A DNA stretch of 64,000 nt from Candidatus Krumholzibacteriia bacterium (GTDB lineage Bacteria; Krumholzibacteriota; Krumholzibacteriia; Krumholzibacteriales; Krumholzibacteriaceae), in assembly GCA_023131975.1 (NCBI GenBank), contig JAGLYV010000078.1, positions 73,240-137,239 on the forward strand, written 5' to 3'. The notes beneath the pieces are model-generated. The model saw only the letters and a list, made by a program, of their open reading frames with translations. It did not search any database and had not been told where the DNA came from. Below, piece by piece: positions 1-64,000 of this stretch. Positions within the stretch are counted from its first letter, which is position 1; the number at the start of each line of letters is the position of its first letter. The translations under genes and the position numbers were made by a program.

Positions 1-41
1 AGCTCTGATACTCCCGTCCATCAAGCCGGTTCGGCCTTCGC

Positions 42-1049
42 TCATTCTTCGAGAAGCCTGACAAACCCGGATTCCATCCTATCACACACCCGCTCCCAGG
101 TAAAATCCATGATTCTTCGTCGGGCTTCGATTCCCAGCCTGACGGCCATACCGGGATCGAGGATCAACCTCTCGATCGCTCTGCTTATCGGACGATGGTT
201 TCTCCAGGGTACGACCAGCGCGGAACTGCCGTCGACCGCAAAATCACTTGTGCCGCTTTTCGTGCAGACTATCGGAAGGGCACAGGCCGCGGCCTCGGCT
301 GATGTATTACTCCAGCCGGCCCTTCTTTCCGCCGAGACAAAGATATTCGAGCTCCCGTACATCGCGGCCATTCTTTCCTGCGAAAGATCAAGATAATATA
401 CAAATGGCAGGCCGGGATCAAACCCCACCCTCGAATCTTCTTCTTCGGTAGTGCGATGATCGAAGAGATGAAGACGGATATCGAATCCCTTTCGTCTAAG
501 ACGTCTCACCGCGTCGATGACGAATCTGGTCCCCTTTCTCGGCCTCGACCTTCTGCCGTAGCAGATAACCCCTACCGGACAGGACCCGGGCAAACGGTCA
601 TCCATTTCTTCCCGGGGGTCTCCCAGAGGATAGAATATTGCAGGATCCACCCCACCCGTGCCATCGATCACGGGAATAGAATATTTCCGTCTTATCCTTT
701 CAGCAAGTCCCTTCGAATTGACCATGATATTGTATTTGCCTGAAGTCGTTATCTCACGTTCACGGGCTACCCCTTCTATCTGAATATAGAAGATCTTCAG
801 TTTTGCTCCGCTGGCGTCGAGATATCCGGTGAATTCAGGAGAACCTGTGATCAGCACATCCAGATCATGCTCATTGAGAGAAGAAAGGGGTTTTACTTCG
901 CCCTTGAAAATGGTCCAGTCGGCACTGACCCCATCCGGAGTGAAGAGAGTGAATCGATGGCCCCTGCTTACAAAGACATTTCCCGTCTCGATATACCTGC
1001 GAACTCCGCCGAAAAGCAGAAGGTGAGGCAGGATTGCGCCGATCTTCAT
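42..1049 (-). CDS. Glycosyltransferase family 4 (GT-B), probably LPS core/surface glycan
   Basis: N-terminal FGGVRRY...SRGH motif and C-terminal AGWSNTSAEAAACALPIVCT donor-binding motif; last gene of the LPS operon in view. Confidence 0.85.
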   Translation of the reverse strand: MKIGAILPHLLLFGGVRRYIETGNVFVSRGHRFTLFTPDGVSADWTIFKGEVKPLSSLNEHDLDVLITGSPEFTGYLDASGAKLKIFYIQIEGVAREREITTSGKYNIMVNSKGLAERIRRKYSIPVIDGTGGVDPAIFYPLGDPREEMDDRLPGSCPVGVICYGRRSRPRKGTRFVIDAVRRLRRKGFDIRLHLFDHRTTEEEDSRVGFDPGLPFVYYLDLSQERMAAMYGSSNIFVSAERRAGWSNTSAEAAACALPIVCTKSGTSDFAVDGSSALVVPWRNHRPISRAIERLILDPGMAVRLGIEARRRIMDFTWERVCDRMESGFVRLLEE

Positions 1050-1063
1050 TCAATATCTCCCGT

Positions 1064-2080
1064 TCAACCGGCGTTTTCAAGACCTCTGATTATTTCTTCT
1101 GGAGATGCCACCGCGGTTCCTCTTTTCATAACCACCACGGATGCCGCAGTATTGGCCAGGATCATTGCTGTCTTCATATCGTATCCGGCAGCAAGGGACA
1201 ATGTCACGGCTGAGACAACGGTATCTCCGGCTCCTGTCACATCAGTCGCCTCAGGACTGCCAGTAACACCTATATCTATCCTTTTTTTCCCCGTGATAAA
1301 AAGAGACATGCCGAACCTTCCCCTGGTAACAAGCATGGATTGAGAAGAAAGCATCTCGACAAGTCTTCTTCCTGTTTTTTCCAGCGCGCCACGCGTGTTG
1401 AGGTCGACTTCAGCAGCCCGCGCTGCTTCGACTTCGTTCGGAGTAGCCGTTGTGACACCATTGAATCTCTCTATACCGAACCTCGAGTCCGCTACGACCG
1501 GAATCCCGGCTTTTCTGCATATGGCTATTGAGCGTCTGATCACGCGGCCAGAAAAAATACCCTGACCGTAATCACTGAGAATGGCCGCGTCCGCGCCGGC
1601 CGCTTTCTTTTCCAGGATGGAGAGTAGCCTGTCCTCTTCCCCACTGCCCAACTTTCCCCTCTCTTCCCGGTCTATTCTCACGATCTGTTGTCTCTGAGCA
1701 TGAAAATCACCTGCCATGACTCGCGTTTTTGTGGTGGTCGCTCTACCTCTGATACTTACGATTCCCCGGGTCGGAATATACCTTTCTCTGAAATATTCTC
1801 TGAGCCTTGTTCCCCCATCATCATTAGCCGCCATGCCGACAGGCACAGGCCTGCCCCCCATAGCCGCGACATTCTGTGCGGCATTCCCGGCTCCTCCGGG
1901 ACAATGATCCGATCCGTCATACCGGACGATAACGACCGGGGCCTCCCGCGACACCCTGTCGGTCCGTCCGTAGATAAACTCGTCGAGGATCATATCACCA
2001 AACACGACGACCTTGCGACCTTTCCAGCTTTTGACAGCATCTATGAGCATTCCCTTATCAAATCCAGCCACTTCAGGCAC
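1064..2080 (-). CDS. rfaE1: D-glycero-beta-D-manno-heptose-7-phosphate kinase (HldE kinase domain only, PfkB family)
   Basis: GDMILDEFIYG, PGGAGNAA and DVTGAGDTV motifs; no adenylyltransferase domain in 338 aa. Confidence 0.9.
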   Translation of the reverse strand: MPEVAGFDKGMLIDAVKSWKGRKVVVFGDMILDEFIYGRTDRVSREAPVVIVRYDGSDHCPGGAGNAAQNVAAMGGRPVPVGMAANDDGGTRLREYFRERYIPTRGIVSIRGRATTTKTRVMAGDFHAQRQQIVRIDREERGKLGSGEEDRLLSILEKKAAGADAAILSDYGQGIFSGRVIRRSIAICRKAGIPVVADSRFGIERFNGVTTATPNEVEAARAAEVDLNTRGALEKTGRRLVEMLSSQSMLVTRGRFGMSLFITGKKRIDIGVTGSPEATDVTGAGDTVVSAVTLSLAAGYDMKTAMILANTAASVVVMKRGTAVASPEEIIRGLENAG

Positions 2081-2090
2081 ATCCTTCCAT

Positions 2091-3146
2091 TTATTCTTCG
2101 GGACCCGCGGATATGGCGGCCCGGACTTCAGCCATGACTTTCTCGACTGTTATCTCATCGAAGCACTCCATCGTCCCGAGAGGACATTCCTTCTTAAAAC
2201 ATGGCGAACATCCAGCTGAGGAACTCAATATCCGGACATTGGGACCCCTGGGTGCTGTCCAGCGAGGACTGGTCGAACCGAATATTGTCACAAGCGGCAC
2301 TCCGAGCGCTCCAGCTACGTGCACGGCCCCACTGTCATTTCCTGCGACCAGTTCCGCTCCGCTCATAATATCGATCATCTCATCGATCGATGAGTTCCCC
2401 GTCAGATCCAGACAGTCGACAGGTGAACCTGATACTATCGCAGATGACACATCCTTCTCCGAGACAGATCCGGACAATACAGGCAGCCATCCAGTTTCCC
2501 TGCTGATCATACCGATCAGCGAAGAATAACGTTCTCCCGGCCACATCTTTGCGGAACCGTATTTTGCTCCGGGGGCGATGATAAAATACCTGCCCTCGAT
2601 ACCGGCTTTTCTGGCAGCATCTATCCCGTTCTTCACGGATCCGATCCGGGGGATCGGTATCTCCATGGTTGCCCTTCCATCCCACCTGTCAATGAGACGC
2701 ACATAGGCTTCCGTCAGGTGACTCTTTCGGAGCATCCGTCTGTGGATGCTTTGTGTCAGAAGTGGTCCGCGCATGTCAGTTCCATATCCGAGCCTCTCCC
2801 CTGACCTGGCCAGCCATGCGGTCAGAGCTGAGGAAAAAGATGGAGGCAGGATAAATGTGACTTTCGGGGCGCCGTCCATCTTCTGTCGGATCTGTGCCGC
2901 TCTTGTCCACGAACCGTCGCCCCTTTCCCATGGGATCATCCGGTCTATAGATCCTGATCTCTTGAAGATCGGCCTGACGTATTCGAGACACCCGGCGAAG
3001 ATGCGCGCGTCGGGATGCCGACCGCGAAGAACATCGAAAAATGGCAGGGACATGACCGCGTCACCCAGCCAGTTCGGAACCAGGACCAGAATACTGTCAG
3101 ACTCTGACCTGGAGGTGATAGAGTTTTCTGTATGTCCCTTCCTCAC
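2091..3146 (-). CDS. waaF: Lipopolysaccharide heptosyltransferase II (GT9)
   Basis: PNWLGDAVMSLP, PGAKYGSAKMWP and GNDSGAVHVAGALG motifs; next to rfaE1. Confidence 0.88.
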   Translation of the reverse strand: MRKGHTENSITSRSESDSILVLVPNWLGDAVMSLPFFDVLRGRHPDARIFAGCLEYVRPIFKRSGSIDRMIPWERGDGSWTRAAQIRQKMDGAPKVTFILPPSFSSALTAWLARSGERLGYGTDMRGPLLTQSIHRRMLRKSHLTEAYVRLIDRWDGRATMEIPIPRIGSVKNGIDAARKAGIEGRYFIIAPGAKYGSAKMWPGERYSSLIGMISRETGWLPVLSGSVSEKDVSSAIVSGSPVDCLDLTGNSSIDEMIDIMSGAELVAGNDSGAVHVAGALGVPLVTIFGSTSPRWTAPRGPNVRILSSSAGCSPCFKKECPLGTMECFDEITVEKVMAEVRAAISAGPEE

Positions 3147-4953
3147 CGATCAACTCCTCGTGGGTACCGGACTGCGTTATTCCACCATCTTCTACTACTA
3201 CGATCCTGTCAGCGTTCTTAATCGTGGATAGTCTGTGAGCTATGACCAGTGTAGTCCGACCTTTGACCAGCCTGTCGATGGCCTCCTGGACCAGAGCTTC
3301 ACTCTCGACATCGAGAGAACTTGTCGCTTCGTCCAGGATAAGTATCTGCGGATTCTTCAGAAGAGCTCTGGCGATAGCCAGCCTCTGTCTCTGCCCCCCG
3401 GATAGCTGGACTCCACGGTCACCTATTACCGTGTTGTAGCCGTCAGGCATCTCTGAGATGAACCTGTGAGCATTGGCAGCTCTTGCTGCTACTTCAACCG
3501 CGGAAGGATCACAATCATCGAGTCCGTACGCGATATTATTGAAGACCGTGTCATTGAAAAGTATGGTTTCCTGAGTGACTATTCCCATCAGGGACCGAAG
3601 AGATTCAAGTTCGATCTCCGCTATATCCACACCATCGATCAGGATGGAGCCCGAAGTCGGGGTATAAAACCTTGGAAGCAGGTCGGCGAGAGTTGATTTG
3701 CCGGCACCGCTTGGCCCGACAAGAGCGACTACCTCACCCCGCGCGATCTCCATATCAATGGAACTCAACACCTCCGGCCCGTTCTCATAGCTGAAACTGA
3801 CTCCACGGTAGGTGATATTCCTCTCCACCGCGTCGGTTCTTATCTTCCCGGACCGGTCCCTCTCCGTTGGAATATCGAGGATATGAAAGACTCTCTCACC
3901 CGATGCCAGAGCCTCCTGAATCACATTATTCAGTTTACTCAGGTTCTTGATGGGACTGACCACCCATAACATCGCCACCAGAAACATCATCAGGTTTGCC
4001 GGAGCAAGTTCGCTGTCTATGACAAGGCGTCCTCCGTACCAGAGGATCGTCATACTCGCAATCATTCCCAGCATCTCACTCGACGGCGATGCCAGTTCGG
4101 CAAGCTTGCGCATCTTGAGATACACACGGAGATACTGAAAGTTGAATATATTGAACTTCGATTTCTCGAATTCTTCCATGCCGAAAGCCTTGACGACTCT
4201 CACACCCGAAATCGTCTCCTGCAGAACCGATGTCATATCGGCCATCTTCTCCTGCGCTCTTCTGCTTCCCTTTCTCAGCTTCCTGCTTATCAGCGAGATG
4301 AGCAGGACATTCACGGGCACAAGGAGTATCGTCAGAAGCGATAGTTTCCACGAAGTGTAGAAGATGATAGTTACCGCGATCACCGTCATAAGCAGGTTAC
4401 GGATTATACTGGCAAGCCCGCCGACGATCGCCCCTCTCAGGTTGGTGACATCATTCATCACTCGCGATATCAGATGTCCTGTCTTTTGATTATCGAAAAA
4501 AGACATGGGAAGCATCTGGAGCTTTCCATACAGTTCGTTTCGGATGGAATGGAGTATCGACTGCTCCAGATATATTGTGAGATACGTACTGAAATAGTCC
4601 AGGATGTTCTTGATCAGCATGAGAATGAAAAACAGGACACAGAACCTCGCCAGTCTGTCTACCGGCCTGCCCTTGTAAATCAGACTTTTCGCCCTCTCCT
4701 TGACCCTGTCGATCCTGTCTTCAACAGCAGGGGGGATCAGCAGCGACTGACCGCCCTCTTCCTCCGTTCCTGTTTCCTGTTGGTGCTGTTCGGAGAACAG
4801 GATATTCATAAACGGAGGAATGAGTGTCAACGAGACACCGCTGAGAGCAGCGAACAGAGTAGTACAGATAAAGAGAAGGATGAGCTTTCTCCAGTAAGGC
4901 CTTAGATATGAGAGGAGCCTCAAATACAGTCTTCCGGAATGCTTTTCACTCAC
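3097..4953 (-). CDS. msbA: Lipid A/LPS flippase-type ABC exporter, TMD-NBD fusion
   Basis: TM domain plus Walker A GPSGAGKS, signature LSGGQRQR, Walker B ILILDEATS; LPS gene context. Confidence 0.8.
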   Translation of the reverse strand: MSEKHSGRLYLRLLSYLRPYWRKLILLFICTTLFAALSGVSLTLIPPFMNILFSEQHQQETGTEEEGGQSLLIPPAVEDRIDRVKERAKSLIYKGRPVDRLARFCVLFFILMLIKNILDYFSTYLTIYLEQSILHSIRNELYGKLQMLPMSFFDNQKTGHLISRVMNDVTNLRGAIVGGLASIIRNLLMTVIAVTIIFYTSWKLSLLTILLVPVNVLLISLISRKLRKGSRRAQEKMADMTSVLQETISGVRVVKAFGMEEFEKSKFNIFNFQYLRVYLKMRKLAELASPSSEMLGMIASMTILWYGGRLVIDSELAPANLMMFLVAMLWVVSPIKNLSKLNNVIQEALASGERVFHILDIPTERDRSGKIRTDAVERNITYRGVSFSYENGPEVLSSIDMEIARGEVVALVGPSGAGKSTLADLLPRFYTPTSGSILIDGVDIAEIELESLRSLMGIVTQETILFNDTVFNNIAYGLDDCDPSAVEVAARAANAHRFISEMPDGYNTVIGDRGVQLSGGQRQRLAIARALLKNPQILILDEATSSLDVESEALVQEAIDRLVKGRTTLVIAHRLSTIKNADRIVVVEDGGITQSGTHEELIGEEGTYRKLYHLQVRV

Positions 4954-4979
4954 GACTGCGCAACCTTTCCAGGATGAGA

Positions 4980-6074
4980 TCAGGGGGAAACATTCTCTCG
5001 GGTGGACAATACATCCTCAACATTCTTAAAGAACGTCTTCAGCGACAGTTTCTCGCCCTTGACTCCCTTGAATATCCTTATATTGGGAGCATTGTCAGGC
5101 ACCCATTGTTTTCCGTCGTGTTTTGTGAACAGTCCGATGGAAGGTATTCCGAGCGCTGCAGCAAAGTGAAAAAGACCCGTGTTACCGGAAAGGAAGAGGT
5201 CGCAGTTTGCGAGAAGAGCAAGTGTCTCGGCCTGTGATGAGGGAACGAGGTCTATCATCTCTCCCTTCAGTTCTTTTCGCAGGCGCTCTGCCAGCTTATA
5301 ATCGACAGGATCCATGAGGACAAGAAACTTGACCTTCATTCTGCCCGCCAGGTTGTTAGCCAGATAGGCCATTGTCTCCGGAATAACGCTGTGACGGGTC
5401 TTTCCCTTCCCCGGATCTATGGCCACAGTCAGGATATCCTTTTCAGGCTTGCGAAAATGTATCAACTGCCCCGCGTGAGCCAGGTCAGCCTGAGGTATAC
5501 TTATATTTCTTCCGCAGCCTTTCACTCCCAGTCCCAGCGATTCGAGGATCCGTATCATGCCATTCCCGATATACCCTTCCTGAGATACCTTGATCTCGCA
5601 ATTGATGAAGGGGAAAGCCATGGGATGGGCAAAACCTATTCTTGCCGCGGCTCCCGTCATGAACGCCAGGAGATGCCTTTCGAGTGATATCTGCCTGCTC
5701 GTAAGGATGACTGTCTCTATCTCCCGCTTCCTGAGTTTCCGGGAAAGGGCCATGTAATCAGTCTTAAGCAGTTTAAGCTGTTTCCTGTTATATGTGATGA
5801 TCGTGTTGAATCTCATCAGGCTTTTTGCCAGCTCGGAATGTTCCTGGAGGACAAGCAGGGTGATCCTGACATCCCGATGATTCTCATGGAACCAGTTTAT
5901 TACCGGAGCGACAAATAGCAGGTCTACGGCCTCACCAGAATCGATGATCAGTATCCTTCTCGCTCCCGTCAGGTTGTCCGGAAGGGAAAAAGCCCGGTCC
6001 TTTCGAAATCTCCTAAGGACACCGGAGACCATCTTCGACATTAATTCGTTATCTTTCTTTTTTGTTTCAGCCAT
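4980..6074 (-). CDS. Divergent GT9-family glycosyltransferase
   Basis: GT9 layout with CDLFLSGNTGLFHFAAALGIPSIGLF in place of DSGxxHLAAALG; overlaps the lon stop by 8 nt. Confidence 0.75.
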   Translation of the reverse strand: MAETKKKDNELMSKMVSGVLRRFRKDRAFSLPDNLTGARRILIIDSGEAVDLLFVAPVINWFHENHRDVRITLLVLQEHSELAKSLMRFNTIITYNRKQLKLLKTDYMALSRKLRKREIETVILTSRQISLERHLLAFMTGAAARIGFAHPMAFPFINCEIKVSQEGYIGNGMIRILESLGLGVKGCGRNISIPQADLAHAGQLIHFRKPEKDILTVAIDPGKGKTRHSVIPETMAYLANNLAGRMKVKFLVLMDPVDYKLAERLRKELKGEMIDLVPSSQAETLALLANCDLFLSGNTGLFHFAAALGIPSIGLFTKHDGKQWVPDNAPNIRIFKGVKGEKLSLKTFFKNVEDVLSTRENVSP

Positions 6075-8430
6075 TATTTCTCTGTCTGCCCCTACCCTTC
6101 CTGTCTACAACTTTCCCATCCCCGGGAATAAGCGCCCTTTCCAACACATCTTCGACCCTGTCTACAAAAACGAATTCAACATCGTTTAGTACTTCTCCGG
6201 GTATTTCGTCAAGGGCGTTCCTGTTCTGCGCCGGCAGGATGACATTCAATATCCCGGCCCTGTGCGCCGCGATTACCTTATCCTTTATTCCTCCCACAGG
6301 CAACACTTTCCCTGTAAGGGTTATTTCCCCCGTCACCGCAGTATCGTTTCTTACCTTTCTGCCGGTGGCCAGGGATGTCAGTGCCGCAGCAATCGCTATT
6401 CCTGCGCTCGGCCCATCTTTCGGAACCGCCCCGGCAGGAATATGAAGATGTATGTCATGTTTTTCAAAGAATTTTTCATTATTTCCGGAGTCTGAGATAT
6501 GTGCCCTTACAAAGCTCATCGCCGTTTCGGCCGACTCCTTCATAACATCACCGAGCTGCCCGGTCAGCTTGACCTTACCGCTCCCTTTTATTGCCAGAGC
6601 CTCAATAAAGAGTATTACTCCACCGGTAGCAGTCTTGGCCATACCAGTCGCAACCCCTGCTTCAGGAGCCGACAGCATCTCCTGCCTGTGAAAATCCTTC
6701 GCGCCCAGATAATTCTTTATGTTGCGCGGAGTGATCCTGTAGGGACCTCTCTTGCCCTCAACAAGTTTTCTTGCGATCTTTCGAGCTATCGAGCCGATTT
6801 TTCTCTCCAGATTCCTGACTCCCGCCTCTCTCGTATATTTTTCTATTATCTCATAAAGAGCCTCGTCTGTTATTTCGATCTTTCCAGCCTTGATCCCATT
6901 CTCATCGAGCTGTCTTGGTATGAGAAAATCGCGGGCTATCTTCACTTTTTCACTGGTGATATATCCCGGAATATCGATGATCTCCATCCTGTCGAGAAGA
7001 GGTACCGGAATCGATTCTTTGACGTTTGCGGTCGTTATGAACATGACTCCGGAAAGGTCGAACGGCATGTTGATATAATTATCCAGAAAAGTGCTGTTCT
7101 GTTGTGAATCCAGGACCTCGAGAAGGGCTGATGACGGATCGCCCCTGTGATCGTTACCCAGCTTATCGATCTCGTCCAGCATGAAAACGGGATTTCTCGT
7201 CCCCGCAGTTCTTATGCCCTGTAGTATTTTCCCGGGCATTGCCCCGATATATGTCCTCCTGTGTCCACGTATCTCGGCTTCGTCCCTGATCCCTCCAAGC
7301 GAGATCCTCACAAAATCACGCCCCATTGCCGAAGCGATGCTCCTGCCAAGAGATGTCTTCCCCACTCCGGGGGGGCCCGTAAGACAGATGATGGTGCCTT
7401 TACTTCCCTCGTTCAGCTTCCTTACGGCGAGAAATTCCAGCAGCCTTTCCTTGACCGTGTCCAGATCGTAATGGTCCCGGTCCAGAATCTTCTTGGCTTC
7501 AGCGATATCGAGAATATCATGCCTGAGATCCTCCCAGGGCAGGTCCAGGACACAATCGAGATAAGTCCTCGTCACGTTATACTCGGAAGAACTGCTGCTC
7601 ATTCTCGATAGCCTGTTCCATTCCCGGATCGCCATCTCCCGGACATGTTCCGGCATGACCTTGATATCAATACTGTCCCTTAATTCGTCCAGTTCTCCAG
7701 TCAGATCGGTATCTCCGAGCTCTTTCTGAATGGCTCTGATCTGCTGCCTGAGATAATATTCCTTCTGCTCACGGTCCATCTCACGATGGACATCATCCTT
7801 TATCCTCTCCCCTATAGTTGCTATCTTGAGTTCGTTGTTAATATTCTGGTAGACAAATTCCAGCCTCTCGATCGGATCTATCATCTCGAGAGCTTTCTGC
7901 CTGCTGGAGATATCCATGTTGATATTCGAGGCGAGCAGGTCAGCCAGCCTTCCCGGACCTTCTATCCCGGGAATAACGTTCAGGAGATCATCCGGATAAA
8001 ACTCGGATTTACCGACAAGCTGCGCGAAAGCACCGGATACGTTTCTGACGAGAGCCAGGCCTTCATCGGAATCCGCGGGGGGTTCCACCAGGAGCTTGAT
8101 CTTCGCCCTCATGAACGGTTCATCGTCCGTAAAACATCCGATCTCTATCCGGGACAGTCCCTGCCCGATTATCCTCACATGCCCGTCCGGAAACCTCGCC
8201 ATCTTCTGGAGTACCATGGCACACCCGGTCGTATACAGATCTCCGGGGCCGGGCATATCCATCTCGCTGTCGATCTGAGTGAATGCTCCGACTATCTTGT
8301 TCCCATCAAGAGCCTCGTCTATGAGTCTGATGAGGTTGTCATCCCTTAGAATAAGAGGGACAAGCATATAAGGAAATACGACACCATCATTTATCGGGAT
8401 TACCGCGAGCTCATCGGAAATCTTCCCCAT
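6067..8430 (-). CDS. lon: ATP-dependent Lon protease
   Basis: Walker A GPPGVGKT, GHRRTYIGAMPG, catalytic Ser in KDGPSAG and Lys in GGIKDK. Start moved from 8538 to ATG 8430 (8478 also possible) because a promoter overlaps the longer start. Confidence 0.95.
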   Translation of the reverse strand: MGKISDELAVIPINDGVVFPYMLVPLILRDDNLIRLIDEALDGNKIVGAFTQIDSEMDMPGPGDLYTTGCAMVLQKMARFPDGHVRIIGQGLSRIEIGCFTDDEPFMRAKIKLLVEPPADSDEGLALVRNVSGAFAQLVGKSEFYPDDLLNVIPGIEGPGRLADLLASNINMDISSRQKALEMIDPIERLEFVYQNINNELKIATIGERIKDDVHREMDREQKEYYLRQQIRAIQKELGDTDLTGELDELRDSIDIKVMPEHVREMAIREWNRLSRMSSSSSEYNVTRTYLDCVLDLPWEDLRHDILDIAEAKKILDRDHYDLDTVKERLLEFLAVRKLNEGSKGTIICLTGPPGVGKTSLGRSIASAMGRDFVRISLGGIRDEAEIRGHRRTYIGAMPGKILQGIRTAGTRNPVFMLDEIDKLGNDHRGDPSSALLEVLDSQQNSTFLDNYINMPFDLSGVMFITTANVKESIPVPLLDRMEIIDIPGYITSEKVKIARDFLIPRQLDENGIKAGKIEITDEALYEIIEKYTREAGVRNLERKIGSIARKIARKLVEGKRGPYRITPRNIKNYLGAKDFHRQEMLSAPEAGVATGMAKTATGGVILFIEALAIKGSGKVKLTGQLGDVMKESAETAMSFVRAHISDSGNNEKFFEKHDIHLHIPAGAVPKDGPSAGIAIAAALTSLATGRKVRNDTAVTGEITLTGKVLPVGGIKDKVIAAHRAGILNVILPAQNRNALDEIPGEVLNDVEFVFVDRVEDVLERALIPGDGKVVDRKGRGRQRNNG

Positions 8431-8514
8431 AACAGATGTATCTTCATGATTACGTACCAATACCGGACCTTCCTTCATCCAGGCTTTCAACAAAACCCTC
8501 GCATGATGGTTTCC

Positions 8515-8543
8515 AGAATAGTGAAGGAAGTGTCCCAAGTCAA
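8515..8543 (-). promoter_or_regulatory. Sigma-70-type promoter of the lon-LPS operon
   Basis: TTGACT-N17-TATTCT on the minus strand with an AT-rich tract upstream. Confidence 0.6.
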
Positions 8544-8624
8544 TTTTAAAAAAGGAAATGAAAAGAACGCACCCCTGCCCTTACCTCCTGATGGGGTCAT
8601 AAAGGCCTCAGGCAAGTCTCCATA

Positions 8625-9068
8625 TCATTTCTTCGATGATCTCTTTTCGAGCCTGTTTCTGTCCATGACCATTGAAGGAGTGTAGACAAAGGTAGTACCG
8701 ACAAACCTTTTCATGTCGATGTCCCAGTCATCAAGAACATTGTCGTAGTTGAAAGTCAGGGTATAGATCAGGACCGAACTGGAAGCACTGTTATCAACAT
8801 AGTACACCCAGTACTCCTCCGCCTGCTTTTTTGATATCATGTAGACGTTAGGCAGTCCCCATGAAGCTATCACCTCGTGTCCATTCATCCCACGCGTGAT
8901 CTCACCATCTCTGATGTTCTCGTTGTACCTGCAGTCCGGATTCAGCTCGATGTACTCCTCCCTCGCGCAGAGATCCACAAAAGACTCTCTTTCTACAAGC
9001 GAAGAACACGCACAGCCCAGATCGATCAGCAGCACCAACATGGCAGGGATGACCAATAATCTTCTCAT
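8625..9068 (-). CDS. Exported/lipoprotein with a SmpA/BamE-like motif
   Basis: Probable start MRRLLVIPAM (ATG 9068, GAGG upstream); signal with Cys (LGCAC); GMNGHEVIASWGLPN...EYWVY resembles the BamE GMT-V-LG-P...W-Y pattern. Confidence 0.55.
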   Translation of the reverse strand: MRRLLVIPAMLVLLIDLGCACSSLVERESFVDLCAREEYIELNPDCRYNENIRDGEITRGMNGHEVIASWGLPNVYMISKKQAEEYWVYYVDNSASSSVLIYTLTFNYDNVLDDWDIDMKRFVGTTFVYTPSMVMDRNRLEKRSSKK

Positions 9069-9224
9069 AACCTCACTCCGATCTGACCTTTTTTCGTCAC
9101 GAGCGCTGTCAGCCTTCAGCGCCCTGCAAACACAACGCGACACATACCATTGCGCCGCGGAAACACTTAACTAACAAGGACCCCGAAACAAAACGAGCCT
9201 CCTCTGCTAATGCCTTCATATATA

Positions 9225-9252
9225 AGTATATCCGGAAAAACAGACGTGTCAA
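9225..9252 (-). promoter_or_regulatory. Sigma-70-type promoter
   Basis: TTGACA-N16-TATACT, about 160 nt upstream of the ATG at 9068. Confidence 0.55.
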
Positions 9253-9348
9253 CCCCGGCAAATCACATTTCCAGTCATGTATCTTCTTGTAATGTCAGGA
9301 GTTACCCTGTTGTTGGTGGTTATGTTTGGGGAGCGGAGCTGCCAGCGG

Positions 9349-10854
9349 TCAATCTCCGCCTTTGACCATGACCAGTCTTACCCCGGTGAATTCCCAGATC
9401 CGGCCTTCTTCAGAAACGGAAGACAGGGTTTTCATGAATACTCCGTCAGGGTCTACTTCCCACTCACGGCTGCCCAGATACCAGACTCTACTGTAACTTG
9501 AGAGCTGTGATTCGATACGTACTCTCGTCTCTTCGTTCCCGATGAAAAGCGGAGAATATTCAACTACATCGATTTTCTTCTTGCAGTAGTACTCGAAAAC
9601 ATCCCTTCCGCAGGAGAGGATCACCAGGTCCCCGGCATCCGCATTTGCTGTGATCATGTCCGCCGCACTTCTGAAATCGTCTCTCGAATAACGATCGACC
9701 ATATGATAATTCCAGTTTGAATAGAGCATGATCAGGACTACCGCAGCAAATGCCGGCGGTGCCCAGACGCGCCTGTTTTGAATACCAAGTGCCAGCGTTG
9801 CTATGTATAGTGGGAAAAAACAAATCAGGTACCGCACATTAAACACCTTGATATTCATCAGGGCCGCCACAGTGACAAGGACGAACGTTGTCAGGGATAT
9901 CGAAAGGAATAATCCAAGGAGTCTCTCTCTGCGGCTCCTGTACAATCCGGCCACAGTCAGTAGAAAAAAAACGATCCCTGCCGGGATTATCCACCAGCCC
10001 TGGCTTTTCAGTAATTCTGTCCCCGACGATATCCTGTGAAGCTGATTAAGGTCCGGGCCGAACGAGAATCCGGTGGAAAAAGCATAAAAGGCGTAAGGGT
10101 AAGACCACCGATTCAGTGTCAATTCCCCTCTGAGTCGCGCCTCATCCGGTAAAGACGAGATCGAGACAACATCGATATTTCGAAGAAAATATATCTCGCG
10201 GTAGACCCACGGAGAGACCATGATCAGTGTAATCAGGGCTGCTAACAGCCCGGGGCGGAGCCATTTCCCTCTCAACCTGCCGGAGAGGGCGATATATACG
10301 AGGAATCCTCCGCAGAGAAAAAGCGCCATAAAATGAGACAGGCACGTCAGCCCCAGAGTAACGCCGAGAATTACACCGTTTTTTCGGGAGGGATCGTCGA
10401 GAAATCTCTTGAACGTTATCAGTGAGAGGATAATAAACAGAACAAGGACAGAATAGAATCTCATCTCCTGAGAATAGAATATATGAAAAGGACTGACTGC
10501 CAACAGAAACGCGCCGGTCAGGGCGGTCCTGGAGTCGGTTATCGACGACATCCATCTGTACATAAGTATCACAGATCCGACTCCGGCGACGGCCCCCGGA
10601 GTCCGGAGCCAGGTCTCAGAGGATCTCGCCATGCTCCAGAAGTGCATCACCAGCGAATATAGCGGACCGTGCATGTCCCAGAGAAGTTTCCTCCAATAGG
10701 ATATTCCCGGGGGTGGTGAAACATAGGAGCCCGCAGTAAGTATCTCGTCTATCCAGAACGATTGATGTCCAAGTCGATAAAAACGAAGCACCGCCGCGAT
10801 AATTACTATTCCCGAGAGGATCAGCATTCGTCTTCTGTGTTCATCAGATCTCAT
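9349..10854 (-). CDS. GT-C membrane glycosyltransferase (GT39/ArnT/PMT-like)
   Basis: LRFYRLGHQSFWIDE, HGPLY and YSQEMRFYS motifs; multiple TM helices and a soluble C-terminal domain. Confidence 0.75.
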   Translation of the reverse strand: MRSDEHRRRMLILSGIVIIAAVLRFYRLGHQSFWIDEILTAGSYVSPPPGISYWRKLLWDMHGPLYSLVMHFWSMARSSETWLRTPGAVAGVGSVILMYRWMSSITDSRTALTGAFLLAVSPFHIFYSQEMRFYSVLVLFIILSLITFKRFLDDPSRKNGVILGVTLGLTCLSHFMALFLCGGFLVYIALSGRLRGKWLRPGLLAALITLIMVSPWVYREIYFLRNIDVVSISSLPDEARLRGELTLNRWSYPYAFYAFSTGFSFGPDLNQLHRISSGTELLKSQGWWIIPAGIVFFLLTVAGLYRSRRERLLGLFLSISLTTFVLVTVAALMNIKVFNVRYLICFFPLYIATLALGIQNRRVWAPPAFAAVVLIMLYSNWNYHMVDRYSRDDFRSAADMITANADAGDLVILSCGRDVFEYYCKKKIDVVEYSPLFIGNEETRVRIESQLSSYSRVWYLGSREWEVDPDGVFMKTLSSVSEEGRIWEFTGVRLVMVKGGD

Positions 10855-10904
10855 AGAGGTTATTCTTAACTCAGTCGGAGAATAATTTCCAGTTGAAAAG
10901 GAAC

Positions 10905-11474
10905 TCAGCTCTTGATCACGAAAGTTATTAGCACAGCCGCAAAGACAACAAGAAGGTAGAACAGGAGTCTCGCGGGTGGAAAAGAAGTTTTTACTGATTT
11001 GCCGAAAGAAGTACTGCTTTTTGGTTGTCTGACCTGCTCTTCGCCAATGCGAGCCATACAGAACTGGCAGAAATCATCATCTTTGCCAAGTGAAAATCCG
11101 CACTTCCCGCAGGATTTCGGCCGGGCAGCTTTCATGTCCGGATTACTTTCCACCCCCACACTCTTCGGATCCTCACGCACAATCCTTCCAACTCCCCCTG
11201 CTTCTTCCACAAGCAGGAGAAGGCCATTCGCCTTCGATTTGGATGTTCCTTCCCACATCGAAACCGGCAGATTCCTTAAAATATATTTTATTTTTGTAAC
11301 GGGAATATTTGTCAGAAGACCAAATTTAATGGCGAAGGAGTCCAGAGTCTCGACCTGGTTCATCACTCCATCTATCACGACATGATAGCTGGCGCGTTTC
11401 CCCCCGGCTGAATTCCCCAGATCTATCCCCGACACTCCTGTGTCTCTTCTTTTTTCAGTCTTCGTTTCAGGCAT
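10905..11474 (-). CDS. Hypothetical membrane protein: L7/L12 C-terminal-like domain + zinc ribbon + C-terminal TM helix
   Basis: LPVSMWEGTSKSKANGLLLLVEEAGG resembles the L12 CTD; CGKC-x10-CQFC; hydrophobic C-terminus; GGGAGG SD before the ATG. Confidence 0.65.
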   Translation of the reverse strand: MPETKTEKRRDTGVSGIDLGNSAGGKRASYHVVIDGVMNQVETLDSFAIKFGLLTNIPVTKIKYILRNLPVSMWEGTSKSKANGLLLLVEEAGGVGRIVREDPKSVGVESNPDMKAARPKSCGKCGFSLGKDDDFCQFCMARIGEEQVRQPKSSTSFGKSVKTSFPPARLLFYLLVVFAAVLITFVIKS

Positions 11475-11499
11475 ACCTGTCCTCCCTTTCCGTTTTTTC

Positions 11500-11514
11500 G
11501 CATTATCCGTGCCA
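11500..11514 (-). promoter_or_regulatory. Sigma-54 (-24/-12) promoter candidate
   Basis: TGGCAC-GGATA-ATGC with GG and GC 10 nt apart, intergenic, 26 nt upstream of the ATG at 11474. Confidence 0.6.
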
Positions 11515-11577
11515 TATTGTGGAAAACACTCACGGACATCGCATAGAAAGGTTCATATGCCAGGTACGGTTACGGAA

Positions 11578-11958
11578 TCAGTCCTGTGCCATCTCGCAGA
11601 TCGTCTCTGTCCGCAACCCCTCATGCCCATCCAGATCGACGGCTGACACCTTGTAGCAGTATATCATGTTACCTATGAGGTCCTTGTCTATATACGTTGT
11701 ACCTGATGCAGTACCAACGAATTCCTCAAGACCATACATCTCATAGAAGTAATAGACCCTGAATTCGCTGACTTCACTTAAATCACCCGGATAAGTCCAT
11801 TCGAGCGTCAATTCGTTCGGGCTTGGGGTGACTGTGAATGCGGTCGGAGAATCCGGAGCAGAGAATTCGAATCCGGCAGGTGACTCACCATGATCGGCAC
11901 TGCAGGACATTATGAGTATCGACGATATTATCAATATCAGGCATGCAATACGCTTCAT
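11578..11958 (-). CDS. Lipoprotein with a fibronectin type III-like domain
   Basis: Start MKRIACL (AAGGAG SD); lipobox-like IMSC; LTLEWT...FRVY...YCYKVSAVD Fn3 pattern. Confidence 0.7.
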   Translation of the reverse strand: MKRIACLILIISSILIMSCSADHGESPAGFEFSAPDSPTAFTVTPSPNELTLEWTYPGDLSEVSEFRVYYFYEMYGLEEFVGTASGTTYIDKDLIGNMIYCYKVSAVDLDGHEGLRTETICEMAQD

Positions 11959-11972
11959 CTCGATCTCCTTCT

Positions 11973-12458
11973 CTAGAACGTGAATGTCCTGCATATCATA
12001 AATCCATCATGTCGAGGCTCCAATGTCAGTAGCGGAATCTCCGCTTCAGGCCCCCATATCATATCCGCTACTCCGACTACCCAGACTCCGATAGCCGCAC
12101 CAACCAGCATTTTCCTGTATTTATCAAGATTTTCGGCATCGTCCCAGGCCTCGACCATCTGAGAATGATAGAGCTGAGCATCCCCTATATAGCTGGCATT
12201 CTCGTACATTATCCTGGCATGGTCATAGACTTCGACCTTTCTGTCATACTGGATATCAGCTACCCCGAGCCATCCCAGCGCTACGATCTCCATCCCGAAC
12301 AGGAGTGTCCCCCTGGTATATCTGCCCGTACGAAACTGCCCAAGCCCCGGGAAAAGGGCAGAATAGACGATATCTTCCGCCTCGGCCGCAATCAGTCCGG
12401 TCGAAGGCAGCATGATCGATACAGCAAGAAATACCAGGACCAGCTTTTTCATCATCAT
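11973..12458 (-). CDS. Exported/membrane hypothetical protein (DUF5683-like)
   Basis: Signal peptide then YSALFPGLGQF...GRYTRG motif typical of this family. Confidence 0.55.
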   Translation of the reverse strand: MMMKKLVLVFLAVSIMLPSTGLIAAEAEDIVYSALFPGLGQFRTGRYTRGTLLFGMEIVALGWLGVADIQYDRKVEVYDHARIMYENASYIGDAQLYHSQMVEAWDDAENLDKYRKMLVGAAIGVWVVGVADMIWGPEAEIPLLTLEPRHDGFMICRTFTF

Positions 12459-12565
12459 TTCCTTCCTTTTATCTGATTAGCTACTCATTCCCTATCAATT
12501 ACGTCTAATCACGTATAATTGTTCCATTAAAGGCATAAAAACAGCAGGAACAGGACAATACCAGA

Positions 12566-12594
12566 TTGACACTCCACTGAAAAGAAATTAGTTT
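12566..12594 (+). promoter_or_regulatory. Sigma-70-type promoter of the ABC/AmmeMemoRadiSam operon
   Basis: TTGACA-N17-TAGTTT in the divergent intergenic region. Confidence 0.6.
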
Positions 12595-12664
12595 AAATTA
12601 CCAGTGTTTCGTGAACGTGAAGCATCGAGTCGACATGTTATTTTCGATGTCCGGAGGTAATGCT

Positions 12665-13612
12665 TTGATCCGTGTCAACGGACTCTCAAGAAATTATGGG
12701 TTAAACAAGGCTGTCGACAACCTCACCTTCGATGTAGCGAAGGGAGAGGTCCTTGGATTTCTCGGCCCGAACGGAGCCGGCAAAACGACAACGATGAAGA
12801 TGCTCACATGTTTTCTACCTCCTGATTCGGGCAGCGCTTCGATCTTTGGATACGATATCGTCAGAGATTCCATGGAAGTCCGAAAAAGGATAGGATACCT
12901 CCCGGAAAGATCACCACTCTATTCAGACATGAAAGTCCGCGACTATCTCCATTTCGTGGGCAGGCTGAAAGGTCTGGCCCCACCGCGCCTTAAAAGTGCG
13001 GTTGATAACGCCGTTTCCGGATGTGGCCTCGAGTCAGTTTTCCACAGTACTATCGCAAAACTTTCAAAAGGTTATCAGCAACGTGTCGGAATAGCCCAGG
13101 CCATCCTGCACGATCCTGAACTGCTCATCCTTGATGAACCGACGATAGGTCTTGATCCAAGACAGATAATCGACATCCGGCAACTGATCCGCAACCTGGG
13201 GCGTGACCGTACAGTGATCCTCAGCAGTCATATCCTGCCCGAAGTGAATCAGGTGTGCGACAGGGTGATTATCATAAACAAGGGGAAACTTGTCGCGGTC
13301 GATTCTCCTGATAATCTTCGTGAAAGGCTTAGGAAATCGTCGGTAACCAGGCTCTCTATCGGCAATTCTGTACCGTCCGGAGATATCACCATTGCTCTCG
13401 AATCAATAGAGGGAATACTTCTCGTGAGCAAAGAATACGATGACGGATCGATATCGAAGTATATCATCGAATCGGAAATTGATTCAGATATCCGAAACGC
13501 GATAATCAGGAAACTTGTCAGTGAGGACATCCCTCTTCTCGAGATATATAACGAGGAACTTTCTCTGGAGGACATCTTCATCCAGCTCGTTACCGAGGAG
13601 GCACCCTCTTGA
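12665..13612 (+). CDS. ABC transporter ATP-binding protein, GldA-like
   Basis: GPNGAGKTT, LSKGYQQRVG, LILDEPT, SSHILPEV; TTG start at 12665 chosen for the GGAGG SD 7 nt upstream (track start 12611). Confidence 0.9.
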   Translation: MIRVNGLSRNYGLNKAVDNLTFDVAKGEVLGFLGPNGAGKTTTMKMLTCFLPPDSGSASIFGYDIVRDSMEVRKRIGYLPERSPLYSDMKVRDYLHFVGRLKGLAPPRLKSAVDNAVSGCGLESVFHSTIAKLSKGYQQRVGIAQAILHDPELLILDEPTIGLDPRQIIDIRQLIRNLGRDRTVILSSHILPEVNQVCDRVIIINKGKLVAVDSPDNLRERLRKSSVTRLSIGNSVPSGDITIALESIEGILLVSKEYDDGSISKYIIESEIDSDIRNAIIRKLVSEDIPLLEIYNEELSLEDIFIQLVTEEAPS

Positions 13613-14379
13613 AGAAATTCGGCGCGATATACAGAAAAGAACTCAAGTACTATTTCACGTCTGTGACTGCATACGTCACGATAACAGTCTTCCTGGTACT
13701 TTCGGGTTATTTTTTCTTCTCAATATTCAGAGTCTACAACCTGCTTTCACTTCAGGCGATCAAGAATAACGACTTCAGCGGCAACCTCAATCTTATTGAC
13801 GGAGTGATGAGGCCTCTGATGGGCAACTTCAGCATTATCCTTCTCATCCTCCTTCCTCTTCTGACAATGAGGCTTCTGGCAGAAGAAAGGAAACAGGGCA
13901 CATTCGAACTTCTTTTGACCTACCCTGTAACGGACATGGCTGTGGTCGCCGGGAAATATTTCTCCGCTTTGACGGTCTATACTGTAATGCTCGCGTCCAC
14001 TCTTCTTTATCCCATCCTGTTGATCATTTTCACCGACCCGGAAATAATGCCTTTGGTGTCAGGCTATCTTGGGCTGTTTCTGATGGGCGCGTCATTTATC
14101 TCGATAGGAACCTTCTTTTCAGCGACCACCTCGAACCAGATGGTCGCAGGCGTAGCCACATTCGGGGTCACACTTCTTTTTCTTATAATTGGATGGACCG
14201 CTCCCTTCGCGGGGCCAACGGCCTCGGCGATACTTTCCGAGTTTTCGATACTGTTTCATCTCGATTCCTTCACAAAGGGGATAATAGATACAAGGGATAT
14301 ATCCTATTATCTATTCCTGAGCGGTTTCTTCTTTTTTCTCACACTCAAGTCACTTGAGTCAAACAGGTGGAAGATCTGA
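13609..14379 (+). CDS. ABC-2 permease, GldF-like
   Basis: KELKYYF, PLLTMRLLAEERKQGTFELLLTYPV, FTKGIIDTRD; TTGA overlap with the ATPase gene. Confidence 0.88.
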   Translation: MKKFGAIYRKELKYYFTSVTAYVTITVFLVLSGYFFFSIFRVYNLLSLQAIKNNDFSGNLNLIDGVMRPLMGNFSIILLILLPLLTMRLLAEERKQGTFELLLTYPVTDMAVVAGKYFSALTVYTVMLASTLLYPILLIIFTDPEIMPLVSGYLGLFLMGASFISIGTFFSATTSNQMVAGVATFGVTLLFLIIGWTAPFAGPTASAILSEFSILFHLDSFTKGIIDTRDISYYLFLSGFFFFLTLKSLESNRWKI

Positions 14380-15944
14380 TGAAGGATAATCTCAGAAAGA
14401 TCATAGGCCCCACCGGCCTGATACTTACAGTAATCGGGAGTGTTATATACGGCATTCTCTTTGAGAGCGGATGGATTGCTTTCATCCCTCTTTTTGCCGG
14501 TCTCACTCTCTCCATCCTCGCATTGATAATCGAAGTTCGAGTCTCGTCATCCGAGGGACGCAGGCGTTCGGCCAGATTCGGGATAAACACAGGTGTGACT
14601 ATAGTAGTCGTTGCTGCTCTCCTGTTCTTCGCGCAGACTCTTTCAAAACGCCACAGCCTGAGAATAGACACCACAAGTAACAGAAGGTTCTCCATTTCCC
14701 TTCAGACGGCTAAAGTGCTGAAAAACCTGAAAGACGATATAAGATTCACCTGTTTTTTCAGAGAAGGTGTTCCTGAAAAAACAGAAGTTTTCGACTTACT
14801 TTCAGAATACAGGGTCACCACACCAAAGATAAGCTTCCGCTTCATCGATCCTGACCAGGACCCGATTACCGCAAGAAGATACGAGTTGAAGGATTACAAC
14901 AATATCTACATTGAATCCGGGGACCGCATCGATCTTTTGGAAAACTGGTCGGAACAGCGTATCACAAACGCTATAAAAGCTATCCTTTCCGGAGGAAGGA
15001 AAAAGGTATACTTTACGACTGGCCATGGTGAAAGGTCTATCGAAGACAAAGAACCCTCCGGCCTGAGTTCACTTGCCGAAGCGTTGAGGATTGAAAATTT
15101 CGAGACAGCAGATTTCCTGCCTCTCGGAAGCGACAAGATCCCATCCGACTGCAAACTGCTGGTAATAGCCGGTCCCAAAAAAGACATCCTGAGACCGGAG
15201 CGAAACCTGATATTTGACTATTTGACTTCCGGTGGAAACATACTTCTTCTCCTCGATCCGATCGCCGAGATTCCTTACATCGTATCGGTTGCTTCAGCCT
15301 TCGGGATAGGGGTCGGCGACGACATCATCATCGACACATTCGGAAAGACTCTCGCCGGCAATTACCTCACTCCTGTGGTAAACCAGTACGGGACTCATCC
15401 GATAACCGATCAATTTCGGCTTTTTTCCTTTTTCCCCCAGGCAAGATCCATCAACGTCAGGGAAAATCTGCCGGATGGCGTAATAGTCACAATCCTTGGA
15501 AAGACCGATGATGAGGCCTATGCCGAGACCAGTATCGACACTCTTTTGAATATCGGCAAGACGCAGTTCGAAGCTCCCGACGACCTTCCAGGCCCTATAT
15601 CTCTCATAGCTGCCGGAGAAATGGGACTTCCTCCAGCTCCTGGAGACACACTATTCGACTCCCCTGAGAAAAAAACCAGGGCCGTTGTTTTCGGCGACAG
15701 TGATTTCACCGCCAACGGCAACATCAGGCTGTCCGGAAACCGCGATCTTATTCTGAATACGATCAACTGGCTGGCCGAGGAAGAGGATCTGATCTCTATA
15801 AGACCCGCGGATCGACTCAACCAGCCGGTACTGCTTTCTTCACGCCAGGGCCTGGTTGTATTCTGGTTGTCTGTTATCGGATTCCCGGCTCTCTTCGCCC
15901 TGGCCGGATTGTTCGTCACTCTCCGCATCCGCCGTTCGGATTGA
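14379..15944 (+). CDS. GldG-like ABC auxiliary component
   Basis: Three N-terminal TMs, RIDTT-N-RFS, FIDPDQDP, VYFTTGHGE, VFGDSDF, C-terminal TM; TGATG overlap with the permease gene. Confidence 0.85.
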   Translation: MKDNLRKIIGPTGLILTVIGSVIYGILFESGWIAFIPLFAGLTLSILALIIEVRVSSSEGRRRSARFGINTGVTIVVVAALLFFAQTLSKRHSLRIDTTSNRRFSISLQTAKVLKNLKDDIRFTCFFREGVPEKTEVFDLLSEYRVTTPKISFRFIDPDQDPITARRYELKDYNNIYIESGDRIDLLENWSEQRITNAIKAILSGGRKKVYFTTGHGERSIEDKEPSGLSSLAEALRIENFETADFLPLGSDKIPSDCKLLVIAGPKKDILRPERNLIFDYLTSGGNILLLLDPIAEIPYIVSVASAFGIGVGDDIIIDTFGKTLAGNYLTPVVNQYGTHPITDQFRLFSFFPQARSINVRENLPDGVIVTILGKTDDEAYAETSIDTLLNIGKTQFEAPDDLPGPISLIAAGEMGLPPAPGDTLFDSPEKKTRAVVFGDSDFTANGNIRLSGNRDLILNTINWLAEEEDLISIRPADRLNQPVLLSSRQGLVVFWLSVIGFPALFALAGLFVTLRIRRSD

Positions 15945-15953
15945 GAGGCACTC

Positions 15954-17300
15954 ATGACCTGGAAGACTCCCGTAATCCTCACCTGCATTCTCGTAGTGAT
16001 CGTGGGCTATTTTTTCATCGTGGATCAGGCTGGACATGATAAATCTGAGCTTGAGAAAAGGATTGCAAGAACAGTACTCCCCTACACTATCGAAGAAGTC
16101 GACAGCGTCCACTTCACTAATCCCGTGGGAGAAAACATAAATTTCCTCCGCGATGAGAGCGGCTGGCTCATCGTCTATCCGACGGTTGCACGCGGCGCCC
16201 TTTCTACAATCGAATACTTTATCACCCAGATGATACCCGGTATAAAGAAAAACGAATTCGTACCTGGCGGCAACCTGGCTGATTATGGTCTTTTTCCTCC
16301 TTACGCGATAGTCGTATTCTTTAACGGCACCTCCGGGCGGATCGATACTATGCTCATCGGCGATTCGACTCCGCTGACTTCTCAATGCTACGTTCGCATC
16401 GGAGGGGATGACAGGATATTCGTTACAAGAGACCTCACCCGTAATCTCGTAAAAAAGACTCTATATCATCTTCGTGAGAAATCTTTCATGGACCTTTCTC
16501 CTGATTCCATCTCCGCTTTCAGCGTAAGGACCGGGGAAAGCAGTGTCACTTTCGAGAACCGTCTCGGCGCGTGGCTGATCAGAGGGACAAGGATAGGCGC
16601 CGACAAGAATCTCATACAACCGTACCTTACAGGTATCACCGAAGCCATTATCCAGGAATTTGCTGCTGAAAATACCGGGGCCCTTTCTGAATTCGGTATC
16701 TGCGACTCCTGCAGGGACCTTACCCTCTTCACCGACTCGGATTCGATAACGATATCATTCGGAGGGACCACAGGCGACCTCGTGTACGCTGTCCGCAGAG
16801 GGACTGGAAAAGTGGTTCGCCTGGAAAAGAAACTCGATCGGATATTCGACTGGCTTGATGAAGATGTCCTGGTCATGAACATCTCGTATTTCATCCCTGA
16901 TCAGGTACACTCCCTCACATGGGAAACAGCCGATCGTTCACAGACAATAAGTCGTGAAGTCGATCTCTGGAAGACTGGCTCTTCCATGCCGGTAATCATC
17001 ACTACAAAGAACGTCCACTATCTGCTTACTCTTCTCCGGGGGCTGGTCTTTGATTCTATTGTCACAGTCGGAGAAAAAATTGACTTCGACGCTCCGATCG
17101 GAGATTCTACGACGAAGATCAGTCTTAGAGATATCAATGGTCAGACCATCGACGTCATATTGATATCCAGGGAAATCGACGGCAGCGAAAAAGCCGCGTC
17201 TATTACGACCGGCACATCGGGAACGATCAAAACCAACACATTTGATGAAATAAGAAGGGTATATGCAAGGTTCATACGGGAAGGTGACAGCCTGAAATGA
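15954..17300 (+). CDS. DUF4340-like periplasmic protein with N-terminal TM anchor
   Basis: N-terminal TM, repeated W-I...A units, LADYGL-PP motif; usual position after GldG-like genes. Confidence 0.7.
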   Translation: MTWKTPVILTCILVVIVGYFFIVDQAGHDKSELEKRIARTVLPYTIEEVDSVHFTNPVGENINFLRDESGWLIVYPTVARGALSTIEYFITQMIPGIKKNEFVPGGNLADYGLFPPYAIVVFFNGTSGRIDTMLIGDSTPLTSQCYVRIGGDDRIFVTRDLTRNLVKKTLYHLREKSFMDLSPDSISAFSVRTGESSVTFENRLGAWLIRGTRIGADKNLIQPYLTGITEAIIQEFAAENTGALSEFGICDSCRDLTLFTDSDSITISFGGTTGDLVYAVRRGTGKVVRLEKKLDRIFDWLDEDVLVMNISYFIPDQVHSLTWETADRSQTISREVDLWKTGSSMPVIITTKNVHYLLTLLRGLVFDSIVTVGEKIDFDAPIGDSTTKISLRDINGQTIDVILISREIDGSEKAASITTGTSGTIKTNTFDEIRRVYARFIREGDSLK

Positions 17301-18421
17301 AACGAAATTCTCCGGGCATATTGACTCGCAGAAGTTTTCTCGCCGGGTGTTCAGCGTTTTTTGTTTCAGGTATAGCCTCACCTCTGTCCTCCCTTGCTTC
17401 CCCCGCATTGTCTCCTCTTGAGGCGCGCTTCTATTCGAAGCTGAAGGGGGGAAAAACAATATGCGGACTCTGCCCCCACGGATGCATCATTGACAGCGGT
17501 GAACGGGGGCTGTGTGGAGTAAGGGAAAACCGTGACGGTATTCTTTACTCGCTCGTCTATGGTCTCCCCTGTTCGATCCACCTCGACCCTATCGAGAAAA
17601 AACCTTTTTTTCACTTCCTGCCAGGTTCTTCATCTCTATCGATCTCGACCGTCGGATGCAATATGACCTGCAAATTCTGTCAGAACTGGCAGATATCCCA
17701 ATCATCACCGGAGGATCTTGACACAGATCATCTATCTCCGGAATCGGTCGCGGCCAGGGCCTCTACTCTGGGCGCACGTTCCATCTCTTTCACGTATGGG
17801 GAACCGGTAGTCTTCTACGAGTATATGACCGACATCGCCCTTTCCGCGCGTGATAGAGAGCTGTACAGCGCCGTTGTCACTAACGGCTATTATTCACCGG
17901 ACGCGATCCGTCAGCTCTGCGGTCTGGTAAACGCTGTCAAGATCGACCTCAAATCATTCAGCGAATCATATTACAGAGACATCTGCGGAGCCACTCTACA
18001 GCCTGTCCTGGAAAGCATGAAGATCATCAGGGATTCCGGCACGTGGATGGAGATCGTGTATCTGATGGTTCCCGGACTCAACGACAGCCGGGAAGAGATA
18101 GAGCAGATGGCACGATGGATAGTCGATGAACTGGGCATGGATGTCCCCGTCCATATCTCCCGCTTTTTTCCGCAATACAGGCTGGCTAATCTTCCTCCGA
18201 CTCCCCTCTCTTCTCTTGAATCAGCATACGGCATAATGCGTGATGCTGGTGTCAGGTATGTCTATCTAGGCAACCTGCCTGATCACAGATCCATGAGTAC
18301 CTATTGCCATTCCTGTGGAAAGAAGATAATATCGAGAAAAGGCTACAGGATTTCATCCATATCCTTGAATAATGGAAACTGCGGATTCTGCGGAGAGGAG
18401 ATCCCGGGAATATGGTCCTGA
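17297..18421 (+). CDS. amrS: AmmeMemoRadiSam system radical SAM enzyme with a Tat-like N-terminus
   Basis: CGLCPHGC...GLCGVR, DPIEKKPFFHF, CNMTCKFCQNWQISQ (CxxxCxxC), C-terminal CHSC/CGFC; N-terminal TRRSFLAG. Confidence 0.92.
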   Translation: MKRNSPGILTRRSFLAGCSAFFVSGIASPLSSLASPALSPLEARFYSKLKGGKTICGLCPHGCIIDSGERGLCGVRENRDGILYSLVYGLPCSIHLDPIEKKPFFHFLPGSSSLSISTVGCNMTCKFCQNWQISQSSPEDLDTDHLSPESVAARASTLGARSISFTYGEPVVFYEYMTDIALSARDRELYSAVVTNGYYSPDAIRQLCGLVNAVKIDLKSFSESYYRDICGATLQPVLESMKIIRDSGTWMEIVYLMVPGLNDSREEIEQMARWIVDELGMDVPVHISRFFPQYRLANLPPTPLSSLESAYGIMRDAGVRYVYLGNLPDHRSMSTYCHSCGKKIISRKGYRISSISLNNGNCGFCGEEIPGIWS

Positions 18422-20004
18422 GAAAAACAGGATGGGTCTCTATTCTGATCATCGGGACTTTTCTGACCATGGCAGGTCCGGATCCGGTCAAGTCTAACGG
18501 AAAAAGAGGTCTTTCCATGAAGAACGGCGTACGTTTGCCGGCAGTAGCCGGGCAGTTCTATCCCGATGATCCTGAAGTTCTTCGTAACGAGATCAAAACG
18601 ATGTTTGAAAAGATCGATAACACCCCTCCCGCCGGAACAATCATCGCTCTGGTTTCTCCCCACGCGGGATATGTCTATTCCGGCCAGGTAGCGGCTGAAG
18701 CATTCGCTCGTCTTGAAGAGGGGCAGTTCGAGACAGTCGTCGTCATTTCTCCATGCCACATCGATTTCTTCCCCTATGCTTCCATATTTCATGGTGATGC
18801 CTACAGGACACCCCTTGGAGATATCCAGATCGATTCTACTCTTGCCGTCGCTATCGCGGGCGGTAGCGATTTGATAAAGATCGGTGAATCCGGCCATGTA
18901 GCCGGAAGTAGCGGCAGAGGGGAACATTCTCTCGAAGTTCAACTGCCTTTCCTGCAAGTCGCTCTCGGTGAATTCAAACTCGTACCGATCGTCATGGGAG
19001 ATCAGTCAGCTGACATCATCAAAGAGCTCGCTGCCGCGCTTGGCAGGGAACTGAAAGACAGGAATGTCCTCATGGTCGCGAGTACCGATCTTTCCCATTT
19101 CCACAGCGCTGGTACCGCGGAGTCTCTGGACAGGGTATTCATAGAGAATCTCACCGACCTCGCGCCTGACAAACTGATGCGTTCGATTTCCACACGGCAG
19201 ACTGAAGCCTGTGGAGGCGGCCCGACAGCTGCCGTCATGATAGCAGCGAAAGAACTTGGCGCCGATTGTTGTACTATTCTCAAATACGCAGATTCCGGAG
19301 ATGTCAGCGGGGACGATACGAGTGTCGTTGGATATGTATCAGCATCCATCTCAAGATCTTCTCAACACTCCAAAGACTGTATCGGAAAAGAAAAGCTGAA
19401 GGAACAAGGGTCCCTTAACGATGGTATGGACAATAACAGGGAATCTGGACTTACCGATTCTGACATGAGATTTCTACTTTCTTACGCAAGACACATCCTT
19501 GAAACTTCATTCAACGAAAAGAAAACCGAGCTTACCATCCCCACCTCCGCCATATTGCGTGAGAAACGAGGTGGATTCGTCACCCTTCACAAGAATAACA
19601 GGCTGCGCGGCTGTATAGGATATATCGAAGCCATAAAGCCCCTTATCGATACAATCGCGGAAATGGCCGAAGCGGCCGCGTTTCACGATCATCGTTTTCC
19701 CCCTCTCCGAAAAGAGGAACTTCTCGATATTACCATAGAGATCTCCGTACTCAGCCCCGTCAGAAAGATCGAAGATGTGTCAAACATCGTAGTGGGAAAG
19801 CACGGCATCATCATTTCAGCCGGGGGTCACAGAGGACTTCTTCTCCCACAGGTCGCCACTGAATGGAAATGGGACAGGGAGACATTCCTCTCGCAGACTT
19901 GCCTGAAAGCTGGACTCGATCCGGATGCCTGGAAAGATAAAGAAACGATTATCGAGATCTTTTCAGCAAAGATCTTCTCCGAGAAGGAAATGGGAATGCG
20001 ATAG
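18412..20004 (+). CDS. amrB: AmmeMemoRadiSam protein B (Memo) fused to protein A (AMMECR1)
   Basis: Memo motifs PAVAGQFYP, PHAGYVYSG, EHSLEVQLPFL, STDLSHF, ACGGGP followed by AMMECR1 motifs LRGCIG, DHRFPPL, GLLLPQVA. Confidence 0.92.
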   Translation: MVLRKTGWVSILIIGTFLTMAGPDPVKSNGKRGLSMKNGVRLPAVAGQFYPDDPEVLRNEIKTMFEKIDNTPPAGTIIALVSPHAGYVYSGQVAAEAFARLEEGQFETVVVISPCHIDFFPYASIFHGDAYRTPLGDIQIDSTLAVAIAGGSDLIKIGESGHVAGSSGRGEHSLEVQLPFLQVALGEFKLVPIVMGDQSADIIKELAAALGRELKDRNVLMVASTDLSHFHSAGTAESLDRVFIENLTDLAPDKLMRSISTRQTEACGGGPTAAVMIAAKELGADCCTILKYADSGDVSGDDTSVVGYVSASISRSSQHSKDCIGKEKLKEQGSLNDGMDNNRESGLTDSDMRFLLSYARHILETSFNEKKTELTIPTSAILREKRGGFVTLHKNNRLRGCIGYIEAIKPLIDTIAEMAEAAAFHDHRFPPLRKEELLDITIEISVLSPVRKIEDVSNIVVGKHGIIISAGGHRGLLLPQVATEWKWDRETFLSQTCLKAGLDPDAWKDKETIIEIFSAKIFSEKEMGMR

Positions 20005-20009
20005 CCGTA

Positions 20010-22235
20010 TCAGTCGCTTACTCGACCGACCGCAAGAACTGAACCCACCCCATGCAGAAGGATCACCAGGGCCAGGGTCCACCATGTCCCCACTGCCGGT
20101 ATAAGGACCAGACTTCCAATAATACCACCCACACACCCTCCCAGAAGATCGAGTGAATAATAAAGGGCTGGATTTCTGTCAAGTGAGGCTATTGAAGATG
20201 CCTTGACAGATGCGAGAAAATAGGAGCCGGCAAGGAGACCGTTCAGGAACGAGAAAAGGTAGGTGCCAGCTTCGTGCGCTCTATAGCCGATTCCCGTTCT
20301 TTCCGAGATTACCAGAAATAAGACAAATGAAAGCACCATCATAAGAATAATAATGTGGAGATTCCGACGCTTGTGAAGAACGGCATATCTTTCGGCCAGG
20401 AATCCGCCGGAGCCTAAGGCGGCGCCTGCCATGAAGGAAGCTGAGATCATGACGATACCGTGATAAATGACTCCTGCGACAGCCTGAAGATCCATGATTA
20501 AAACAATCTGAAATACGAGAGCCGCAAATCCGGTCATAATGATCCCGGATCCGGTGTTTCTGTTTCCCCGAACTCCCAGCAGACCTATAAACGGAAGAAC
20601 GGTCAGGATGAGGATCGCTATGCGGGGAACATTGCCGTATCCAGCGAGAAGGGAAAGGACTCTGTTTCCGACACGCCTTGATTCCAGTTCGAGTTCGTAG
20701 TCCACCAGCGCGGGCATCCTGTCACTGTTGATCCTGACGTTGTTTCCACCTTCCATCGCCTTCATGAGATGACTGACCCTTTCCACACCCAACCTTTCCG
20801 GCAACGCGTCTCCTGTAAAGAACCCTGAATCCAACTCTCTCTCTCTCAGCTTGTCCATAATGTCATTGGCCCGTACTTTTCTACTTCCCGCAATAAAGTG
20901 TGCCGTGCTGCCGGGAAAGACAGATACCGAATCGAACTCCTCTTCGAGTGTGCGGTAGATACAGGACAAGGCTCTGGAAAGCTCGGGGGAAATATAGTTT
21001 TCGGACGATCTATGGGATAATGCCAGAAATCCACCGGATCGCAGACGATCCGACACCTCCCTGAAGAACTCTTTTGTGTAATATCGGTTCCACATCAGGT
21101 TTATCGGAAGAGGGGTATTGATAATGATCAGGTCGTACATATCGCTGGTCGACGAAAGATATCTTCTTGCGTCATCGATGATCCATTCGACTGAGGGGGC
21201 TTCCGGCCCGGCATTGTCCCGACTGGAAGATGCGGGCCCATATTTCCCGTAGAGTTCCAATAACGACCTGTCCAGTTCTACACAGTGGATATCCCTGACT
21301 CCCCGATGTAAAGATATCTCATCGATCGTCCCTCCAATAGTCCCTCCCGCAAGCAGGATTCTTTCCGGATCGTCAACTGAAAGCATCGGTATGTGGACAG
21401 CTTCACCGGCTCCGACAGGGTCCGGCACGGAAAACAGCCTTCCACCACCCGAGTATATGGATATGATCTCTCCCGAACTGACCATGTCGGACTCGCTGTA
21501 CCGTGATGAGGTGGAGGCTATGTAATCGTACCCCCTGTAGATATGTCTTCTGCTGTCCTGATCGATCTTGCTTCCACCGAATATGATCAACCCTGCAGCA
21601 GATACTGAAAGTGCTATCGCTACAAATGAGATCTTTCCACGAAAAGGGTACGCCGTAGTCGCGATAATGACTGCCGAAATTATGAGAGCTGCTTCGAAAT
21701 GCGAAAACCACCGCAGAAGAAGAGTATTAAAAAGCAGCCCTCCCACTACAGCCCCGACTGCCTCCAGGCAGTAGACCCTCGAAATCGTACTTTTCAGACC
21801 GTTCTCATCCGAGTCCCGGGATCTGACAGCCATATTGAATAATGCCCCGAAAATAATGGCTGTAGGAGCTATGACAAAAAATGCGAAAATAAGAGCCCGG
21901 CCATATTCGGGAATCGTACCTGGAGGAAAAGCCAGCACGCTCCTTCCGGCTCTTATACCTATTACCGTGAAAGGCAGCAGAATCGAGACGATCAAAGCAA
22001 AAGAGCCCAGGACCGACTTGGAGTATTTTACTACCCTGGATGAGAAACGTGCCGCAGCCAGACCACCCATTCCAACCCAGAACAACCATGAAGAAAGGAT
22101 AAATCCGATCGTAAACTCAGTACCCGAGAAAAGACAGAGAAGCTCCCGGATGTACAAGGCCTGGGAACAGAGGGCCCCGGCCCCGAAAGCCACTATATGG
22201 ACAGTGGATGGATATTGACGATTAGCACAGGGCAA
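20010..22235 (-). CDS. Fused multi-TM (MFS-like)/spermidine-synthase-like protein
   Basis: TM blocks flank a Rossmann domain (ILLAGGTIGG, CVELD, DDARRYL, YDLIIINTPLP, YYTKEFF); TTG start at 22235 after a GGAGG SD (track start 22358 overlaps the upstream gene). Confidence 0.8.
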   Translation of the reverse strand: MPCANRQYPSTVHIVAFGAGALCSQALYIRELLCLFSGTEFTIGFILSSWLFWVGMGGLAAARFSSRVVKYSKSVLGSFALIVSILLPFTVIGIRAGRSVLAFPPGTIPEYGRALIFAFFVIAPTAIIFGALFNMAVRSRDSDENGLKSTISRVYCLEAVGAVVGGLLFNTLLLRWFSHFEAALIISAVIIATTAYPFRGKISFVAIALSVSAAGLIIFGGSKIDQDSRRHIYRGYDYIASTSSRYSESDMVSSGEIISIYSGGGRLFSVPDPVGAGEAVHIPMLSVDDPERILLAGGTIGGTIDEISLHRGVRDIHCVELDRSLLELYGKYGPASSSRDNAGPEAPSVEWIIDDARRYLSSTSDMYDLIIINTPLPINLMWNRYYTKEFFREVSDRLRSGGFLALSHRSSENYISPELSRALSCIYRTLEEEFDSVSVFPGSTAHFIAGSRKVRANDIMDKLRERELDSGFFTGDALPERLGVERVSHLMKAMEGGNNVRINSDRMPALVDYELELESRRVGNRVLSLLAGYGNVPRIAILILTVLPFIGLLGVRGNRNTGSGIIMTGFAALVFQIVLIMDLQAVAGVIYHGIVMISASFMAGAALGSGGFLAERYAVLHKRRNLHIIILMMVLSFVLFLVISERTGIGYRAHEAGTYLFSFLNGLLAGSYFLASVKASSIASLDRNPALYYSLDLLGGCVGGIIGSLVLIPAVGTWWTLALVILLHGVGSVLAVGRVSD

Positions 22236-22236
22236 T

Positions 22237-22611
22237 TTATCCGCCTCCGAAATAATCCTCTTCGAAGACCTTCTTAAAATCGAACACACCGGTAAAGTCG
22301 TCCATGTTGTCGTCATCCGTTTTCTCGAGCATTTTCTCCTCGACAAGATTGAATACAACGTGCCCGATATCGCTTGTATCGATCAGCCCCCACTCGTTGA
22401 AGACCTGTTTTGCCATCGGCCCGAATTGCCTCATCGCCTGCATCCGCAGTCCTTCAAGTAGTTCCAGCCCCGATATATGCCTTTTTTCCTTGAGCTCTGA
22501 CAGGACCACATCTATGACTCCGAGGACAAAAACATACGCCTCTCTGGCATATCTCCTGTCGCTTTCAAGTATGACAGAAAGAATTTCTTCCCGATCATTC
22601 AAATCATTCAT
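22237..22611 (-). CDS. Conserved hypothetical protein, Minf_1886-like family
   Basis: RYAREAYVFV, RHISGLELL, QFGPMAKQVFNEWG, DIGHVVFNLVE, DDNMDDF match the family pattern as I remember it. Confidence 0.7.
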   Translation of the reverse strand: MNDLNDREEILSVILESDRRYAREAYVFVLGVIDVVLSELKEKRHISGLELLEGLRMQAMRQFGPMAKQVFNEWGLIDTSDIGHVVFNLVEEKMLEKTDDDNMDDFTGVFDFKKVFEEDYFGGG

Positions 22612-24181
22612 TTTCGCTCCGCTTTATCACCGTATCCAAAGAATATTCCGGGTCTGTGTGAGGATGGTCCACATTGTAATGGAGCCCACGTGATTCCCTC
22701 CTCGAAATTGCGGACCTTATGACAAGACTGCTTACGAGAGCTATATTCCGAAGCTCGACCATATCAGCCGACAGGCCATATTCCACATACAGGTTCTCCA
22801 CTGTCTTTTTGATCTGTCCTATTCTTTCCCCGGCTATTCTAAGCCTCTCGTCCGATCTGACTATTCCGACATAGTCCCACATCACCCTGCGAGCCAGATC
22901 CCAATCATGGTCCAGGATTACAGTCTCAAGTTCTCCGGCACCATCATTGTCCGGGTAATCAGCTATAGCACCCTGTTTCCTTTCAGCCTTGGACGATCCG
23001 AGTCGTTTCGCGCATCTCCCCGCCATCACGATCGATTCGAGCAGGGAGTTGCTCGCAAGCCTGTTAGCCCCATGAACTCCTGAACAGGCTACTTCTCCTA
23101 TCACTGAAAGCCCATCGAGGTTTGTGGTACCATCGATCGAAGCTTTTACACCACCGACCATATAATGGGCCGCGGGAACTACCGGGATCGGGTCGGTCGA
23201 GATATCAATCCCGAATTCCAGACAACTTTCATAAATATATGGAAACCTCTCCTTCAGCCATGCCGCGGATCTATGGCTGATATCGAGAAGCACAAATTTA
23301 TCCCCGCTTCTTTTCATTTCGCTGTCTATAGCTCTCGCGACGACATCTCTCGGGGCAAGTTCCTCTCTTTCATCGTAATCGCTCATGAAAAACCGGTCTG
23401 ACTGGTCTTTGAGGCGTGCCCCCTCTCCACGAAGAGCTTCCGATATCAGGCGCGATTTTGCCTCTGGATGATAAAGGCAAGTCGGGTGAAACTGAACAAA
23501 TTCCAGGTTCGCTATCTCGGCCCCCGCTCTGTATGCCATCGCTATCCCGTCCCCTGTAGCAATGTCCGGATTGGAGGTATACAGATATATCTTTCCTGCC
23601 CCGCCTGTGGCAAGAACAGTCTCAGTCGCCTGACAGGCCTTGATCACACCCTTTGTCGTATCCAGCAGAAAAACACCGTTGATCCTGCCGTCACCATCCT
23701 GGATAAGATCGATTGCGAGACATGATTCCTCAATAACCACACGTTCATTCTCAATGCAGGCCCTTATCAGGTTCTCTTCAAGTTCTCTTCCGGTGATATC
23801 CCCATAATGTATTATGCGCGAGTGCGAATGCCCTCCTTCCCTTCCGAGGGAAAGGCTTCCTTCGCTTCCGGCCCGGCTGAATCTGACACCGAGTTCCATA
23901 AGTTCTTCGATCCTCGAAGGTCCCTCTCTGACCATGATCTCGACAGCTTCCCTGTCACAGAGACCTCTTCCACCTTCGATCGTATCCGCAATATGTGACT
24001 CGAACGAATCTGTCCCGGCTATTACAGAGGCGATTCCCCCCTGCGCGTAATTTGTATTCGACTGCGCGGCCTGTTTCTTCGTGACTACTCTCACATCAGC
24101 ATATTCAGCCGCCTTGAGAGCGAAAAAGAGTCCGGCTGCTCCGCTTCCAATAACAAGGATGTCGCTCGTTACAGTATCCAA
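22604..24181 (-). CDS. nadB: L-aspartate oxidase
   Basis: GSGAAGL, NTNYAQGGIA, QFHPT, SEALRGEG, HYMVGG, HGANRLASNSLLE; TTG start with AAGGAG SD. Confidence 0.95.
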   Translation of the reverse strand: MDTVTSDILVIGSGAAGLFFALKAAEYADVRVVTKKQAAQSNTNYAQGGIASVIAGTDSFESHIADTIEGGRGLCDREAVEIMVREGPSRIEELMELGVRFSRAGSEGSLSLGREGGHSHSRIIHYGDITGRELEENLIRACIENERVVIEESCLAIDLIQDGDGRINGVFLLDTTKGVIKACQATETVLATGGAGKIYLYTSNPDIATGDGIAMAYRAGAEIANLEFVQFHPTCLYHPEAKSRLISEALRGEGARLKDQSDRFFMSDYDEREELAPRDVVARAIDSEMKRSGDKFVLLDISHRSAAWLKERFPYIYESCLEFGIDISTDPIPVVPAAHYMVGGVKASIDGTTNLDGLSVIGEVACSGVHGANRLASNSLLESIVMAGRCAKRLGSSKAERKQGAIADYPDNDGAGELETVILDHDWDLARRVMWDYVGIVRSDERLRIAGERIGQIKKTVENLYVEYGLSADMVELRNIALVSSLVIRSAISRRESRGLHYNVDHPHTDPEYSLDTVIKRSENE

Positions 24182-24202
24182 AGTTTCTCCTTTGCCATCA
24201 GT

Positions 24203-24231
24203 ATAATAGAAAATCGGGAAATATCAGGCAA
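24203..24231 (-). promoter_or_regulatory. Sigma-70-type promoter of nadB
   Basis: TTGCCT-N17-TATTAT. Confidence 0.5.
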
Positions 24232-24343
24232 CATAAAGAAGTGCAATCTGCATTTCCTTCCGCCCCATGGATTTACTCAATAAATACGCTACTTTCATCT
24301 TGTTGCAAGACAGACAGTTACGCCGGCTTACATTTTACGCACT

Positions 24344-24358
24344 TGGCACAATCATTGC
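24344..24358 (+). promoter_or_regulatory. Sigma-54 (-24/-12) promoter
   Basis: TTGGCAC-AATCA-TTGC, exact match to TGGCAC-N5-TTGC, intergenic, about 55 nt upstream of the ATG at 24412. Confidence 0.75.
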
Positions 24359-24411
24359 GTATGTCCAATTGAAAACTAATAATGCCAGGCACAAATGAGG
24401 AGGTTACCCGA

Positions 24412-25032
24412 ATGTCCACAAGGAAATTGACTACGCTGGCGGTTATTACAATGATAGTGATCGGCGCCCTTGGTGCCGGTTGTGACAACGACAACGCCTA
24501 TGATGAACGAACCGTCGTTTATGTCAGCAATATCAACGAAGGTTTCCCATTCATCAGCGATGTTCTCAACCAGGGCCAGAAATTACTCGACGAGGACACT
24601 GGCACATATGACACCAGTGACGACTATATCATCGAGGATTGGATGAAAGTCGAGTTCCACAACAGGCCATACAACTCTGTCATAGATCCGAACGCGAGTT
24701 CTCTTGGCGATTTCCTCGTGACTAGCTATGATGTTGTGTTCACAAGGCTCGACGGTAGCGCTACAACGATTGTAGAAAACTTCACGGGCCTGATGAGCCT
24801 GATGGTTCCGGCAGACTCAAAAGTCGAAGCAGTCATACTTATCGTCCCCTATGCCGCGAAACTGCTTCCGACACTGGTAGGCCTCCAGTATAACGCCGGA
24901 GAAGTAATGGCTCATGCCCAGGTGACTTTTCATGGCCATGAGGTTCAGACGGACAGGGATATTCAATTCAGTGCCGGCGTCATAGTAACGTTTGCGGATA
25001 TTATTACTGATGAAGATCCGAACGAACATTGA
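24412..25032 (+). CDS. Orphan lipoprotein of unknown function
   Basis: MSTRKL start after a GGAGG SD; lipobox-like LGAGC; acidic beta-rich mature domain. Confidence 0.75.
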   Translation: MSTRKLTTLAVITMIVIGALGAGCDNDNAYDERTVVYVSNINEGFPFISDVLNQGQKLLDEDTGTYDTSDDYIIEDWMKVEFHNRPYNSVIDPNASSLGDFLVTSYDVVFTRLDGSATTIVENFTGLMSLMVPADSKVEAVILIVPYAAKLLPTLVGLQYNAGEVMAHAQVTFHGHEVQTDRDIQFSAGVIVTFADIITDEDPNEH

Positions 25033-25064
25033 TAGGATTTATCGGGTAGCACAGTGAATATTAC

Positions 25065-25100
25065 GACCGGACCCCCACACGGGTGGTCCGGTCTTTTTTT
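25065..25100 (+). terminator. Rho-independent terminator
   Basis: GACCGGACC/GGTCCGGTC 9-bp stem followed by a T run of 7 or more. Confidence 0.85.
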
Positions 25101-25101
25101 A

Positions 25102-26220
25102 TCATCCCAAAAGAGATTCGATATCCGGTATCACGGCCTCGACCCTGAGAGCCAGAAGCAGATCGTCATCGAAGAATCCCTTGACCTTATTGATATCCTT
25201 CTCCGTGGTGATGTATGCAGGCTTTCCGGCAGAGGCACCCCTCATCACATCTACATCGGCCTCTGAGTAATCATGATGGTCCTCAAACCGTATCGATACT
25301 GTCGGCTCTATCCCCATCCCTGTCATTGAACGCTCGAACGATTCCGGGCGGGCGATCCCGGAGAAGAGGATCACTTCCCGGCCCTCCAGGCTCTCGATAC
25401 TGACTCGATTACCGTCCCCATCGACAAGACCTGACACTTCGTGTCTGGCAAACAATATCTTCTTTCCTTTTGTCAGAGTACGGGCATCGGGAGGAATGCT
25501 TCTACCATCCGATCTCGTAAATATGACTACATCCGCTCTCTCGGCAGCTTCGGGACGCTCACGCAGAGTCCCCGCGGGTATCAGGCGATGGTTTCCAAAG
25601 GGTCTTCGCGCGTCGAGCAGGAGGATATTCAGATCTACAGAGACTTCCGTATGCCTGAAAGCATCGTCAAGAAGGATATAGTCAGGCCGGAACAGGTGTC
25701 CGGCCGACTCGATGCCCCGAGATCTGTTCGGATCTATTACTACAGGTATCTTCCTCGACATGTAAATATATCCCTCATCTCCTGTCACTTCTATTCCTGC
25801 GACCTTTCCTTTCCTGCCTTCCATCTGTTTTTCCAATTCTGTCGAAAGGATCCATCTCCCATCGAATTCATGAACGACTTCGCCATCGGGAACGACTGCC
25901 ACAGACATTCCCTTTTTTTCCGCGGCACTACCATAACCCCGTGTTACCACGGCTACCCTTTTACCCTTTTTCATGAGATAAGAAGCTATCGCCAGAGTCA
26001 CGGGAGTCTTACCACTTCCTCCCGCTTCAAGATTACCGATGGATATCACTTGAAAGTTGCCGATAGATGCCGACGGTTCCCGTTTCCTGCCATCCCTCTT
26101 GATATCGAGATAAATCCCGTATAAAACAGCGAGGAAAAACCTGATCGGTCCCAGCAGGACATACCAGCCTTTTCCCAGAAACAACTTTAATCCCAACGGA
26201 TAACGTTCAATTATCCTCAT
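25102..26220 (-). CDS. lpxK: Tetraacyldisaccharide 4'-kinase
   Basis: ISIGNLEAGGSGKTP, VTRGYG, GDE, LLDDAF, LIPAGTLRE, FEDHHDY, TTEKD; probable start 26220. Confidence 0.92.
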   Translation of the reverse strand: MRIIERYPLGLKLFLGKGWYVLLGPIRFFLAVLYGIYLDIKRDGRKREPSASIGNFQVISIGNLEAGGSGKTPVTLAIASYLMKKGKRVAVVTRGYGSAAEKKGMSVAVVPDGEVVHEFDGRWILSTELEKQMEGRKGKVAGIEVTGDEGYIYMSRKIPVVIDPNRSRGIESAGHLFRPDYILLDDAFRHTEVSVDLNILLLDARRPFGNHRLIPAGTLRERPEAAERADVVIFTRSDGRSIPPDARTLTKGKKILFARHEVSGLVDGDGNRVSIESLEGREVILFSGIARPESFERSMTGMGIEPTVSIRFEDHHDYSEADVDVMRGASAGKPAYITTEKDINKVKGFFDDDLLLALRVEAVIPDIESLLG

Positions 26221-26890
26221 GGGGCCACACCTCCACACCTTCGTGTCCCGCTTCAATGTCCAGCTCTGCCGTCAACTCGCCAAGATATTTCTCGAGTTCT
26301 CTCCTTTTTGTCTCTCTTTCAGCCCCCGATTCATCTTTCGTGACAACAAAAGGCCTGCCATACTTTACTATGACCTTTGTGAAAGGAGCAGGAAGTTGGA
26401 ATCTGTCCCATGAAGACAGGAGTTTTCGCCGCACAGCGGTGTTCGTCACAGGTACGATCGCGCACGATGTCAGCCTGCTGAGTTCAACCGCGCCCTGCTG
26501 CATCTTTCCTCTCGGTCCTCTCGGGCCATCCACTGCCAGGGCTATATCCTGCCCCCGGCTCAATACAGCCATCAGACTCCTGATCGCTCTTGCTCCACCC
26601 TTCGAGGTGGAACCCTTGAGTTGACCGAATCCAAGCCGTTCTATGATCCTGCCCAGCAGGTCACCATCATAGTGGTCCGAAGTAAGCGCCTGGATCGACT
26701 GGTTCCGGTGAGTCCAGCTCAGTACGAGAAGTCTTCCATGCCAGAATGAAAATATCAGATTCGGAGAAAGCCCTCTGGCCTCGTCGAGATACCCGGAATC
26801 CTGCCACTCGACTCGCCATGTCATCGCCAGAAGCCTGATAAATAATGCTCCTAAAATGCTGGTGGCCGTCTTATTTAATCTGATCTTCAT
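26207..26890 (-). CDS. DUF374/lysophospholipid acyltransferase-like protein
   Basis: FWHGRL, GSTSKGGARA, AVDGPRGPR, SWDRFQLPAPF motifs. Confidence 0.75.
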   Translation of the reverse strand: MKIRLNKTATSILGALFIRLLAMTWRVEWQDSGYLDEARGLSPNLIFSFWHGRLLVLSWTHRNQSIQALTSDHYDGDLLGRIIERLGFGQLKGSTSKGGARAIRSLMAVLSRGQDIALAVDGPRGPRGKMQQGAVELSRLTSCAIVPVTNTAVRRKLLSSWDRFQLPAPFTKVIVKYGRPFVVTKDESGAERETKRRELEKYLGELTAELDIEAGHEGVEVWPHEDN

Positions 26891-26937
26891 AGCCCTGTCT
26901 CTCTGTCAGGATCTTTCCCTGCTTCCACCCCTGATCG

Positions 26938-28068
26938 TCACGTTCCAGGTCGACGATCTGAACATAGGTCAAGAGCCTTTTGAGCTAATATTTCCAATCC
27001 GTTTTCTTTATAGAGCAGATCTCTTAAAGCAAGTTGTTCTCTGGAAGTATCGGAGTATGTACGGAAATCTTTCAACAGAGAAAACACCTTTTCCGCAATT
27101 CTCTCTGGAGTGACCTCATGCTGAATCAATTCAGGAACGATTTCTTTTCCAGCGAGTACATTCGGCATTGCTATGTGGGGGATCCTGACCAGCATCTTCC
27201 CCAGTGTGTAGGTGAATCCCGATGTCCGGTAGACTACTACAACAGGCGTGCCTGAAAGTGCCGACTGCAATGTCACGGTACCTGATGTGGCGATTGCCAG
27301 TGTTGCGTTTTCGAGCTCGGCCGCTCCGTCTCTGGATATCGTGATCCTTCCACTGAGCTCTGGAGGGATATCTATTTCACTCTCTTCGAAGATCGGCGCT
27401 AACCCCAGAACGAACCTTGCTTCGGGAATCTTCGATGCTATTATCCGAACTGCCCCCAGAATAGCCGGAAAGACTCTTTCCATCTCCTGCCGTCGGCTTC
27501 CCGGATAGAGGACTATCCTGATCTCCCCATCATTTTCGGGCAGGCGCTTTGGCCCTCCGGGCGAAGGAATCTCGTCAAGCATGGGATGACCCGCGCAATA
27601 AACGGGGATATCCCGATCTCTGTAGAATTTCTCTTCGAAAGGCAGAATAACAGCCATCAGATCGACCGATTTCCGGATACGTCTTATCCTCCACCCACCC
27701 CATGCCCAGACCTGGGGGCTTATATAGTACAGGACAGGCACTCCCCTGGCCTTCGCGTACCCGGCGATCCTCAGATTCATCCCCGGATAATCTACAGGGA
27801 TATAGAGATCTACCCCCTCTTCACCAAGGATTTTTTTCAGTTTTCTTTCAAGTGAGATTATTCTGGGAATCCCTGAAATGATCTCGGCAAATCCCATGAA
27901 AGCGAATTGTTCAAGGGGAAAAACGACTTCAGCTCCAGCTTCCCTCAACTTCTCCCCTCCCATAGCTATCACCCTGCAGTCAGGGTCTATGGAGAGAATC
28001 TTTCTTACAAGCAGGGAAGCATGTTCGTCACCACTGGTCTCACCGCAAGTCACAAGGATAGTCCTCAC
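26938..28068 (-). CDS. lpxB: Lipid-A-disaccharide synthase
   Basis: GETSGDEH, VDYPGMN, YISPQVWAWG, ILPFE, PGSRRQE, SGTVTL. Confidence 0.95.
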   Translation of the reverse strand: MRTILVTCGETSGDEHASLLVRKILSIDPDCRVIAMGGEKLREAGAEVVFPLEQFAFMGFAEIISGIPRIISLERKLKKILGEEGVDLYIPVDYPGMNLRIAGYAKARGVPVLYYISPQVWAWGGWRIRRIRKSVDLMAVILPFEEKFYRDRDIPVYCAGHPMLDEIPSPGGPKRLPENDGEIRIVLYPGSRRQEMERVFPAILGAVRIIASKIPEARFVLGLAPIFEESEIDIPPELSGRITISRDGAAELENATLAIATSGTVTLQSALSGTPVVVVYRTSGFTYTLGKMLVRIPHIAMPNVLAGKEIVPELIQHEVTPERIAEKVFSLLKDFRTYSDTSREQLALRDLLYKENGLEILAQKALDLCSDRRPGT

Positions 28069-28072
28069 TCGA

Positions 28073-29047
28073 CTATCCCTCCTTTTGCCCGATGCAGGAG
28101 AGTATCTTCTCGGCCATTTTCAGCGCTTCCAGCGCCTGTTCTCCCGTCACTACAGGTTCAGTTCCGGTCCTGACAGCATTGACAAATGATTCTATCTCGT
28201 TTTTCAGCGGCTCGCTTTTGTCGACCTCTGTCTTTACGGGTTTGATAAATGCTGTGGGATCACCTGCCAGGATATCCATCGAAACATTGTCAGCTCGACT
28301 GTACGCCTCTATCTCTTTTGCTCTGAAATCAGCGGAGATATACATGTTTTCCTGGAAGAACCTGACTTTCCTGAGGCCTTCTCTCGATATCCTGCTTGCT
28401 GTGAGATTCGCCACACAACCGCTTTCGAACTCGAGCCGGGCATTCACTATGTCGGGAGATGAAGTCAGGACACCGGCACCCGAAGCTCTGAGCTCTTTCA
28501 GGCTATCTCCCTTGAGCAGAGTAAGTACGATATCAATATCATGGATCATAAGGTCTACAACCACCGAGACGTCCGTACCCCGTGGTGTGAATGTACCCAG
28601 TCTGTGTGATTCTATGAAGAGTGGATTTTCGACAAGGCTGTCTACCGCGGCGAATGTTCCATTAAACCGTTCTATATGACCTACCTGAAAAACGACTCCT
28701 CTTTCCCTGGCAGCGGCGACCATTCCTGCCCCCTGAATGGAATCAGAAGCAATCGGCTTTTCTACCAGAACATGTATCCCCCGGTCGAAGGCTTTCATGG
28801 CTGTTTCGAAATGGTCCGTCGCCGGGGTACAGATACTGACCAGGTCCACTTTCCCAAGAAGTGCCTCGGCATCTTCACATACTTCGCACTTGAACTTCTC
28901 TGCCGTAGAGGCGGCTCTCTCACTTATGCTGTCGCAAACAAATACAGAGTCGATACCTGGAATACCTGAATATATCCTGGCATGGTTGGTTCCCAGGCTG
29001 CCCGTGCCGATGACGCCCGCTTTCAGGCCGCTACCCTTCTCTTTCAT
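28073..29047 (-). CDS. Gfo/Idh/MocA oxidoreductase, GnnA-like (UDP-GlcNAc 3-dehydrogenase candidate)
   Basis: GTGSLG, VLVEKP, QVGHIERFN, DLMIHDID; located between lpxA and lpxB. Confidence 0.8.
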   Translation of the reverse strand: MKEKGSGLKAGVIGTGSLGTNHARIYSGIPGIDSVFVCDSISERAASTAEKFKCEVCEDAEALLGKVDLVSICTPATDHFETAMKAFDRGIHVLVEKPIASDSIQGAGMVAAARERGVVFQVGHIERFNGTFAAVDSLVENPLFIESHRLGTFTPRGTDVSVVVDLMIHDIDIVLTLLKGDSLKELRASGAGVLTSSPDIVNARLEFESGCVANLTASRISREGLRKVRFFQENMYISADFRAKEIEAYSRADNVSMDILAGDPTAFIKPVKTEVDKSEPLKNEIESFVNAVRTGTEPVVTGEQALEALKMAEKILSCIGQKEG

Positions 29048-29079
29048 ATCACTCCCGGGTTTTCAAGTGTGTGTGTTTT

Positions 29080-29856
29080 TTACCTGGTCAGGCCACGCTC
29101 TGACCTGCCGATGAATTCCAGCAAAGTCTCTATCTCAGGTGTCTGGGGCAACTCGTCCCTGATCCTCTCCAGGGCCGGTGTAAGGTTGAGCCCGCTCCGA
29201 TATACATACCGATACGCCTTTTTCAGCAGGTTTCTCTGCTCTACCGTAAAGCCGCGCCTCTCGAGTCCTACCGTATTGAGACCACTTGGCTTCGTAGGAC
29301 ATCCTCCGAACTTGAAAAACGGGGGAATATCCTGTGAGATCCTGCTGCCGCCACCTACAAATGAATGGGCACCGATCGAGACAAACTGATGAACGGGGAC
29401 CATCCCCCCGATGATCGCCCAGTCACCTATAGTCACATGCCCTGCCAGATTAACAGCATTGGCGAGGATCACGTTACTTCCGAGGACACAGTTGTGAGCG
29501 ATATGAACATAGGCCATCAGAAGGCAATCATCTCCGATGACAGTGGATTCACCCTCACCAGCTGCCACATTGATCGTTGCATATTCCCTTATTGTATTGT
29601 TATTCCCGATCTGTACATAACTTTTCTCGCCGGTGTATTTCAGATCCTGCGGAGCACAACCGATCGCAGCCCCGTGAAGTACCCTGTTCCCCGAACCAAG
29701 CGTCGTATGTCCTTCTATCAGCACATTGCTCCCGACCACGGTTCCCTCACCCAGGATCGTGTCAGGACCTATGACTGAAAACGGACCTATCTCGACTCCC
29801 GGTGCCAGGCTGGCTCCATCACTGACTACGGCACTAGGATGGATCTTCGGTGACAT
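29080..29856 (-). CDS. lpxA: Acyl-ACP--UDP-N-acetylglucosamine O-acyltransferase
   Basis: Hexapeptide repeats, PQDLKY, MAYVHIAHNC, QDIPP, GLNTVGLERRGF; probable start MSPKIHP at 29856. Confidence 0.95.
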   Translation of the reverse strand: MSPKIHPSAVVSDGASLAPGVEIGPFSVIGPDTILGEGTVVGSNVLIEGHTTLGSGNRVLHGAAIGCAPQDLKYTGEKSYVQIGNNNTIREYATINVAAGEGESTVIGDDCLLMAYVHIAHNCVLGSNVILANAVNLAGHVTIGDWAIIGGMVPVHQFVSIGAHSFVGGGSRISQDIPPFFKFGGCPTKPSGLNTVGLERRGFTVEQRNLLKKAYRYVYRSGLNLTPALERIRDELPQTPEIETLLEFIGRSERGLTR

Positions 29857-29866
29857 TTCCTCACTC

Positions 29867-31195
29867 CTATCGCAACACGATGGTTGAGCTGAGATCGGCT
29901 TCAGCAACGACCTTTCCGTCGACATATGCTTTTCCCCTCATCTTACAGAATCTTCTCTTGAGTGAGATCATCTCCAGCTCGAACCGAAGCTGATCTCCCG
30001 GCACAACCGGTCTTCTGAATTTCGCTCTATCTATCCCCCTGAAGTATACAAGATACTTCTCGGGACTATCCACGCTCGACAGCAGGAGTATTCCTCCGAC
30101 CTGGGCCATTGCTTCTATGATCAGTACAGCGGGCATGATCGGATGCCCGGGGAAATGCCCTACAAAGAACGGTTCGTTTATCGTCACATTTTTGATACCG
30201 ACTACCCTTTTCTTGTCCTCCAGCTCGAGGATCCTGTCTATGAGCAGGAAGGGGTACCTGTGAGGCATGATCTCCTGAATTACATTGATATCCCAGAAAT
30301 CGTTACCCGGTCCCATCACTGTACGTGCCTTCTTCCGCCTGTCCGCATCAAGAAGCCGGACAAACTCAAGGTTATAATTGTGGCCCGACCTGACTGCTAT
30401 GATATGCCCCTGTATCGGCTGGCCGAGGAGACTGAGATCGCCGATGATATCCAGGACTTTGTGTCTCACGAACTCGTCTGGAAAACGCAGAGGTTCCTTG
30501 TTGAGTATGCCGTTTTTATCCACTACGACCGCATTCTCCAGGCTGCCGCCCTTGATGAGCCCCTCAGCTTTCAGCATATCGACATCCGACATGAGGGCGA
30601 AAGTCCTCGACGGCGCGATCTCGCGCTGGAATGTCTCCGGATCTATATCAATTGAAATAAACTGCGTACCAATATGCGGATTCTCGTACTCTATCGTAAA
30701 GCTTACCTTAAACCCATCGTAAGGCAGGGCGATGATCTCGATATCGTCTTTCTGATAGCTTATCGGGGTCGTCACCTTGAAGGCATGAACAGGAATGCCC
30801 TGATTCATAAATCCCGCGAGATTCAGTGCGTCAACGAGCGACGCGCAACTACCGTCCTTCGGCTCGGGGGGTTCATCGGCATCGATATCGATATAAAGGT
30901 TATCTACCTGAAGCCCCGAGACTCCTGCCAGTATGTGCTCCACAGTATGGATCACCGTCTCACCACTTGACAGGGTGGTATTTCTCTTGATATCTCCAGT
31001 ATGGATGAATTCCGGAGTGGCCGGGATCTCTACTACCGGATCGAGGTCGACTCGCCGGAATATGACCCCCGTACCGGCCTCCGCCGGTCTGAATACAGTC
31101 GTTACTTCTTTACCAGTATGAAGGCCTGTCCCCTTGAAGGTGAACGGGACCTTAATCGTTCTCTGCTGTCGAACCACTTCCTGATCCTTTCTCAA
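29867..31195 (-). CDS. lpxC: Bifunctional LpxC deacetylase / FabZ dehydratase
   Basis: [26 protein letters not shown] then [30 protein letters not shown]; true start may be GTG 31177. Confidence 0.95.
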
Positions 31196-32210
31196 GGGTT
31201 TCCACCCTTTTCTTCAGGTCACGGAAATCCTTCAGTAGACCAGGAAGTCTCGCCGAGGCAGCATAGATCTTTTTCGCGGAAGAATGTTCACGGGCCGGAT
31301 AACCCGAGACACTGGTAGCCGGAGGAATCGATTTTGTCACACCGCTCTGAGCTCCCACCATCGCTCCTTCACCGATCTTGATATGACCCACCAGTCCTGC
31401 CTGCCCCGCAAGAACAACGTTCTTTCCAAGCTCCGTACTCCCGGAGACTCCTACCTGGGCCGCAAGCAGGGAATCCTCCCCGATTATTACGTTATGAGCT
31501 ATCTGAACCAGATTATCTATCTTCGAACCACGACCGATCCGGGTCACTCCCGTAGTGGCCCTGTCGATAGTTGTATTCGCCCCGATCTCCACATCGTCCT
31601 CAATCCTGACTATCCCTATCTGAGGTATCTTATGATGCTGACACCCCTCCTTCGCGTATCCGAACCCGTCGCTACCGATAACGGCACCGGAATGGATGAT
31701 CACCCTGGCCCCGATCTCGCTTTTCTCCTTGATCGTCACATGGGGATAGATGAGACAGTCCTCACCGATCACTACATCCTCATTTATGGAAGTCAGGGAC
31801 AGAATCGTTACCCTGTCCGCGATTTTAACATTCTCACCGATCACAACATAAGCGCCTATTGATGCATCCGCGCCGATTTCCGCACTGTCCGAAATGACAG
31901 CGGCAGGATGTATCCCCCGGGGGTACTTATCGAGGGGGCCCTCCGCGAACAGGCTCACGACCTTAAGAAACGCGAGGTATGGGTTATCGACCTTGATCAT
32001 GGCGCCCGTGAAGCTACCGTTGCCGTTGGCAATCACGGCCGAAGCCTTCGTGGACGCGAGGAATGACTCATATTTCGGGTTGGCGAGAAAAGTTATCTCC
32101 CCTTCGCGGGCTTCCCTGATGCCGGCTACACCCTCTATCTTGATCCCGCTGTCGCCGAGGACTTCTCCACCGACCACCTTTGCGAGCTCTTTCAGACTAT
32201 ATGCAGTCAT
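31152..32210 (-). CDS. lpxD: UDP-3-O-acylglucosamine N-acyltransferase
   Basis: [36 protein letters not shown]. Confidence 0.95.
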
Positions 32211-32260
32211 CTGACCATCCGATTCCTGTTCCTGTCATACCGAAGGGGATTTATCCGGAA

Positions 32261-32289
32261 AGTCTAACCCCCGACCGGCCAAAAAGCAA
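32261..32289 (-). promoter_or_regulatory. Internal sigma-70-type promoter before lpxD
   Basis: TTGCTT-N17-TAGACT in the skp-lpxD gap. Confidence 0.45.
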
Positions 32290-32327
32290 ATAATTAAAAG
32301 GTTCTGACACATCTTCGCAGCCATAAC

Positions 32328-32873
32328 CTACTGATTAGCTTCCAGTTCTGCCTCCAGCACTGCGATCACCTTATCCGTAATATCTATAGCCTTGTCGGCA
32401 TAGACTATATTTCCCTGTGAGGAATCAAATACTATCGTATACCCCTCATCCTCTGCCAATCTGGCGATCACTGCATTTATCTTTTCGACGATCGGCGCGG
32501 TAAGCTCCTGGTTTCTTGTGGCAGCTTCACCATTCTCGCCAAAGACATCCTTCATGAACTGCTGATAATCACGAGCCTTCGTTTCGAACTCTGTCTTCTT
32601 TTCCTGAAGTTTTTCCTCACTGAGCATCAATGACTGGCTCTCTATGTTCTCTCGCAGTCTGGCAAGCTCAGTCTCCATCTCCTCTGCCTTTTTCTTCCAG
32701 GCCTCGACTTCCTTCTTATAGACCTCTTCGGCTTCCACGGTCTCCTTGAATTCAGCAAAAATCTTGATAGTATCGATATATCCGATCTTTACTTCCTCAG
32801 CTCTCAGTGCGGTCAGTGGGATCATCGTAAACAGATACGTCGCCAGAATTATAACTGAGATCTTCCTTTTCAT
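32328..32873 (-). CDS. skp: Periplasmic chaperone OmpH/Skp
   Basis: Signal peptide, KIGYID, coiled-coil body, YTIVFD...DITDKVI; sits between bamA and lpxD. Confidence 0.9.
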   Translation of the reverse strand: MKRKISVIILATYLFTMIPLTALRAEEVKIGYIDTIKIFAEFKETVEAEEVYKKEVEAWKKKAEEMETELARLRENIESQSLMLSEEKLQEKKTEFETKARDYQQFMKDVFGENGEAATRNQELTAPIVEKINAVIARLAEDEGYTIVFDSSQGNIVYADKAIDITDKVIAVLEAELEANQ

Positions 32874-32939
32874 CTTCTTCCTCCTTAGCAAATGCCCAGA
32901 TCAACCAACCAGTACTCTTCCGCGTCAACAAACCGGTTT

Positions 32940-35186
32940 TTAGAAGAACGTGCCGAAAGTGAAGTGGGGTTCCCACCCCGCGCCACCTTCCTTGTCAAAT
33001 CCGTAACCGTAATCAAACCCCAGATTGCCCATGCCTGGCATCTCGAGACGCACTCCCAATCCCAGGCCTCTCTTCAGGCTGAACATGTTCGCGTCTCGAA
33101 ACGAGTTCCATGTATTACCGGCATCGAAGAAAAACATTCCATGGACCGCCTCGGTGAAGGGAAACACTATCTCCTGCGTATACTTTGTCATGAATCGTCC
33201 GCCGACGTAGGGGTCGTTTCCTTCTGGTACCACCTCATAGAAATCGTATCCCCTGAGTGGATACCTCCTGTTGCCTCCAAGCCTGAACTTTTCGTAATCC
33301 TCGACTTCCGACCCGCCATAGCCATCTATCAGGCCGATATCGATGTCAAGATGAAAAGTGAGCTTCCAGAAAAGGTTCCTGAACCAGGACATCCCGGCGT
33401 TGTACCTCACGAACTTCACGTTTCCTCCGAACGGTCCACCGGCAAGTTCGACACTGAGATTCGTTTTGGATCCCTTACTAGGATGAAAGGGACTGTCCGT
33501 TGAGTTTCTCGCCACGCTCAGGGTCACCGTACTCTTGATGAGAGGCCAACCGACCTTTCTCAGACTACCCCATTCAGGATATGCCGGATCAAAATTGGTC
33601 AGTTCGATATTCTCAAGCCTGTACATAGCGTACACTCTCGCGTAATCGAGGTACGGCAGACGATGCCCGGCCTGGACAGAAAACCCCATTCTCCTGTCGG
33701 TGTAGTACTGCTGGCTTATCCTGTCCTGGATCCAGTTGAAAACACTTATAGTAAGGTTGACATCAGTATTGAACAGGTGGGGCTCCATGTACCTGATATT
33801 CATATTTTTCCGCCACCTGCCAAATTCCCAGTCGAGAGAGACAGTCTTGCCCCGCCCAAGGAAATTCGTTTCCTGCACACCGAGAAATCCGCTGAGTTTG
33901 TTAAGCTGGGAGAATCCAAATCCACCCTTGAAATTTCCCGTCTGCTTCTCTTCCACATCTATGAGAAGATTGATAACGCCTTCTTCGTTGACCGGCTCAG
34001 TATCGATTCTGGGCGGCCCGGCAAAATAGCCCAGCTGGAATATTTCCCTGATCGATCTCTGGACATCGCCAAGAATAAACCTGTCTCCCGGATATACGTC
34101 AAGTTCGCGCCTGATGACCGTCTCGAAAGTCTTGGTATTGCCGCCTATCTTGATCTCTCTAATAGATGCGGGGTGGTTCTCGATAATATCGAGACTCAGA
34201 TCGATCTTTCGCCTTCTGATGCTCTGTCTCGGTCTGACACTGCTCCAGATATATCCCTTTTCCCAGTACAGGCTGTTAATAGCCATCTGGGTAAATTCCA
34301 CGTTCTCAAGGGAAAACGGGTCTCCCTCCTTCAGCGCGATGAGAGACCTTATGTCCTCGTCCTCTACCACTTCGTTACCACTCCACTCCACCCCACCAAC
34401 GTAATATTTCTTACCCTCATCGATCTTTATGTAGATATCCACATGACTTCCGTCACCTATCTCATCGACCTTCATCACCGTGGCTTTTACGTCAAGATAC
34501 CCCTGATTCCTGTACATCGTCTCTATCCTGGTCAGATCTTCCTCGAGCAACCCCGGCTTATATTCTCCACTGCTCCACCAGTGATCCTCGTGGCTTTCAA
34601 TGGTCTTTCTTATCTTCTTTGAATCGATCTCACCATTGCCGATCAAATCCATATATCTGATCTTGACTTTCCTGCCCTCGGCGATCGCGTAGGTGACATG
34701 GATCATGTGCTGGTCCGGTACAGGCGTTTTTCTGACAAGGATCTCGGCCCGATTATATCCCTTCTCCGTATAGATCTCCTTCAACGAGGCAACGTCTGAC
34801 GATATCATTGCCGGGCGGGCAAAGAAGCCCTCACGAAGCAGCAGCTTTCCCCTGATATCGGCTTCATCCACATGATCGTTGCCCTCGACATGGACTCCCT
34901 TCACCCTCGGATACTCCTCTACCCTGAGAATGATCACGGCCTTTCCACCTTCATCCCTGTACCAGGCACTGACATCGGCGAAATCCTTGGTCCTGATCAG
35001 TCTCTTGATTCCCTGGGAGATCCTGTCCGGAGTATAATCCTCACCCTGCCGCACTCCAAAGATCGATACGATCTTCTTGTGCGAAACAAAGATATTCCCA
35101 CTGACTTCCACGTGCGATATCTCGACCGCTCCGACCGTGGCAGATACCAGGGTCAGGAACGCAATCAGCAAAACCGATAATCTCAT
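32940..35186 (-). CDS. bamA: Outer membrane protein assembly factor BamA
   Basis: POTRA repeats (GNTKT, IRREL), barrel with RLGG...LRGY, terminal Phe; probable start MRLSVLL at 35186. Confidence 0.93.
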   Translation of the reverse strand: MRLSVLLIAFLTLVSATVGAVEISHVEVSGNIFVSHKKIVSIFGVRQGEDYTPDRISQGIKRLIRTKDFADVSAWYRDEGGKAVIILRVEEYPRVKGVHVEGNDHVDEADIRGKLLLREGFFARPAMISSDVASLKEIYTEKGYNRAEILVRKTPVPDQHMIHVTYAIAEGRKVKIRYMDLIGNGEIDSKKIRKTIESHEDHWWSSGEYKPGLLEEDLTRIETMYRNQGYLDVKATVMKVDEIGDGSHVDIYIKIDEGKKYYVGGVEWSGNEVVEDEDIRSLIALKEGDPFSLENVEFTQMAINSLYWEKGYIWSSVRPRQSIRRRKIDLSLDIIENHPASIREIKIGGNTKTFETVIRRELDVYPGDRFILGDVQRSIREIFQLGYFAGPPRIDTEPVNEEGVINLLIDVEEKQTGNFKGGFGFSQLNKLSGFLGVQETNFLGRGKTVSLDWEFGRWRKNMNIRYMEPHLFNTDVNLTISVFNWIQDRISQQYYTDRRMGFSVQAGHRLPYLDYARVYAMYRLENIELTNFDPAYPEWGSLRKVGWPLIKSTVTLSVARNSTDSPFHPSKGSKTNLSVELAGGPFGGNVKFVRYNAGMSWFRNLFWKLTFHLDIDIGLIDGYGGSEVEDYEKFRLGGNRRYPLRGYDFYEVVPEGNDPYVGGRFMTKYTQEIVFPFTEAVHGMFFFDAGNTWNSFRDANMFSLKRGLGLGVRLEMPGMGNLGFDYGYGFDKEGGAGWEPHFTFGTFF

Positions 35187-35367
35187 CAATTCCCTTCCTC
35201 GTTGTTCCCGCCTCAAAATCCGGTGAATGCTATCACAGCCATGATGCATATGCAAAGATAAAACAATAGCCGGAAAAATCCAGTAATACCGCTTGCCCAG
35301 CGCTATAACTTACGCCGGGACAAGGAAATCCGGGTATTACAGGGGAACATCCCCCGGTTTCCGACTG

Positions 35368-35395
35368 AAAAGGCCCCGGAACCAGGTCCGGGGCC
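35368..35395 (-). terminator. Rho-independent terminator after clpC
   Basis: GGCCCCGGA/TCCGGGGCC 9-bp stem followed by TTTT on the minus strand. Confidence 0.75.
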
Positions 35396-35433
35396 CATAT
35401 AATTGTACGATTGAAACCGATGGAAGTTTCGAC

Positions 35434-37899
35434 TTATTCGGGCTTTGCCTCCGCCGTCTGCTCGAGATCCTCGAATATCAGGACATCCGAGCCCGGAACT
35501 GCAGAGATCCTGAGTTTGGAGTTCCTGGATATCTCGCCACCCAGCATCTTCTCACTGAGTGGATCTTCCAGAAGCCTCTGAATGGATCTCTTGAGCGGCC
35601 TGGCTCCCAGTGTGGGGTCGTATCCCTTCTCGATAATGAATTCCTTTGCAGAAGTTGTTACCTCAAAATCGAGAGTAATGGAACCGAGTCTCGAATAGAG
35701 GTCCGCAAGAAGGATATCGATGATCTGCATAAGATCGGCTTTGTCAAGCTGTCTGAAGACTATCAACTCGTCTATCCTGTTGATGAATTCAGGGTTGAAT
35801 ATCTGGCGGGCTGCCTCCATGATCTTGTTCTTCATGTGGTCGTACCCACTGTCTCTTTCCTCTCCGTCCAGAGCAAATCCAAAGGCCTTCTTGCCCTTGA
35901 TATCTTTCGCACCGGCGTTAGAGGTCATGATCAGCACTGTGTTCTTGAAATCTATCCGCCTCCCGAAAGAATCGGTGATACTTCCCTCCTCAAGGATCTG
36001 CAGCAACAGATTGAATACGTCCGGGTGAGCTTTCTCGATCTCATCCAGCAATACAACGGAATATGGCTTCCTTCTCACCTTCTCAGTGAGCTGGCCACCT
36101 TCCTCGTATCCGACATATCCGGGAGGAGCTCCGACCAATCTGGATATGGCGAACTTTTCCATATACTCAGACATATCTATCTGGATCAGGGCATCTTCAC
36201 TCTCGAACAGGGTGGCGGAAAGGGTCCTTGCCAACTCGGTCTTTCCGACACCGGTAGGCCCCAGGAAGATGAACGAGCCGATCGGTCGCCTGGGATCCCG
36301 CAATCCGGCTCTGTTTCGACGAACAGCTTTCGCTATCGCCGTAAGGGCCGGCTCCTGCCCGATCACTCTCTTCCTGAGCTCGTCTTCGAGGTTGAGCAGC
36401 TTGACCGTCTCCTCCTCCTCGACATCCGATACGGGAATACCCGTCATATCCGAGATCACGCAGGCAATATCCTGGCTGGTAACGACAGATTCCTGCTCCT
36501 GCCTGGTCTCCACCCATTTTCTCTTCCTGTCCTTCAACTCTTCCTTCAACTGTTTTTCCTGGTCACGGAACGAAGCGGCCTTTTCGAATTCCTGGGACTG
36601 AATGGCTGATTCCTTCTCCTTGGATATATCCTCGATCTTCTTCTCCACATCCCGCAGGTCGTCCGGAATCGTAGTTATATTCAGCCTGGCGCGGGCGCCG
36701 GCTTCATCGATGACGTCTATAGCCTTGTCAGGCAGGAACCTTCCCTGGACGTAGCGCTGGGAGAGGTAGACCGCCTGTCTTATGGCTTCCTTATCAAACT
36801 TGGTCCTGTGATGGGCCTCGTACTTATCCCGGAGCCCCATGATTATCTCTACAGTCTCTTCCTCTGTAGGAGGATTTATAAGTATCGACTGGAACCTTCT
36901 TTCCAGGGCTCCATCCTTCTCGATGTGCTTCCTGTATTCGTCCAGTGTGGTCGCGCCGATACACTGGATCTCACCCCTGGCGAGCGCGGGTTTCAGCATG
37001 TTTGAAGCGTCTATCGCGCCTTCCGCACCGCCAGCTCCGACGATCGTGTGGATCTCGTCGATGAAGATGATGATCTGATCGTTATCTCTGATCTCGTTAA
37101 TGATATTCTTAAGACGTTCCTCGAACTGTCCCCTGTATTTTGTTCCTGCCACAACAGATGCAAGGTCGAGCGTCGTAATTCTCTTGTCCTTTAGGAGTTC
37201 GGGTACCTGATTCGATACGATCTGCTGCGCAAGTCCCTCAATGATCGCGGTCTTTCCGACACCGGGCTCACCGATGAGAACCGGGTTATTCTTCTTTCGC
37301 CTGCAGAGGATCTGAATAATCCTGTGCATCTCGCGCTCCCTGCCGATGATCGGATCAAGCTTGTTGTCCCTGGCAAGCTGGGTAAGGTCTCTGCCGAACT
37401 GGTCGAGAGTCGGAGATTCGCTCTTCGCGCTGGCCTGCTTGCCTGACGCGGAACTGCCCCCACCCTGGTGGAGGATCTTCATGATCTCTTCGCGGACTCT
37501 CTTCCGATCGACACCGAGCTCAAGAAGGACCCTGGCAGCCACCCCTTCACCCTCTCTTATCAGCCCCAGCAGCAAATGCTCGGTCCCGACATAGTTATGC
37601 CCGAGAAGCCTCGCTTCCTCGACCGATAGCTCAAGGACCCTCTTTGCCCTGGGGGTCAGTGGTATCTCGCCAAGGGTAAGCGTCCCGCCGGTAGGTTTGA
37701 CAAGATTCTCTATCGCCTGCTGTATCTGATCCATATCGAGATCCAGCTTCTGGAGCACCCTCGCCGCGATCCCTTCACCTTCCCTGGCGATCCCAAGCAG
37801 GAGGTGTTCCGTCCCGATGTAATCGTGCTGTAACCTGTTTGCCTCATCTCTCGCGAGGTAAATGACTTTTCTTACTCGTTCGGTAAACTTGTCATTCAT
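35434..37899 (-). CDS. clpC: ATP-dependent Clp protease ATPase subunit ClpC
   Basis: Two N-domain repeats (GTEHLLLG), GEPGVGKT and [11 protein letters not shown]-type middle domain, FGF ClpP-docking loop. Confidence 0.95.
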
Positions 37900-37941
37900 A
37901 TAGAGCTCAACATCCTTTCACGGCTACGGCCCCCACGGCCC

Positions 37942-39006
37942 CTACCGACCTTCGAGTCTTGACCTTATATAATCTGCTCTCGCCCTGTCTCTTTCTTCAG
38001 CTTTCATCTCACGTTCATAGTGATGCTGAAGGTGCATAGGCTGGATCATGATCAGTATTTCATTCAAAATGGACAATTTTACATCATTGATGATTTTCAA
38101 CCCTACGCCGAGGCGAATGGCTGAGACCAAACTCATTGCTTCCTTGGAAGTTACAAGCCTGGCTGTCTTCAGTAATCCGTAAGACCTCCAGACCTTATCT
38201 TCAAGCAAAGTCCGTGCCTCCCTCAGGAGGCTTTCACGTGCTTTCTTTTCGAACTCCAGGACCTTCCTGATATGCGATTCCATATTGGCCACAGTATCTT
38301 CCTCCGATAGCCCCAAGGTGATACTGTTCGATATTTGAAAGATGTTACCACTGACCTCGCTACCCTCACCATAGCTACCCCGGACAGTGAGCCTTACCTG
38401 CCTCAGTCCGTCGATGACCTGCCTGATATCCTGGTTATGAACCAATCCGGGCAGATGCAGCATGGCAGATACACGCAGGCCAGTTCCCACATTCGTCGTA
38501 CAGGCCGTGAGGTATCCCAGCCTGTCCGAAAAGGCAAAGTCGAGTCGCTTGTCCAGTTCATCGTCAAAACCGCTGACCCTCTTAAACGCTTTCCTCAGGT
38601 TGAGGCCGGACTCCATCGACTGCATCCTCAGATGATCCTCCTCGTTGACCATCACACCGAGGGATTCATCCATGCCTGTTATCAATGCTCTATTCTTGAA
38701 ATTCATGACCATTTCGTGTGAGATCAATCGCCTTTCGGCGAGAAGAAGCCGGTCCGCGCCTGACATCCCATCCATTTCCATCATCAGCGGATCATCGATC
38801 AGGCGATTGTCCATCACGGCAGCTGAAACCTCGGATCTTATGGATTCGAGCATTTCCGAAGAAGCTATATGTGTGAAAGTATTATCGTCGAGGTTGCGCG
38901 CAAGCCTGACCCTGCTCGAAAGGACTATCTCGCTTTCCTCCCCTTCGTCAGACAGCCATCCTGTCGGTGTTTTCATCAATTCCGTGATGTCTGACATACA
39001 ATTCAT
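37942..39006 (-). CDS. mcsB: Protein arginine kinase
   Basis: SSRVRLARN, VNEEDHLR, TNVGTGLRVS, RGSYGEGS, FQISN; between mcsA and clpC. Confidence 0.92.
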   Translation of the reverse strand: MNCMSDITELMKTPTGWLSDEGEESEIVLSSRVRLARNLDDNTFTHIASSEMLESIRSEVSAAVMDNRLIDDPLMMEMDGMSGADRLLLAERRLISHEMVMNFKNRALITGMDESLGVMVNEEDHLRMQSMESGLNLRKAFKRVSGFDDELDKRLDFAFSDRLGYLTACTTNVGTGLRVSAMLHLPGLVHNQDIRQVIDGLRQVRLTVRGSYGEGSEVSGNIFQISNSITLGLSEEDTVANMESHIRKVLEFEKKARESLLREARTLLEDKVWRSYGLLKTARLVTSKEAMSLVSAIRLGVGLKIINDVKLSILNEILIMIQPMHLQHHYEREMKAEERDRARADYIRSRLEGR

Positions 39007-39518
39007 CCCTGTTCTGTGCCGGTACCGGAATCCTTCATTGAGTTGATCTCATCCCTGATCTCGGCAGCTCTCTCGTATTGTTCCAGTTCTATTGTATTCT
39101 GCAGTTCCCTCTGAAGCTCATGGATCTTCCTCGACAGATCGATCCTCTGACCAAATCTCTCCGGCACTTTCCCCTTGTGCCTCGTATCACCATGAATACT
39201 GGTCAGCACCTGATCGAGCTCGGTCCTGAATACCTCATAACACTGCGAGCATCCAAGTTTTCCCGTTTTCCTGAAATCGGCGTATGTCCTGTCGCACCCG
39301 GAACATCGTTTTCTGACTTTACCGGGTTTCTCGACTCCTGCCGCCAGGTTCATCAATCCGGCAAGCAGGTCTCCTTTTTCGAAATTGCTCTTCTTAAGAT
39401 AGTCGAATCCTTTTTCATCCGCACAGTCCTGACAGATATGTATCTTCTCCACCCTCGTACCGATAACATTGGTAAAATGTATCGTGGCTTCTCTCTCCTG
39501 GCAGAATTGACAAAGCAT
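39003..39518 (-). CDS. mcsA: McsA activator (CxxC pairs + UVR domain)
   Basis: CQFC, CQDC, CSGC, GKLGCSQCY, HKGKVP, EQYERAAEIRDEI. Confidence 0.92.
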   Translation of the reverse strand: MLCQFCQEREATIHFTNVIGTRVEKIHICQDCADEKGFDYLKKSNFEKGDLLAGLMNLAAGVEKPGKVRKRCSGCDRTYADFRKTGKLGCSQCYEVFRTELDQVLTSIHGDTRHKGKVPERFGQRIDLSRKIHELQRELQNTIELEQYERAAEIRDEINSMKDSGTGTEQG

Positions 39519-39519
39519 A

Positions 39520-40203
39520 TCAGCGCGTTTCCTCTCCTGTCAGTCGACCGTCCATCAGGACAAGCCCTCTGTCGGAAGCATCGAGCATTTCCCTTTTGTG
39601 AGTCACGACGACGAAAGTCTGGTTCTTCGACCGGCTCAGGTCCATGATCAGGGTATGAAGAAGGTCGCTGTTCCGTTCATCGAGGTTTCCCGTCGGTTCA
39701 TCGGCCAGTATTATCGCGGGCTCGTTCATCAGCGCTCTGGCGACAGCGACTCTCTGCTGCTCGCCTCCCGAGAGCTCCGCGGGCCGGTGGCTTGTCCTGT
39801 CAGCAAGGCCTACCTCGGAAAGAAGCATCTCGGCCCTTTTTTCGACAACGCTTCTCTGCGCACCGTGAAGGAACGAAGGCATCATGACATTTTCAAGAGC
39901 GTCGAATTCCGGCAGGAGGTAATGAAACTGAAAGATAAAACCGATATCGAGGTTCCTGATCCTGTTCAATTCCCGATCATTACACTCAGCCGGATCGGTC
40001 CCCTTGATGAGGATCCTGCCGCGGTCGGGCTTGTCAAGGGTCCCCAGAACATGCAGCAGAGTACTCTTTCCTACACCCGAGTCTCCGAGAATGGTGATGA
40101 CCTCACCTTCTTCCGCGGAGAAATCAAGGTCACGAAGCACTTCGATAGGGCCCTTACCGCCCTCGAAAGTCTTCCATATACCTTCCGCTTCTAGAATACT
40201 CAT
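39520..40203 (-). CDS. lolD: Lipoprotein-releasing ABC ATPase
   Basis: GDSGVGKS, GFIFQFHYLL, LSGGEQQRVAVARAL, DEPTGNLD; follows lolC/E. Confidence 0.9.
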   Translation of the reverse strand: MSILEAEGIWKTFEGGKGPIEVLRDLDFSAEEGEVITILGDSGVGKSTLLHVLGTLDKPDRGRILIKGTDPAECNDRELNRIRNLDIGFIFQFHYLLPEFDALENVMMPSFLHGAQRSVVEKRAEMLLSEVGLADRTSHRPAELSGGEQQRVAVARALMNEPAIILADEPTGNLDERNSDLLHTLIMDLSRSKNQTFVVVTHKREMLDASDRGLVLMDGRLTGEETR

Positions 40204-40220
40204 TTTCCGCCTCTGTTAAA

Positions 40221-40249
40221 AATATATGACTCAATGCTGCCGCAGGCAA
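40221..40249 (-). promoter_or_regulatory. Internal sigma-70-type promoter before lolD-mcsA-mcsB-clpC
   Basis: TTGCCT-N17-TATATT in the 69-nt lolC-lolD gap. Confidence 0.55.
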
Positions 40250-40272
40250 GTACCCCTGGCCGCGGGACTGCC

Positions 40273-41529
40273 TCAATCGTATTTTATAGCGTCAAGCGGC
40301 AACATATTACACGCTTCCCAACTGGGATATATCGTGGCTATGAAACATATTACCATCGAAGCGACAGAGACTGTCACTACATCGACCCATTCTATCAGCA
40401 CCGGGAGAGTATTGATGAAATATACTTCGGGCGGCAGATCGAGCCGCACCAGAGAAAGGAGAGAGCAGACGCCCAACCCCAATACTACCCCGAGAACCGT
40501 TCCTACCCCGCCTATCACGGTACCCTCTACCATAAATATAGACATGATCCCCCTCGATGAGGCTCCCATCGATCTGAGGATCCCGATCTCGCTCCGCTTT
40601 TCCATGATGACCATCGTCAGCATACCGACGAGGTTGAACGCCGCGATCAGTATTATCAGTGCGAGCAGAAGGAACATCAGTATCTTCTCCACCTTGATAT
40701 AACTGAAGAGATTGCTGTTCAGCGTGATCCAGTTGTTCATCCCATAGTCAATCGAGATGCTCTCTTCGATCTTATCCTGCATTTCCCTGGCCCGGTAGAT
40801 ATCCTCAATCCTGATACCCAGTCCTCTTGTCGAGCCTACATAGTCGTAGAGTGTCTCAGCTTCCCTGATGTCGATGTAGGCAAACCGGGAATCGAACTCG
40901 AACACTCCCGTCTTGAATGTCCCTATCACCCGGAATTCTCTCGTCCTCGGTTTAATATGTCCGACCCGCATCTCGGCCGGAGCGCTCACCAGGCTCAATA
41001 TCTCTCCATATGATACCCTGCCAAGATCCTCAGCCAGATCCTCGCCAAGCACTATTCCGGGAATCACTTCTCCATCAGCAAAACCCGATGTTTCGAATGA
41101 GGATATCGCCGGTTCGAAAGAATCAATGACCGTCGATACCGCTCTCTCCGAATCGAGATCCACCCCCTTCACTATCACTCCCTTGGTCTTGACCCTTCTC
41201 CCCGGAATAATCTCGTAGGAGATCAGTGACTCGCCCCTGATGAAAGGCGATGATGCGACGACACCCTCGATTTCCGCCAGATTCGTCGACACGGTGTCTA
41301 TCCCGGTCCAGGCCTGGGGATTTCTGGTAAAGACCAGAACATGAGTATTGAACTCGACTATCCTGTTCCTCAGTTCGTTTTCAAATCCGTTCATAAGCGA
41401 CAGGACAATTATCAGAGTCGTTACTCCTACTAGAGTCCCTCCTATCGCGATAATAGTCACCCGGGAGACGAATCCACTCCGTTTCCTGGCGCGAAGGTAT
41501 CTCATGGCGATTGCCAGTGAATAATGCAT
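40273..41529 (-). CDS. lolC: Lipoprotein-releasing ABC permease LolC/E
   Basis: RYLRARKR, VLSLMNGFE, MEKRSEIGILRSMGA, YFINTLPV, IYPSWEA. Confidence 0.9.
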   Translation of the reverse strand: MHYSLAIAMRYLRARKRSGFVSRVTIIAIGGTLVGVTTLIIVLSLMNGFENELRNRIVEFNTHVLVFTRNPQAWTGIDTVSTNLAEIEGVVASSPFIRGESLISYEIIPGRRVKTKGVIVKGVDLDSERAVSTVIDSFEPAISSFETSGFADGEVIPGIVLGEDLAEDLGRVSYGEILSLVSAPAEMRVGHIKPRTREFRVIGTFKTGVFEFDSRFAYIDIREAETLYDYVGSTRGLGIRIEDIYRAREMQDKIEESISIDYGMNNWITLNSNLFSYIKVEKILMFLLLALIILIAAFNLVGMLTMVIMEKRSEIGILRSMGASSRGIMSIFMVEGTVIGGVGTVLGVVLGLGVCSLLSLVRLDLPPEVYFINTLPVLIEWVDVVTVSVASMVICFIATIYPSWEACNMLPLDAIKYD

Positions 41530-43031
41530 CAGTCCTTGTCCGCTTCCCGCCCATGCTCAGGCCTCATCTGTGGAAATAATATGACATCCCTTATCGAGGA
41601 TGAATCGGTCAGAAGCATCACCATCCTGTCGATTCCGACACCAAGCCCCCCTGTAGGCGGCATACCATGTTCAAGCGCGCGCAGATAATCCTCGTCTATC
41701 GGATGCATATCATCGGCACCCTCTTTACGCATCCTCACCTGATCTTCGAACCGGGCTCGCTGATCGATCGGATCGTTGAGCTCGGTGAACGCGTTGGCCA
41801 CTTCGAATCCTGCTATATATGGTTCGAACCTTTCCACCAGGCCTTCCGTCGACCTGTGCATCTTGGCCAGGGGAGAGATCTCCACAGGATGGTCGGTGAT
41901 GAATGTAGGCTGGATCAAACCAGGCTCGACCAGTTCAGAGAACAATTCGTCGAGAAGAGCCCCCCTGCCCGTAACCCCACCGATATCGATATTGTGCTTT
42001 TTCGCCACTTTCTCTATTTCTGCCACATCAGCCACGGTGAGATCGACTCCGGTCTTCTCCTCAAGAGATCTGAAAAATGTGAGTCTCTTCCACGGCGGAG
42101 CCAGATCGATCTCGTGTTCCCCATATTTTATACTGGTCGTCCCCAGCACCTTTTCACAGACTCGCGCGTACATCTCCTCGAGAAACCCCATCATGTCGTT
42201 ATAGTCCCAGTAAGCGGCATAACATTCCAGCATGGTGAACTCGGGATTGTGGGACCTGTCCATCCCCTCGTTCCGGAAATCCTTGCAGAACTCGAACACC
42301 CTTTCCATCCCACCTACGACCAGGCGTTTCAGATAGAGTTCGTCCGCGATCCGCAGATAGAGGGTCATGTCGAGAGTGTTGTGATGGGTAACGAACGGCC
42401 TTGCCATCGCACCACCGTACAGGGGCTGCAGGATGGGCGTCTCGACCTCAAGAAAGTTATGCTGCCTGAGATAGTCCCTGACAGTATCGATGATCAGAGT
42501 ACGGGTCCTGAATACTTCCATCACCTCGTCGTTCACTATAAGATCGACGTATCTTCTCCTGTACCGGAGCTCTTTGTCCTGCAGGCCATGGTACTTTTCG
42601 GGAAGTGGCAGGATCGCCTTGCTGAGAAGTTCTATCTTCCGCACCTTGACTGTCAGTTCCTCTGTCCTGGTCCTGAAAAGAACGCCCCATATTCCAGCGA
42701 TGTCTCCAATATCGGTCATCTTGTAAAGGGCCCATGTCTTCTCGTCGACATCCGCGTCCTTTATATAGAACTGAATACTCCCCGTATCATCCTTGATATT
42801 TCCAAACGATGTATGGCCATGTCCCCTTGCCGACATGATCCGTCCAGCGATCGCGATCTCTACCTCTTCCGGAAGAAGAGTCTCCTCGCCCTTCCTGACT
42901 TCCTCGATACTATGGGTCCGCTGAAACCTGTAGGGATACGGGTTGATACCCATCTCCCTCAGCCGGGCAAGCTTTTCGATCCTGATATCGCGCTCACGTC
43001 CGCCTTCTTTCGTATTATCCCTGTCACTCAC
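41529..43031 (-). CDS. lysS: Lysyl-tRNA synthetase (class II)
   Basis: YRRRYVDL, EVETPIL, FRNEG, HNPEFTMLE, GMPPTGGLGVGIDR. Confidence 0.97.
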   Translation of the reverse strand: MSDRDNTKEGGRERDIRIEKLARLREMGINPYPYRFQRTHSIEEVRKGEETLLPEEVEIAIAGRIMSARGHGHTSFGNIKDDTGSIQFYIKDADVDEKTWALYKMTDIGDIAGIWGVLFRTRTEELTVKVRKIELLSKAILPLPEKYHGLQDKELRYRRRYVDLIVNDEVMEVFRTRTLIIDTVRDYLRQHNFLEVETPILQPLYGGAMARPFVTHHNTLDMTLYLRIADELYLKRLVVGGMERVFEFCKDFRNEGMDRSHNPEFTMLECYAAYWDYNDMMGFLEEMYARVCEKVLGTTSIKYGEHEIDLAPPWKRLTFFRSLEEKTGVDLTVADVAEIEKVAKKHNIDIGGVTGRGALLDELFSELVEPGLIQPTFITDHPVEISPLAKMHRSTEGLVERFEPYIAGFEVANAFTELNDPIDQRARFEDQVRMRKEGADDMHPIDEDYLRALEHGMPPTGGLGVGIDRMVMLLTDSSSIRDVILFPQMRPEHGREADKD

Positions 43032-43032
43032 T

Positions 43033-44152
43033 TTACTGTTTCCTTTCCTTCCACCTCAAAAAACCTTCGATGAATTGATCGATCTCCCCATCCATCACCG
43101 CCTGAATATTACCTGTCTGAACGCTGGTGCGGTGATCCTTGACCATAGTATATGGATGAAATACATAACTCCTGATCTGGTTTCCCCAGGAAATATCTTT
43201 TTTCTCTCCGGCCACCTTCGCTCTCCGCGCATCTTCCTCTTCAAGAAGTTTTAAGTAGATCCTTGAGCGAAGCACCTTCATGGCCGACTCCCTGTTCCGG
43301 TGCTGACTCCGTTCGTTTTGACACTGAACGACGATTCCCGTGGGAAAATGGGTTATGCGGATCGCGGAATCCGTCTTGTTCACATGCTGTCCGCCAGCTC
43401 CACTTGCGCGGTATGTGTCGACCCTGATATCTTCAGGATTTATCTCGACTTCAATGTCTTCGGCCACTTCGGGATATATGAATATCGAGGCGAAAGAAGT
43501 ATGCCTTCTGTGATTGGCGTCGAATGGGGATATCCTTACCAGGCGATGTATGCCGCCTTCAGATTTCAGCCGGCCATAGGCCATCTCTCCCTTCACTTCG
43601 ATAGTCGCGTTCTTGATCCCGGCCTCGTCGCCAGGTTGAAGGTCGAGCAGTTTGTACTGATACCCGTTTCTGTCCATGTAGCGTGTATAGAGCCGCAGAA
43701 GCATCTCGGCCCAGTCCTGAGACTCCGTCCCTCCAGCGCCAGGATGGATGTTCATCAGGGCGTTTCCCCTGTCATTCTCGCCGGAGAGAAGGACCCGGAG
43801 TTCGAATTCATCCATCCTCTTTCCGATTTTGCCCAGTTCAGAGATTATCTCGGAAAGGATCGAGTCGTCTTCATCATCATTGTTGAGGACGATAAGTTCA
43901 CGGAGAGATACGAGGTCGTCCTTCAGTCTGACATATGGCTCTATCTGATTCTTGAGAGTTTTTAAGCTGGAAACGAGTTTCTCCGCCTTTTGCCGGTCGT
44001 TCCAGAAATCGGGAGAGGACATCTTCTCTTCGATCGCCACGCTCTCTGAGGTCATTTTTTCGAGGTCAAAGAAACTCCTTGAGGCTGAAAAGTCTTTCTT
44101 CCATCCCGCTGACAGATCCTTCTATTTCTTTCAGTGATATCTTCTCGTTCAT
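43033..44152 (-). CDS. prfB: Peptide chain release factor 2, translated by programmed +1 frameshift
   Basis: Frame-0 ORF 44152-44066 (MNEKISLKEIEGSVSGMEERLFSLKEFL*) ends at CTT TGA C; the +1 frame continues DLEKMTS... and contains SPF and GGQ; about 372 aa in total. Confidence 0.96.
44065..44080 (-). promoter_or_regulatory. prfB frameshift signal
   Basis: AAGGAG TTT CTT TGA C: internal SD 3 nt upstream of the slippery CTT-TGA-C. Confidence 0.95.
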
Positions 44153-44165
44153 CAGTGCCCCTCCA

Positions 44166-44774
44166 TTACAGGCCCTGTTCTTTCAGGAAAAGGTCACGTA
44201 CCTCTTCCGTTCTCATTATCGTATCTTTCTTTGAACCGGAAGCATCTATTCTTACATCAGCAATGGCCCATCCGGTCCTGAGATAGTCCTGCCGCTCGAT
44301 CCTGGCCAGCGCGTTCTCCCTCGATATCCCGTCTCTCTTCATCATCCTGTTGACCCTTATAGATCCGGGCGCGTCGACGAGAACGACCAGGTCGACTTTG
44401 AATCTGAACTTATACTCAAAAAAGAGGACGGCATCAAGGACTATGTACTTTTCCGTCTTCTGTTTTTCACGAATTCTTTCGCTCACAAGCCGCTTGACGA
44501 AAGGCTTGACCAGCCTGTTCAGTTCCGCAATCCTGCCTGTGCCCGAAAACACCACCCTGCCAAGCTTTTTCCGCGACACCTTTCCCGAAGGCGTCAAGAC
44601 ACCCACCCCGAATACTTTTTTAAGCTTCGCCCTGAGAAGGGGCTCTTCGTACACCTCCCTCGCCATGGGATCTGCCATCAGCAGGCAGCCTTCCCTTCCG
44701 GCGATGATCTTCGCCATGGTCGTCTTGCCCGACCCGATCGGCCCGGTGACCACGATCACGGGACAACGCATCAA
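44166..44774 (-). CDS. coaE: Dephospho-CoA kinase
   Basis: TGPIGSGKT, SRKKLGRVVF, LDAVLFFE, RMMKRDG; follows polA. Confidence 0.88.
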   Translation of the reverse strand: MMRCPVIVVTGPIGSGKTTMAKIIAGREGCLLMADPMAREVYEEPLLRAKLKKVFGVGVLTPSGKVSRKKLGRVVFSGTGRIAELNRLVKPFVKRLVSERIREKQKTEKYIVLDAVLFFEYKFRFKVDLVVLVDAPGSIRVNRMMKRDGISRENALARIERQDYLRTGWAIADVRIDASGSKKDTIMRTEEVRDLFLKEQGL

Positions 44775-47479
44775 TGAGCCTCCAGCCAGTTATCTCCGGT
44801 ATCCATGTCCACTTTCAGTGGTACATCCAGCTTGATGGCAGATTCCATCAATTCCCTGACAAGATCCTTCATCGTATCGATCTCGTCCGGCACGACGTCA
44901 AAGACAAGTTCATCGTGGACCTGCAGTATCATACTGCTCTCCAGTCCTCGCCTCATGATCTCGGTGTCGATGTTGATCATGGCTATCTTGATCATGTCTG
45001 CCGCGGTCCCCTGTATAGGCGTATTCACAGCATTGCGTTCAGCGAAACTGCGGAATCTGCCATTACTGCTATTGATATCAGGCAGAGGACGCCTTCGGCC
45101 CATCAGTGTCTCCGCGTACCCTTTCTTCCTGGCCATCTCCTTGGATTCTTCTATGAACTCCGCTATGCCCGGGTACTGCTCAAAATATCCATCGATAAAA
45201 TCTTTCGCCTCTTCAAGCGGAATACGCAGCTGCTGGGAGAGTGCCCTTGCCCCCTGCCCGTACATCAATCCGAAATTGATAGTCTTTGCCGCCGATCTCA
45301 TCGCCCTGGTCACCTCAGCCTCATCGACCTCGAAGATCTTTGACGCGGTACGCGTGTGTATATCGCACTCATCCCTGAAAGCGGCCACGAGCCCGGGGTC
45401 TTTCGACAGATGAGCCATGATCCTGAGCTCGACCTGGGAATAATCCGCATCTAGGAGTATCCTTCCATCGCTGGGAATAAAGGCGCTTCGGATCTGCCGC
45501 CCGGGTTCGGTCCTGATCGGTATGTTCTGAAGGTTGGGGTCGCTGGATGAAAGTCTCCCGGTGCTTGTCACCGTCTGATTAAACGACGTATGTATCTTCC
45601 CGGTCTTATAGTTGACCAGCCGGGGCAGGTTGTCGACATAGGTACTGGACATCTTCGACATCTGTCTGTAATCCAGCATCAACGCCGCGATCTCGTGTTC
45701 GACCGCCAATTCAGTCAGAACGGTCACATCAGTCGAATAGCCCGTCTTCGTCTTTTTCCCCGGTGGAAGTCCGAGCTTTTCGAAAAGTATTCTCTGCAGC
45801 TGCTGGTTCGAGTTTATGTTGAACTCCTCGCCCGCGACAGCGTATATCCCTTCTGTCAATCGCTCCAGTTCAGTCGAGATCTCTTCAGAGAGCTTCCCGA
45901 GCCTTTCCGTGTCGAGGGTCATTCCCTCCTGTTCCATCCTCTTCAGAACAAAGCTGAGGGGCATCTCTACATTTTCGAAAAGATCCTCCAGGTCATCCTC
46001 TTCGAGCAATGCCGAGAATATCTCCTTCAACCTGTATGTAAAGTCGGCGTCCTCGCACGCGTACTCGCAGAGTCGTTCGACAGGAACCTTCCTGATATCT
46101 TTTATCCGGTCTCGTTTCTCGAACAGATCACCGTATGGGATCATCCTGTACCTGCAGTACTCCATGACCAGATTATCAAGAGAATGAGACCTGCGTGACG
46201 GGTCTATACAATATGAAGCGATCATCGTGTCCCAGTCGACTCCTTCGACTGCAAATCCATGCGATTCAAGCACGATGAGATCGTATTTTATATTCTGCCC
46301 TGTTTTCGTCAGAGAGGGGTCGGCGAGGACGGACCCGAGTTTATCCCTTACCATCTCAAGCGATATCCCCTGGCTCACACTCTCATCGTCCGGAAACAGT
46401 TCATCTGGAGACTCGGCGGTCAGAGTCTCGACAGGAACATACCAGGCCCTGCCCTTTTCCGTGGAAAAGGCAATTCCCACAAGCTCAGCTTCGAGAGGGT
46501 CGATCGAAGTAGTCTCCGTGTCGAGAGCGAAATCACCCGATTCCCTGAGAATAGACGCGAGTTCATCAAGCCCCTTTTCATCGACGAGAGAATAGGCCCT
46601 GTCGACTGTTTCTCGCTCACCAAGCCTCAGATCCTTGATGATCTGGTGGAACTCCATATCCAGAAGTATCTCGGTGACCTTCTCCTCGTCCATATCGCTC
46701 TTTACCATATCCCTGTATCCCATATCGAGTGGGACATCTACAAGCTCGACAAGAGTCCTGGAAAAGATCGCCTCTTCTTTGCCCTCACTTATCTTTCTGC
46801 TTACATGGGCCGGCTCGATCTCTTCGGCTTTCCGGAGGACCTCGTCAAGGGAACCATACTTTACCAGAAGAGACAGGGCTGTTTTCTCACCTATCCCTTT
46901 CACTCCCGGTATATTGTCCGCGCTGTCCCCCATCATTGCCAGGAGGTCTCCTATCTGGGACGGCTTCAGGCCAAACCGCTTTTTCAGGTATTCGGGCCCG
47001 GTCTCGTCCTCAAGATCGTTTCCCTTCGATGGCCTGATCATTTTCACCCGGTCGCTCAGCAACTGAAAGAGGTCCTTGTCGCTGGAGATTATCCTCACAT
47101 CGAGGCCGTCATTTTCAGCTTCTTTCGCGAGAGTCGCGATAATATCGTCTGCCTCGTATCCGGGCGCGAATAGTACAGGCACCCCGAGAGCCTCCATCAA
47201 TTCCACTATAACGGGTATCTGATGCTGCATATCATCCGGCATCGGTTCTCTGTTTGCCTTGTATTCTTCGTATTGCTGGTGTCTGCCAGTCTCTTCCTCC
47301 GAATCGAATGTCACAGCTATATGATCGGGAGCATATTTTTCCAGTAATCTGAGGATGAGCCTGACAAATCCATAGACAGCGCTGGTATTCTCCCCTCTGG
47401 AATTCGTAAGAGGGTTTCTGATCAACGCGTAATACGACCTGTAGGCGATCGCGTGTCCATCTATGAGGAAAAGAGTCAT
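44771..47479 (-). CDS. polA: DNA polymerase I (5'-3' exonuclease, 3'-5' exonuclease, polymerase)
   Basis: LIDGH, YEADD, DTETT/NIKYD/YACEDAD exonuclease motifs, DYSQVELR, AKTINFGLMYG, QVHDE. Confidence 0.98.
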   Translation of the reverse strand: MTLFLIDGHAIAYRSYYALIRNPLTNSRGENTSAVYGFVRLILRLLEKYAPDHIAVTFDSEEETGRHQQYEEYKANREPMPDDMQHQIPVIVELMEALGVPVLFAPGYEADDIIATLAKEAENDGLDVRIISSDKDLFQLLSDRVKMIRPSKGNDLEDETGPEYLKKRFGLKPSQIGDLLAMMGDSADNIPGVKGIGEKTALSLLVKYGSLDEVLRKAEEIEPAHVSRKISEGKEEAIFSRTLVELVDVPLDMGYRDMVKSDMDEEKVTEILLDMEFHQIIKDLRLGERETVDRAYSLVDEKGLDELASILRESGDFALDTETTSIDPLEAELVGIAFSTEKGRAWYVPVETLTAESPDELFPDDESVSQGISLEMVRDKLGSVLADPSLTKTGQNIKYDLIVLESHGFAVEGVDWDTMIASYCIDPSRRSHSLDNLVMEYCRYRMIPYGDLFEKRDRIKDIRKVPVERLCEYACEDADFTYRLKEIFSALLEEDDLEDLFENVEMPLSFVLKRMEQEGMTLDTERLGKLSEEISTELERLTEGIYAVAGEEFNINSNQQLQRILFEKLGLPPGKKTKTGYSTDVTVLTELAVEHEIAALMLDYRQMSKMSSTYVDNLPRLVNYKTGKIHTSFNQTVTSTGRLSSSDPNLQNIPIRTEPGRQIRSAFIPSDGRILLDADYSQVELRIMAHLSKDPGLVAAFRDECDIHTRTASKIFEVDEAEVTRAMRSAAKTINFGLMYGQGARALSQQLRIPLEEAKDFIDGYFEQYPGIAEFIEESKEMARKKGYAETLMGRRRPLPDINSSNGRFRSFAERNAVNTPIQGTAADMIKIAMINIDTEIMRRGLESSMILQVHDELVFDVVPDEIDTMKDLVRELMESAIKLDVPLKVDMDTGDNWLEAH

Positions 47480-48147
47480 TTCGTTTCCTCTCCCCCGGTG
47501 AGATACAGGGACTTCCCGCTGATATACCGCTCGACCTGGTCGGGCACCAGATGCCCTATCGAACCACCCTCCTCGACCGTTCTCCTGACGAGCGTGGACG
47601 AGATGCCGTTGGCTCCCTCGCTGAAAACGATAACGGCTGATTCCCGGGGCAGTTCACAATCCAGCGAATACTCCGGTCTCTGCATCGCGACTATTGTCGA
47701 ATTCTCGAATATCAGATCGGGCCTCCTCCAGCGTGTGATCTCCCTTAGAGAATCCCCGCCGATAAGGAGATGGATTTGTTTTCTATCGAATCCCTTATCT
47801 CTGAAATGCATCACGGACTCCCATGTATAGGAAACGCTGTTTTTCTTTTCGAGGAGAGATATCTCGAATCGAGGGTTGTCGCTGATAGCCATATCGACCA
47901 TTTTCAGTCGATCTTCAAAACCCGCGATCACCGCGGTTCGTTTGTGTGGCGGAAAAGCCGTAGGAATAAAATACACGTGTTGTAACCCGATGTACTCCAT
48001 CGCGGTCTGCGCCAGGATGAGATGTCCGTTGTGGATGGGATCGAAGGAGCCACCGAAAAGCCCTATCTTATCCCTGCTCTTCACTACTCTGCCCTCCGGT
48101 GAGGTCTTTGAGCCTCGCGCCGGCTTCCTCTTTCTCATCGAATTCAT
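47476..48147 (-). CDS. nadD: Nicotinate-nucleotide adenylyltransferase
   Basis: GGSFDPIHNGH, PPHK, IGGDS, ISSTLVR. Confidence 0.93.
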   Translation of the reverse strand: MNSMRKRKPARGSKTSPEGRVVKSRDKIGLFGGSFDPIHNGHLILAQTAMEYIGLQHVYFIPTAFPPHKRTAVIAGFEDRLKMVDMAISDNPRFEISLLEKKNSVSYTWESVMHFRDKGFDRKQIHLLIGGDSLREITRWRRPDLIFENSTIVAMQRPEYSLDCELPRESAVIVFSEGANGISSTLVRRTVEEGGSIGHLVPDQVERYISGKSLYLTGGEETK

Positions 48148-48862
48148 GCGAAGAGGAGACAGCCGCGCCGTATTCCTTCACGGCAAGCGGGATATCGCCC
48201 TTTTCTTCGGCGATCCTGCCCCTGTAGTAGAGGCATCTGACAGCCCACAAAGTCGATGGATAACTGTTTACCACCTTATCGAAATATAGCAGGGCCGCGT
48301 TATAGTTCTTTCCCGAGAAATACAGACGCGCGTTTTTGAAGTCCTTTTCTCCCAGTATATCGTAAATCTCTTCTCGCGTTTTCTCAGCTTCAGCTCTTCT
48401 CGGACTGTCTGGAAATATATCGAGGTAGCGGTTGATCCTGGTCAATGCCTCGAATGTCTTTGCCTGTTCCCTTTCAGGTCGAGGATGCTGCATAAAAGAG
48501 CTTAATCCTTCGAGGTAAAAGGCATCGTCAATGTATTCACTGTAGCCATAGTCGTTGATCAGTATTCTGTATTCCAGTGCCGCGAGAGGATACTCGCCGT
48601 CCAGCCTGTAGCATTCGGCCAGACGAAACTGAGCGAGATCACCCCTTTCATCTCCAGCGAAATCCGCGAGAAAATCCTTGTACTCAACAGCTGCCTGGCC
48701 GAATTTGCCCCTGTCGAACAATTGACCGGCCAACACGATCTTCTCATCCGCGTCAGGTATCCTTTTAGCCGTATAGGCTCCCCCGCACGAAACCAGAAAC
48801 ATCACGCCAACCAGCGCCGCGGACAGGGCCACCCTTGTATGTCTATCTTGCCTTTTCAAGCG
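48068..48862 (-). CDS. bamD: Outer membrane assembly lipoprotein BamD
   Basis: Lipobox LVSC; TPR helices; PEREQAKT...YLDIFPDSP...KDFKNARLY pattern; start uncertain (TTG 48862, track 48901). Confidence 0.8.
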   Translation of the reverse strand, partial: RLKRQDRHTRVALSAALVGVMFLVSCGGAYTAKRIPDADEKIVLAGQLFDRGKFGQAAVEYKDFLADFAGDERGDLAQFRLAECYRLDGEYPLAALEYRILINDYGYSEYIDDAFYLEGLSSFMQHPRPEREQAKTFEALTRINRYLDIFPDSPRRAEAEKTREEIYDILGEKDFKNARLYFSGKNYNAALLYFDKVVNSYPSTLWAVRCLYYRGRIAEEKGDIPLAVKEYGAAVSSSHEFDEKEEAGARLKDLTGGQSSEEQG

Positions 48863-49796
48863 CCACGATCCTTTCCTTCGCCTTCTCCACCATTCTTCCA
48901 CTCGAGCCCAGATTCATATGGACTACTTTCGAGTAGTATTCGATCGCACGGGCCACTTCGTGCCTCGACTCGAATATCTCGGCCAGCATGAAATCGACTT
49001 TTTCCTGAATAAGAGGATTCCTGGCCGTCGCGGAAAGTTCAAGAAGAAGATTCTCCGCCTCTTCTGTCTCACCCCCGGAATAAAGTTCCTTTCCCGCGTT
49101 GAGCAGAAGGTTCTCAAGCTTCCATTTAGCCGTTGAGACCAGACGACTCTTCGGATACCTGGCCTGAAACATCCTGTACAGATCTATTGCTTTTAGCTTT
49201 TCTTCCCTTCCCTCATATGCACTTCCAAGATCCATCATGACCTCGGCCGCACCAGCCGAATCTGAACTTGTGGCAAGGTAGTTTTCGAAATAGTATATTG
49301 CCCCTTCGTAATCCTTCCTGTCGAGCAACATTTTGCCTGCCCTCGAATTATAGCTGCCGAAATCGAGGTTTCTCTCGTAATTCGATGCCCTGATCACGAA
49401 ACGTCTTCCGCGCGCGCCCAGTCCTCTTTCAAGGCTGGAAATCGCTTCTGACTGGAATATCTCCGCTATCGCGGGAGCCCATGTGCTGTCTATACTGTAT
49501 ATCTCGGCAAAAGAATTATCGGCCTCTGCTTCCCTGCCAAGCGCGAGAAGAGACCTTCCCTCCACAAAGAGGAGTTCGGGGCTTCGTTGCCCGCCTTTTC
49601 GGAAATGATGTCTTGCCACAAAGATCGCTTCTCTGAAATTTCCGTTATCGAATTCACTCGAAGCTTTTTCAAGGGGAGACTTCTGCCCACATGCTGATGA
49701 TATGAGCATGATGATCAACAATAATGATAACCATATTCTTCCCCGGTTACGACTGTAAATAACGCATCGCCCCCCCGGGTGTCGTGGGTCATTCAT
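48843..49796 (-). CDS. TPR-repeat lipoprotein
   Basis: Hydrophobic stretch ending SSAC; repeated A..Y helical pairs, YPKS motif; overlaps both neighbours. Confidence 0.7.
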   Translation of the reverse strand: MNDPRHPGGRCVIYSRNRGRIWLSLLLIIMLISSACGQKSPLEKASSEFDNGNFREAIFVARHHFRKGGQRSPELLFVEGRSLLALGREAEADNSFAEIYSIDSTWAPAIAEIFQSEAISSLERGLGARGRRFVIRASNYERNLDFGSYNSRAGKMLLDRKDYEGAIYYFENYLATSSDSAGAAEVMMDLGSAYEGREEKLKAIDLYRMFQARYPKSRLVSTAKWKLENLLLNAGKELYSGGETEEAENLLLELSATARNPLIQEKVDFMLAEIFESRHEVARAIEYYSKVVHMNLGSSGRMVEKAKERIVALEKAR

Positions 49797-50481
49797 TACT
49801 GGACTGGTTCGAGAAGAATAGATAGATAAGGCCCGTAACTATCCCGGTCACGACAAACGTCTCGACCGCTTTGCCCCATTTCATCTCTTTGCGAGCAGGC
49901 ATGGTAAAGGTATGCTGCGGGTCCTCTACTCTTTCCAGAAGAGAATAGGCTATTGTATCCTCATAGTTCTTTCGTGTCTCACCCACCCAGATGATATCCC
50001 CGGTCGTCCCATCGGTCAACTGGGCAAAAACGCCGACCTCAGCCAACCTTTCCACTTTTTTCGAACCGACCCAGTAACTTCTGTCTATGTCGGGATACTT
50101 TATGAGAAACCTGACCATCTGATAATTGAACTCATAATCGTGAAATGTGCTGTCCTGGGCGTCTTCCGAGACTTTGGTGGTCACCCGGAGCCCGGCATCG
50201 GTGAATTTTCTGATAAGGACGTTTGTGAAAACGTCGTCGATTGTACCGGCACCTTTACTTTTGACGAGAAGTACGAGCTGGTCTTTACCGATACGAGGCA
50301 TATTATCCTTGAGTTCATCTATGGCCTGTTCTGATATCTTCTCCAGAACCTCATAGTTCGTGACCACTTTCTCCCCGGTCCCACGCGGCTCGCTCAGCGC
50401 CGGAATGGCGGCAAACAACACCGAGAGGCAGAGCAGCATCGCTGTCCTGGATAATACCTTCTCTCGCCTGAAAATGCTCAA
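49789..50481 (-). CDS. Exported hypothetical protein with C-terminal TM helix
   Basis: Signal peptide ending ALS; QLTDGTTGDIIW motif; C-terminal hydrophobic helix; TTG start after GGGGAGG. Confidence 0.65.
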   Translation of the reverse strand: MSIFRREKVLSRTAMLLCLSVLFAAIPALSEPRGTGEKVVTNYEVLEKISEQAIDELKDNMPRIGKDQLVLLVKSKGAGTIDDVFTNVLIRKFTDAGLRVTTKVSEDAQDSTFHDYEFNYQMVRFLIKYPDIDRSYWVGSKKVERLAEVGVFAQLTDGTTGDIIWVGETRKNYEDTIAYSLLERVEDPQHTFTMPARKEMKWGKAVETFVVTGIVTGLIYLFFSNQSSNE

Positions 50482-50553
50482 GTACGACCTCCCCGATTTT
50501 CACCAGACTATCTACCGCAAACGACCACGATAGCATCTCTTCAGGTAACGCTA

Positions 50554-50584
50554 ATTATATTCAGTAATTGCAGATAAATGTCAA
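50554..50584 (-). promoter_or_regulatory. Promoter with consensus hexamers and a 19-nt spacer
   Basis: TTGACA-N19-TATAAT upstream of the hypothetical-TPR-bamD-nadD-polA run. Confidence 0.55.
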
Positions 50585-50591
50585 TCTAAAT

Positions 50592-51962
50592 CTATTCGAC
50601 CTCACCGAAAAGATCGAATGCTTCTGCCTCGGTGATCCTGACCTTTATTATCTTTCCTCGATCCGATTTCCTTCCCGAAAGGAAAGTCACACCGTCAACA
50701 TCATGAGCCTGACCGTAATACCTGCCCGTCCCCCATACGCCGGGGAGTGGCGATTCGTCATCATCGATATACTCGTCGACGATGACCCTCTGTGTGGTCC
50801 CGACCAATGGTATCAGCCTGTCGTGGGAAATATCCATCTGGACCGTCGAGATCTCGTCTATCCTCCCAAGGACCCGGTCTGAATCGACTGTTCCCTGCAT
50901 ACGCGACGCGGGCGTACCTCTTTCTGGAGAAAACGCGAAAACTCCAAGATGGTCGAATTTCTGTTCTTCGACAAAATCGAGAAGTTCGTTAAATTCATCT
51001 TCGGTCTCTCCGGGAAAGCCGGCCATCACCGTAGTACGGAGGACCACACGGTGTTCCAGGTTTCTTAAGACACCGAACAGATCCTCCAGATCTTTCCTCT
51101 GATAGCCCCTGCCCATATCCTTCAGGATACGGTCCGAGACATGCTGCACCGGAATGTCGAGATAAGGAAGGATCGTTCCACTCGATATCAGGTCCGCGAT
51201 CCTGTGGGCGTCCAGGTGTGCCGGATGCAGGTACATGAGCCTGATCCATTCGATACCTTCGACACTGCCAATCTCCTTCGCAAGACGGTAAAGATCATCA
51301 ACACTGCCGGAATCATAGCCATACGCGGAAGTGTCCTGTGCTATCAGAACCAGTTCCTTCACTCCAGCTTTGGCCAGCGCCCGGGCTTCGCTCAGCATCT
51401 CATCAGGTTGTTCGCTTCGAAGCTCTCCCCTTATGCCGGGTATCGTACAATAAGAACAATGGTTGGAGCATCCCTCAGCTATTTTCAGGTAAGCCAGGTG
51501 AGGAACGGTAAACAGACACCTTCCTCCTGGATGGGACAGACATTCTCCCGACACTCCCCCGATGCACTCCCGCGCCCTGTCGCCCGAAGCCGCAAGGCTG
51601 TCCGCCATCTCAGGCAACCTCATCATCTCATCGACGGGAAGGAACAGATCCACTTCAGGAAACAAGTCGCCCAGCTTCTCACCTTCGCGAGTGACCATGC
51701 AACCGAGTACCACGAGCTTCTGCCAGTCTTCTTTCCCTGACGCGACCCTGATGATCTCTCCGACCGATTCCTCTTCAGCAATGGAGATAAATGCACATGT
51801 GGTTATTACAAGAAGGTCAGCCAGTGCGGGATCTTCCTCGTGTCGCCATCCTCGCTGTTCAAGCGAACCGGCCACACGTTCCGCGTCCACGAGGTTTTTC
51901 GAGCATCCGAGGTTGAAGAAGTGAAAACTTCCGACAAACTTTATCCCATCAGCTTCCTTCAT
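50592..51962 (-). CDS. rimO: Ribosomal protein S12 methylthiotransferase
   Basis: LGCSKNLVDAE, TCAFI...ES, KIAEGCSNHCSYCTIP, YLHP, C-terminal TRAM domain; probable start 51962. Confidence 0.93.
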   Translation of the reverse strand: MKEADGIKFVGSFHFFNLGCSKNLVDAERVAGSLEQRGWRHEEDPALADLLVITTCAFISIAEEESVGEIIRVASGKEDWQKLVVLGCMVTREGEKLGDLFPEVDLFLPVDEMMRLPEMADSLAASGDRARECIGGVSGECLSHPGGRCLFTVPHLAYLKIAEGCSNHCSYCTIPGIRGELRSEQPDEMLSEARALAKAGVKELVLIAQDTSAYGYDSGSVDDLYRLAKEIGSVEGIEWIRLMYLHPAHLDAHRIADLISSGTILPYLDIPVQHVSDRILKDMGRGYQRKDLEDLFGVLRNLEHRVVLRTTVMAGFPGETEDEFNELLDFVEEQKFDHLGVFAFSPERGTPASRMQGTVDSDRVLGRIDEISTVQMDISHDRLIPLVGTTQRVIVDEYIDDDESPLPGVWGTGRYYGQAHDVDGVTFLSGRKSDRGKIIKVRITEAEAFDLFGEVE

Positions 51963-54108
51963 ATTCTTCCCGGCTGATGAACACTTCTCTTGCCTTTGAG
52001 CCTTCGAACGGTCCCACGACACCTGACTGTTCGAGCATATCGATCAGCCGTGCCGCCCTCGCGTACCCGACTCGCAATCTTCTCTGTACGAGGGAGATAG
52101 ACCCCTGCTGATGCATAATGACCAGTTCCCTGGCTTTTTCGTACAGTTCGTCATCTATATCGGCTTCACCATCAGACCCGACCATCGTCTGTTCGTTAAG
52201 ATCGAGTTCTGTGTCACCACCGATAAATCCACGCCAGTAATCAGCCACGTTCTCTGCTTCATCCTCGGAGATATACGCGCCCTGTATCCTCACCGGGCTC
52301 GGAAGATTCTTGGGAAGGTACAGCATATCCCCGTTCCCAAGCAGAGTCTCTCCCCCGTTGACATCGAGGATAGTCCTGGAATCAGTCTTCGAAGTCACCT
52401 GAAATGCTATACGTGACGGGAAATTCGCCTTGATAAGACCGGTTATCACATCGACGGAAGGTCTCTGTGTCGCGAAAACCAGATGAATACCAACAGCCCT
52501 CGCCATCTGGGCAAGCCTGGTTATCGGAGGATATATCTCGTTTCCGAGCGTCACCATGATATCGGCAAGTTCATCTATAACGCAGACATAATAGGGAAGA
52601 CTCGACACTTCCTCTCCCGTTTCCCTGTCGACCAGTTTCTCGCTGTTGGCTTTCTTGTTGTAGCTCTTTATGTTTTTCACTCCGAACTGCGCGAGAAGCT
52701 TGTACCGCCTGTCCATCTCTATGGTCATCCAGTTCAGGACTTTCAGGGCCTGCCTCGCTTCGGTGATCACGGGATGCAGGAGATGAGGGATCTTGTTGTA
52801 TGTGATCAACTCAAGTCTTTTTGGGTCTATCAGGATGAAACGGCATGTCGCAGGTGTATGATTGAAGAGAAGCGAGCAGATGATCGCGTTTATGCATACG
52901 CTTTTTCCACTTCCCGTCGCGCCCGCAATGAGAAGATGGGGCATATCGGCCAGATCTACGAACACAGGTTCACCCGTCACACTTTTTCCCAGACTGACAT
53001 TCAGTTCGCCCCCCTGGGGAAAATGCTCAAGCATCTCCTTGAGGACTACAAGTTTCGGCTCGGGATTCGGGACTTCTATCCCGACCGCTCCCTTGCCTGG
53101 AATCGGAGCCTGTATCCGAAGCGCCCTTGCCGCCAGGGCAAGAGATATGTCATCGGCCCTGTTGGCTATCTGGCTTACCTTGACTCCCGCAGCGGGAACG
53201 AATTCGAATGTCGTCACCACCGGTCCGGGAAGCACCTTTTGGATCTTCCCCTTCAGGCCGTAATCCTCCAGTTTTGCCTCGATGACTTCCGATCTTGCTA
53301 TCAGGTCTTCCTTGCTGAAAGAGACCGAGGATTCATCGTACTCAGCAAGAAGGGAAAGGTCAGGCAGAGGCGCATTGTCCGCCGGCGTCGAAGGGGCTCC
53401 TGCCGGTTTCGGCCTGGAAGGCACGGGTTTCTGCCGGGGCTTCGGCCTGGGTCTTTTCGGTTCGGCGATATCTATCTTTCTGGGGCCTTCTTCGATCTCT
53501 TCTTCGACTTCCACGAGTATCGGCTCCGGCTTAGTTTTCGTTTTCCGGTTCTTTTTCCTGCCGGTACGTTCATGCGCCCTCTCCTTCTTTCCTCTGGAGA
53601 AAAGGCCCGCGAGCATAGCGGCCATTCCGGATAGTCTTTCGGCTGCTTCACTGATCGACCCGAAAAAGAGCAGGGTCAGAGTCAGCAGAAATGACGCGGA
53701 TAGTACCAGTATCGTACCTATCCTTCCGACCAGAAGTCCGAGTAAGGCGGCAGACCGTTCACCGAGCTGACCGGCCGCACCTGAAAGTCCACTCGCCGCA
53801 AGCAGCGCCGCGCCGATCCAGACAAGAAGCGCCAGTCCCGCAAGTGTCCTTCCCTTTTCGAGAAGTTTCCGGCTGGCCAGATATAACCCTCCCCAGTACA
53901 GCATAAGCAGGGGGACCCCCCAGGAAACAATATATCCGAAAAGATGCCGCAATATCCCGGAGACAAACGCACCGATCGGGCCACAGAGGTTCGCCGCATC
54001 CCAGAAACGTCCCGTGTCGGCATCGTCCCAGGAATAGAGAGCAACCCCGACGAAAACAGCCGAGGCCATCAGAATTATTCCGGTTGTTATTTTTTTCTTT
54101 TTAGCCAT
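51949..54108 (-). CDS. ftsK: FtsK/SpoIIIE DNA translocase
   Basis: N-terminal TMs, MPHLLIAGATGSGKS, IDELAD, RLAQMARAVGIH, gamma domain QRRLRVGYARAARL. Confidence 0.96.
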   Translation of the reverse strand: MAKKKKITTGIILMASAVFVGVALYSWDDADTGRFWDAANLCGPIGAFVSGILRHLFGYIVSWGVPLLMLYWGGLYLASRKLLEKGRTLAGLALLVWIGAALLAASGLSGAAGQLGERSAALLGLLVGRIGTILVLSASFLLTLTLLFFGSISEAAERLSGMAAMLAGLFSRGKKERAHERTGRKKNRKTKTKPEPILVEVEEEIEEGPRKIDIAEPKRPRPKPRQKPVPSRPKPAGAPSTPADNAPLPDLSLLAEYDESSVSFSKEDLIARSEVIEAKLEDYGLKGKIQKVLPGPVVTTFEFVPAAGVKVSQIANRADDISLALAARALRIQAPIPGKGAVGIEVPNPEPKLVVLKEMLEHFPQGGELNVSLGKSVTGEPVFVDLADMPHLLIAGATGSGKSVCINAIICSLLFNHTPATCRFILIDPKRLELITYNKIPHLLHPVITEARQALKVLNWMTIEMDRRYKLLAQFGVKNIKSYNKKANSEKLVDRETGEEVSSLPYYVCVIDELADIMVTLGNEIYPPITRLAQMARAVGIHLVFATQRPSVDVITGLIKANFPSRIAFQVTSKTDSRTILDVNGGETLLGNGDMLYLPKNLPSPVRIQGAYISEDEAENVADYWRGFIGGDTELDLNEQTMVGSDGEADIDDELYEKARELVIMHQQGSISLVQRRLRVGYARAARLIDMLEQSGVVGPFEGSKAREVFISREEYEGS

Positions 54109-54183
54109 GACCAAGTTCCCGTCCCTGCTTCACACAAGTTGTCAGGACAATAGGCGGACCCGTTCGACGCAGGTCATTTTACG

Positions 54184-55251
54184 TTATTTACATTTATCAA
54201 TGATCTGCCTGAAGGTAAAGCAGTTTTTCCTGATGTCACCCCTGAGGATCGCGGATACTACGGCGACGGCGGCAGCCCCCGCCGCGAATACTTCCCCGAC
54301 GTTTCCAGCCTCCAGACCACCTATGGCCACTACGGGCAGTCTGGTCGCGGCAGAGATACTTCGCACCAATTCTGTTCCGACGGCTCTGGCCGACGGTTTC
54401 GTGTCAGTCGAATAGACAGCCCCCACCCCGACATAATCGACCCTGCCGGCATCTACCTTCGTCAGGTCTTCAAGCGAATGAACGGTCAGTCCAAGGATGG
54501 CATCCTCTCCTATGATCTCCCTCGCTGTCGCGGGATCGACATCCCCGGCCCCGATGTGCACGCCATCGGCTCCCGCGTCTCTCGCAAGATCGGGGTAATC
54601 GTTAATTATAAGTGGTACTCCAGCTTTTTTTGTAACGCTCAATATCGCCGCGATGTCCTTGAGCATCTCCACCCTGTCTACATCCTTGGCCCTGTACTGG
54701 ATCATGTCCACACCACCATCCACAAGGAGTTCAGCGATACCGCCTGACTCGCCATGGTCGACGAATATCCTGTCAATGAAACCGTATAAAAATGGGGATG
54801 TCGGCATGGGACAAGTCCTTACGACCCTACCCATAAATGACTTCTCGACCGCGTAGACCCTGAACCTGAGACTCTTGTATACCCCGGATACTCCCGGATC
54901 GATGAGTTTTCCGAATTCCTCAAGGACCCGGAGAGCTTCCTCGGCCCTGAGGAAATTCGCTCTGCACAGATCGTGGAATGAACTCCGGCGACTCTCCGAT
55001 CCCGAAGTATAAGCAGCCCCGACATCCGATCCGGTATCCCTGTATTTGTGAGAACCGGCGACTGCTTTCTCGGACACCTCTCTCACAACGTGACGAATAT
55101 CCTTGATCTCCTTGAACAACCCGTCATTTTCTTCCGAGAAACGGGCGATCTCCTCGATCACCCTGAGCCCTTCGGCACACCTGTTCGAATTGGCGTCTAT
55201 TATTCTTGAGATCACTTCGGAATCGATCGATCCGTTTCTTTCCAAACCCAT
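54184..55251 (-). CDS. thiE: Thiamine-phosphate synthase with N-terminal ThiD2-like domain
   Basis: RIIDANSNRCAEGLRVIEE N-domain; QYRAK, IIND, GVHIG, TDTK, VAIGG. Confidence 0.88.
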   Translation of the reverse strand: MGLERNGSIDSEVISRIIDANSNRCAEGLRVIEEIARFSEENDGLFKEIKDIRHVVREVSEKAVAGSHKYRDTGSDVGAAYTSGSESRRSSFHDLCRANFLRAEEALRVLEEFGKLIDPGVSGVYKSLRFRVYAVEKSFMGRVVRTCPMPTSPFLYGFIDRIFVDHGESGGIAELLVDGGVDMIQYRAKDVDRVEMLKDIAAILSVTKKAGVPLIINDYPDLARDAGADGVHIGAGDVDPATAREIIGEDAILGLTVHSLEDLTKVDAGRVDYVGVGAVYSTDTKPSARAVGTELVRSISAATRLPVVAIGGLEAGNVGEVFAAGAAAVAVVSAILRGDIRKNCFTFRQIIDKCK

Positions 55252-55270
55252 CACCCTGCTCTGGACATGA

Positions 55271-56611
55271 TCACTTCTGCAACCTGTCGATGAACGAAGT
55301 ATCGAAATCCCCCTCAATGAATTCTTTTCTGCCCAGAATCCAGAGGTGAAACGGGATGGTAGTCGGCACTCCTTCGATCACACATTCCTCCAGGGAACGG
55401 ACCATCCTCAACCTTGCCTCTTCTCTCGTATCCCCATAGGTTATCACTTTAGCCAGGAGAGAATCATAGAAAGGTGGCACCACGTAGCCGGCATAAAGGT
55501 GAGAATCGACCCTTACACCGGGGCCGCCCGGGGGATGATAGAAAGTGATCTTTCCCGGTGACGGCTTGAAATTCTTCTCTGGATCCTCCGCGTTGATCCT
55601 GCATTCCATCGCGTGGCCCTTCACTGTGGCCGACGCATCCATCATCGGACTCACCCCGGTAGACGAAAGCCTTATCTGCTCCTTGATCAGGTCGTACCCT
55701 GTCACCATCTCCGATACGGGGTGCTCTACCTGGACACGCGTGTTCATCTCAAGAAAATAGACATCTCCCTCAGATGTAACGAGAAATTCCATAGTCCCCA
55801 GTGATTCGTATTTTATATAAGAGGCTCCCTTTATGGCATACCCCAATATCTTTTTACGCAATTCGTCCGATATGCCGGGAGATGGAGACTCTTCTATCAG
55901 TTTCTGATGTCTTCTCTGGATGCTGCATTCACGTTCACCAAGATGTACAGTTTTCCCTTTTCCATCGCCAAATATCTGCACTTCAATATGTCTCGGGTTC
56001 TCCAGATATTTTTCTATATACAGTCCACCGTCTCCGAAAGCCGTTTCTGCTTCCTTGCTCGCGGAATGAAACAACTCTGCCATCTGTCCTTCATCCCTGA
56101 CTATCCTGATCCCCCTGCCACCACCACCGGCGACGGCTTTGATCATCAGAGGATATCCCATTTCCCTGCCGAGCTTCAGCGCATGATTCTCGTCGTCCAG
56201 AAGATCATCGCTGCCGGGGATGATCGGGATGCCCGCTTCGGACATAAGAGTCCTGGCCATGGCCTTGTCACCCATATTATTCATTATCTCATGGGATGGC
56301 CCTATCCAGTCGATGTTACAGGACTTGCATACCTCGGCAAAATGAGGATTCTCGGAAAGAAAACCGTAAGCCGGGTGTATAGCATCCGCATGTGTTATTT
56401 CCGCGGCTGCGATAATACTGGGAATATTCAGGTAACTGTCGACAGGCAGGGGCCCGCCGATACAGACGTCTTCATCCGCCAGCTTCACATGCAACGATTC
56501 ACGATCAGCCTCAGAATGAATGGCGACAGCCTTTATGCCGAGTTCCTTGCAGGCGCGGCTTATCCTGAGGGCGATCTCGCCCCTCGCCGCGATCAGTATT
56601 TTTTTATACAT
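55271..56611 (-). CDS. accC: Acetyl-CoA carboxylase, biotin carboxylase subunit
   Basis: ARGEIALR, HPAYGFLSEN, GGGGRG, RHIEVQ, EMNTRVQVEH, YDSLLAK. Confidence 0.96.
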   Translation of the reverse strand: MYKKILIAARGEIALRISRACKELGIKAVAIHSEADRESLHVKLADEDVCIGGPLPVDSYLNIPSIIAAAEITHADAIHPAYGFLSENPHFAEVCKSCNIDWIGPSHEIMNNMGDKAMARTLMSEAGIPIIPGSDDLLDDENHALKLGREMGYPLMIKAVAGGGGRGIRIVRDEGQMAELFHSASKEAETAFGDGGLYIEKYLENPRHIEVQIFGDGKGKTVHLGERECSIQRRHQKLIEESPSPGISDELRKKILGYAIKGASYIKYESLGTMEFLVTSEGDVYFLEMNTRVQVEHPVSEMVTGYDLIKEQIRLSSTGVSPMMDASATVKGHAMECRINAEDPEKNFKPSPGKITFYHPPGGPGVRVDSHLYAGYVVPPFYDSLLAKVITYGDTREEARLRMVRSLEECVIEGVPTTIPFHLWILGRKEFIEGDFDTSFIDRLQK

Positions 56612-56619
56612 AGAGTCTT

Positions 56620-57756
56620 TTAGAAATCACCGCCAGTTCCACCGCTGGTCTCAGCATTTTCAAAGCTGTCCCAAGTATTGTCACTGCTAGCCTTTATGCC
56701 TTTCAGGCGCAGGTTGAACTCGTGCGGGTTGGAACTGTTCTTCAGTGCTTCCTCGATGCTTATCCTCTCATCGGCAAGAAGCTGCATGAGAGACTGGTCG
56801 AAACTCTGCATCCCATGCGAAGAAACACCCTCCCGGATAGCCTGCTGAATGAGAGGCGCCTTTTCAGGATCAACAATATACTCCCTTACGGCCGCAGTTA
56901 CAATCATTACTTCAACGGCGGGAACACGGCCCCTGGATTCCTTGAGAGGTATCAGGCGCTGGGCGATCACTGCACGGAGAGTGGAGGAAAGAAGATATCT
57001 GATCTCCTGGTGCTGGTGAGGCGGGAAAAAAGAGATCACACGGTTTATCGTCTGGGTAGCATCTATCGTATGGAGAGTGGAGAACACAAGGTGTCCCGTA
57101 TCGGCCGCCATGAGAGCTATCTCCATGGTCAACGCGTCCCGGATCTCGCCCACGAGGATGACATCAGGATCCTGCCTCAGGATATGTCTCAGCGCCTCGT
57201 GAAACGACGATGTATCTGTACCGATCTCTCTCTGGTTGATGATGCTCTTGATATCGTGGTGAAGAAACTCTATAGGATCCTCGATCGTAATCACGTTTTT
57301 GTTCGTTTTCTCATTTATCTCTCTCACCATTGCGGCGAGAGTCGTTGACTTTCCGCTTCCCACGGTGCCGGTGACAAAGATCAGGCCCCTCTGCTTGAGG
57401 GAAAGTTTCTTCAGCACTTCAGGAAGGTCAAGTTCATCGAGCGACTTGATCTCTACAGGCACATGTCTGAATACCATCGCTATAGAGCCACGCTGAACGT
57501 AGAAATTCGCTCTGAATCTGGCCAATCCCGAGACTCCAAAGGCAAAATCGACTTCCCGGGTCTTCTTGAACTTCTCTTTCTGTCCCGGGGTAAGTATCTG
57601 ATCGGATATCGCTTCCATATCTTTTGGGCTGGGACGATCGAAATCCAGATGGTCAAGCTTTCCATCCACCCTTACAACGGGTGCAATCCCTGCCTTCAGA
57701 TGAAGATCCGAACCACCCCTTGAGATCATGGCTTCCAAAATATTCTTGATATTCAT
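56620..57756 (-). CDS. pilT: Type IV pilus retraction-type ATPase (PilT/PilU family)
   Basis: SDLHL, GTVGSGKST, ITIEDPIE, LRQDPDVILVGEIRD, TGHLVFSTLH, GMQSFDQ; probable start MNIKNIL at 57756. Confidence 0.88.
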   Translation of the reverse strand: MNIKNILEAMISRGGSDLHLKAGIAPVVRVDGKLDHLDFDRPSPKDMEAISDQILTPGQKEKFKKTREVDFAFGVSGLARFRANFYVQRGSIAMVFRHVPVEIKSLDELDLPEVLKKLSLKQRGLIFVTGTVGSGKSTTLAAMVREINEKTNKNVITIEDPIEFLHHDIKSIINQREIGTDTSSFHEALRHILRQDPDVILVGEIRDALTMEIALMAADTGHLVFSTLHTIDATQTINRVISFFPPHQHQEIRYLLSSTLRAVIAQRLIPLKESRGRVPAVEVMIVTAAVREYIVDPEKAPLIQQAIREGVSSHGMQSFDQSLMQLLADERISIEEALKNSSNPHEFNLRLKGIKASSDNTWDSFENAETSGGTGGDF

Positions 57757-57893
57757 GCGATGATACCCTTCCGATCGTATATAGACCAGTTTTCCCTCTC
57801 CGGGACCTGCAAATAGGCGCATTCCGAACGACAACATTGCATTTGATGCCGTCATTCAGAGATAAACTGCATATTGGAGATCGATTGCAAATA

Positions 57894-58406
57894 TCAGGCC
57901 GATTCGATCAGAAAAAGCGGCTGACCGAATTCGACTGGCTGGGAGTTACTGACAAGTATTTTCCTTATCGTGCCGCTTTTCTCGGCTTCTATCTCATTCA
58001 TCAGCTTCATCGCTTCGATAACACATATGACCTGCCCCTTTTCGACATGCTGTCCGGTCGTAACGAAGGCATCTGACTCAGGGGTCGGAGAGGTATAGAA
58101 CGTTCCCACCATCGGCGACAGGATCTCTTCCAGTCCTTCATCGGGTTCAGTCCGGGGAAGCTCGGGAGTATCGGGCGGCGGCGGTTTCTGGACCGTCTCG
58201 GGAGAAGGTCCGGCCGTCGGTTTTATCCCATCGATCGCCGGGACTTCAGAGGCCTGAGCGGATACGACACTCTCCCCGGACATGGAGACAGGTCGCGAAC
58301 GTCTGGCTACCCTGACCGTCCGCCAGAATGTCCTGACCTCTATCTCGTCAAGATCCTCGCTCTTGAGGATCGATACAAGCTCCATTATCATGTCTCGCAG
58401 TATCAT
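57894..58406 (-). CDS. accB: Biotin carboxyl carrier protein
   Basis: SPMVGTFY, EAMKLMNEI biotinylation motif, VEFGQPLF. Confidence 0.96.
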   Translation of the reverse strand: MILRDMIMELVSILKSEDLDEIEVRTFWRTVRVARRSRPVSMSGESVVSAQASEVPAIDGIKPTAGPSPETVQKPPPPDTPELPRTEPDEGLEEILSPMVGTFYTSPTPESDAFVTTGQHVEKGQVICVIEAMKLMNEIEAEKSGTIRKILVSNSQPVEFGQPLFLIESA

Positions 58407-58416
58407 CTTTATTATC

Positions 58417-58974
58417 CTAAACCCGTTCCATATAACGCCCGGTTCTCGTGTCCACTTTCAGTATATCTCCGACTTCGATAAAGAGAGGAACGGTGACCAC
58501 GGCACCGGTTTCCAGCTTCGCGCTTTTCGACCCGCCCTGCGCCGTATCTCCCCTGACTCCAGGCTCTGTCTCTGCCACAGCCAGTTCGACGAAAGTGGGC
58601 AGCTCGACAGCTAGAGGATTCGTACCATCCATGAGGACCGATATCTCGGTATTCTCCTTAAGATAAGGTATTACATCCTTGAGTAGTTCCTTTAAAAGCG
58701 GGATCTGCTCGTAAGTCTCCACATCCATCATGTAATAAAAATCGTCCGCATTGTAGAGGTACTGATACTTTTGCCTTACAATCCTTACTTCCTCGATTTT
58801 CTCTCCAGATCTGAAAGTCTTGTCGATGACAGCTCCTTCGGGGATCTTCTTGAGCTTGGTCCTGACAAACGCTGGACCCTTGCCCGGTTTCACGTGCTGG
58901 AACTCCACGATAGAGTAAAGTTGCTCACCCATCCTCATTATAAGTCCGTTTCTAAAATTGCTGGTGTCCGCCAA
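58417..58974 (-). CDS. efp: Elongation factor P
   Basis: HVKPGKGPAF, PGVRGDT, VPLFI, DTRTG-Y. Confidence 0.97.
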   Translation of the reverse strand: MADTSNFRNGLIMRMGEQLYSIVEFQHVKPGKGPAFVRTKLKKIPEGAVIDKTFRSGEKIEEVRIVRQKYQYLYNADDFYYMMDVETYEQIPLLKELLKDVIPYLKENTEISVLMDGTNPLAVELPTFVELAVAETEPGVRGDTAQGGSKSAKLETGAVVTVPLFIEVGDILKVDTRTGRYMERV

Positions 58975-58985
58975 TTCTTTTCCTT

Positions 58986-59930
58986 TCAGGTGTCCGACCC
59001 CGGATCCTTACCGCCTCGCTCATCCATGGTACGAAGCCATCGTTGAAAGTGGTCCATCTCTTCGGGACTATTCTCATCGACATTTTCAATCTTGTCTTTT
59101 CCGTCAATCACATCTTTCTGCTCATCATGAATTTCTTCTTTCGGCGGACTCTCACCGGTCTCTCCAGCAGTTTCTGCCTCTCCTCCTCCGAACCCCGAGG
59201 TATTTTCGACGATCTCATTGCTCACATCATCGACCGATATTGTGAGGACTTCCCCGTCAAACGTTTCTTCACGTTCTTTCTCCGAGGAATCCATGATCGA
59301 TTCGAGTTTCTCGATCATCCTGCTGACTTCTTCGTTGCCTGGCTCAGTCTCCAGAATATCGCGGTACATCCTCACAGCCTTGGAATAATAACCCTGTGAA
59401 GCATATATCCCCGCGAGTGTCATTGTCGCGATCTCGGCAGGCCTTTCGACTTTCTTTATCGATTCGTCTTTCTCAAGATCTATCTCTCTTACTTGAAATT
59501 CCTTTTCCATCTCTTCGATGATATTCTGCACAACCTCATTCGTGGGATCTATCGCCAGAAGTTTCCTGTAATTATCCCTGGCTTCTTCATAGCTGTTTTC
59601 CCCCAGGAATATGTCTCCAAGAAATTTCAATGCGACCATGTTCTCTGGATCCAGCCGCAGGACCCTGTCGAATTCGTCCTTCGACCGCTCAGTGGCGCCC
59701 TTGTCGTAAAAGCATTTGCCCAGGATGACATGAGCACTCGCATATTCGGGAAATCTCTCGAGGCCTTCCTCACAGAGTTCTATCGCCTTGTCTACAAGTC
59801 CGCTCTTCCTGTAAGCATCCGCCAGTGGGGCGAACAGCCTCGATCCGGGCGACTCGCTGTATCTTTCGGACATCTGCTTGATCTCTTCGCTGATATCGCC
59901 TGTCATCTCATCCATCCTTTTAGTGATCAT
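58986..59930 (-). CDS. TPR-containing protein with acidic low-complexity C-terminal region
   Basis: PGSRLFAPLADAY, tandem TPRs, TLAGIYASQG TPR; start uncertain. Confidence 0.8.
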   Translation of the reverse strand: MITKRMDEMTGDISEEIKQMSERYSESPGSRLFAPLADAYRKSGLVDKAIELCEEGLERFPEYASAHVILGKCFYDKGATERSKDEFDRVLRLDPENMVALKFLGDIFLGENSYEEARDNYRKLLAIDPTNEVVQNIIEEMEKEFQVREIDLEKDESIKKVERPAEIATMTLAGIYASQGYYSKAVRMYRDILETEPGNEEVSRMIEKLESIMDSSEKEREETFDGEVLTISVDDVSNEIVENTSGFGGGEAETAGETGESPPKEEIHDEQKDVIDGKDKIENVDENSPEEMDHFQRWLRTMDERGGKDPGSDT

Positions 59931-59941
59931 CGAACACGGCT

Positions 59942-59971
59942 AGGCTAACAAAGCAGTTGGGTCGATGTCAA
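59942..59971 (-). promoter_or_regulatory. Sigma-70-type promoter of the TPR-efp-accB run
   Basis: TTGACA-N18-TAGCCT with an extended -10 TG. Confidence 0.5.
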
Positions 59972-59992
59972 GCATTTGGTATCGGTCACCGC

Positions 59993-61003
59993 TTAACTTG
60001 TCTTGAATGTTTCCGCGACCGCCTTCAATTCACGCAACAGCGTGTGTTTGTTGAATCCAGGACCATAAACGACACAGTCCACGATCCAGAGTCGTTTACG
60101 GGATCTATCGTAGATGAAAAAAGAACTGAAGGGTCCTCCGAAAGTATCCTCAGAATTTTCCCAGTACCCATCCATCACAATCGCTTCGTAAGGACCCAGC
60201 CTGTCTTCGGAAAAGAACACGATGTCTCTTCTCATCACATCCCGGTCATACATCTTCCAGGCAAGATCCGATCTGATCTCATAGAATTTTGATGAATCTG
60301 CCAGGGATATCCCTTTCTTTCCCCAGTGCTGCCAGGATATCGTGATACCCCTGTGTGGTTCACGCCTGATGATCTCTACGGCAGGAACATCCTCCCGTTC
60401 CTGAAGCACTTCATAGAGAAAAGGTATTCTCAACGTGAATCCATACTGACTTCTGAGTCTCGTGGTGATCTCTGTCTTTTCCTTGGTAAGAAGGTAATCC
60501 CTCAGTCGCTCCCTGTTCGCTTCCTCTATGATATCCCTGATTGTCTGTCCATTGTTCTTTATTATATTCTTCAGACGTTCTTTGGACGAAGCCGTCACGA
60601 TGACCGTCAACTGGCCTGAATATGGATAATTGAGTTTCTTGAAGATGTGGGTTCTACCCTCCAGGACATTCCTGACCTCGTTTGTGCCTATGAAACTCTC
60701 GATCACCCTGCCGGTCTCGCCCCTTCTGACGACCCCGCAGATCACCATGTTCTTTGTGGGAGGCTCCTGTCTGACGTCGAATGCCCTGATCATCCTGAGC
60801 TTGAACTGGATCTCCATCTTCGTATAGTAGTCGACATGATGCTGCAGTTCCCTGATGATCAGGTCATTCACACCACCCGCCTTACCAGTCTCGGTCACAA
60901 GCACTACGTCGCTGTATGAACCTGCTGGCGGAAAAACCGTACTCCTGTTGCAGGAAACGGCAAGGATCACTATCAACAATAATGTACTCAGTAGTTTTCT
61001 CAT
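59993..61003 (-). CDS. DUF4837-like lipoprotein
   Basis: Start MRKLLS after GGAGG; lipobox AVSC; FTLRIP-Y, GYWE...GGPF, VYGPG...LRELKA pattern. Confidence 0.7.
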   Translation of the reverse strand: MRKLLSTLLLIVILAVSCNRSTVFPPAGSYSDVVLVTETGKAGGVNDLIIRELQHHVDYYTKMEIQFKLRMIRAFDVRQEPPTKNMVICGVVRRGETGRVIESFIGTNEVRNVLEGRTHIFKKLNYPYSGQLTVIVTASSKERLKNIIKNNGQTIRDIIEEANRERLRDYLLTKEKTEITTRLRSQYGFTLRIPFLYEVLQEREDVPAVEIIRREPHRGITISWQHWGKKGISLADSSKFYEIRSDLAWKMYDRDVMRRDIVFFSEDRLGPYEAIVMDGYWENSEDTFGGPFSSFFIYDRSRKRLWIVDCVVYGPGFNKHTLLRELKAVAETFKTS

Positions 61004-61019
61004 ACCCACCTCCAACCTA

Positions 61020-61048
61020 AACATAGACATTGAGTCGATTCTCATCAA
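61020..61048 (-). promoter_or_regulatory. Sigma-70-type promoter immediately after the terminator
   Basis: TTGATG-N17-TATGTT, short leader with GGAGG. Confidence 0.4.
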
Positions 61049-61078
61049 GAAAAAAGGGACACATCAGATGTCCCTTTT
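61049..61078 (-). terminator. Rho-independent terminator after the ECF/anti-sigma pair
   Basis: AAAAGGGACA/TGTCCCTTTT stem, 7-nt loop, T-rich tail on the minus strand. Confidence 0.75.
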
Positions 61079-61112
61079 CGTAATCCCTGTCCCGGTAGCT
61101 ATAGGATCGATA

Positions 61113-61787
61113 TCAGCGTTTCGAACTTCTCTGAAGAAGAAGTCTCTTCAGGTAAATATTCTCTCTCTTGTAATATTCCACGTATTCGCGCAGAGCCTCG
61201 TTCTCTTTCGTCAGATATTCGAGTTTTCTTTCAGATTCCAGCGAAAAGGGGCTCTGCCTTGAATAGCTATCCCCTGGATTCCCGCCCATAAAATCATCGG
61301 AGACCATCCTGATACCCGCGGGATAACCGGTGCGCGTGTAATTTATATCTATCCCCGGACCGTCCACCGGTATAGTCGTTGTATTCTGTCTGGCAAGGTT
61401 AGCGTTAGCCGACACCGCGGGGTCCTGCCCTCCAAAGTGGTCTCCGAAGAAAAACCACGCTCCGGCAAGCACGATGACGATCATCGCCGCCATCCCCGCG
61501 ACAAAACTGGGCCCCCATCCGGAATCTCCGAACACCGCTCCGGCCTGTGTCCTCATCACTCTGGACTTCTCGAACGCGATCCTGCGCTTAAGATTCCATT
61601 CAAAACTTTCGGACACCGCCATATCCGGCAGATCGACAAGCATATCGAGACACTCGTCTATCTCGCGGGCATACCGGGCGCATTTGAGACATATCTCCAG
61701 GTGTACCTGAAGCTGTATCTGCTCCGCTTCGGTAAGCAACCCGTCCCTGTTTTTCAGGATGTATTCTTTCGCCTTGCTGCATCTCAT
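61113..61787 (-). CDS. Zinc-binding (ZAS, HxxxCxxC) transmembrane anti-sigma factor
   Basis: HLEICLKC, single TM helix, extracytoplasmic tail; directly after the ECF sigma gene. Confidence 0.85.
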   Translation of the reverse strand: MRCSKAKEYILKNRDGLLTEAEQIQLQVHLEICLKCARYAREIDECLDMLVDLPDMAVSESFEWNLKRRIAFEKSRVMRTQAGAVFGDSGWGPSFVAGMAAMIVIVLAGAWFFFGDHFGGQDPAVSANANLARQNTTTIPVDGPGIDINYTRTGYPAGIRMVSDDFMGGNPGDSYSRQSPFSLESERKLEYLTKENEALREYVEYYKRENIYLKRLLLQRSSKR

Positions 61788-61789
61788 CG

Positions 61790-62461
61790 TCAGTTCTCCT
61801 TGAATCTGTTGTCGTCTCCCAAGAGGGGCGTAACGGCTTTTTTGAAATGCGCCCTTCCCCTGTTGATCCTCGACCGGACCGTTCCGAGCTTCAGTCCGGT
61901 TGCGGCAGCGATCTCCTCATATGTAAGTCCGTTCAGCTCTCTGAGTACAAAAGATGGACGGTATTTGACGGGGATCCTCTCTATCGCCTCCTGTATCAAT
62001 TCTTTCAACTTCTTCTGGTCCATCGAATCTTCGGGGCTGGGCGCGTCATCTTTCAGATCGACCCATCTTCCATCGCCACCGCCCTGGTCGTCGGACCACA
62101 TACTGACCATCCTGGGCCTTCTCTTGATATTCCTGATCCTGTTACGAACCAGGTTCGTGCCTATCGTATAGAGCCATGTAGAAAACTTCGCGATAGTCTT
62201 GTACTTGTCAGCATGCATATACGCCCTGACGAAAGTCTCCTGCGCGAATTCCTCAGCTTCGCTCTCATTACCAAGAAGACGGAACAGGTACGCGTAAAGC
62301 CTGTTCTTGTATCTTCCTACAAGAATGTCGAACGCCTGGTTCTGACCCTCCTGAACCTTCAGTATCAGGTCCTCATCAGTCAGTTCGACCAGCCTGGTGC
62401 GCCCGCTCTTCAACTGTCCGTGCAGGTTCAATCCATCATCTCCTGTCTTGTCATCTTCCAA
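61790..62461 (-). CDS. ECF sigma factor (RpoE/SigW-like)
   Basis: TDEDLI, AEEFAQETF, FSTWLYTI, LTYEEIA, GTVRSRINRGR. Confidence 0.93.
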   Translation of the reverse strand: MEDDKTGDDGLNLHGQLKSGRTRLVELTDEDLILKVQEGQNQAFDILVGRYKNRLYAYLFRLLGNESEAEEFAQETFVRAYMHADKYKTIAKFSTWLYTIGTNLVRNRIRNIKRRPRMVSMWSDDQGGGDGRWVDLKDDAPSPEDSMDQKKLKELIQEAIERIPVKYRPSFVLRELNGLTYEEIAAATGLKLGTVRSRINRGRAHFKKAVTPLLGDDNRFKEN

Positions 62462-62529
62462 AGATTGATACCCCTGTCCGGTAAACGAGTTCCAACGATT
62501 TTCACGATTTTTAATATTTCCCGGGGACT

Positions 62530-63252
62530 TCAGTCTGTTGCCAGAGCTTCTTCTTTGACTTCCGTGACCTCCAGGGCCACCCTTTCCGGACCAGACTCGT
62601 TCTCGATAACGATCTTTTCCGGATACCCGGGATATTTCCCATAACCGTATCTCGTATTATAACAAACGTTTGCAGCTATCATACATTGTCTCAGCGATGT
62701 CGGCAACCCGTTCTCCCCACATGTTACAGAAAGATTTCTCCCCCTCCAGTCACCCGTATCGGCGTTTTCCTCTCCTGAGACACCCCCACCTGCCATACCC
62801 CCATCTACCGGCGGTCCGGCAAGTAAAAGAAGATATGCGATATCGTCGGTATGTATCCTGAACCCGAAATGTTCTTCGAGCAGGGAAAGTGTCGTTTCGT
62901 TATCATAGAGTTTTCCGCGTTCATGATCCTGAATGACAATCGATTCACCGTCAATATAAATGGTGGCGTCTTCCCTGTAGGAACCGAAAAGGCTGGAATG
63001 AAGAAAATCGACCTGCAGGCTGCCGTCGGGATACCTCACTATCCTGCAGCTTCCCCGCACCCTGTACTTCGGAAGGTCTATCCTGACCTTGCACGTTATG
63101 ATAAACACATCTTCCAGAGGAAGCGCCGGGTACCTGATACCGGCATCCTCACCGGACGGCAGCACCTTACCGGACGGGAGAACGGCACATCCAGACAGGA
63201 TGAGAATGGCGGAGATCAGGACCAGATATGCAGGTGATGAATCAATCTTCAT
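62530..63252 (-). CDS. Lipoprotein, DUF4292/LolB-like fold candidate
   Basis: Lipobox LSGC; alternating beta-strand pattern; follows a long TPR gene. Confidence 0.55.
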   Translation of the reverse strand: MKIDSSPAYLVLISAILILSGCAVLPSGKVLPSGEDAGIRYPALPLEDVFIITCKVRIDLPKYRVRGSCRIVRYPDGSLQVDFLHSSLFGSYREDATIYIDGESIVIQDHERGKLYDNETTLSLLEEHFGFRIHTDDIAYLLLLAGPPVDGGMAGGGVSGEENADTGDWRGRNLSVTCGENGLPTSLRQCMIAANVCYNTRYGYGKYPGYPEKIVIENESGPERVALEVTEVKEEALATD

Positions 63253-64000
63253 TCATCGCGGCCTTTTTCGCTTTTCGAAGTTTACCGTGGACTGCGGGTT
63301 TGTCGGGATCGATAACGACAGATCTCGAATACGCATCCTCAGCGTCGACAAACAGGTTCAGCTTGAGATATGTATCACCGAGATGCTCCCATATGACAGG
63401 ATCACTTTCCACCAGGGTCACAGCTTCGACGAATATCTCCCTTGCCTTCTCGAATTCACCTTTACGATACTTTATCCATCCAAGGCTGTCGAGAAAATAG
63501 CCGTTCTCCGGTTCCTTCTGGATCGCCGAGACGAGCAACTCTTCGGCAAAATCAAGTCTGTCGCCCTTCTGGGCCAGCAGATATCCGTAAAAATTACCTA
63601 TCGAAGCGTTGTCCGGAGAGATCTCGTACAGGAAGCGCACTCTCACGAGTGCCTTTTCAAATTCCTCCATATCTTCGTAAAGAGACGCGACCTCCAGCAG
63701 GATCCTCTCCTCTCCCGGCTGCAGCTTCTCGGCCCGGAGCAGGAAATCCATCGCCCTCTTTCCGTCATCTATCTTTCTGTAGATCATCCCGAGGATATAA
63801 TTGTCATCGGCAGAACTCTCGTCATGCCGCTTGACAGCTTCTTTCAGGACCGCGCGTCCCTCGGCCGGGGAAAGTGAGGGCTCTTCTCCGGGATCAGAAG
63901 GTTCACCGGCCAGCCCGAATGAGATGAGCAGAAGACCGACATAGTTCGTAAAGTTGTCCGGTTCGACATCTATAAGCCTTTTAAGATGAGCCTCGGCCTT
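63242..64000 (-). CDS. TPR protein, 5' end outside the window
   Basis: Frame is open to base 64000 (KAEAHLKRLIDVEPDN...); NFYGYLLA, YFLDSLGWIKY, IWEHLGD TPR motifs. Confidence 0.88.
   Translation of the reverse strand, partial: KAEAHLKRLIDVEPDNFTNYVGLLLISFGLAGEPSDPGEEPSLSPAEGRAVLKEAVKRHDESSADDNYILGMIYRKIDDGKRAMDFLLRAEKLQPGEERILLEVASLYEDMEEFEKALVRVRFLYEISPDNASIGNFYGYLLAQKGDRLDFAEELLVSAIQKEPENGYFLDSLGWIKYRKGEFEKAREIFVEAVTLVESDPVIWEHLGDTYLKLNLFVDAEDAYSRSVVIDPDKPAVHGKLRKAKKAAMNED

Follow-up and report, generated by a model that had tools for sequence, protein, structure and literature searches.

The bL12 (L7/L12) ribosomal protein's C-terminal domain (CTD) recruits translational GTPases and is, to our knowledge, known only as a ribosomal device for catching them. 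A full-text literature search for L12-like or PF00542 domains outside the ribosome returned nothing relevant among the matches listed. What, then, is a diverged relative of this domain doing in a small, predicted membrane protein encoded in the 64-kb stretch of Candidatus Krumholzibacteriia DNA analyzed here (the window)? The gene occupies positions 10905 to 11474 of the minus strand (ATG start; stop codon at 10905 to 10907) and encodes 189 amino acids (aa). Taken jointly, the domain predictions, the orthologues, and the upstream region make it very probable that the product is a tail-anchored inner-membrane protein with its soluble part in the cytoplasm and the domain order given below, produced from its own predicted, activator-dependent sigma-54 promoter.

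Domain architecture and distribution of the family

From the N terminus, the protein would comprise a disordered head of 27 residues and a diverged bL12-CTD homologue, which a flexible, acidic linker joins to a C4 zinc ribbon; another linker would lead on to the only transmembrane (TM) helix, at the C terminus (AF2 model, mean pLDDT of 75). The CxxC-x10-CxxC segment at residues 120 to 141 (11052 to 11117, minus strand; AF2 pLDDT of about 84) is predicted to be a metal-binding C4 zinc ribbon, with the cysteines arranged as C122-x2-C125-x10-C136-x2-C139. In an alignment of 27 homologues, the first two cysteines do not vary, and C136 and C139 are conserved to at least 90%; in a wider family alignment of 51 sequences, it is C136 that is invariant, and the other three cysteines are at least 90% conserved. 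Pfam matches to the ribbon stay below threshold, both in the target protein (DUF7575, E value of 0.015) and in its relatives (Zn_ribbon_3, Zn_Ribbon_1, and DUF7577).

A hydrophobic run makes up the final 22 residues, and a helix is modeled by AF2 at residues 167 to 188 of 189 (10911 to 10976, minus strand; pLDDT of about 95), followed by one residue. A hydrophobic C terminus is present in 26 of the 27 aligned homologues, the remaining row being a truncated sequence. The ribbon and the terminal TM helix had both been proposed in a first-pass annotation of this DNA, and both are borne out by conservation among the homologues. With a single TM helix in the last 30 or so residues and no signal peptide, the protein fits the tail-anchored type, and its insertion into the membrane is predicted accordingly from sequence and model. 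As an N-terminal signal sequence is absent from the target protein, the four cysteines are conserved, and orthologues in a sister family carry an N-terminal Hanks kinase (see below), the soluble part is placed in the cytoplasm. For the conserved PPxRLLFY-plus-TM tail, we also weighed a PEP-CTERM-like sorting signal and dismissed it, as the protein has no signal peptide and an orthologue is fused to a cytoplasmic kinase.

The family is small and clearly delimited, and it lends itself to tests in vitro. A word-indexed search with the target protein returned 27 homologues (E value of ≤1e-3) and an exhaustive HMMER search yielded 76 representatives, with all named matches belonging to the Krumholzibacteriota/Latescibacterota, i.e., to one phylum. 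Within the source's taxonomic family, the gene is present as a single copy in 40 of 42 genomes. Loci were compared in a source-side family set (f1; 30 orthologous loci) and among more distant orthologues (f8 and f9; 10 loci checked for the promoter), and the gene is absent from families f4, f5, f6, and f7 of the phylum. The family is without a Pfam or NCBIfam model, no PDB sequence matched the family profile with an E value better than 0.2, and in the ESM Atlas the protein falls in a cluster of its own (score of 0.92; Krumholzibacteriota). Searched by structure, the ESM Atlas brought up weak look-alikes at the N termini of Yip1, DUF805, and M48 peptidase proteins (TM by query of 0.37 to 0.46), which serve as leads only. 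The sequencing runs listed for positions 10400 to 12400 of the window are DNA runs labeled as cold seep, marine sediment, or sediment metagenomes.

In the sister family f8, the target match lies within a frame of 554 to 670 aa in 20 of 21 genomes. The positional orthologue carries an N-terminal PknB-type Ser/Thr kinase, and a Hanks kinase was found at the N terminus in the f8 proteins checked (P0093, P0071, and L061); VAIK, HRD, and DFG are intact in the L061 kinase. The fused kinase domain is nearest to the PknB/Stk1 type (NF033483; E value of 1e-93, over the kinase part only). A split partner of the fused kinase was also sought in the genome from which the window comes and the idea dropped, as all 11 kinase matches were confined to the kinase domain and no candidate stood out.

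Relationship to the bL12 C-terminal domain

The alpha/beta domain spans residues 28 to 101 (11172 to 11393, minus strand). Its core, residues 29 to 101, is modeled with a pLDDT of about 90 and follows the strand-helix-helix-strand-helix-strand order of the bL12 CTD (strand 29 to 37, helices 44 to 55 and 59 to 67, strand 71 to 76, helix 79 to 91, and strand 94 to 101). The first-pass annotation had likened a peptide corresponding to residues 50 to 94 to the L12 CTD and had proposed a structure search against L12 and ClpS. In the Foldseek search against the PDB, the L7/L12 CTD structure 1ctf ranked first (E value of 2.4e-4, TM by target of 0.79, rmsd of 2.3 over 70 columns); ranks 1 to 9 were all L7/L12, and ClpS appeared from rank 10 on. 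VIA-align scores the N-degron adaptor ClpS (PF02617), which belongs to the same fold class, as high as L12 (Z scores of 9.4, 9.2, and 8.4 for ClpS and of 9.1 for L12 [8yeq]), and the fold alone therefore cannot choose between the two.

Profile comparisons point to bL12. When the 51-sequence family was compared in hhalign with 27 bL12 CTDs from the same phylum, the probability was 92.4% (E value of 5.3e-7) over 69 columns, i.e., the whole CTD, and a second comparison, again covering the whole CTD, gave 92.9%. The probability was only 32% when the 27-sequence alignment was compared with the genome's single bL12, and it reached 92% once both sides were alignments. The Pfam model Ribosomal_L12 (PF00542) did not match the target protein in a scan at an E value of ≤1 or in a whole-genome scan at ≤10. 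Among 37 distant members of the family, 13 gave subthreshold PF00542 matches (the best with 24.6 bits against a cutoff of 25.9), while none matched ClpS at an E value of ≤0.01. As the domain lies below the PF00542 cutoff yet gives this profile-profile signal, it is, judged from sequence profiles, a distant bL12-CTD homologue rather than a Pfam member, and the likeness noted in the first-pass annotation holds at the levels of both fold and profile.

The 51-sequence alignment has eight conserved domain positions, five of which (V32, K50, P70, A82, and G93) fall on positions that are invariant in bL12. Of the 26 invariant bL12 positions covered by the alignment, 9 are retained in the window's protein. 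According to excerpts of a study of L12 (PMC10602876, from which the lysine names are taken), K65 and K70 of L12 contact EF-Tu and are needed for its binding. In the hhalign register, the invariant K50 aligns with K70, and K63, which is at least 90% conserved within the f1 set, aligns with K84, although residue equivalences in helix 1 are less certain because of a 4-residue insertion there. The equivalent of K65 is Val or Ile in the family (Val in the window's protein), and that of K81 is Thr, Ser, or Pro (Thr in the window's protein). At further positions that are invariant in the bL12 of the phylum, the target has lost an Arg by deletion, has Pro-Val in place of a Gly-Leu pair, and has Lys in place of a Glu. 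A Pro after helix 2 and an E-E-x-G-G turn are common to both domains. On helices 1 and 2, the family conserves E42, F47, and K50, with S46, P58, and V59 invariant within the f1 set, and, judged from the sequence alignment, these conserved residues would sit on the equivalent of the face formed by L12 helices 4 and 5. Of the helix 1 residues, E42 and F47 (and S46 in the f1 set) are specific to the family and, like the insertion, distinguish it from bL12.

The two proteins thus share a fold, an order of secondary structure elements, and profile-profile homology over the whole CTD, and both put the head on a flexible tether. In contrast to bL12, however, the target has only 27 disordered residues before the domain and no N-terminal dimerization/L10-binding domain, and it is therefore not a stalk subunit. 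A normal rplL is found elsewhere in the genome (G000:C30). The target further differs from bL12 in the loss of the K65 and K81 equivalents, in its zinc ribbon and TM membrane tether, and in its sigma-54-type promoter.

Predicted sigma-54 promoter and gene neighborhood

A putative sigma-54 −24/−12 promoter element, TGGCACGGATAATGC, is located at 11500 to 11514 on the minus strand, 25 nt upstream of the ATG (11474). Its GG (11513 to 11512) and GC (11501 to 11500) are exactly 10 nt apart, and the −12 box reads ATGC rather than TTGC. A Shine-Dalgarno sequence (GGGAGG) lies at 11481 to 11486 on the same strand, and from the −12 geometry we infer that transcription would start near 11488, with a leader of about 14 nt. 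The window by itself lends the motif no significance (2 matches versus 0.57 expected; 9 of 100 shuffles reach 2); this derives instead from conservation across orthologous loci. The first-pass annotation had read TGGCAC-N5-ATGC as a sigma-54-type promoter and had named its conservation in orthologues as the check. TGG-N9-TGC occurs just upstream of the start codon in 29 of the 30 f1 loci; the remaining locus (L018) has the variant CGGCAT-N5-ATGC, so that GG-N10-GC is found in 30 of 30, and an element of this type also precedes 10 of 10 f8/f9 orthologues. The element therefore has sigma-54 geometry and is conserved in place.

The background density of the motif in the 30 loci is 0.08 per 270 nt. 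A scan of 203,972 bases for the strict form TGGCA[CT]-N6-TGC gave 29 matches, 28 of them at the target promoter position, and the 12 f8/f9 loci, each about 12 kb long, contain 14 motif matches, of which 12 are at or beside the target gene. The −12 TGC lies 21 to 37 nt from the start codon in 26 of the 29 loci with the motif, while the other three have earlier in-frame alternative starts. Genome-wide, the motif with a spacer of 5 occurs 54 times, compared to 16 to 39 times with other spacers. The sigma-54 reading also depended on an rpoN gene, and one was found in the genome (PF04552; 217 bits), together with 22 matches to the enhancer-binding protein (bEBP) domain PF00158, of which 19 are strong (E value of ≤7e-24). 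No bEBP gene lies within the 64-kb window. In many relatives, a hairpin and a T run separate the upstream lipoprotein gene from the target promoter, and the gene is probably transcribed alone from the predicted promoter. Such a promoter implies that the protein would be made only while an enhancer-binding ATPase is active.

The immediate neighbors are envelope genes. Upstream are a small FN3-like lipoprotein gene (138 aa; 11578 to 11994, minus strand; weak fn3 match, E value of 0.0022), which lies beside the target in 29 of 30 loci and forms a separate transcription unit in relatives, and a gene for a DUF5683-like membrane protein (161 aa; 11973 to 12458, minus strand; PF18935, E value of 1.7e-5, 25.3 bits against a cutoff of 26.7). 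The latter is likewise present in 29 of 30 loci, and Pfam scans of five f8/f9 loci placed DUF5683 above the cutoff in three (L052, L054, and L063). Downstream, a gene for a PMT_2 (GT-C, ArnT-like) glycosyltransferase (501 aa; 9349 to 10854, minus strand; PF13231, E value of 4.4e-16) begins 50 nt past the target stop codon. This gene was found in 26 of 30 loci, 3 of the 4 misses being shorter loci, and most relatives have a convergent DUF72 gene separating it from the target. The order ABC transporter, DUF5683, lipoprotein, target, (DUF72), PMT_2, a protein of about 155 aa, and HSP20 is kept from f1 to f8 and f9. The window as a whole is rich in lipopolysaccharide (LPS) and envelope genes, and Gld-like ABC genes adjoin the target neighborhood. 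In the 40 loci examined, no GTPase gene is a conserved neighbor, and the genes that are conserved belong to the envelope rather than to GTPases or translation.

Possible function and candidate partners

The explanation that we favor, and advance as a whole only tentatively from the sequence data, is that of a docking module that is tethered to the membrane and switched by sigma-54, its likeliest class of partner being a GTPase. The protein would act like a fishing line, reversing the layout of the ribosomal stalk: it would be anchored in the membrane at one end and carry the L12-type head at the opposite one, with flexible hinges between them. The head would capture a soluble cytoplasmic partner via the face of its first two helices. 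This partner would be a P-loop GTPase, with translational or ribosome-associated GTPases as first candidates and MglA-type GTPases as second, and in the f8 sister family the module would present it to the fused PknB-type kinase as a substrate. A GTPase partner is suggested by the five of eight conserved positions that correspond to invariant bL12 positions, including the K70 equivalent, by the retained K84 equivalent, and by the fusion of the module to a kinase class that phosphorylates EF-Tu and EF-G elsewhere; excerpts of a review (PMC6213207) list EF-Tu, EF-G, and the GTPase CpgA as substrates of PknB/Stk1-type kinases in other bacteria. Counting against it are the K65 and K81 equivalents, the Arg, the Gly-Leu pair, and the Glu that are not kept, the absence of a conserved GTPase neighbor in the loci examined, and the fact that no member of the family reaches the PF00542 cutoff.

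A more specific form of this explanation, which we consider doubtful, is an off-ribosome stalk head. A sigma-54 activator would plant copies of the bL12 CTD on the inner membrane, where they would draw translational or ribosome-associated GTPases (EF-Tu, EF-G, and LepA/BipA- or CpgA-type proteins) away from ribosomes, with hand-over to the kinase in the sister lineage. If true, translation would be throttled or relocated by a novel route, and a nonribosomal bL12 CTD would have been assigned a function for the first time. More generally, a head that still binds GTPases would provide translation factors with a regulated sink or docking site away from the ribosome, as well as a concrete explanation for how Hanks kinases find EF-Tu and EF-G, while a head that binds something else would mean that a ribosomal interaction module has been reused for membrane signaling. 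The lineage has long kept a diverged bL12-CTD copy with a membrane tether, a conserved sigma-54-type promoter, and, in one branch, a kinase fusion.

The gene neighborhood invites a different reading, in which the protein is the cytoplasmic arm of a conserved envelope module, perhaps a membrane stress or assembly factor, and the L12-like fold is a generic protein-protein module with no link to GTPases. Its partners would be the DUF5683 membrane protein, the small lipoprotein, the Gld-like ABC transporter, and the GT-C glycosyltransferase. The gene order kept from the ABC transporter to HSP20 across f1, f8, and f9 and the abundance of LPS and envelope genes in the window agree with such a module, and sigma-54 control of membrane stress proteins is well known from the PspF/PspA system. 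However, the target has its own promoter, terminators part it from the upstream genes, and a convergent gene follows it in most relatives. Furthermore, the neighbors are extracytoplasmic or polytopic, whereas the soluble part of the target is cytoplasmic, and the kinase fusion points to cytoplasmic signaling; we regard this reading as unlikely. A separate, regulatory reading with PspA or anti-sigma logic, in which the protein, made under sigma-54 control, would trap the activator of its own gene, a different transcription factor, or a kinase at the membrane, seems very unlikely. Zinc-binding anti-sigma factors exist, and the zinc-binding module beside the TM helix resembles them; the predicted single-gene, sigma-54-dependent unit with its very short leader and the many bEBPs and about 11 Hanks kinases in the genome would also suit this logic. 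Yet no regulator gene is linked to the target, and neither sequence nor fold matches to anti-sigma domains were found (Pfam, PDB sequence, Foldseek, and VIA-align).

Two further readings name a specific partner. It is quite unlikely that the ribbon and/or the L12-like head binds an MglA-type polarity GTPase, as MglA-GTP or the orphan MglA2, at the membrane in a GltJ-like manner, even though an MglB-MglA pair and, as an orphan, a 380-aa MglA2 are encoded in the genome. A conserved sigma-54-type motif also precedes MglA2 (21 of 21 loci), no taxonomic family has the target without MglA2, Gld-like ABC genes border the target neighborhood, and, according to excerpts of PMC11135422, GltJ of Myxococcus xanthus reads MglA-GTP via a cytosolic zinc ribbon and linker. 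However, an MglA gene is adjacent to the target in 0 of the 40 loci examined, and MglA2 also occurs in f4, f5, and f6, which lack the target, so that a co-restriction of the two was dismissed. The regions upstream of the target and MglA2 promoters have no 7- or 8-mer in common, and thus no shared upstream activator motif was found; a common sigma factor says little in a genome with about 19 bEBPs, and the target has no GYF domain match. Least probable by far is a ClpS-like adaptor that binds N-degron substrates or the N-domain of a Clp unfoldase at the membrane. Chains of ClpS are the top VIA-align matches and enter the Foldseek ranking at position 10, and the genome encodes a Clp_N-bearing unfoldase (35434 to 37899 in the window) and has no ClpS (PF02617) at an E value of ≤1. 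In contrast, identity is 7 to 9% to ClpS chains versus 13 to 24% to L12 chains, profile and Pfam signals lead to PF00542 only, and the target, unlike ClpS, is membrane anchored and ribbon bearing. Within the phylum, ClpS occurs only in f4 (7 of 7), and f5, f6, and f7 are without both ClpS and the target; as the distributions are not complementary, the target was dismissed as a ClpS replacement.

Two groups of proteins offer partial parallels to the proposed membrane-tethered docking module. Like the target, GltJ is a membrane protein, and it uses a cytosolic zinc ribbon with flexible linkers to read the state of a GTPase (excerpts of PMC11135422), such reading being a proposal in the case of the target. 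In contrast to the target, GltJ as described in those excerpts contains a GYF domain, has its cytosolic part at the N terminus, and continues through a TM helix into a periplasmic domain, with no L12-like domain. A Pfam scan and an exhaustive HMMER search detected no homology between the two. The other group consists of three nonribosomal bL12-CTD proteins of the same phylum (G082, G001, and G003), which, unlike the target, pass the Pfam cutoff (68 to 75 bits), begin with a signal peptide or TM helix, and lack the ribbon. They occur in f4 and f7, families without the target family, and resemble it in that an additional L12 CTD is carried by a protein directed to the membrane or envelope.

Family, anatomy and promoter

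The target gene occupies positions 10905..11474 (-), begins with an ATG at 11474 (-) and encodes 189 residues. The L12-CTD-like peptide described in the first-pass annotation (residues 50-94), the zinc ribbon, the terminal transmembrane (TM) stretch and the upstream sigma-54-type motif were all found in the sequence where they had been reported. The ribbon is of the C4 type (C122-x2-C125-x10-C136-x2-C139), and one residue follows the hydrophobic C-terminal stretch of 22 residues.

A word-indexed search returned 27 homologues, including the query, at E<=1e-3, and a profile search returned 59. Exhaustive HMMER searching of 1.84 billion representatives gave 76 at E<=1e-3, of which 36 passed E<=1e-10 and 11 passed E<=1e-30. 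The few labelled matches were assigned to 'Candidatus Krumholzibacteriota', 'Candidatus Latescibacterota', one 'Bacteroidales bacterium' and one plain 'bacterium'. The target had no match in NCBIfam, and its sole Pfam match was a sub-threshold hit of the ribbon to DUF7575 (E 0.015). Within the phylum, the family was matched in 79 of 208 species genomes, nearly always as a single copy: 40/42 in f1 (the source organism's own family), 1/1 in f2, 3/8 in f3, 0/7 in f4, 0/12 in f5, 1/10 in f6 (ribbon only), 0/91 in f7, and 21/23 and 12/13 in the more distant f8 and f9. V32, F47, K50 and C136 are invariant in an alignment of 51 sequences, and conservation is at least 90% at E42, P70, A82, G93, G94, C122, C125, G126 and C139. 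The target represents a real, well-defined and previously unannotated family of sigma-54-controlled, tail-anchored proteins that combine a diverged bL12-CTD head with a zinc ribbon; in this anatomy and mode of control we have high confidence.

The -24/-12 motif TGGCACGGATAATGC (11514-11500, -) lies upstream of the start codon and of a GGGAGG Shine-Dalgarno sequence (11486-11481, -). With the usual -12 geometry, which we take to apply here, transcription would start near 11488, so that the leader would measure about 14 nt and include the Shine-Dalgarno sequence. The motif count in the window alone is unremarkable (2 seen versus 0.57 expected). Among related loci, TGG-N9-TGC directly precedes the target start in 29 of 30 f1 loci, at protein identities to the query down to 31%, and the 30th (CGGCAT-N5-ATGC) still keeps GG-N10-GC. 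The loose motif has a background of 0.08 per 270 nt in f1 loci, and 28 of the 29 occurrences of the strict form TGGCA[CT]-N6-TGC in 203,972 scanned bases fall at the target promoter. The -12 TGC lies 21-37 nt from the start codon in 26 of 29 loci, and in the remaining three an alternative in-frame start lies further upstream. In f8 and f9, TGG[TA]AC-N5-NTGC precedes all 10 target genes whose start was located, the kinase-fused one included, and 12 of 14 motif matches across 12 loci of about 12 kb each lie at or beside the target gene. The loci compared are kin and not independent, and these counts measure conservation rather than statistical significance. The genome encodes rpoN and has 19 strong matches to Sigma54_activat, the domain of enhancer-binding proteins, none of them within the 64-kb window. 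Motifs with the 5-nt spacer number 54 genome-wide, versus 16-39 for other spacers. The proposed sigma-54-type promoter is thus upheld by its retention in 30/30 f1 loci (as GG-N10-GC) and 10/10 f8/f9 loci and by the presence of rpoN.

In many relatives, the upstream lipoprotein gene has a hairpin and T-run as its terminator, which stops 30-40 nt short of the -24 box, and in most a convergent DUF72 gene (L005:2136-3032:-; L006:581-1480:+) follows the target and parts it from PMT_2. Given this terminator and the convergent gene, the target is a single-gene sigma-54 unit. The window's genome lacks the DUF72 gene, and PMT_2 starts on the same strand 50 nt past the target stop (10855-10904), so read-through into PMT_2 is possible there.

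A diverged bL12 CTD as head domain

An AF2 model built on a 27-sequence alignment (mean pLDDT 75) has a core at residues 29-101 (pLDDT about 90) with the order strand-helix-helix-strand-helix-strand, a ribbon at about 84 and a terminal helix at about 95. Residues 1-21, 107-116 and 147-162 fall below 50, which in this model fits flexible linkers. In a Foldseek search of the PDB, ranks 1-9 were all L7/L12 CTDs, with 1ctf at the top (E 2.4e-4, TM by target 0.79, rmsd 2.3 over 70 columns, 20% identity), and ClpS appeared from rank 10. VIA-align gave a tie between ClpS (Z 9.4 and 9.2) and L12 (Z 9.1), with the next unrelated fold classes at Z<=5. The fold also suits a ClpS-like adaptor, but the profile signals point away from one. 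PF00542 was matched below threshold in 13 of 37 distant family members (best 24.6 bits, cut-off 25.9), while the ClpS profile matched none of the same 37, and we chose L12 over ClpS because these sequence signals decide. The distribution is likewise contrary to a ClpS-like adaptor, as ClpS (PF02617) is confined to f4 (7/7; elsewhere 0/201), neither ClpS nor the target occurs in f5-f7, and the window's genome has no ClpS match at E<=1.

PF00542 did not match the window's own target protein. Some f9 orthologues surfaced as weak PF00542 matches in a genome scan. Compared profile to profile with 27 bL12 CTDs of the same phylum, the family scored 92.4% probability (E 5.3e-7) over 69 columns, the whole CTD, and the distant subfamily alone scored 92.9%. 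We conclude that the head is a true but distant bL12-CTD homologue, neither a Pfam member nor a stalk protein, the latter because the target lacks the N-terminal dimerisation domain of ribosomal bL12 and an ordinary rplL is present elsewhere in the genome.

In the hhalign register, the target is identical to phylum bL12 at 9 of 26 aligned invariant bL12 positions, and of the eight positions conserved in the family's domain, five (V32, K50, P70, A82 and G93) coincide with invariant ones. PMC10602876 describes bL12 K65, K70, K81 and K84 as highly conserved and K65 and K70 as needed for EF-Tu binding. In the numbering used there, target K50 and K63 align with K70 and K84, whereas the equivalents of K65 and K81 are not lysines. 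Phylum bL12 also has an invariant Arg, Gly-Leu pair and Glu, which are replaced or deleted in the target. Unlike bL12, the target has a 4-residue insertion in helix 1 with the family-specific E42 and F47. S46 of helix 1 is invariant within the f1 set. Read from the alignment, the conserved residues appear to cluster on helices 1 and 2, which correspond to L12 helices 4 and 5.

Topology, neighbourhood and possible partners

No signal peptide was found in the target, its single TM helix forms the extreme C-terminus, and the four conserved Cys form the ribbon. In 20 of 21 f8 genomes, the match sits within a long open frame (554-670 aa), and the long-frame proteins checked (two database proteins and the orthologue at the f8 locus L061) start with a Hanks-type kinase. 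The L061 kinase, nearest to PknB/Stk1 kinases, has intact VAIK, HRD and DFG, and one database member has NFA in place of DFG. Because a cytoplasmic kinase shares the same chain, the L12-like domain and ribbon are cytoplasmic, and the target is therefore tail-anchored.

To our knowledge, the only known function of the bL12 CTD, the ancestor of the target head, is binding the G domains of translational GTPases. Of the four landmark bL12 lysines, the family conserves two, and K50 is invariant. The review PMC6213207 names EF-Tu, EF-G and the GTPase CpgA as recurrent substrates of the PknB-type kinase class. The ancestral function, the kept lysines and the fusion to this kinase class lead us to favour, tentatively and at somewhat less than even odds, a membrane-tethered GTPase docking module that doubles as a substrate-docking domain where a kinase is fused. 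The layout of anchor, two flexible linkers, small ribbon and L12-type head resembles the stalk 'fishing line' with the membrane replacing L10, and strict sigma-54 control would mean that the protein is made only upon a signal. The GTPase tethering suggested earlier is plausible but unproven. We know of no described membrane-anchored, non-ribosomal L12-like protein, and a full-text literature search showed none among the papers it listed.

Alternatively, the target could act together with its envelope neighbours, for which synteny is the sole support. The order divergent Gld-like ABC transporter, DUF5683-like membrane protein, small FN3-like lipoprotein, target, (DUF72), PMT_2 GT-C glycosyltransferase, protein of about 155 aa and HSP20 persists from f1 through f8 and f9. 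The two genes upstream of the target occur in 29 of 30 f1 loci and PMT_2 in 26 (of the four loci without it, three are shorter and may be cut at contig ends), and Pfam matches bear the order out in five f8/f9 loci. Many genes around the target are LPS/envelope genes, and Lon and a Clp unfoldase with two Clp_N repeats (35434-37899, -) are also encoded. No gene for a GTPase, for translation or for a regulator is among the conserved neighbours. A role as feedback regulator has no direct support. If the docking partner were an MglA-type GTPase, MglA2, an orphan paralogue encoded apart from the MglB-MglA pair, would be a candidate, since it has a conserved sigma-54-type motif itself (21/21 loci). 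However, MglA2 is also present where the target is absent, is never adjacent to it, and no upstream motif shared by the two promoters was found.

MglA2 (contig C122 of the window's genome, 83735-84877; L046:1345-2487:+) has 380 aa, a G domain with a long acidic tail, and no MglB beside it. Its -24/-12 motif was found in its own locus and 20 related ones (L127-L146; families f1, f3, f4, f6, f8 and f9), as TGGCA[CT] in 20 and TGGAAC in one. It follows the upstream gene's terminator and a TTAAAAAA tract; in 19 loci it lies 139-206 nt ahead of the ATG, in the other two 73-75 nt. A sigma-54-dependent MglA paralogue would merit separate study.

Other sigma-54-type sites and bL12-CTD proteins

A second sigma-54-type motif, TGGCACAATCATTGC (24344-24358, +), lies 24 nt before an ORF (24382-25032) for a 216-aa protein with a lipoprotein-like N-terminus and no Pfam match. 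The 54 TGGCA[CT]-N5-NTGCN sites in the genome form a candidate sigma-54 regulon, and several of them precede type IV pilin-like, PilM-like and Hsp20-like genes, response regulators and many lipoproteins, labels that derive from N-terminal sequences only.

Full-score bL12 CTDs (68-75 bits) were also found on non-ribosomal proteins in three genomes of families f4 and f7, which lack the target (L098:4952-5533:- in G082, f7; L099:5023-6027:- in G001 and L100:4146-5207:+ in G003, both f4). In one kind, small and lipoprotein-like, the CTD follows a signal peptide. In the other, about 200 aa separate an N-terminal TM helix from the CTD at the C-terminus. The L100 gene adjoins a gene for a 912-aa Ser/Thr kinase. 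The genome's own bL12 ORF (L002:1123-1704:+, contig C30) encodes 193 aa from the first ATG, a putative start that would add a Lys/Glu-rich extension of about 65 aa ahead of the usual N-terminal domain. Open frames of bL12 span about 170-230 aa in f1 and f3, compared with mostly about 125-190 aa in most other families.

Follow-up and report, generated by a model that had tools for sequence, protein, structure and literature searches.

In the gliding-motility ABC transporter of Flavobacterium johnsoniae, GldA is the ATPase, GldF the ABC-2 permease and GldG an auxiliary protein that contains an ABC_transp_aux domain. The canonical AmmeMemoRadiSam system (TIGR04337/TIGR04336/TIGR04335) comprises the radical SAM enzyme AmrS with Memo and AMMECR1, and its family models describe signal-less, cytoplasmic proteins; human homologs of Memo and AMMECR1 are linked to disease. 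Among characterized radical SAM enzymes, the nearest relatives of AmrS are the glycyl-radical-enzyme activases PflA and NrdG (TIGR02493, TIGR02495). To our knowledge, neither SAM nor low-potential reductants are known to occur outside the cell, which is why radical SAM enzymes are taken to be confined strictly to the cytoplasm; we likewise know of no periplasmic source of SAM or of low-potential electrons.

Here we analyze a block of genes in a 64,000-nucleotide stretch of contig JAGLYV010000078.1 from a Candidatus Krumholzibacteriia bacterium (the window; the source organism is an uncultured MAG), covering gene content, gene junctions, conservation of export signals, distribution of gene linkage, and predicted fold and topology. 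Conserved signals, a recurrent neighbor with 14 transmembrane (TM) segments and a clade-limited cassette together identify the block as a common ABC-2/GldG/DUF4340 exporter cassette beside an exported variant of AmmeMemoRadiSam. The two are probably independent envelope modules that became neighbors once, in a Krumholzibacteriota lineage.

Positions 12611–20004 hold six tightly packed plus-strand ORFs, most with a GAGG-type Shine-Dalgarno sequence 5′ of the start, and all six products are predicted from sequence to be membrane or extracytoplasmic. The ORFs and our reading of the sequence bear out the six genes and the junction types listed in a first-pass annotation: CTCTTGAAG (TTGA) between the ABC ATPase and permease genes, CTGATGAAG (TGATG) between the permease and GldG-like genes, TGA followed by 9 nt and ATG between the GldG-like and DUF4340 genes, a 4-nt overlap, AAATGAAAC (ATGA), between the DUF4340 gene and amrS, and a 10-nt overlap between amrS and the Memo-AMMECR1 gene (ATG at 18412, stop at 18421). 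The same annotation assigned the block one promoter, a claim that fares less well. The candidate, a sigma-70-like sequence at 12566–12594 on the plus strand (TTGACA at 12566–12571, 17 nt, TAGTTT) within the 152-nt divergent intergenic region 5′ of the ABC ATPase gene, is a partial match and is not established: its −10 agrees with the consensus at 3/6 positions, and the site is absent from the listing of a consensus scan that itself found no excess of promoter-like sites over shuffles (10 vs. 10.8 ± 3.4). A scan for terminator-like sites likewise found no excess over shuffles (11 vs. 7.6 ± 3.1). Immediately 5′ of amrS, the window has no good internal promoter, only TATATG at 17260 with no −35 element. 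Given this, and the overlap of the DUF4340 stop with the amrS start, co-transcription is likely in the window, as is read-through from the cassette into amrS via the 4-nt overlap in this genome; metatranscriptome contigs cover all genes, with none crossing the 17300 junction.

The first four genes, all on the plus strand, form the exporter cassette. They encode a GldA/DrrA-like ABC ATPase of 333 aa (12611–13612; PF00005 1.5e-29, DrrA1-3_C), a GldF-like ABC-2 permease of 256 aa with about six TM segments by hydropathy (13609–14379; PF12679/PF12698), a GldG-like auxiliary protein (14379–15944; PF09822 ABC_transp_aux 6e-21, PF23357 DUF7088 1.8e-12) and a 448-aa DUF4340 protein (15954–17300; PF14238 1.6e-22). 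The GldG-like start at ATG 14379 yields the TGATG junction, and GTG 14367 is an alternative. N- and C-terminal TM segments of the GldG-like protein flank a large extracytoplasmic domain formed by DUF7088 and ABC_transp_aux, and the DUF4340 protein has one N-terminal TM segment (residues 5–23), beyond which it is predicted to be extracytoplasmic. The top-scoring NCBIfam models for the three ABC proteins are those of GldA, GldF and GldG, but all three scores fall below the equivalog cutoffs (TIGR03522, 323.8 bits, cutoff 402.6; TIGR03518, 136.3 bits, cutoff 288.5; TIGR03521, 72.3 bits, cutoff 389.85), so that the proteins are homologs and not equivalogs of the F. johnsoniae trio. The window cassette further differs in having a fourth member, the DUF4340 gene, and its organism is no Bacteroidota glider. 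The order ABC_tran, ABC2_membrane, ABC_transp_aux (with DUF7088), DUF4340, tightly coupled in the window, recurs in L001–L003, L005, L006, L012 and L085–L088. This module (12611–17300) is the widespread four-gene cassette, most likely an ATP-driven exporter whose periplasmic part would be formed by the two bitopic or polytopic accessory proteins.

The next two genes encode AmmeMemoRadiSam proteins that pass all three canonical family models far above cutoffs and, like the canonical system, have adjacent, translationally coupled genes and an intact CxxxCxxC. AmrS (374 aa, 17297–18421, plus strand) matches TIGR04337 over residues 43–373 with 373.2 bits (cutoff 220). Its radical-SAM motif, CNMTCKFC (C121/C125/C128), is invariant in 30 homologs, as are N-terminal (C56/C59/C63/C73/C92) and C-terminal (C337/C340/C362/C365) cysteines. 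These additional cysteine clusters and an export signal distinguish AmrS from PflA and NrdG, whose models it matches at 63 and 60 bits, far under the cutoffs of 231 and 131; the kinship suggests that the target of a 5′-dA radical is either a protein or a bound small substrate. Unlike the canonical enzyme, the window AmrS carries about 42 additional residues (1–42) ahead of position 1 of the TIGR04337 model, in which TRRSFLAG is followed by a mildly hydrophobic stretch. This twin-arginine signal (approximately residues 1–40; L-T-R-R-S-F-L-A-G-CSAFFVSGIASPLSSLA) fits the Tat consensus, in which S/T-R-R-x-F-L-K and a mildly hydrophobic h-region precede a protein that carries a cofactor. The RR motif is present in 107/120 closest AmrS homologs and, among 84 AmrS loci from about 20 phyla, in roughly three of every four, and AmrS of Omnitrophota has Sec-type signals in place of the Tat motif.

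The second product is a Memo-AMMECR1 fusion (proteins B and A; 530 aa, 18412–20004, plus strand; TIGR04336 274 bits, cutoff 26; TIGR04335 192 bits, cutoff 99; PF01875, PF01871). Here too the window departs from the canonical system, in that the two domains are joined in one protein whose N-terminus (approximately residues 1–22; MVLRK-TGWVSILIIGTFLTMA-GPD) is a Sec-type signal peptide or a short anchor; an N-terminal hydrophobic segment immediately preceding the Memo domain is found in homologs from many phyla. The export-like N-termini noted for both products in the first pass are thus real, in that Tat or Sec signals are conserved across about 20 phyla, and judged by these signals the AmrS and Memo-AMMECR1 pair looks periplasm-facing. 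A literature search found no published description of such an exported AmmeMemoRadiSam variant.

The recurrent membrane partner of exported AmrS and Memo-AMMECR1 is a convergent 14-TM protein, a constant addition to the canonical set that lies beyond the block covered by the first-pass annotation. In the window it is encoded on the minus strand at 20010–22358 (PF01564 8e-15), with the true start probably near 22235. Homologs are encoded no more than a few kb from AmrS, in both orientations, at 42/78 loci outside the window clade, among them loci in Acidobacteriota, Omnitrophota, Planctomycetota, Zixibacteria, Thermodesulfobacteriota, Nitrospirota and Eisenbacteria. The AlphaFold model (pLDDT 87, pTM 0.89) has 7+7 TM helices with a soluble domain (approximately residues 278–548) inserted between TM7 and TM8, and Foldseek assigns this domain a full SpeE (spermidine synthase) fold (probability 1.0, TMt 0.66–0.74 to 1UIR, 1INL and 3O4F). 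The loops carry 17.5 K+R inside vs. 3.4 outside, a bias whose sign holds in 41/41 homologs. On the predicted model and the positive-inside rule, the SpeE-fold domain is therefore predicted to face the periplasm.

The motifs of the 14-TM protein are not those of a spermidine synthase. SpeE proteins, including membrane-fused forms (PRK03612; NF037959, fused MFS/spermidine synthase), share with it the fold and the acidic residues that bind ribose and adenine, which are kept in its homologs (E361 in 37/41, D363 in 37/41, D396 in 41/41). In contrast, the window domain is an insertion in a 14-TM protein, after TM7 and before TM8, predicted outside the cytoplasm, scores below all SpeE family-model cutoffs (109/472, 27.7/40), and lacks the Asp residues of both spermidine synthase motifs: GGGDG is GGTIG, with Ile at the Asp position, and the catalytic DxxDP is NTPLP. 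The GGGDG Asp, which in spermidine synthase contacts the amine of dcSAM and keeps SAM out, is replaced family-wide by a hydrophobic residue (V/L/A/I across 41 homologs). In spermidine synthase, D103I abolished synthase activity and enabled the enzyme to use SAM, and changing the GGGDG Asp to Ile together with V106 to Thr switched the enzyme from dcSAM to SAM (PMC3725402). Putrescine N-methyltransferase resembles the 14-TM domain in having Ile at the GGGDG Asp and Thr at the V106 equivalent.

From these features we infer actual export, SAM handling by the 14-TM protein and all of the chemistry. The second module (17297–22358) would be AmmeMemoRadiSam in an exported variant: AmrS would fold and load its Fe-S clusters in the cytoplasm before Tat export, the Memo-AMMECR1 fusion would leave via Sec, and the 14-TM protein would display a SAM-type nucleoside-binding domain in the periplasm, most plausibly to supply the radical SAM enzyme with SAM beyond the membrane or to clear 5′-deoxyadenosine or methionine there. 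In other phyla, redox proteins directed to the periplasm also recur as neighbors, namely Tat-signal DUF362 (30 loci), NapH-like polyferredoxin (15) and CcdA/DsbD-like proteins (13). A more far-reaching reading, to which we give somewhat less than even odds, has AmrS, Memo-AMMECR1 and the 14-TM protein working as a radical SAM system with turnover beyond the cytoplasmic membrane. The Fe-S enzyme would then cross via Tat (Sec in Omnitrophota) and its partner via Sec, the 14-TM protein would carry SAM over the membrane or bind it there, on an outward SpeE-fold domain that lacks the SAM-excluding residue, and electrons would arrive through these lineage-specific outward conduits.

Alternatively, uncleaved hydrophobic N-termini could tether AmrS and Memo-AMMECR1 to the cytoplasmic face, making this an ordinary cytoplasmic AmmeMemoRadiSam at the membrane. 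Such an arrangement would place the enzyme where SAM and a low-potential reductant, both of which it needs, are known exclusively to occur, and our literature search found no extracytoplasmic radical SAM enzyme described. We nevertheless consider tethering unlikely: selection has kept S/T-RR-x-F-L in about 20 phyla while the remaining N-terminus varies freely, the Omnitrophota swap the Tat motif for Sec-type signals, the h-regions of Memo-AMMECR1 are short and Sec-type, and the recurrent neighbors are outward electron-passing proteins and a protein whose SAM-type domain is predicted outside. It is rather improbable that AmrS uses SAM once, maturing itself or modifying a bound partner in the cytoplasm before Tat exports it as a finished Fe-S protein with no radical SAM turnover outside; this would suit the ability of Tat to carry folded, cofactor-loaded proteins and would avoid the SAM-supply problem, but it leaves unexplained the conserved outward-facing SAM-type domain next door, the Sec-type signals of Omnitrophota AmrS and why Memo-AMMECR1, its presumed partner, should leave via Sec.

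We sampled 88 AmrS loci, comprising 10 rows from the window clade (Krumholzibacteriota, window counted) and 78 from about 20 other phyla, for linkage to the exporter cassette. The cassette is linked to amrS in 9/9 window-clade relatives having upstream sequence, and adjacency is retained in 10/10 clade members at 54–63% AmrS identity. On the AmrS tree, same-strand adjacency defines one clade (SH-aLRT 96) and a single gain, with a second change required only through L012. Outside the clade, phmmer and profile HMMs found no cassette near amrS at 77/78 loci (48 of the 78 with 6 kb or more upstream and 52 with 6 kb or more downstream); in the sole exception, L012 from Poribacteria, the cassette lies within 10 kb on the opposite strand, behind hisH/hisB/hisC. 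Within the window clade, approximately 15–20 kb of unrelated genes are likewise syntenic, with identical flanking genes that include PMT_2, DUF72 and DUF5683 as well as Minf_1886, NadB and LpxK. Given the single evolutionary origin, adjacency of the cassette is no more informative than the equally conserved adjacency of NadB/LpxK.

Spacing tells a similar story. The DUF4340 gene and amrS are separated by −4 (window), 0, 54, 72, 120, 127, 189 and 472 nt among clade members, whereas junctions within the cassette span −50 to +48 nt (mostly −4 to +14) and amrS-memo junctions do not exceed +6 nt, save for one gene call of +93 that is +6 on a second contig encoding the same protein. The pre-amrS spacers of relatives, most of them 54–472 nt, contain TTGnnn-17-TATnnT elements 20–40 nt before amrS, and that of L003 holds a 24-bp perfect inverted repeat. 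The read-through expected from the 4-nt overlap of the window thus probably reflects chance packing of local genes and no conserved functional coupling.

The first-pass annotation proposed that the Gld-like ABC/DUF4340 genes and AmmeMemoRadiSam may form one machine, and staked this on linkage in other genomes and on the lack of an internal promoter or terminator before amrS. Linkage does extend beyond this genome, but a same-strand adjacent cassette is confined to the window's own clade (10/88 rows); promoter-like elements precede amrS in most relatives, with no good one in the window. A lineage-specific form of the proposal, with a Krumholzibacteriota GldAFG-like exporter and DUF4340 recruited to exported AmmeMemoRadiSam, for example to carry an envelope lipid or an isoprenoid, as substrate or product, toward the periplasmic enzymes or away from them, would accord with the shared strand and 4-nt overlap, the clade-wide adjacency, the envelope location predicted for all six products, and clade loci that are without the DUF362, NapH-like and CcdA-like neighbors of other phyla. 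Against it stand the single origin alongside equally syntenic unrelated flanks, an occurrence elsewhere (1/78) at about chance level, the promoter-like elements in most relatives' spacers, and L003 and L088, where DUF4340 is shortened to about 300 aa while AmrS is intact. We judge such a machine quite unlikely, and the one-machine proposal is not supported. That the Krumholzibacteriota exporter was additionally drawn into the extracytoplasmic radical SAM system strikes us as highly doubtful.

For the composite machine we obtain a useful negative: as a neighbor, the GldG/DUF4340 cassette is common and mobile, and its adjacency here should not be taken for a new composite machine. On the AmmeMemoRadiSam side, a periplasm-facing orientation seems to be shared by the radical SAM enzyme, the Memo-AMMECR1 fusion that is its partner and a domain of the SAM-binding type, in an arrangement conserved across phyla. 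If true, this would overturn the view of radical SAM enzymes as strictly cytoplasmic and would offer a tangible way into the unexplained pairing of Memo with AMMECR1.

The six-gene block combines an ABC cassette with an AmmeMemoRadiSam pair. Six plus-strand ORFs were found between 12611 and 20004 of the window, joined as the first-pass annotation had read them (TTGA, TGATG, a 9-nt gap, ATGA and a 10-nt overlap) and mostly preceded by a GAGG-type ribosome-binding site. The first four (12611–17300) encode an ABC ATPase (best NCBIfam model GldA, 324 bits, below the 403-bit cutoff), an ABC-2 permease (GldF model, 136 bits, cutoff 288), a DUF7088+ABC_transp_aux protein (GldG model, 72 bits, cutoff 390) and a DUF4340 protein (Pfam); the ABC proteins are homologues of GldA/F/G, not equivalogs. 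The GldG-like protein carries TM segments at both ends and the DUF4340 protein one N-terminal TM. The remaining two genes encode AmrS, the AmmeMemoRadiSam radical SAM enzyme (17297–18421; TIGR04337, 373 bits, above the 220-bit cutoff), and a single 530-aa protein (18412–20004) in which Memo (TIGR04336) and AMMECR1 (TIGR04335) are joined. The one promoter proposed for the block is present at 12566 as TTGACA-17 nt-TAGTTT but matches the consensus only partially, and promoter- and terminator-like sites were not enriched over shuffled sequence in a scan of the region. No second copy of any block gene was found within the 64-kb window. A divergent upstream block (9349–12458, minus strand), kept across the clade, encodes a PMT_2 family GT-C glycosyltransferase, a DUF5683 protein and two small proteins without a family match, so that the entire neighbourhood is envelope-related. 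The closest homologues are labelled Krumholzibacteriota, and the stretch is present in DNA runs from cold-seep and marine-sediment metagenomes.

Adjacency of the cassette to amrS traces to a single evolutionary event. The regions around AmrS were screened in 88 loci, by phmmer with the window's proteins and by profile HMMs derived from seven copies of the cassette. GldF-like, GldG-like and DUF4340 genes lie directly 5′ of amrS on the same strand in 9/9 relatives of the window's clade with upstream sequence (L001–L003, L005, L006 and L085–L088, all Krumholzibacteriota). Flanking content is identical between the window and these relatives, and unrelated neighbours are conserved as well, both upstream (PMT_2, DUF72, a fn3-like gene and DUF5683) and downstream (the gene for a 14-TM protein, a Minf_1886-family gene, NadB and LpxK). 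Proximity of the cassette to amrS has no greater weight than that of nadB or lpxK, which is conserved to the same degree. The 78 loci outside this lineage include 48 with at least 6 kb of upstream and 52 with at least 6 kb of downstream sequence; a cassette occurs within 10 kb of amrS only in L012 (Poribacteria), where it lies 4.6 kb from amrS, on the other strand and behind hisH, hisB and hisC. Chance placement would produce about one such case in 78. In a maximum-likelihood AmrS tree, all ten rows with a cassette beside amrS group together as a clade (SH-aLRT 96), hence one event; the cassette label needs two changes on that tree because of L012 alone. The linkage is therefore not unique to this genome, as it is shared with nine relatives, but it is confined to one clade, and a lineage-specific event with 1/78 occurrences elsewhere does not support the proposal that cassette and AmmeMemoRadiSam proteins form one machine. 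A literature search on DUF4340 found nothing on the cassette's cargo. The GldG-like gene of relative L002 occupies two overlapping frames (6376–8280 and 7925–8656, within 6376–8656), which is a frameshift or assembly error. The Poribacteria locus also has a second short radical SAM ORF (193 aa, 10237–10818) directly 3′ of amrS, and large BcrAD/BadFG-type activase genes upstream.

Even inside the clade, a module boundary is visible at the DUF4340–amrS junction. Inside the cassette, gene junctions span −50 to +48 nt (mostly −4 to +14). The amrS–memo-ammecr1 junctions do not exceed +6 nt; the one exception is a +93 gene call in L003, for which a second contig with the same protein gives +6. The DUF4340–amrS junction measures −4 (window), 0, 54, 72, 120, 127, 189 or 472 nt. 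Inspected by eye, the spacers contain TTGnnn-17-TAT(A/T)(T/A)T elements 20–40 nt 5′ of amrS (TTGTAC/TATTAT in L001, TTGCGC/TATTCT in L086, TTTCAT/TATATT in L087, TTGCCG/TATCAT in L005 and TTGCGA/TATTTT in L003). These promoter-like elements favour an internal promoter between DUF4340 and amrS in the relatives, but the window, the compact extreme of the clade, has only TATATG at 17260 and no convincing −35 element. Such a compact junction with a lone TATATG makes read-through transcription from the cassette into amrS likely in the window. Contigs of a cold-seep metatranscriptome (X6; 120–234 nt, 95–99% identity) match GldF, DUF4340, AmrS, Memo-AMMECR1 and the 14-TM gene; none crosses position 17300. 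In L003, the 472-nt spacer includes a perfect inverted repeat (9731–9884) of 24 nt around a 106-nt centre, possibly a small mobile element or else a strong stem-loop. The DUF4340 protein is ~145 residues shorter in L003 and L088, where AmrS is intact.

Export signals on the AmmeMemoRadiSam proteins are conserved far beyond this clade. In the window, the TIGR04337 model begins at AmrS residue 43, and the preceding 42 residues include L-TRRSFLAG and a mildly hydrophobic stretch. An RR-x-hydrophobic-hydrophobic motif occupies the same place in 107/120 of the closest AmrS proteins (53–99% identity), the remainder being mostly N-terminally truncated gene calls. Across 80 AmrS loci taken from species-representative genomes of ~20 phyla, about three-quarters carry the motif just N-terminal to the first cysteine block, with freely varying residues around it. 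A Sec-type signal replaces it in 11–13 sequences, mostly from Omnitrophota (for example, MKKSLLLLILLLSVLFPAIGA). In every Memo-AMMECR1 fusion of these loci, the Memo domain is immediately preceded by a short hydrophobic segment at the N-terminus, which in several of them has a lipobox-like or AxA-like end. The export-like N-termini noted in the first-pass annotation thus exceed chance, and their conservation supports a predicted periplasm-facing location for both proteins. The Sec-type signal (L023, L027, L041, L046, L053, L059, L062, L070, L073, L075, L076, L079 and L081 in the Omnitrophota-type set) is odd on an Fe-S enzyme, and in the Sec-type Omnitrophota loci a gene for a CcdA/DsbD-like membrane protein adjoins the system. 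A CxxCH haem motif is absent from the window, which has CGLCPH instead.

The membrane partner of amrS that does recur is the 14-TM gene (20010–22358, minus strand, convergent to memo-ammecr1), homologues of which lie within a few kb of amrS in 42/78 loci outside the window's clade, vs. 1/78 for the cassette. It is as frequent there as Memo-AMMECR1 (39/78), is found in both orientations and occurs in Acidobacteriota, Omnitrophota, Planctomycetota, Zixibacteria, Aminicenantes, Thermodesulfobacteriota, Nitrospirota, Eisenbacteria, Sumerlaeota, Kiritimatiellota and others. In the window, the stop codons of memo-ammecr1 (plus strand) and the 14-TM gene (minus strand) are 5 nt apart (20004–20010), which leaves no room for a terminator, and convergence of 0–23 nt is kept in all clade relatives. 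The longest 14-TM ORF overlaps the upstream Minf_1886-family gene (22237–22611, minus strand; TIGR04138, 125 bits) by 122 nt (22235–22358), residues 1–46 have pLDDT <50 and alignments with homologues begin only at about residue 40–57, so that translation probably starts near 22235. All clade relatives have the Minf_1886-family gene placed between nadB and the 14-TM gene.

A confident AlphaFold model of the 14-TM protein (41 homologues; pLDDT 87, pTM 0.89) comprises seven TM helices, a 270-residue soluble domain and seven more TM helices. The soluble domain matches spermidine synthases (Foldseek, TMt ~0.7). In the model's loops, K+R average 17.5 opposite the domain and 3.4 on the domain side, a bias of the same sign in 41/41 homologues that, by the positive-inside rule, places the predicted SpeE-fold domain in the periplasm. 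The acidic ribose- and adenine-binding residues E361, D363 and D396 are retained. Where GGGDG has its Asp, the window has Ile and the family as a whole V/L/A/I; the V106 equivalent is Thr in the window, and the catalytic DxxDP reads NTPLP there, the second Asp being retained in 22/41 homologues. In a plant spermidine synthase, the GGGDG Asp is described as repelling the SAM carboxylate, the D103I change eliminates aminopropyl transfer and enables use of SAM, which V106T enhances (PMC3725402). The domain thus resembles a SAM-type nucleoside binder more than a spermidine synthase.

Other recurrent neighbours of amrS in other phyla are located at, or are electron donors to, the membrane's outer face. 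They are a Tat-signal DUF362 protein (30 loci; assigned by Pfam for the single copy scanned, that of L012, and by homology for the others), a NapH-like membrane polyferredoxin (15 loci) and a CcdA/DsbD-like protein (13 loci, Omnitrophota). The DUF362 gene is absent from loci of the window's clade. Its product is ~340 aa with its own Tat signal, encoded directly upstream of amrS (~1 kb); carriers include L008, L010–L013, L019, L021, L024 and L026.

Beyond the presence of the signals and the fold, we infer two modules. The cassette would be a generic ABC-2 exporter, with the GldG-like and DUF4340 proteins building its periplasmic superstructure. The second module (17297–22358) would be an exported AmmeMemoRadiSam system, in which AmrS may receive Fe-S clusters in the cytoplasm before Tat export, Memo-AMMECR1 may leave via Sec, and the 14-TM protein could, outside, supply or hold SAM or clear SAM cleavage products. 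The window's enzymes match the AmmeMemoRadiSam family by every sequence measure but differ from it in their export signals, in the Memo-AMMECR1 fusion and in having an additional membrane partner. Burroughs et al. 2019 (JBC 294:10211, PMC6664185), cited in an eLife article for "Memo-Ammecr1 systems," may treat Memo-AMMECR1 contexts in depth. In the literature covered, which excluded that paper, no published description of an exported radical SAM enzyme or of this AmmeMemoRadiSam variant was found. The HXS system exports a substrate, not an enzyme (PMC13128918). Overall, conserved signals argue for periplasm-facing enzymes, while single-clade linkage argues against one machine with the ABC cassette; what appears new here is not the proposed composite but an exported variant of the known AmmeMemoRadiSam system.

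Follow-up and report, generated by a model that had tools for sequence, protein, structure and literature searches.

A predicted twin-arginine signal on an AmmeMemoRadiSam-type radical SAM enzyme and the case for a system that probably works outside the cytoplasmic membrane

To the best of our knowledge, radical SAM chemistry has been described in the cytoplasm only, where the cell can supply SAM, Fe-S cluster assembly and low-potential reductants. SAM itself is, as far as we know, a cytoplasmic metabolite, and we know of no periplasmic pool of it. Against this background, a radical SAM (rSAM) gene in a 64-kb stretch of DNA from a Candidatus Krumholzibacteriia bacterium (hereafter the window, i.e., the whole 64,000 nucleotides that were analysed) raises the question of whether such an enzyme can be exported. 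An earlier note, made from the sequence alone, had read the N-terminus of the encoded protein as a twin-arginine (Tat) signal and had argued that an extracytoplasmic radical SAM enzyme would need an undescribed supply of SAM and electrons. Here we consider whether this signal is genuine and in what kind of system the enzyme would work.

By its profile matches, the ORF is an AmmeMemoRadiSam-type radical SAM enzyme (Table 1). In the profile search, it matched TIGR04337 with 373.2 bits against a cutoff of 220 (residues 43-373) and PF04055 with E=2e-23, and the family domain begins at residue 43, behind MKRNSPGIL-TRRSFL-AGCSAFFVSGIASPLSSLA. In alignment A2, which consists of 40 rSAM sequences spanning phyla, the cluster-motif cysteines C121, C125 and C128 are invariant, and the same is true of an N-terminal four-cysteine set (C56, C59, C63 and C73) and of a C-terminal CxxC...CxxC set (C337, C340, C362 and C365). 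In the AlphaFold model, residues 11-26 form a lone helix of low pLDDT, a linker of low confidence extends to about residue 40, and from residue 41 onwards the domain is modelled with pLDDT above 90. Among solved structures, the closest neighbour of this domain is the PFL-activating enzyme 3cb8 (Foldseek E=4e-13, target-normalised TM 0.77).

Table 1. Positions of the radical SAM gene, its signal and neighbouring features in the window
Feature	Position	Strand	Details and basis
Upstream co-directional genes: ABC ATPase, ABC-2 permease, GldG-like ABC_transp_aux protein, DUF4340	12611..17300	+	profile matches
Shine-Dalgarno-like AAGGTGA	17281..17287	+	about 10 nt before ATG 17297; read from sequence
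rSAM ORF	17297..18421	+	374 aa; reads MKRNSPGILTRRSFLAGCSAFFVSGIASPLSSLASPALSPLEARFY...
Predicted Tat signal peptide, residues 1-34	17297..17398	+	n-region MKRNSPGIL, motif TRRSFL, h-region AGCSAFFVSGIA, c-region SPLSSLA
Twin-arginine motif T10-R11-R12-S13-F14-L15	17324..17341	+	alignment A2 and homologue consensus
Mature AmmeMemoRadiSam rSAM domain, residues 42-374 and stop codon	17420..18421	+	TIGR04337, PF04055, AlphaFold
Radical SAM cluster motif C121-x3-C125-x2-C128 (CNMTCKFC)	17657..17680	+	alignment A2
Memo-AMMECR1 fusion (AmmeMemoRadiSam proteins B+A)	18412..20004	+	overlaps rSAM gene by 10 nt
Sec-type signal of Memo-AMMECR1, N-terminal 22 aa MVLRKTGWVSILIIGTFLTMAG	18412-18477	+	K/R-flanked hydrophobic N-terminus in orthologues
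Polytopic membrane protein	20010..22193	-	727 aa by NCBI start; ORF open to 22358
Spermidine-synthase-like (SAM-fold) domain, predicted periplasmic	20625..21539	-	between TM7 and TM8; borders at about residues 219 and 523

The twin-arginine segment ahead of this domain is widely conserved. Of 200 close homologues, which come from about 17 phyla, 186 have an RR pair followed by a hydrophobic stretch, and about 8 of the other 14 are truncated gene calls. The consensus across the 186 RR-bearing sequences is [STND]-R-R-x-F-[LI]-[K...], and the window copy reads T-R-R-S-F-L-A. In A2, both arginines (R11 and R12) are invariant, at least 90% of the sequences have F14, and the h- and c-regions vary in both length and sequence. 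The h-region of the window enzyme reaches a maximum 13-mer hydropathy of 1.89, compared with 2.25 for the Sec-type signal of its partner, and the medians for the two kinds of signal are 1.43 (rSAM) and 2.72 (partner; Mann-Whitney p=1.5e-15); lower h-region hydropathy is a known feature by which Tat signals differ from Sec signals. Among the window's ORFs of 120 aa or more, the rSAM gene is the only one with such a motif. The motif and the moderate hydrophobicity of the h-region described in the earlier note were borne out, and of the two sequence-based grounds on which it would have given up its reading, a start downstream of the signal and an unconserved RR motif, neither held when examined. 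Its cleavage-like site between SLA and SPA is no more than a plausible -3/-1 match in the window, and the position of the site is not conserved across the alignment. When the L-A-G-C directly after the RR was considered as a lipobox, this reading was rejected because it precedes the h-region and its cysteine is not conserved in A2. No match to TatA or TatC was obtained by phmmer with approximate E. coli queries among the ORFs of the window and of the 80 related loci, from about 17 named phyla, that make up our neighbourhood set. Judged from these sequence features, the enzyme is likely to be a genuine Tat substrate, and its export is predicted accordingly.

The gene neighbourhood was compared across the same 80 loci. 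An ATGA overlap couples translation of the rSAM gene to that of the upstream DUF4340 gene. Only the nearest loci, L001, L004 and L005, keep this ABC/GldG-like/DUF4340 context, and L002 retains a remnant of DUF4340. The GldG-like/DUF4340/ABC-2 operon was rejected as a core partner, being conserved only in the 3-5 closest loci, and by this comparison the upstream context is lineage-specific. LpxB and LpxK are encoded within 10 kb of the rSAM gene, which implies that the organism is a diderm with a periplasm, and no Tat chaperone or respiratory partner was found in the 10-kb neighbourhood. Downstream, the Memo-AMMECR1 fusion matches TIGR04336 at residues 41-312 (274 bits) and TIGR04335 at residues 354-522 (192 bits), both above cutoff. 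A K/R-flanked hydrophobic N-terminus of the Sec or lipoprotein type is present in 33 of the 35 adjacent Memo(-AMMECR1) orthologues, five of which have a lipobox. In 27 of the 80 loci, the rSAM and membrane partner genes occur with neither Memo nor AMMECR1 within 6 kb.

The membrane partner, which adjoins the exported-type rSAM in 42 of the 80 loci and comes after a DsbD_2-rSAM fusion in locus L085, consists of 7 TM helices, a spermidine-synthase-like domain with a PF01564 match, and about 6 further TM helices (AlphaFold pLDDT 88.5, pTM 0.91). Its topology was called from hydropathy, the positive-inside rule and the AlphaFold helices, with no dedicated predictor. Across 36 homologues, the loops at the far ends of TM7 (PFRGK) and TM8 (VRGNRN) and the one that follows TM10 (HKRRN) are rich in K/R; since the soluble domain lies opposite these loops, it is predicted by the positive-inside rule to be periplasmic. 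Foldseek returned aminopropyltransferases only, all aligned to the soluble domain, with a target-normalised TM of 0.68-0.76, which is consistent with an aminopropyltransferase fold. The family keeps GGGxGG, VELDP and DGR and has lost the dcSAM-specific Asp and the Asp residues of DSxDP, the latter position being NLP[ED]P in the family and INTPLP in the window copy. Identification as SpeE was rejected, with the best match at 109 bits against a cutoff of 472 (NF002956), TIGR00417 at 72 against 249.55, and all SpeE models below their own cutoffs.

At 40-50% identity there are relatives in which the rSAM domain is fused to DsbD_2, FMN_bind or Fer4_5/NapH-like modules (P0129, P0131, P0134, P0138, P0142, P0155 and P0163), and FMN_bind, NapH-like or DsbD_2 modules are also found in loci L017, L042 and L084, arranged as an operon in L042 and as a split gene pair in L084. 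In the fused relatives the last TM helix comes after a K/R-rich CX3CP loop, which would place the rSAM domain outside, and in the FMN_bind-rSAM fusions no TM helix separates the two domains. Other relatives bear CBM_11 or beta-propeller domains, and Chloroflexota forms have a CxxCH haem-c motif. On the rSAM tree, the signal-bearing forms cluster (0 of 500 shuffles), and bare cytoplasmic forms account for 88 of 142 representatives. Sec-like N-termini that lack RR precede the rSAM domain in P0156, P0121, P0125, L062, L073 and L075; no small trans-acting RR protein was found upstream of the RR-less enzymes in L062, L073 and L075, and the RR signal that lies upstream in L048 is that of a 318-aa ORF. 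An electron module lies near the rSAM gene in only about 7 of the 80 Tat-form loci, and HMMs built from the fused relatives detected no FMN_bind, NapH-like or DsbD_2 module in the window. The modules of the relatives suggest a source for an extracytoplasmic electron supply. Of the two supplies regarded as undescribed in the earlier note, it is the electron supply that has gained a candidate, present in relatives and absent from the window.

Using the Sec signals of the partner, the outward SAM-fold domain, the electron-module fusions and the CBM, beta-propeller and CxxCH relatives as four independent indications of location, we place the system outside the cytoplasm, and the radical SAM system probably works there. 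The conservation of the motif, the partner signals, the outward domain and the fusions likewise speak for the proposal in the earlier note that the Tat signal implies an extracytoplasmic enzyme. The enzyme would fold and receive its [4Fe-4S] clusters in the cytoplasm, and its T-R-R-S-F-L signal would then target it to the Tat translocase and thereby to the periplasmic side of the inner membrane, where it may be released by cleavage near the SLA site or stay tethered. Outside, it would act with the Sec-exported Memo-AMMECR1 protein and the outward SAM-fold domain of the 13/14-TM protein. Electrons could arrive via the DsbD_2, NapH-like and FMN_bind modules seen in relatives, and SAM could leave bound to the enzyme, to be used once or regenerated as a cofactor, or could be provided by the membrane partner; we know of no route that brings SAM into the periplasm. 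In its fullest form, the proposal is a self-contained extracytoplasmic rSAM system in many anaerobic phyla, in which a Tat-exported PFL-AE-like rSAM enzyme would act on or with a Sec-exported Memo-AMMECR1 protein, the 13/14-TM protein would export SAM (or a SAM-derived cosubstrate) and present it on its outward domain, and electrons would come through DsbD_2/NapH-like/FMN_bind (or haem c) modules, in some lineages fused to the enzyme. This complete scheme is possible, and we offer it tentatively, as an arrangement that we would sooner expect to fail in some part than to hold as a whole.

Three other explanations can be given for the same data, and one is that the signal is a gene-calling artefact, with the true start past the hydrophobic stretch and the RR peptide never translated. 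The proposed starts do differ, being TTG 17321 in the NCBI annotation (MTRRSF..., 366 aa) and ATG 17297 in the earlier note, and a further TTG is present at 17408, past the h-region. However, the RR motif is retained with either proposed start, no further Met occurs before the one within the CX3CX2C motif, and across phyla the amino-acid sequence of the signal region is conserved, with RR invariant. The earlier choice of ATG 17297 is also supported, as this codon overlaps the stop of the upstream gene (ATGA) behind a Shine-Dalgarno-like site, no comparable site precedes TTG 17321 on inspection of the sequence, and the residues preceding RR are conserved in the homologue P0002 at 79% identity (MRRDSPGILTRRSF). 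On this sequence evidence, the RR segment is neither a chance match nor a start-codon artefact, and a downstream start is very hard to credit. It can also be supposed that the segment is translated and the enzyme is not exported, the RR being a remnant or non-translocating signal, as in the vestigial Tat motif of NarG that binds a chaperone only, or a peripheral membrane anchor, so that the enzyme stays at the cytoplasmic face with a membrane substrate. This would keep the enzyme in the one compartment from which, to our knowledge, radical SAM enzymes are known, with SAM and low-potential reductants available, and a membrane-associated substrate would suit the conserved polytopic partner. We nonetheless consider retention in the cytoplasm unlikely, because the complete canonical motif is retained with no sign of degeneration, the h-region is typical of Tat signals and is followed by a variable linker, the positive charge on the N side predicts an N-in/C-out orientation, signals of the classical Sec or lipoprotein type are present on the partner proteins, and the Chloroflexota forms carry a CxxCH haem-c motif. 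In addition, FMN_bind domains such as those fused to the rSAM domain without an intervening TM helix are extracytosolic (PMC8238504).

A different possibility accepts export and places the chemistry inside, with the SAM radical step carried out in the cytoplasm on the enzyme itself or on a bound partner, followed by export of the enzyme in a spent form, as a structural protein or as an Fe-S electron carrier, for which no SAM would be needed outside. The problem of SAM supply would be removed, and the fold is nearest to the PFL-activating enzyme, whose class spends one SAM on each activation event; Tat, moreover, carries folded proteins along with their cofactors. In contrast, Memo-AMMECR1 has a Sec-type signal and would cross the membrane unfolded, unable to carry a radical or a pre-formed complex, the outward-delivering electron modules of the relatives imply that clusters are reduced outside, and the adjoining membrane protein shows its SAM-fold domain on the outer side. 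With these points set against it, we judge chemistry confined to the cytoplasm to be improbable. The preferred reading, a Tat substrate that works outside the membrane, has difficulties of its own. The Sec-like, RR-less relatives do not fit it, as Sec export cannot be reconciled with Fe-S insertion in the cytoplasm, and the rarity of electron modules beside the Tat forms, including their absence from the window, the lack of a conserved cleavage site and the lack of a known route for SAM into the periplasm also count against it.

If the extracytoplasmic reading is true, there would be a large phylum-spanning clade in which the enzyme faces outward along with its partner and a SAM-fold membrane domain, and radical enzymology would gain a new compartment. 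Anaerobes would then have SAM, or SAM bound as a cofactor, on the outer side of the membrane, and with it reducing power at potentials lower than is usual in the periplasm, and the locus would give a first handle on a possible bacterial route of SAM export. The DsbD_2, NapH-like and FMN_bind fusions render the electron path directly testable. A fresh angle on the function of Memo and AMMECR1 proteins, which have human homologues linked to disease, would also be gained. Comparative work on Memo-AMMECR1-rSAM contexts was reportedly published by Burroughs et al. in 2019 (JBC). We found no description of exported radical SAM enzymes in the searchable literature, and Burroughs et al. 2019 may mention secreted versions.

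The locus shares with the canonical AmmeMemoRadiSam system, the function of which is not known to us, above-cutoff matches to TIGR04337, TIGR04336 and TIGR04335, adjacent and translationally coupled genes, and invariant CX3CX2C and two accessory cysteine sets. However, the canonical rSAM enzyme is bare, at about 335 aa with no N-terminal extension, whereas here it has a Tat signal, the B and A proteins are fused behind a Sec signal, and the polytopic spermidine-synthase-like protein is an extra conserved partner. The PFL-activating enzyme (3cb8, 3c8f) shares the partial TIM-barrel radical SAM core and is the best PDB sequence match, but the identity is only 17%, the window enzyme carries additional Cys-rich modules at both its N- and C-terminus, and PFL-AE is cytoplasmic. 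The window enzyme was rejected as a glycyl-radical-enzyme activase (TIGR02493 63.4 bits against 231.75, TIGR02494 58.7 against 174.35), the fold alone being similar, and no PFL-like glycyl-radical enzyme gene was found within 10 kb of it. Tat-exported Fe-S proteins such as NapG, HybA, DmsB and the hydrogenase small subunits have the same S/T-R-R-x-F-L signal and weakly hydrophobic h-region on a passenger loaded with [4Fe-4S] in the cytoplasm, but those passengers serve as electron-transfer subunits of respiratory enzymes, and the one here is of the radical SAM class and requires SAM in addition.

For the electron path, the closest comparison is with flavinylated NapH-like/NosR-like and DsbD systems, whose FMN_bind, NapH-like and DsbD-type modules are described by Meheust et al. 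2021 (PMC8238504) as passing electrons through the membrane to enzymes outside the cytosol; the main text of that paper makes no mention of S-adenosyl compounds, Memo or AMMECR1. Our rSAM relatives are similarly fused or adjacent to FMN_bind and Fer4_5 membrane proteins and to a DsbD-like domain, which is defined here by Pfam DsbD_2 (PF13386) and in PMC8238504 by PF02683, but the window itself is without any such module. Radical SAM maturases with Tat-exported substrates, for example in the HXS anti-phage system (PMC13128918), also bring radical SAM chemistry and Tat export together; in HXS the Tat signal is reported to be on the matured effector, and here it is on the radical SAM enzyme itself.

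Taking the sequence evidence together, we consider it likely that the AmmeMemoRadiSam radical SAM enzyme (rSAM) is exported by the twin-arginine (Tat) pathway and works at the periplasmic side, where its partners would be the Memo-AMMECR1 protein, itself exported, and a membrane protein whose SAM-type fold faces outward. The earlier note had claimed a Tat signal on this enzyme; the observation was confirmed, as a conserved RR signal precedes the catalytic domain, and its interpretation is supported at the level of predicted features. By all features tested, the gene belongs to the TIGR04337 family (NCBIfam, AmmeMemoRadiSam system radical SAM enzyme), scoring 373 bits (cutoff 220) over residues 43-373, and Pfam Radical_SAM is matched as well. 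Since the family match begins at residue 43, the first 42 residues fall outside the model. In the AlphaFold model, based on a 40-sequence alignment, an isolated helix (residues 11-26) and a low-confidence linker are followed by a compact domain with pLDDT >90 from residue 41. Its best solved structural neighbour is the pyruvate formate-lyase activating enzyme (3cb8, target-normalised TM 0.77), but identity as a glycyl-radical activase was ruled out by HMM score and gene context despite the shared fold.

Features of the window and architectures of fused rSAM relatives
Feature	Position	Strand	Remarks
ABC ATPase, ABC-2 permease, GldG-like ABC_transp_aux and DUF4340 genes	12611-17300	+	upstream operon
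rSAM ORF	17297..18421	+	374 aa; N-terminus MKRNSPGILTRRSFLAGCSAFFVSGIASPLSSLASPALSPLEARFY
Memo (TIGR04336) + AMMECR1 (TIGR04335) fusion	18412-20004	+	overlaps rSAM gene
Spermidine-synthase-like membrane protein	20010-22193, open up to 22358	-	727 aa
DsbD_2-rSAM fusion			P0129, P0163
FMN_bind-Fer4_5(NapH-like)-TM-rSAM fusion			P0131, P0138
DsbD_2-FMN_bind-Fer4_5-rSAM fusion			P0134
FMN_bind-rSAM fusion, RR or TM N-terminus in front			P0142, P0155

The start codon that the earlier note supported by an ATGA overlap has further backing: the ATG does overlap the stop of the DUF4340 gene, and a Shine-Dalgarno-like AAGGTGA lies about 10 nt 5' of it. The NCBI gene call (GCA_030629965.1, DAOVNZ010000001.1) uses a TTG at 17321, eight codons downstream (366 aa, MTRRSF...), but the ATG is favoured because a homologue with 79% identity (P0002) conserves the residues ahead of that TTG, MRRDSPGILTRRSF. 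The RR motif is retained with either start, which answers the doubt that the real start might lie downstream. The ATGA also translationally couples the upstream operon to rSAM; outside the closest loci (L001, L004, L005 and partly L002), this ABC/GldG-like/DUF4340 context is not retained.

Conservation of the motif among orthologs holds widely. Nearly all of the 120 best homologues (53-99% identity) carry x-R-R-x-F-[LI] and then a hydrophobic segment, after which comes the conserved EARYYEK domain start. The same signal recurs in 80 genomic loci, which represent 17 or more named phyla, including Acidobacteriota, Aminicenantes, Zixibacteria, Calditrichota, KSB1, Krumholzibacteriota, Omnitrophota, Planctomycetota, Chloroflexota and Latescibacterota. 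When both sets were pooled, 186/200 sequences had RR and an h-region (consensus [S/T/N/D]-R-R-x-F-[L/I]-[K]-G-S), and the 14 exceptions comprised about 8 gene calls starting within the h-region, three Sec-like N-termini (L062, L073, L075), the rSAM of L048 with its ambiguous N-terminus, and two bare calls (P0114, P0119). No substitution of R11 or R12 occurs in the alignment, and conservation of F14 is at least 90%; between motif and domain, both length and sequence are free to change, which fits a signal peptide and linker. The rSAM N-terminus has the RR motif and the h-region of a predicted Tat signal, and this is the sole such motif among window ORFs of at least 120 aa; neither tatA nor tatC was found within the window. 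A lipobox-like L-A-G-C directly after RR (L15-A16-G17-C18, 17339-17350) precedes the h-region and its Cys is not conserved, which makes lipidation there improbable. Some members carry the database flag PF10518 (Tat signal family), so the motif is machine-annotated, yet apparently undiscussed; our literature search, which did not cover Burroughs et al. 2019, found no description of radical SAM enzymes or Memo/AMMECR1 proteins being exported.

The neighbouring proteins also appear to face outward. In the Memo-AMMECR1 fusion the family models begin at residue 41, after MVLRKTGWVSILIIGTFLTMAG, and 33 of the 35 Memo(-AMMECR1) genes that adjoin rSAM in the loci encode a K/R-flanked, strongly hydrophobic N-terminal segment, with a lipobox in five of these. 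Sec h-regions are more hydrophobic than Tat h-regions, and this textbook difference is seen here inside a single operon: median h-region hydropathy (13-mer maximum, Kyte-Doolittle) is 2.72 for the Memo(-AMMECR1) signals vs 1.43 for the rSAM RR signals (p=1.5e-15). No other neighbour accompanies exported rSAMs as constantly as the membrane protein, whose homologues directly adjoin them in 42/80 loci, either immediately 3' in the same orientation, where neither Memo nor AMMECR1 occurs within 6 kb (27 loci), or convergent beyond Memo-AMMECR1 (15 loci); in L085 a homologue follows a DsbD_2-rSAM fusion. AlphaFold (pLDDT 88.5, pTM 0.91) gives seven helices, a soluble domain and about six helices. 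Averaged over 36 homologues, K/R-rich loops lie at the far ends of TM7/TM8 and after TM2 and TM10, and domain-side loops are not K/R-rich, so that by the positive-inside rule the spermidine-synthase-like domain is predicted to be periplasmic. This domain folds like an aminopropyltransferase (target-normalised TM 0.68-0.76). Its nucleotide-binding motifs GGGxGG, VELDP and DGR are retained, and it lacks the decarboxylated-SAM-selecting Asp and the DSxDP catalytic Asp residues. As the protein scores far under every SpeE cutoff, it represents a distinct, undescribed family.

A real difficulty for export is that in a minority of relatives the N-terminus ahead of rSAM is of Sec type or very hydrophobic and lacks RR (P0156, P0121, P0125, L062:5911-6999, L073:277-1392, L075:1127-2377); to our knowledge, Sec cannot deliver a pre-assembled Fe-S cluster. 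One of them, P0156 (835 aa), is a signal-Memo-AMMECR1-rSAM triple fusion, and CBM_11 and beta-propeller domains, which are outward markers, are fused ahead of rSAM in P0121 and P0125. In L048, where no RR is visible on rSAM, a 318-aa ORF near nt 5063 has its own RR signal (LSRRTFLGSS) and matches the position of a DUF362-type gene directly 5' of rSAM in L017 (4908-5912); possibly, the L048 rSAM hitch-hikes on this ORF.

More distant relatives suggest how a periplasmic rSAM could be supplied with electrons, and the predicted topology of those fused to electron-transfer modules agrees with export. When 1.84 billion cluster representatives were searched, the 150 best relatives had 38-52% identity, and the tree of 142 rows built from them contained 88 bare cytoplasmic forms (~335 aa), 25 classed as Tat forms, 7 with other hydrophobic N-termini, 7 fused with membrane electron-transfer modules and 15 classed as other. 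The FastTree of the rSAM domain clusters these N-terminal classes strongly (0/500 shuffles), and its deep branches lack resolution, so it does not decide between one origin and several. The electron-module fusions are predicted from their loops to place rSAM on the outer side: alternating K/R-rich loops put the C-terminal domain of P0129 outside, and a K/R-rich loop with a CX3CP motif precedes the last TM helix in NapH-like fusions; in P0142 and P0155, FMN_bind and rSAM are joined without an intervening TM helix. Elsewhere such modules are separate genes, as a DsbD_2-Fer4_5 gene overlapping an FMN_bind-rSAM gene (L084:658-3785), a Tat-rSAM followed by FMN_bind and DsbD_2-like genes (L042:1998-4336), or DsbD_2 and NapH-like genes 5' of rSAM (L017:488-2375). 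Only about 7/80 Tat-form loci have an FMN_bind, NapH-like or DsbD_2 gene nearby, and the 64-kb window has none. In Chloroflexota forms (L022:5553-7011, L037:4837-6163, L071:1433-2783; P0127), a ~30-aa insertion with a CxxCH haem-c-type motif, absent from the window rSAM, sits between the EARFY domain start and the CxxCPxxC cluster motif and is a further outward marker.

LpxB and LpxK, which lie within 10 kb, indicate a diderm with a periplasm. FMN_bind, NapH-like and DsbD-type modules are described as conduits to extracytosolic enzymes by Meheust et al. (PMC8238504), in a main text where S-adenosyl compounds, Memo and AMMECR1 go unmentioned. For SAM itself, the conserved membrane partner might export it. 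It could also be exported bound to the cluster for single use; PFL-AE-type activases spend one SAM per activation. Finally, SAM may be a regenerated cofactor, as it is in lysine 2,3-aminomutase.
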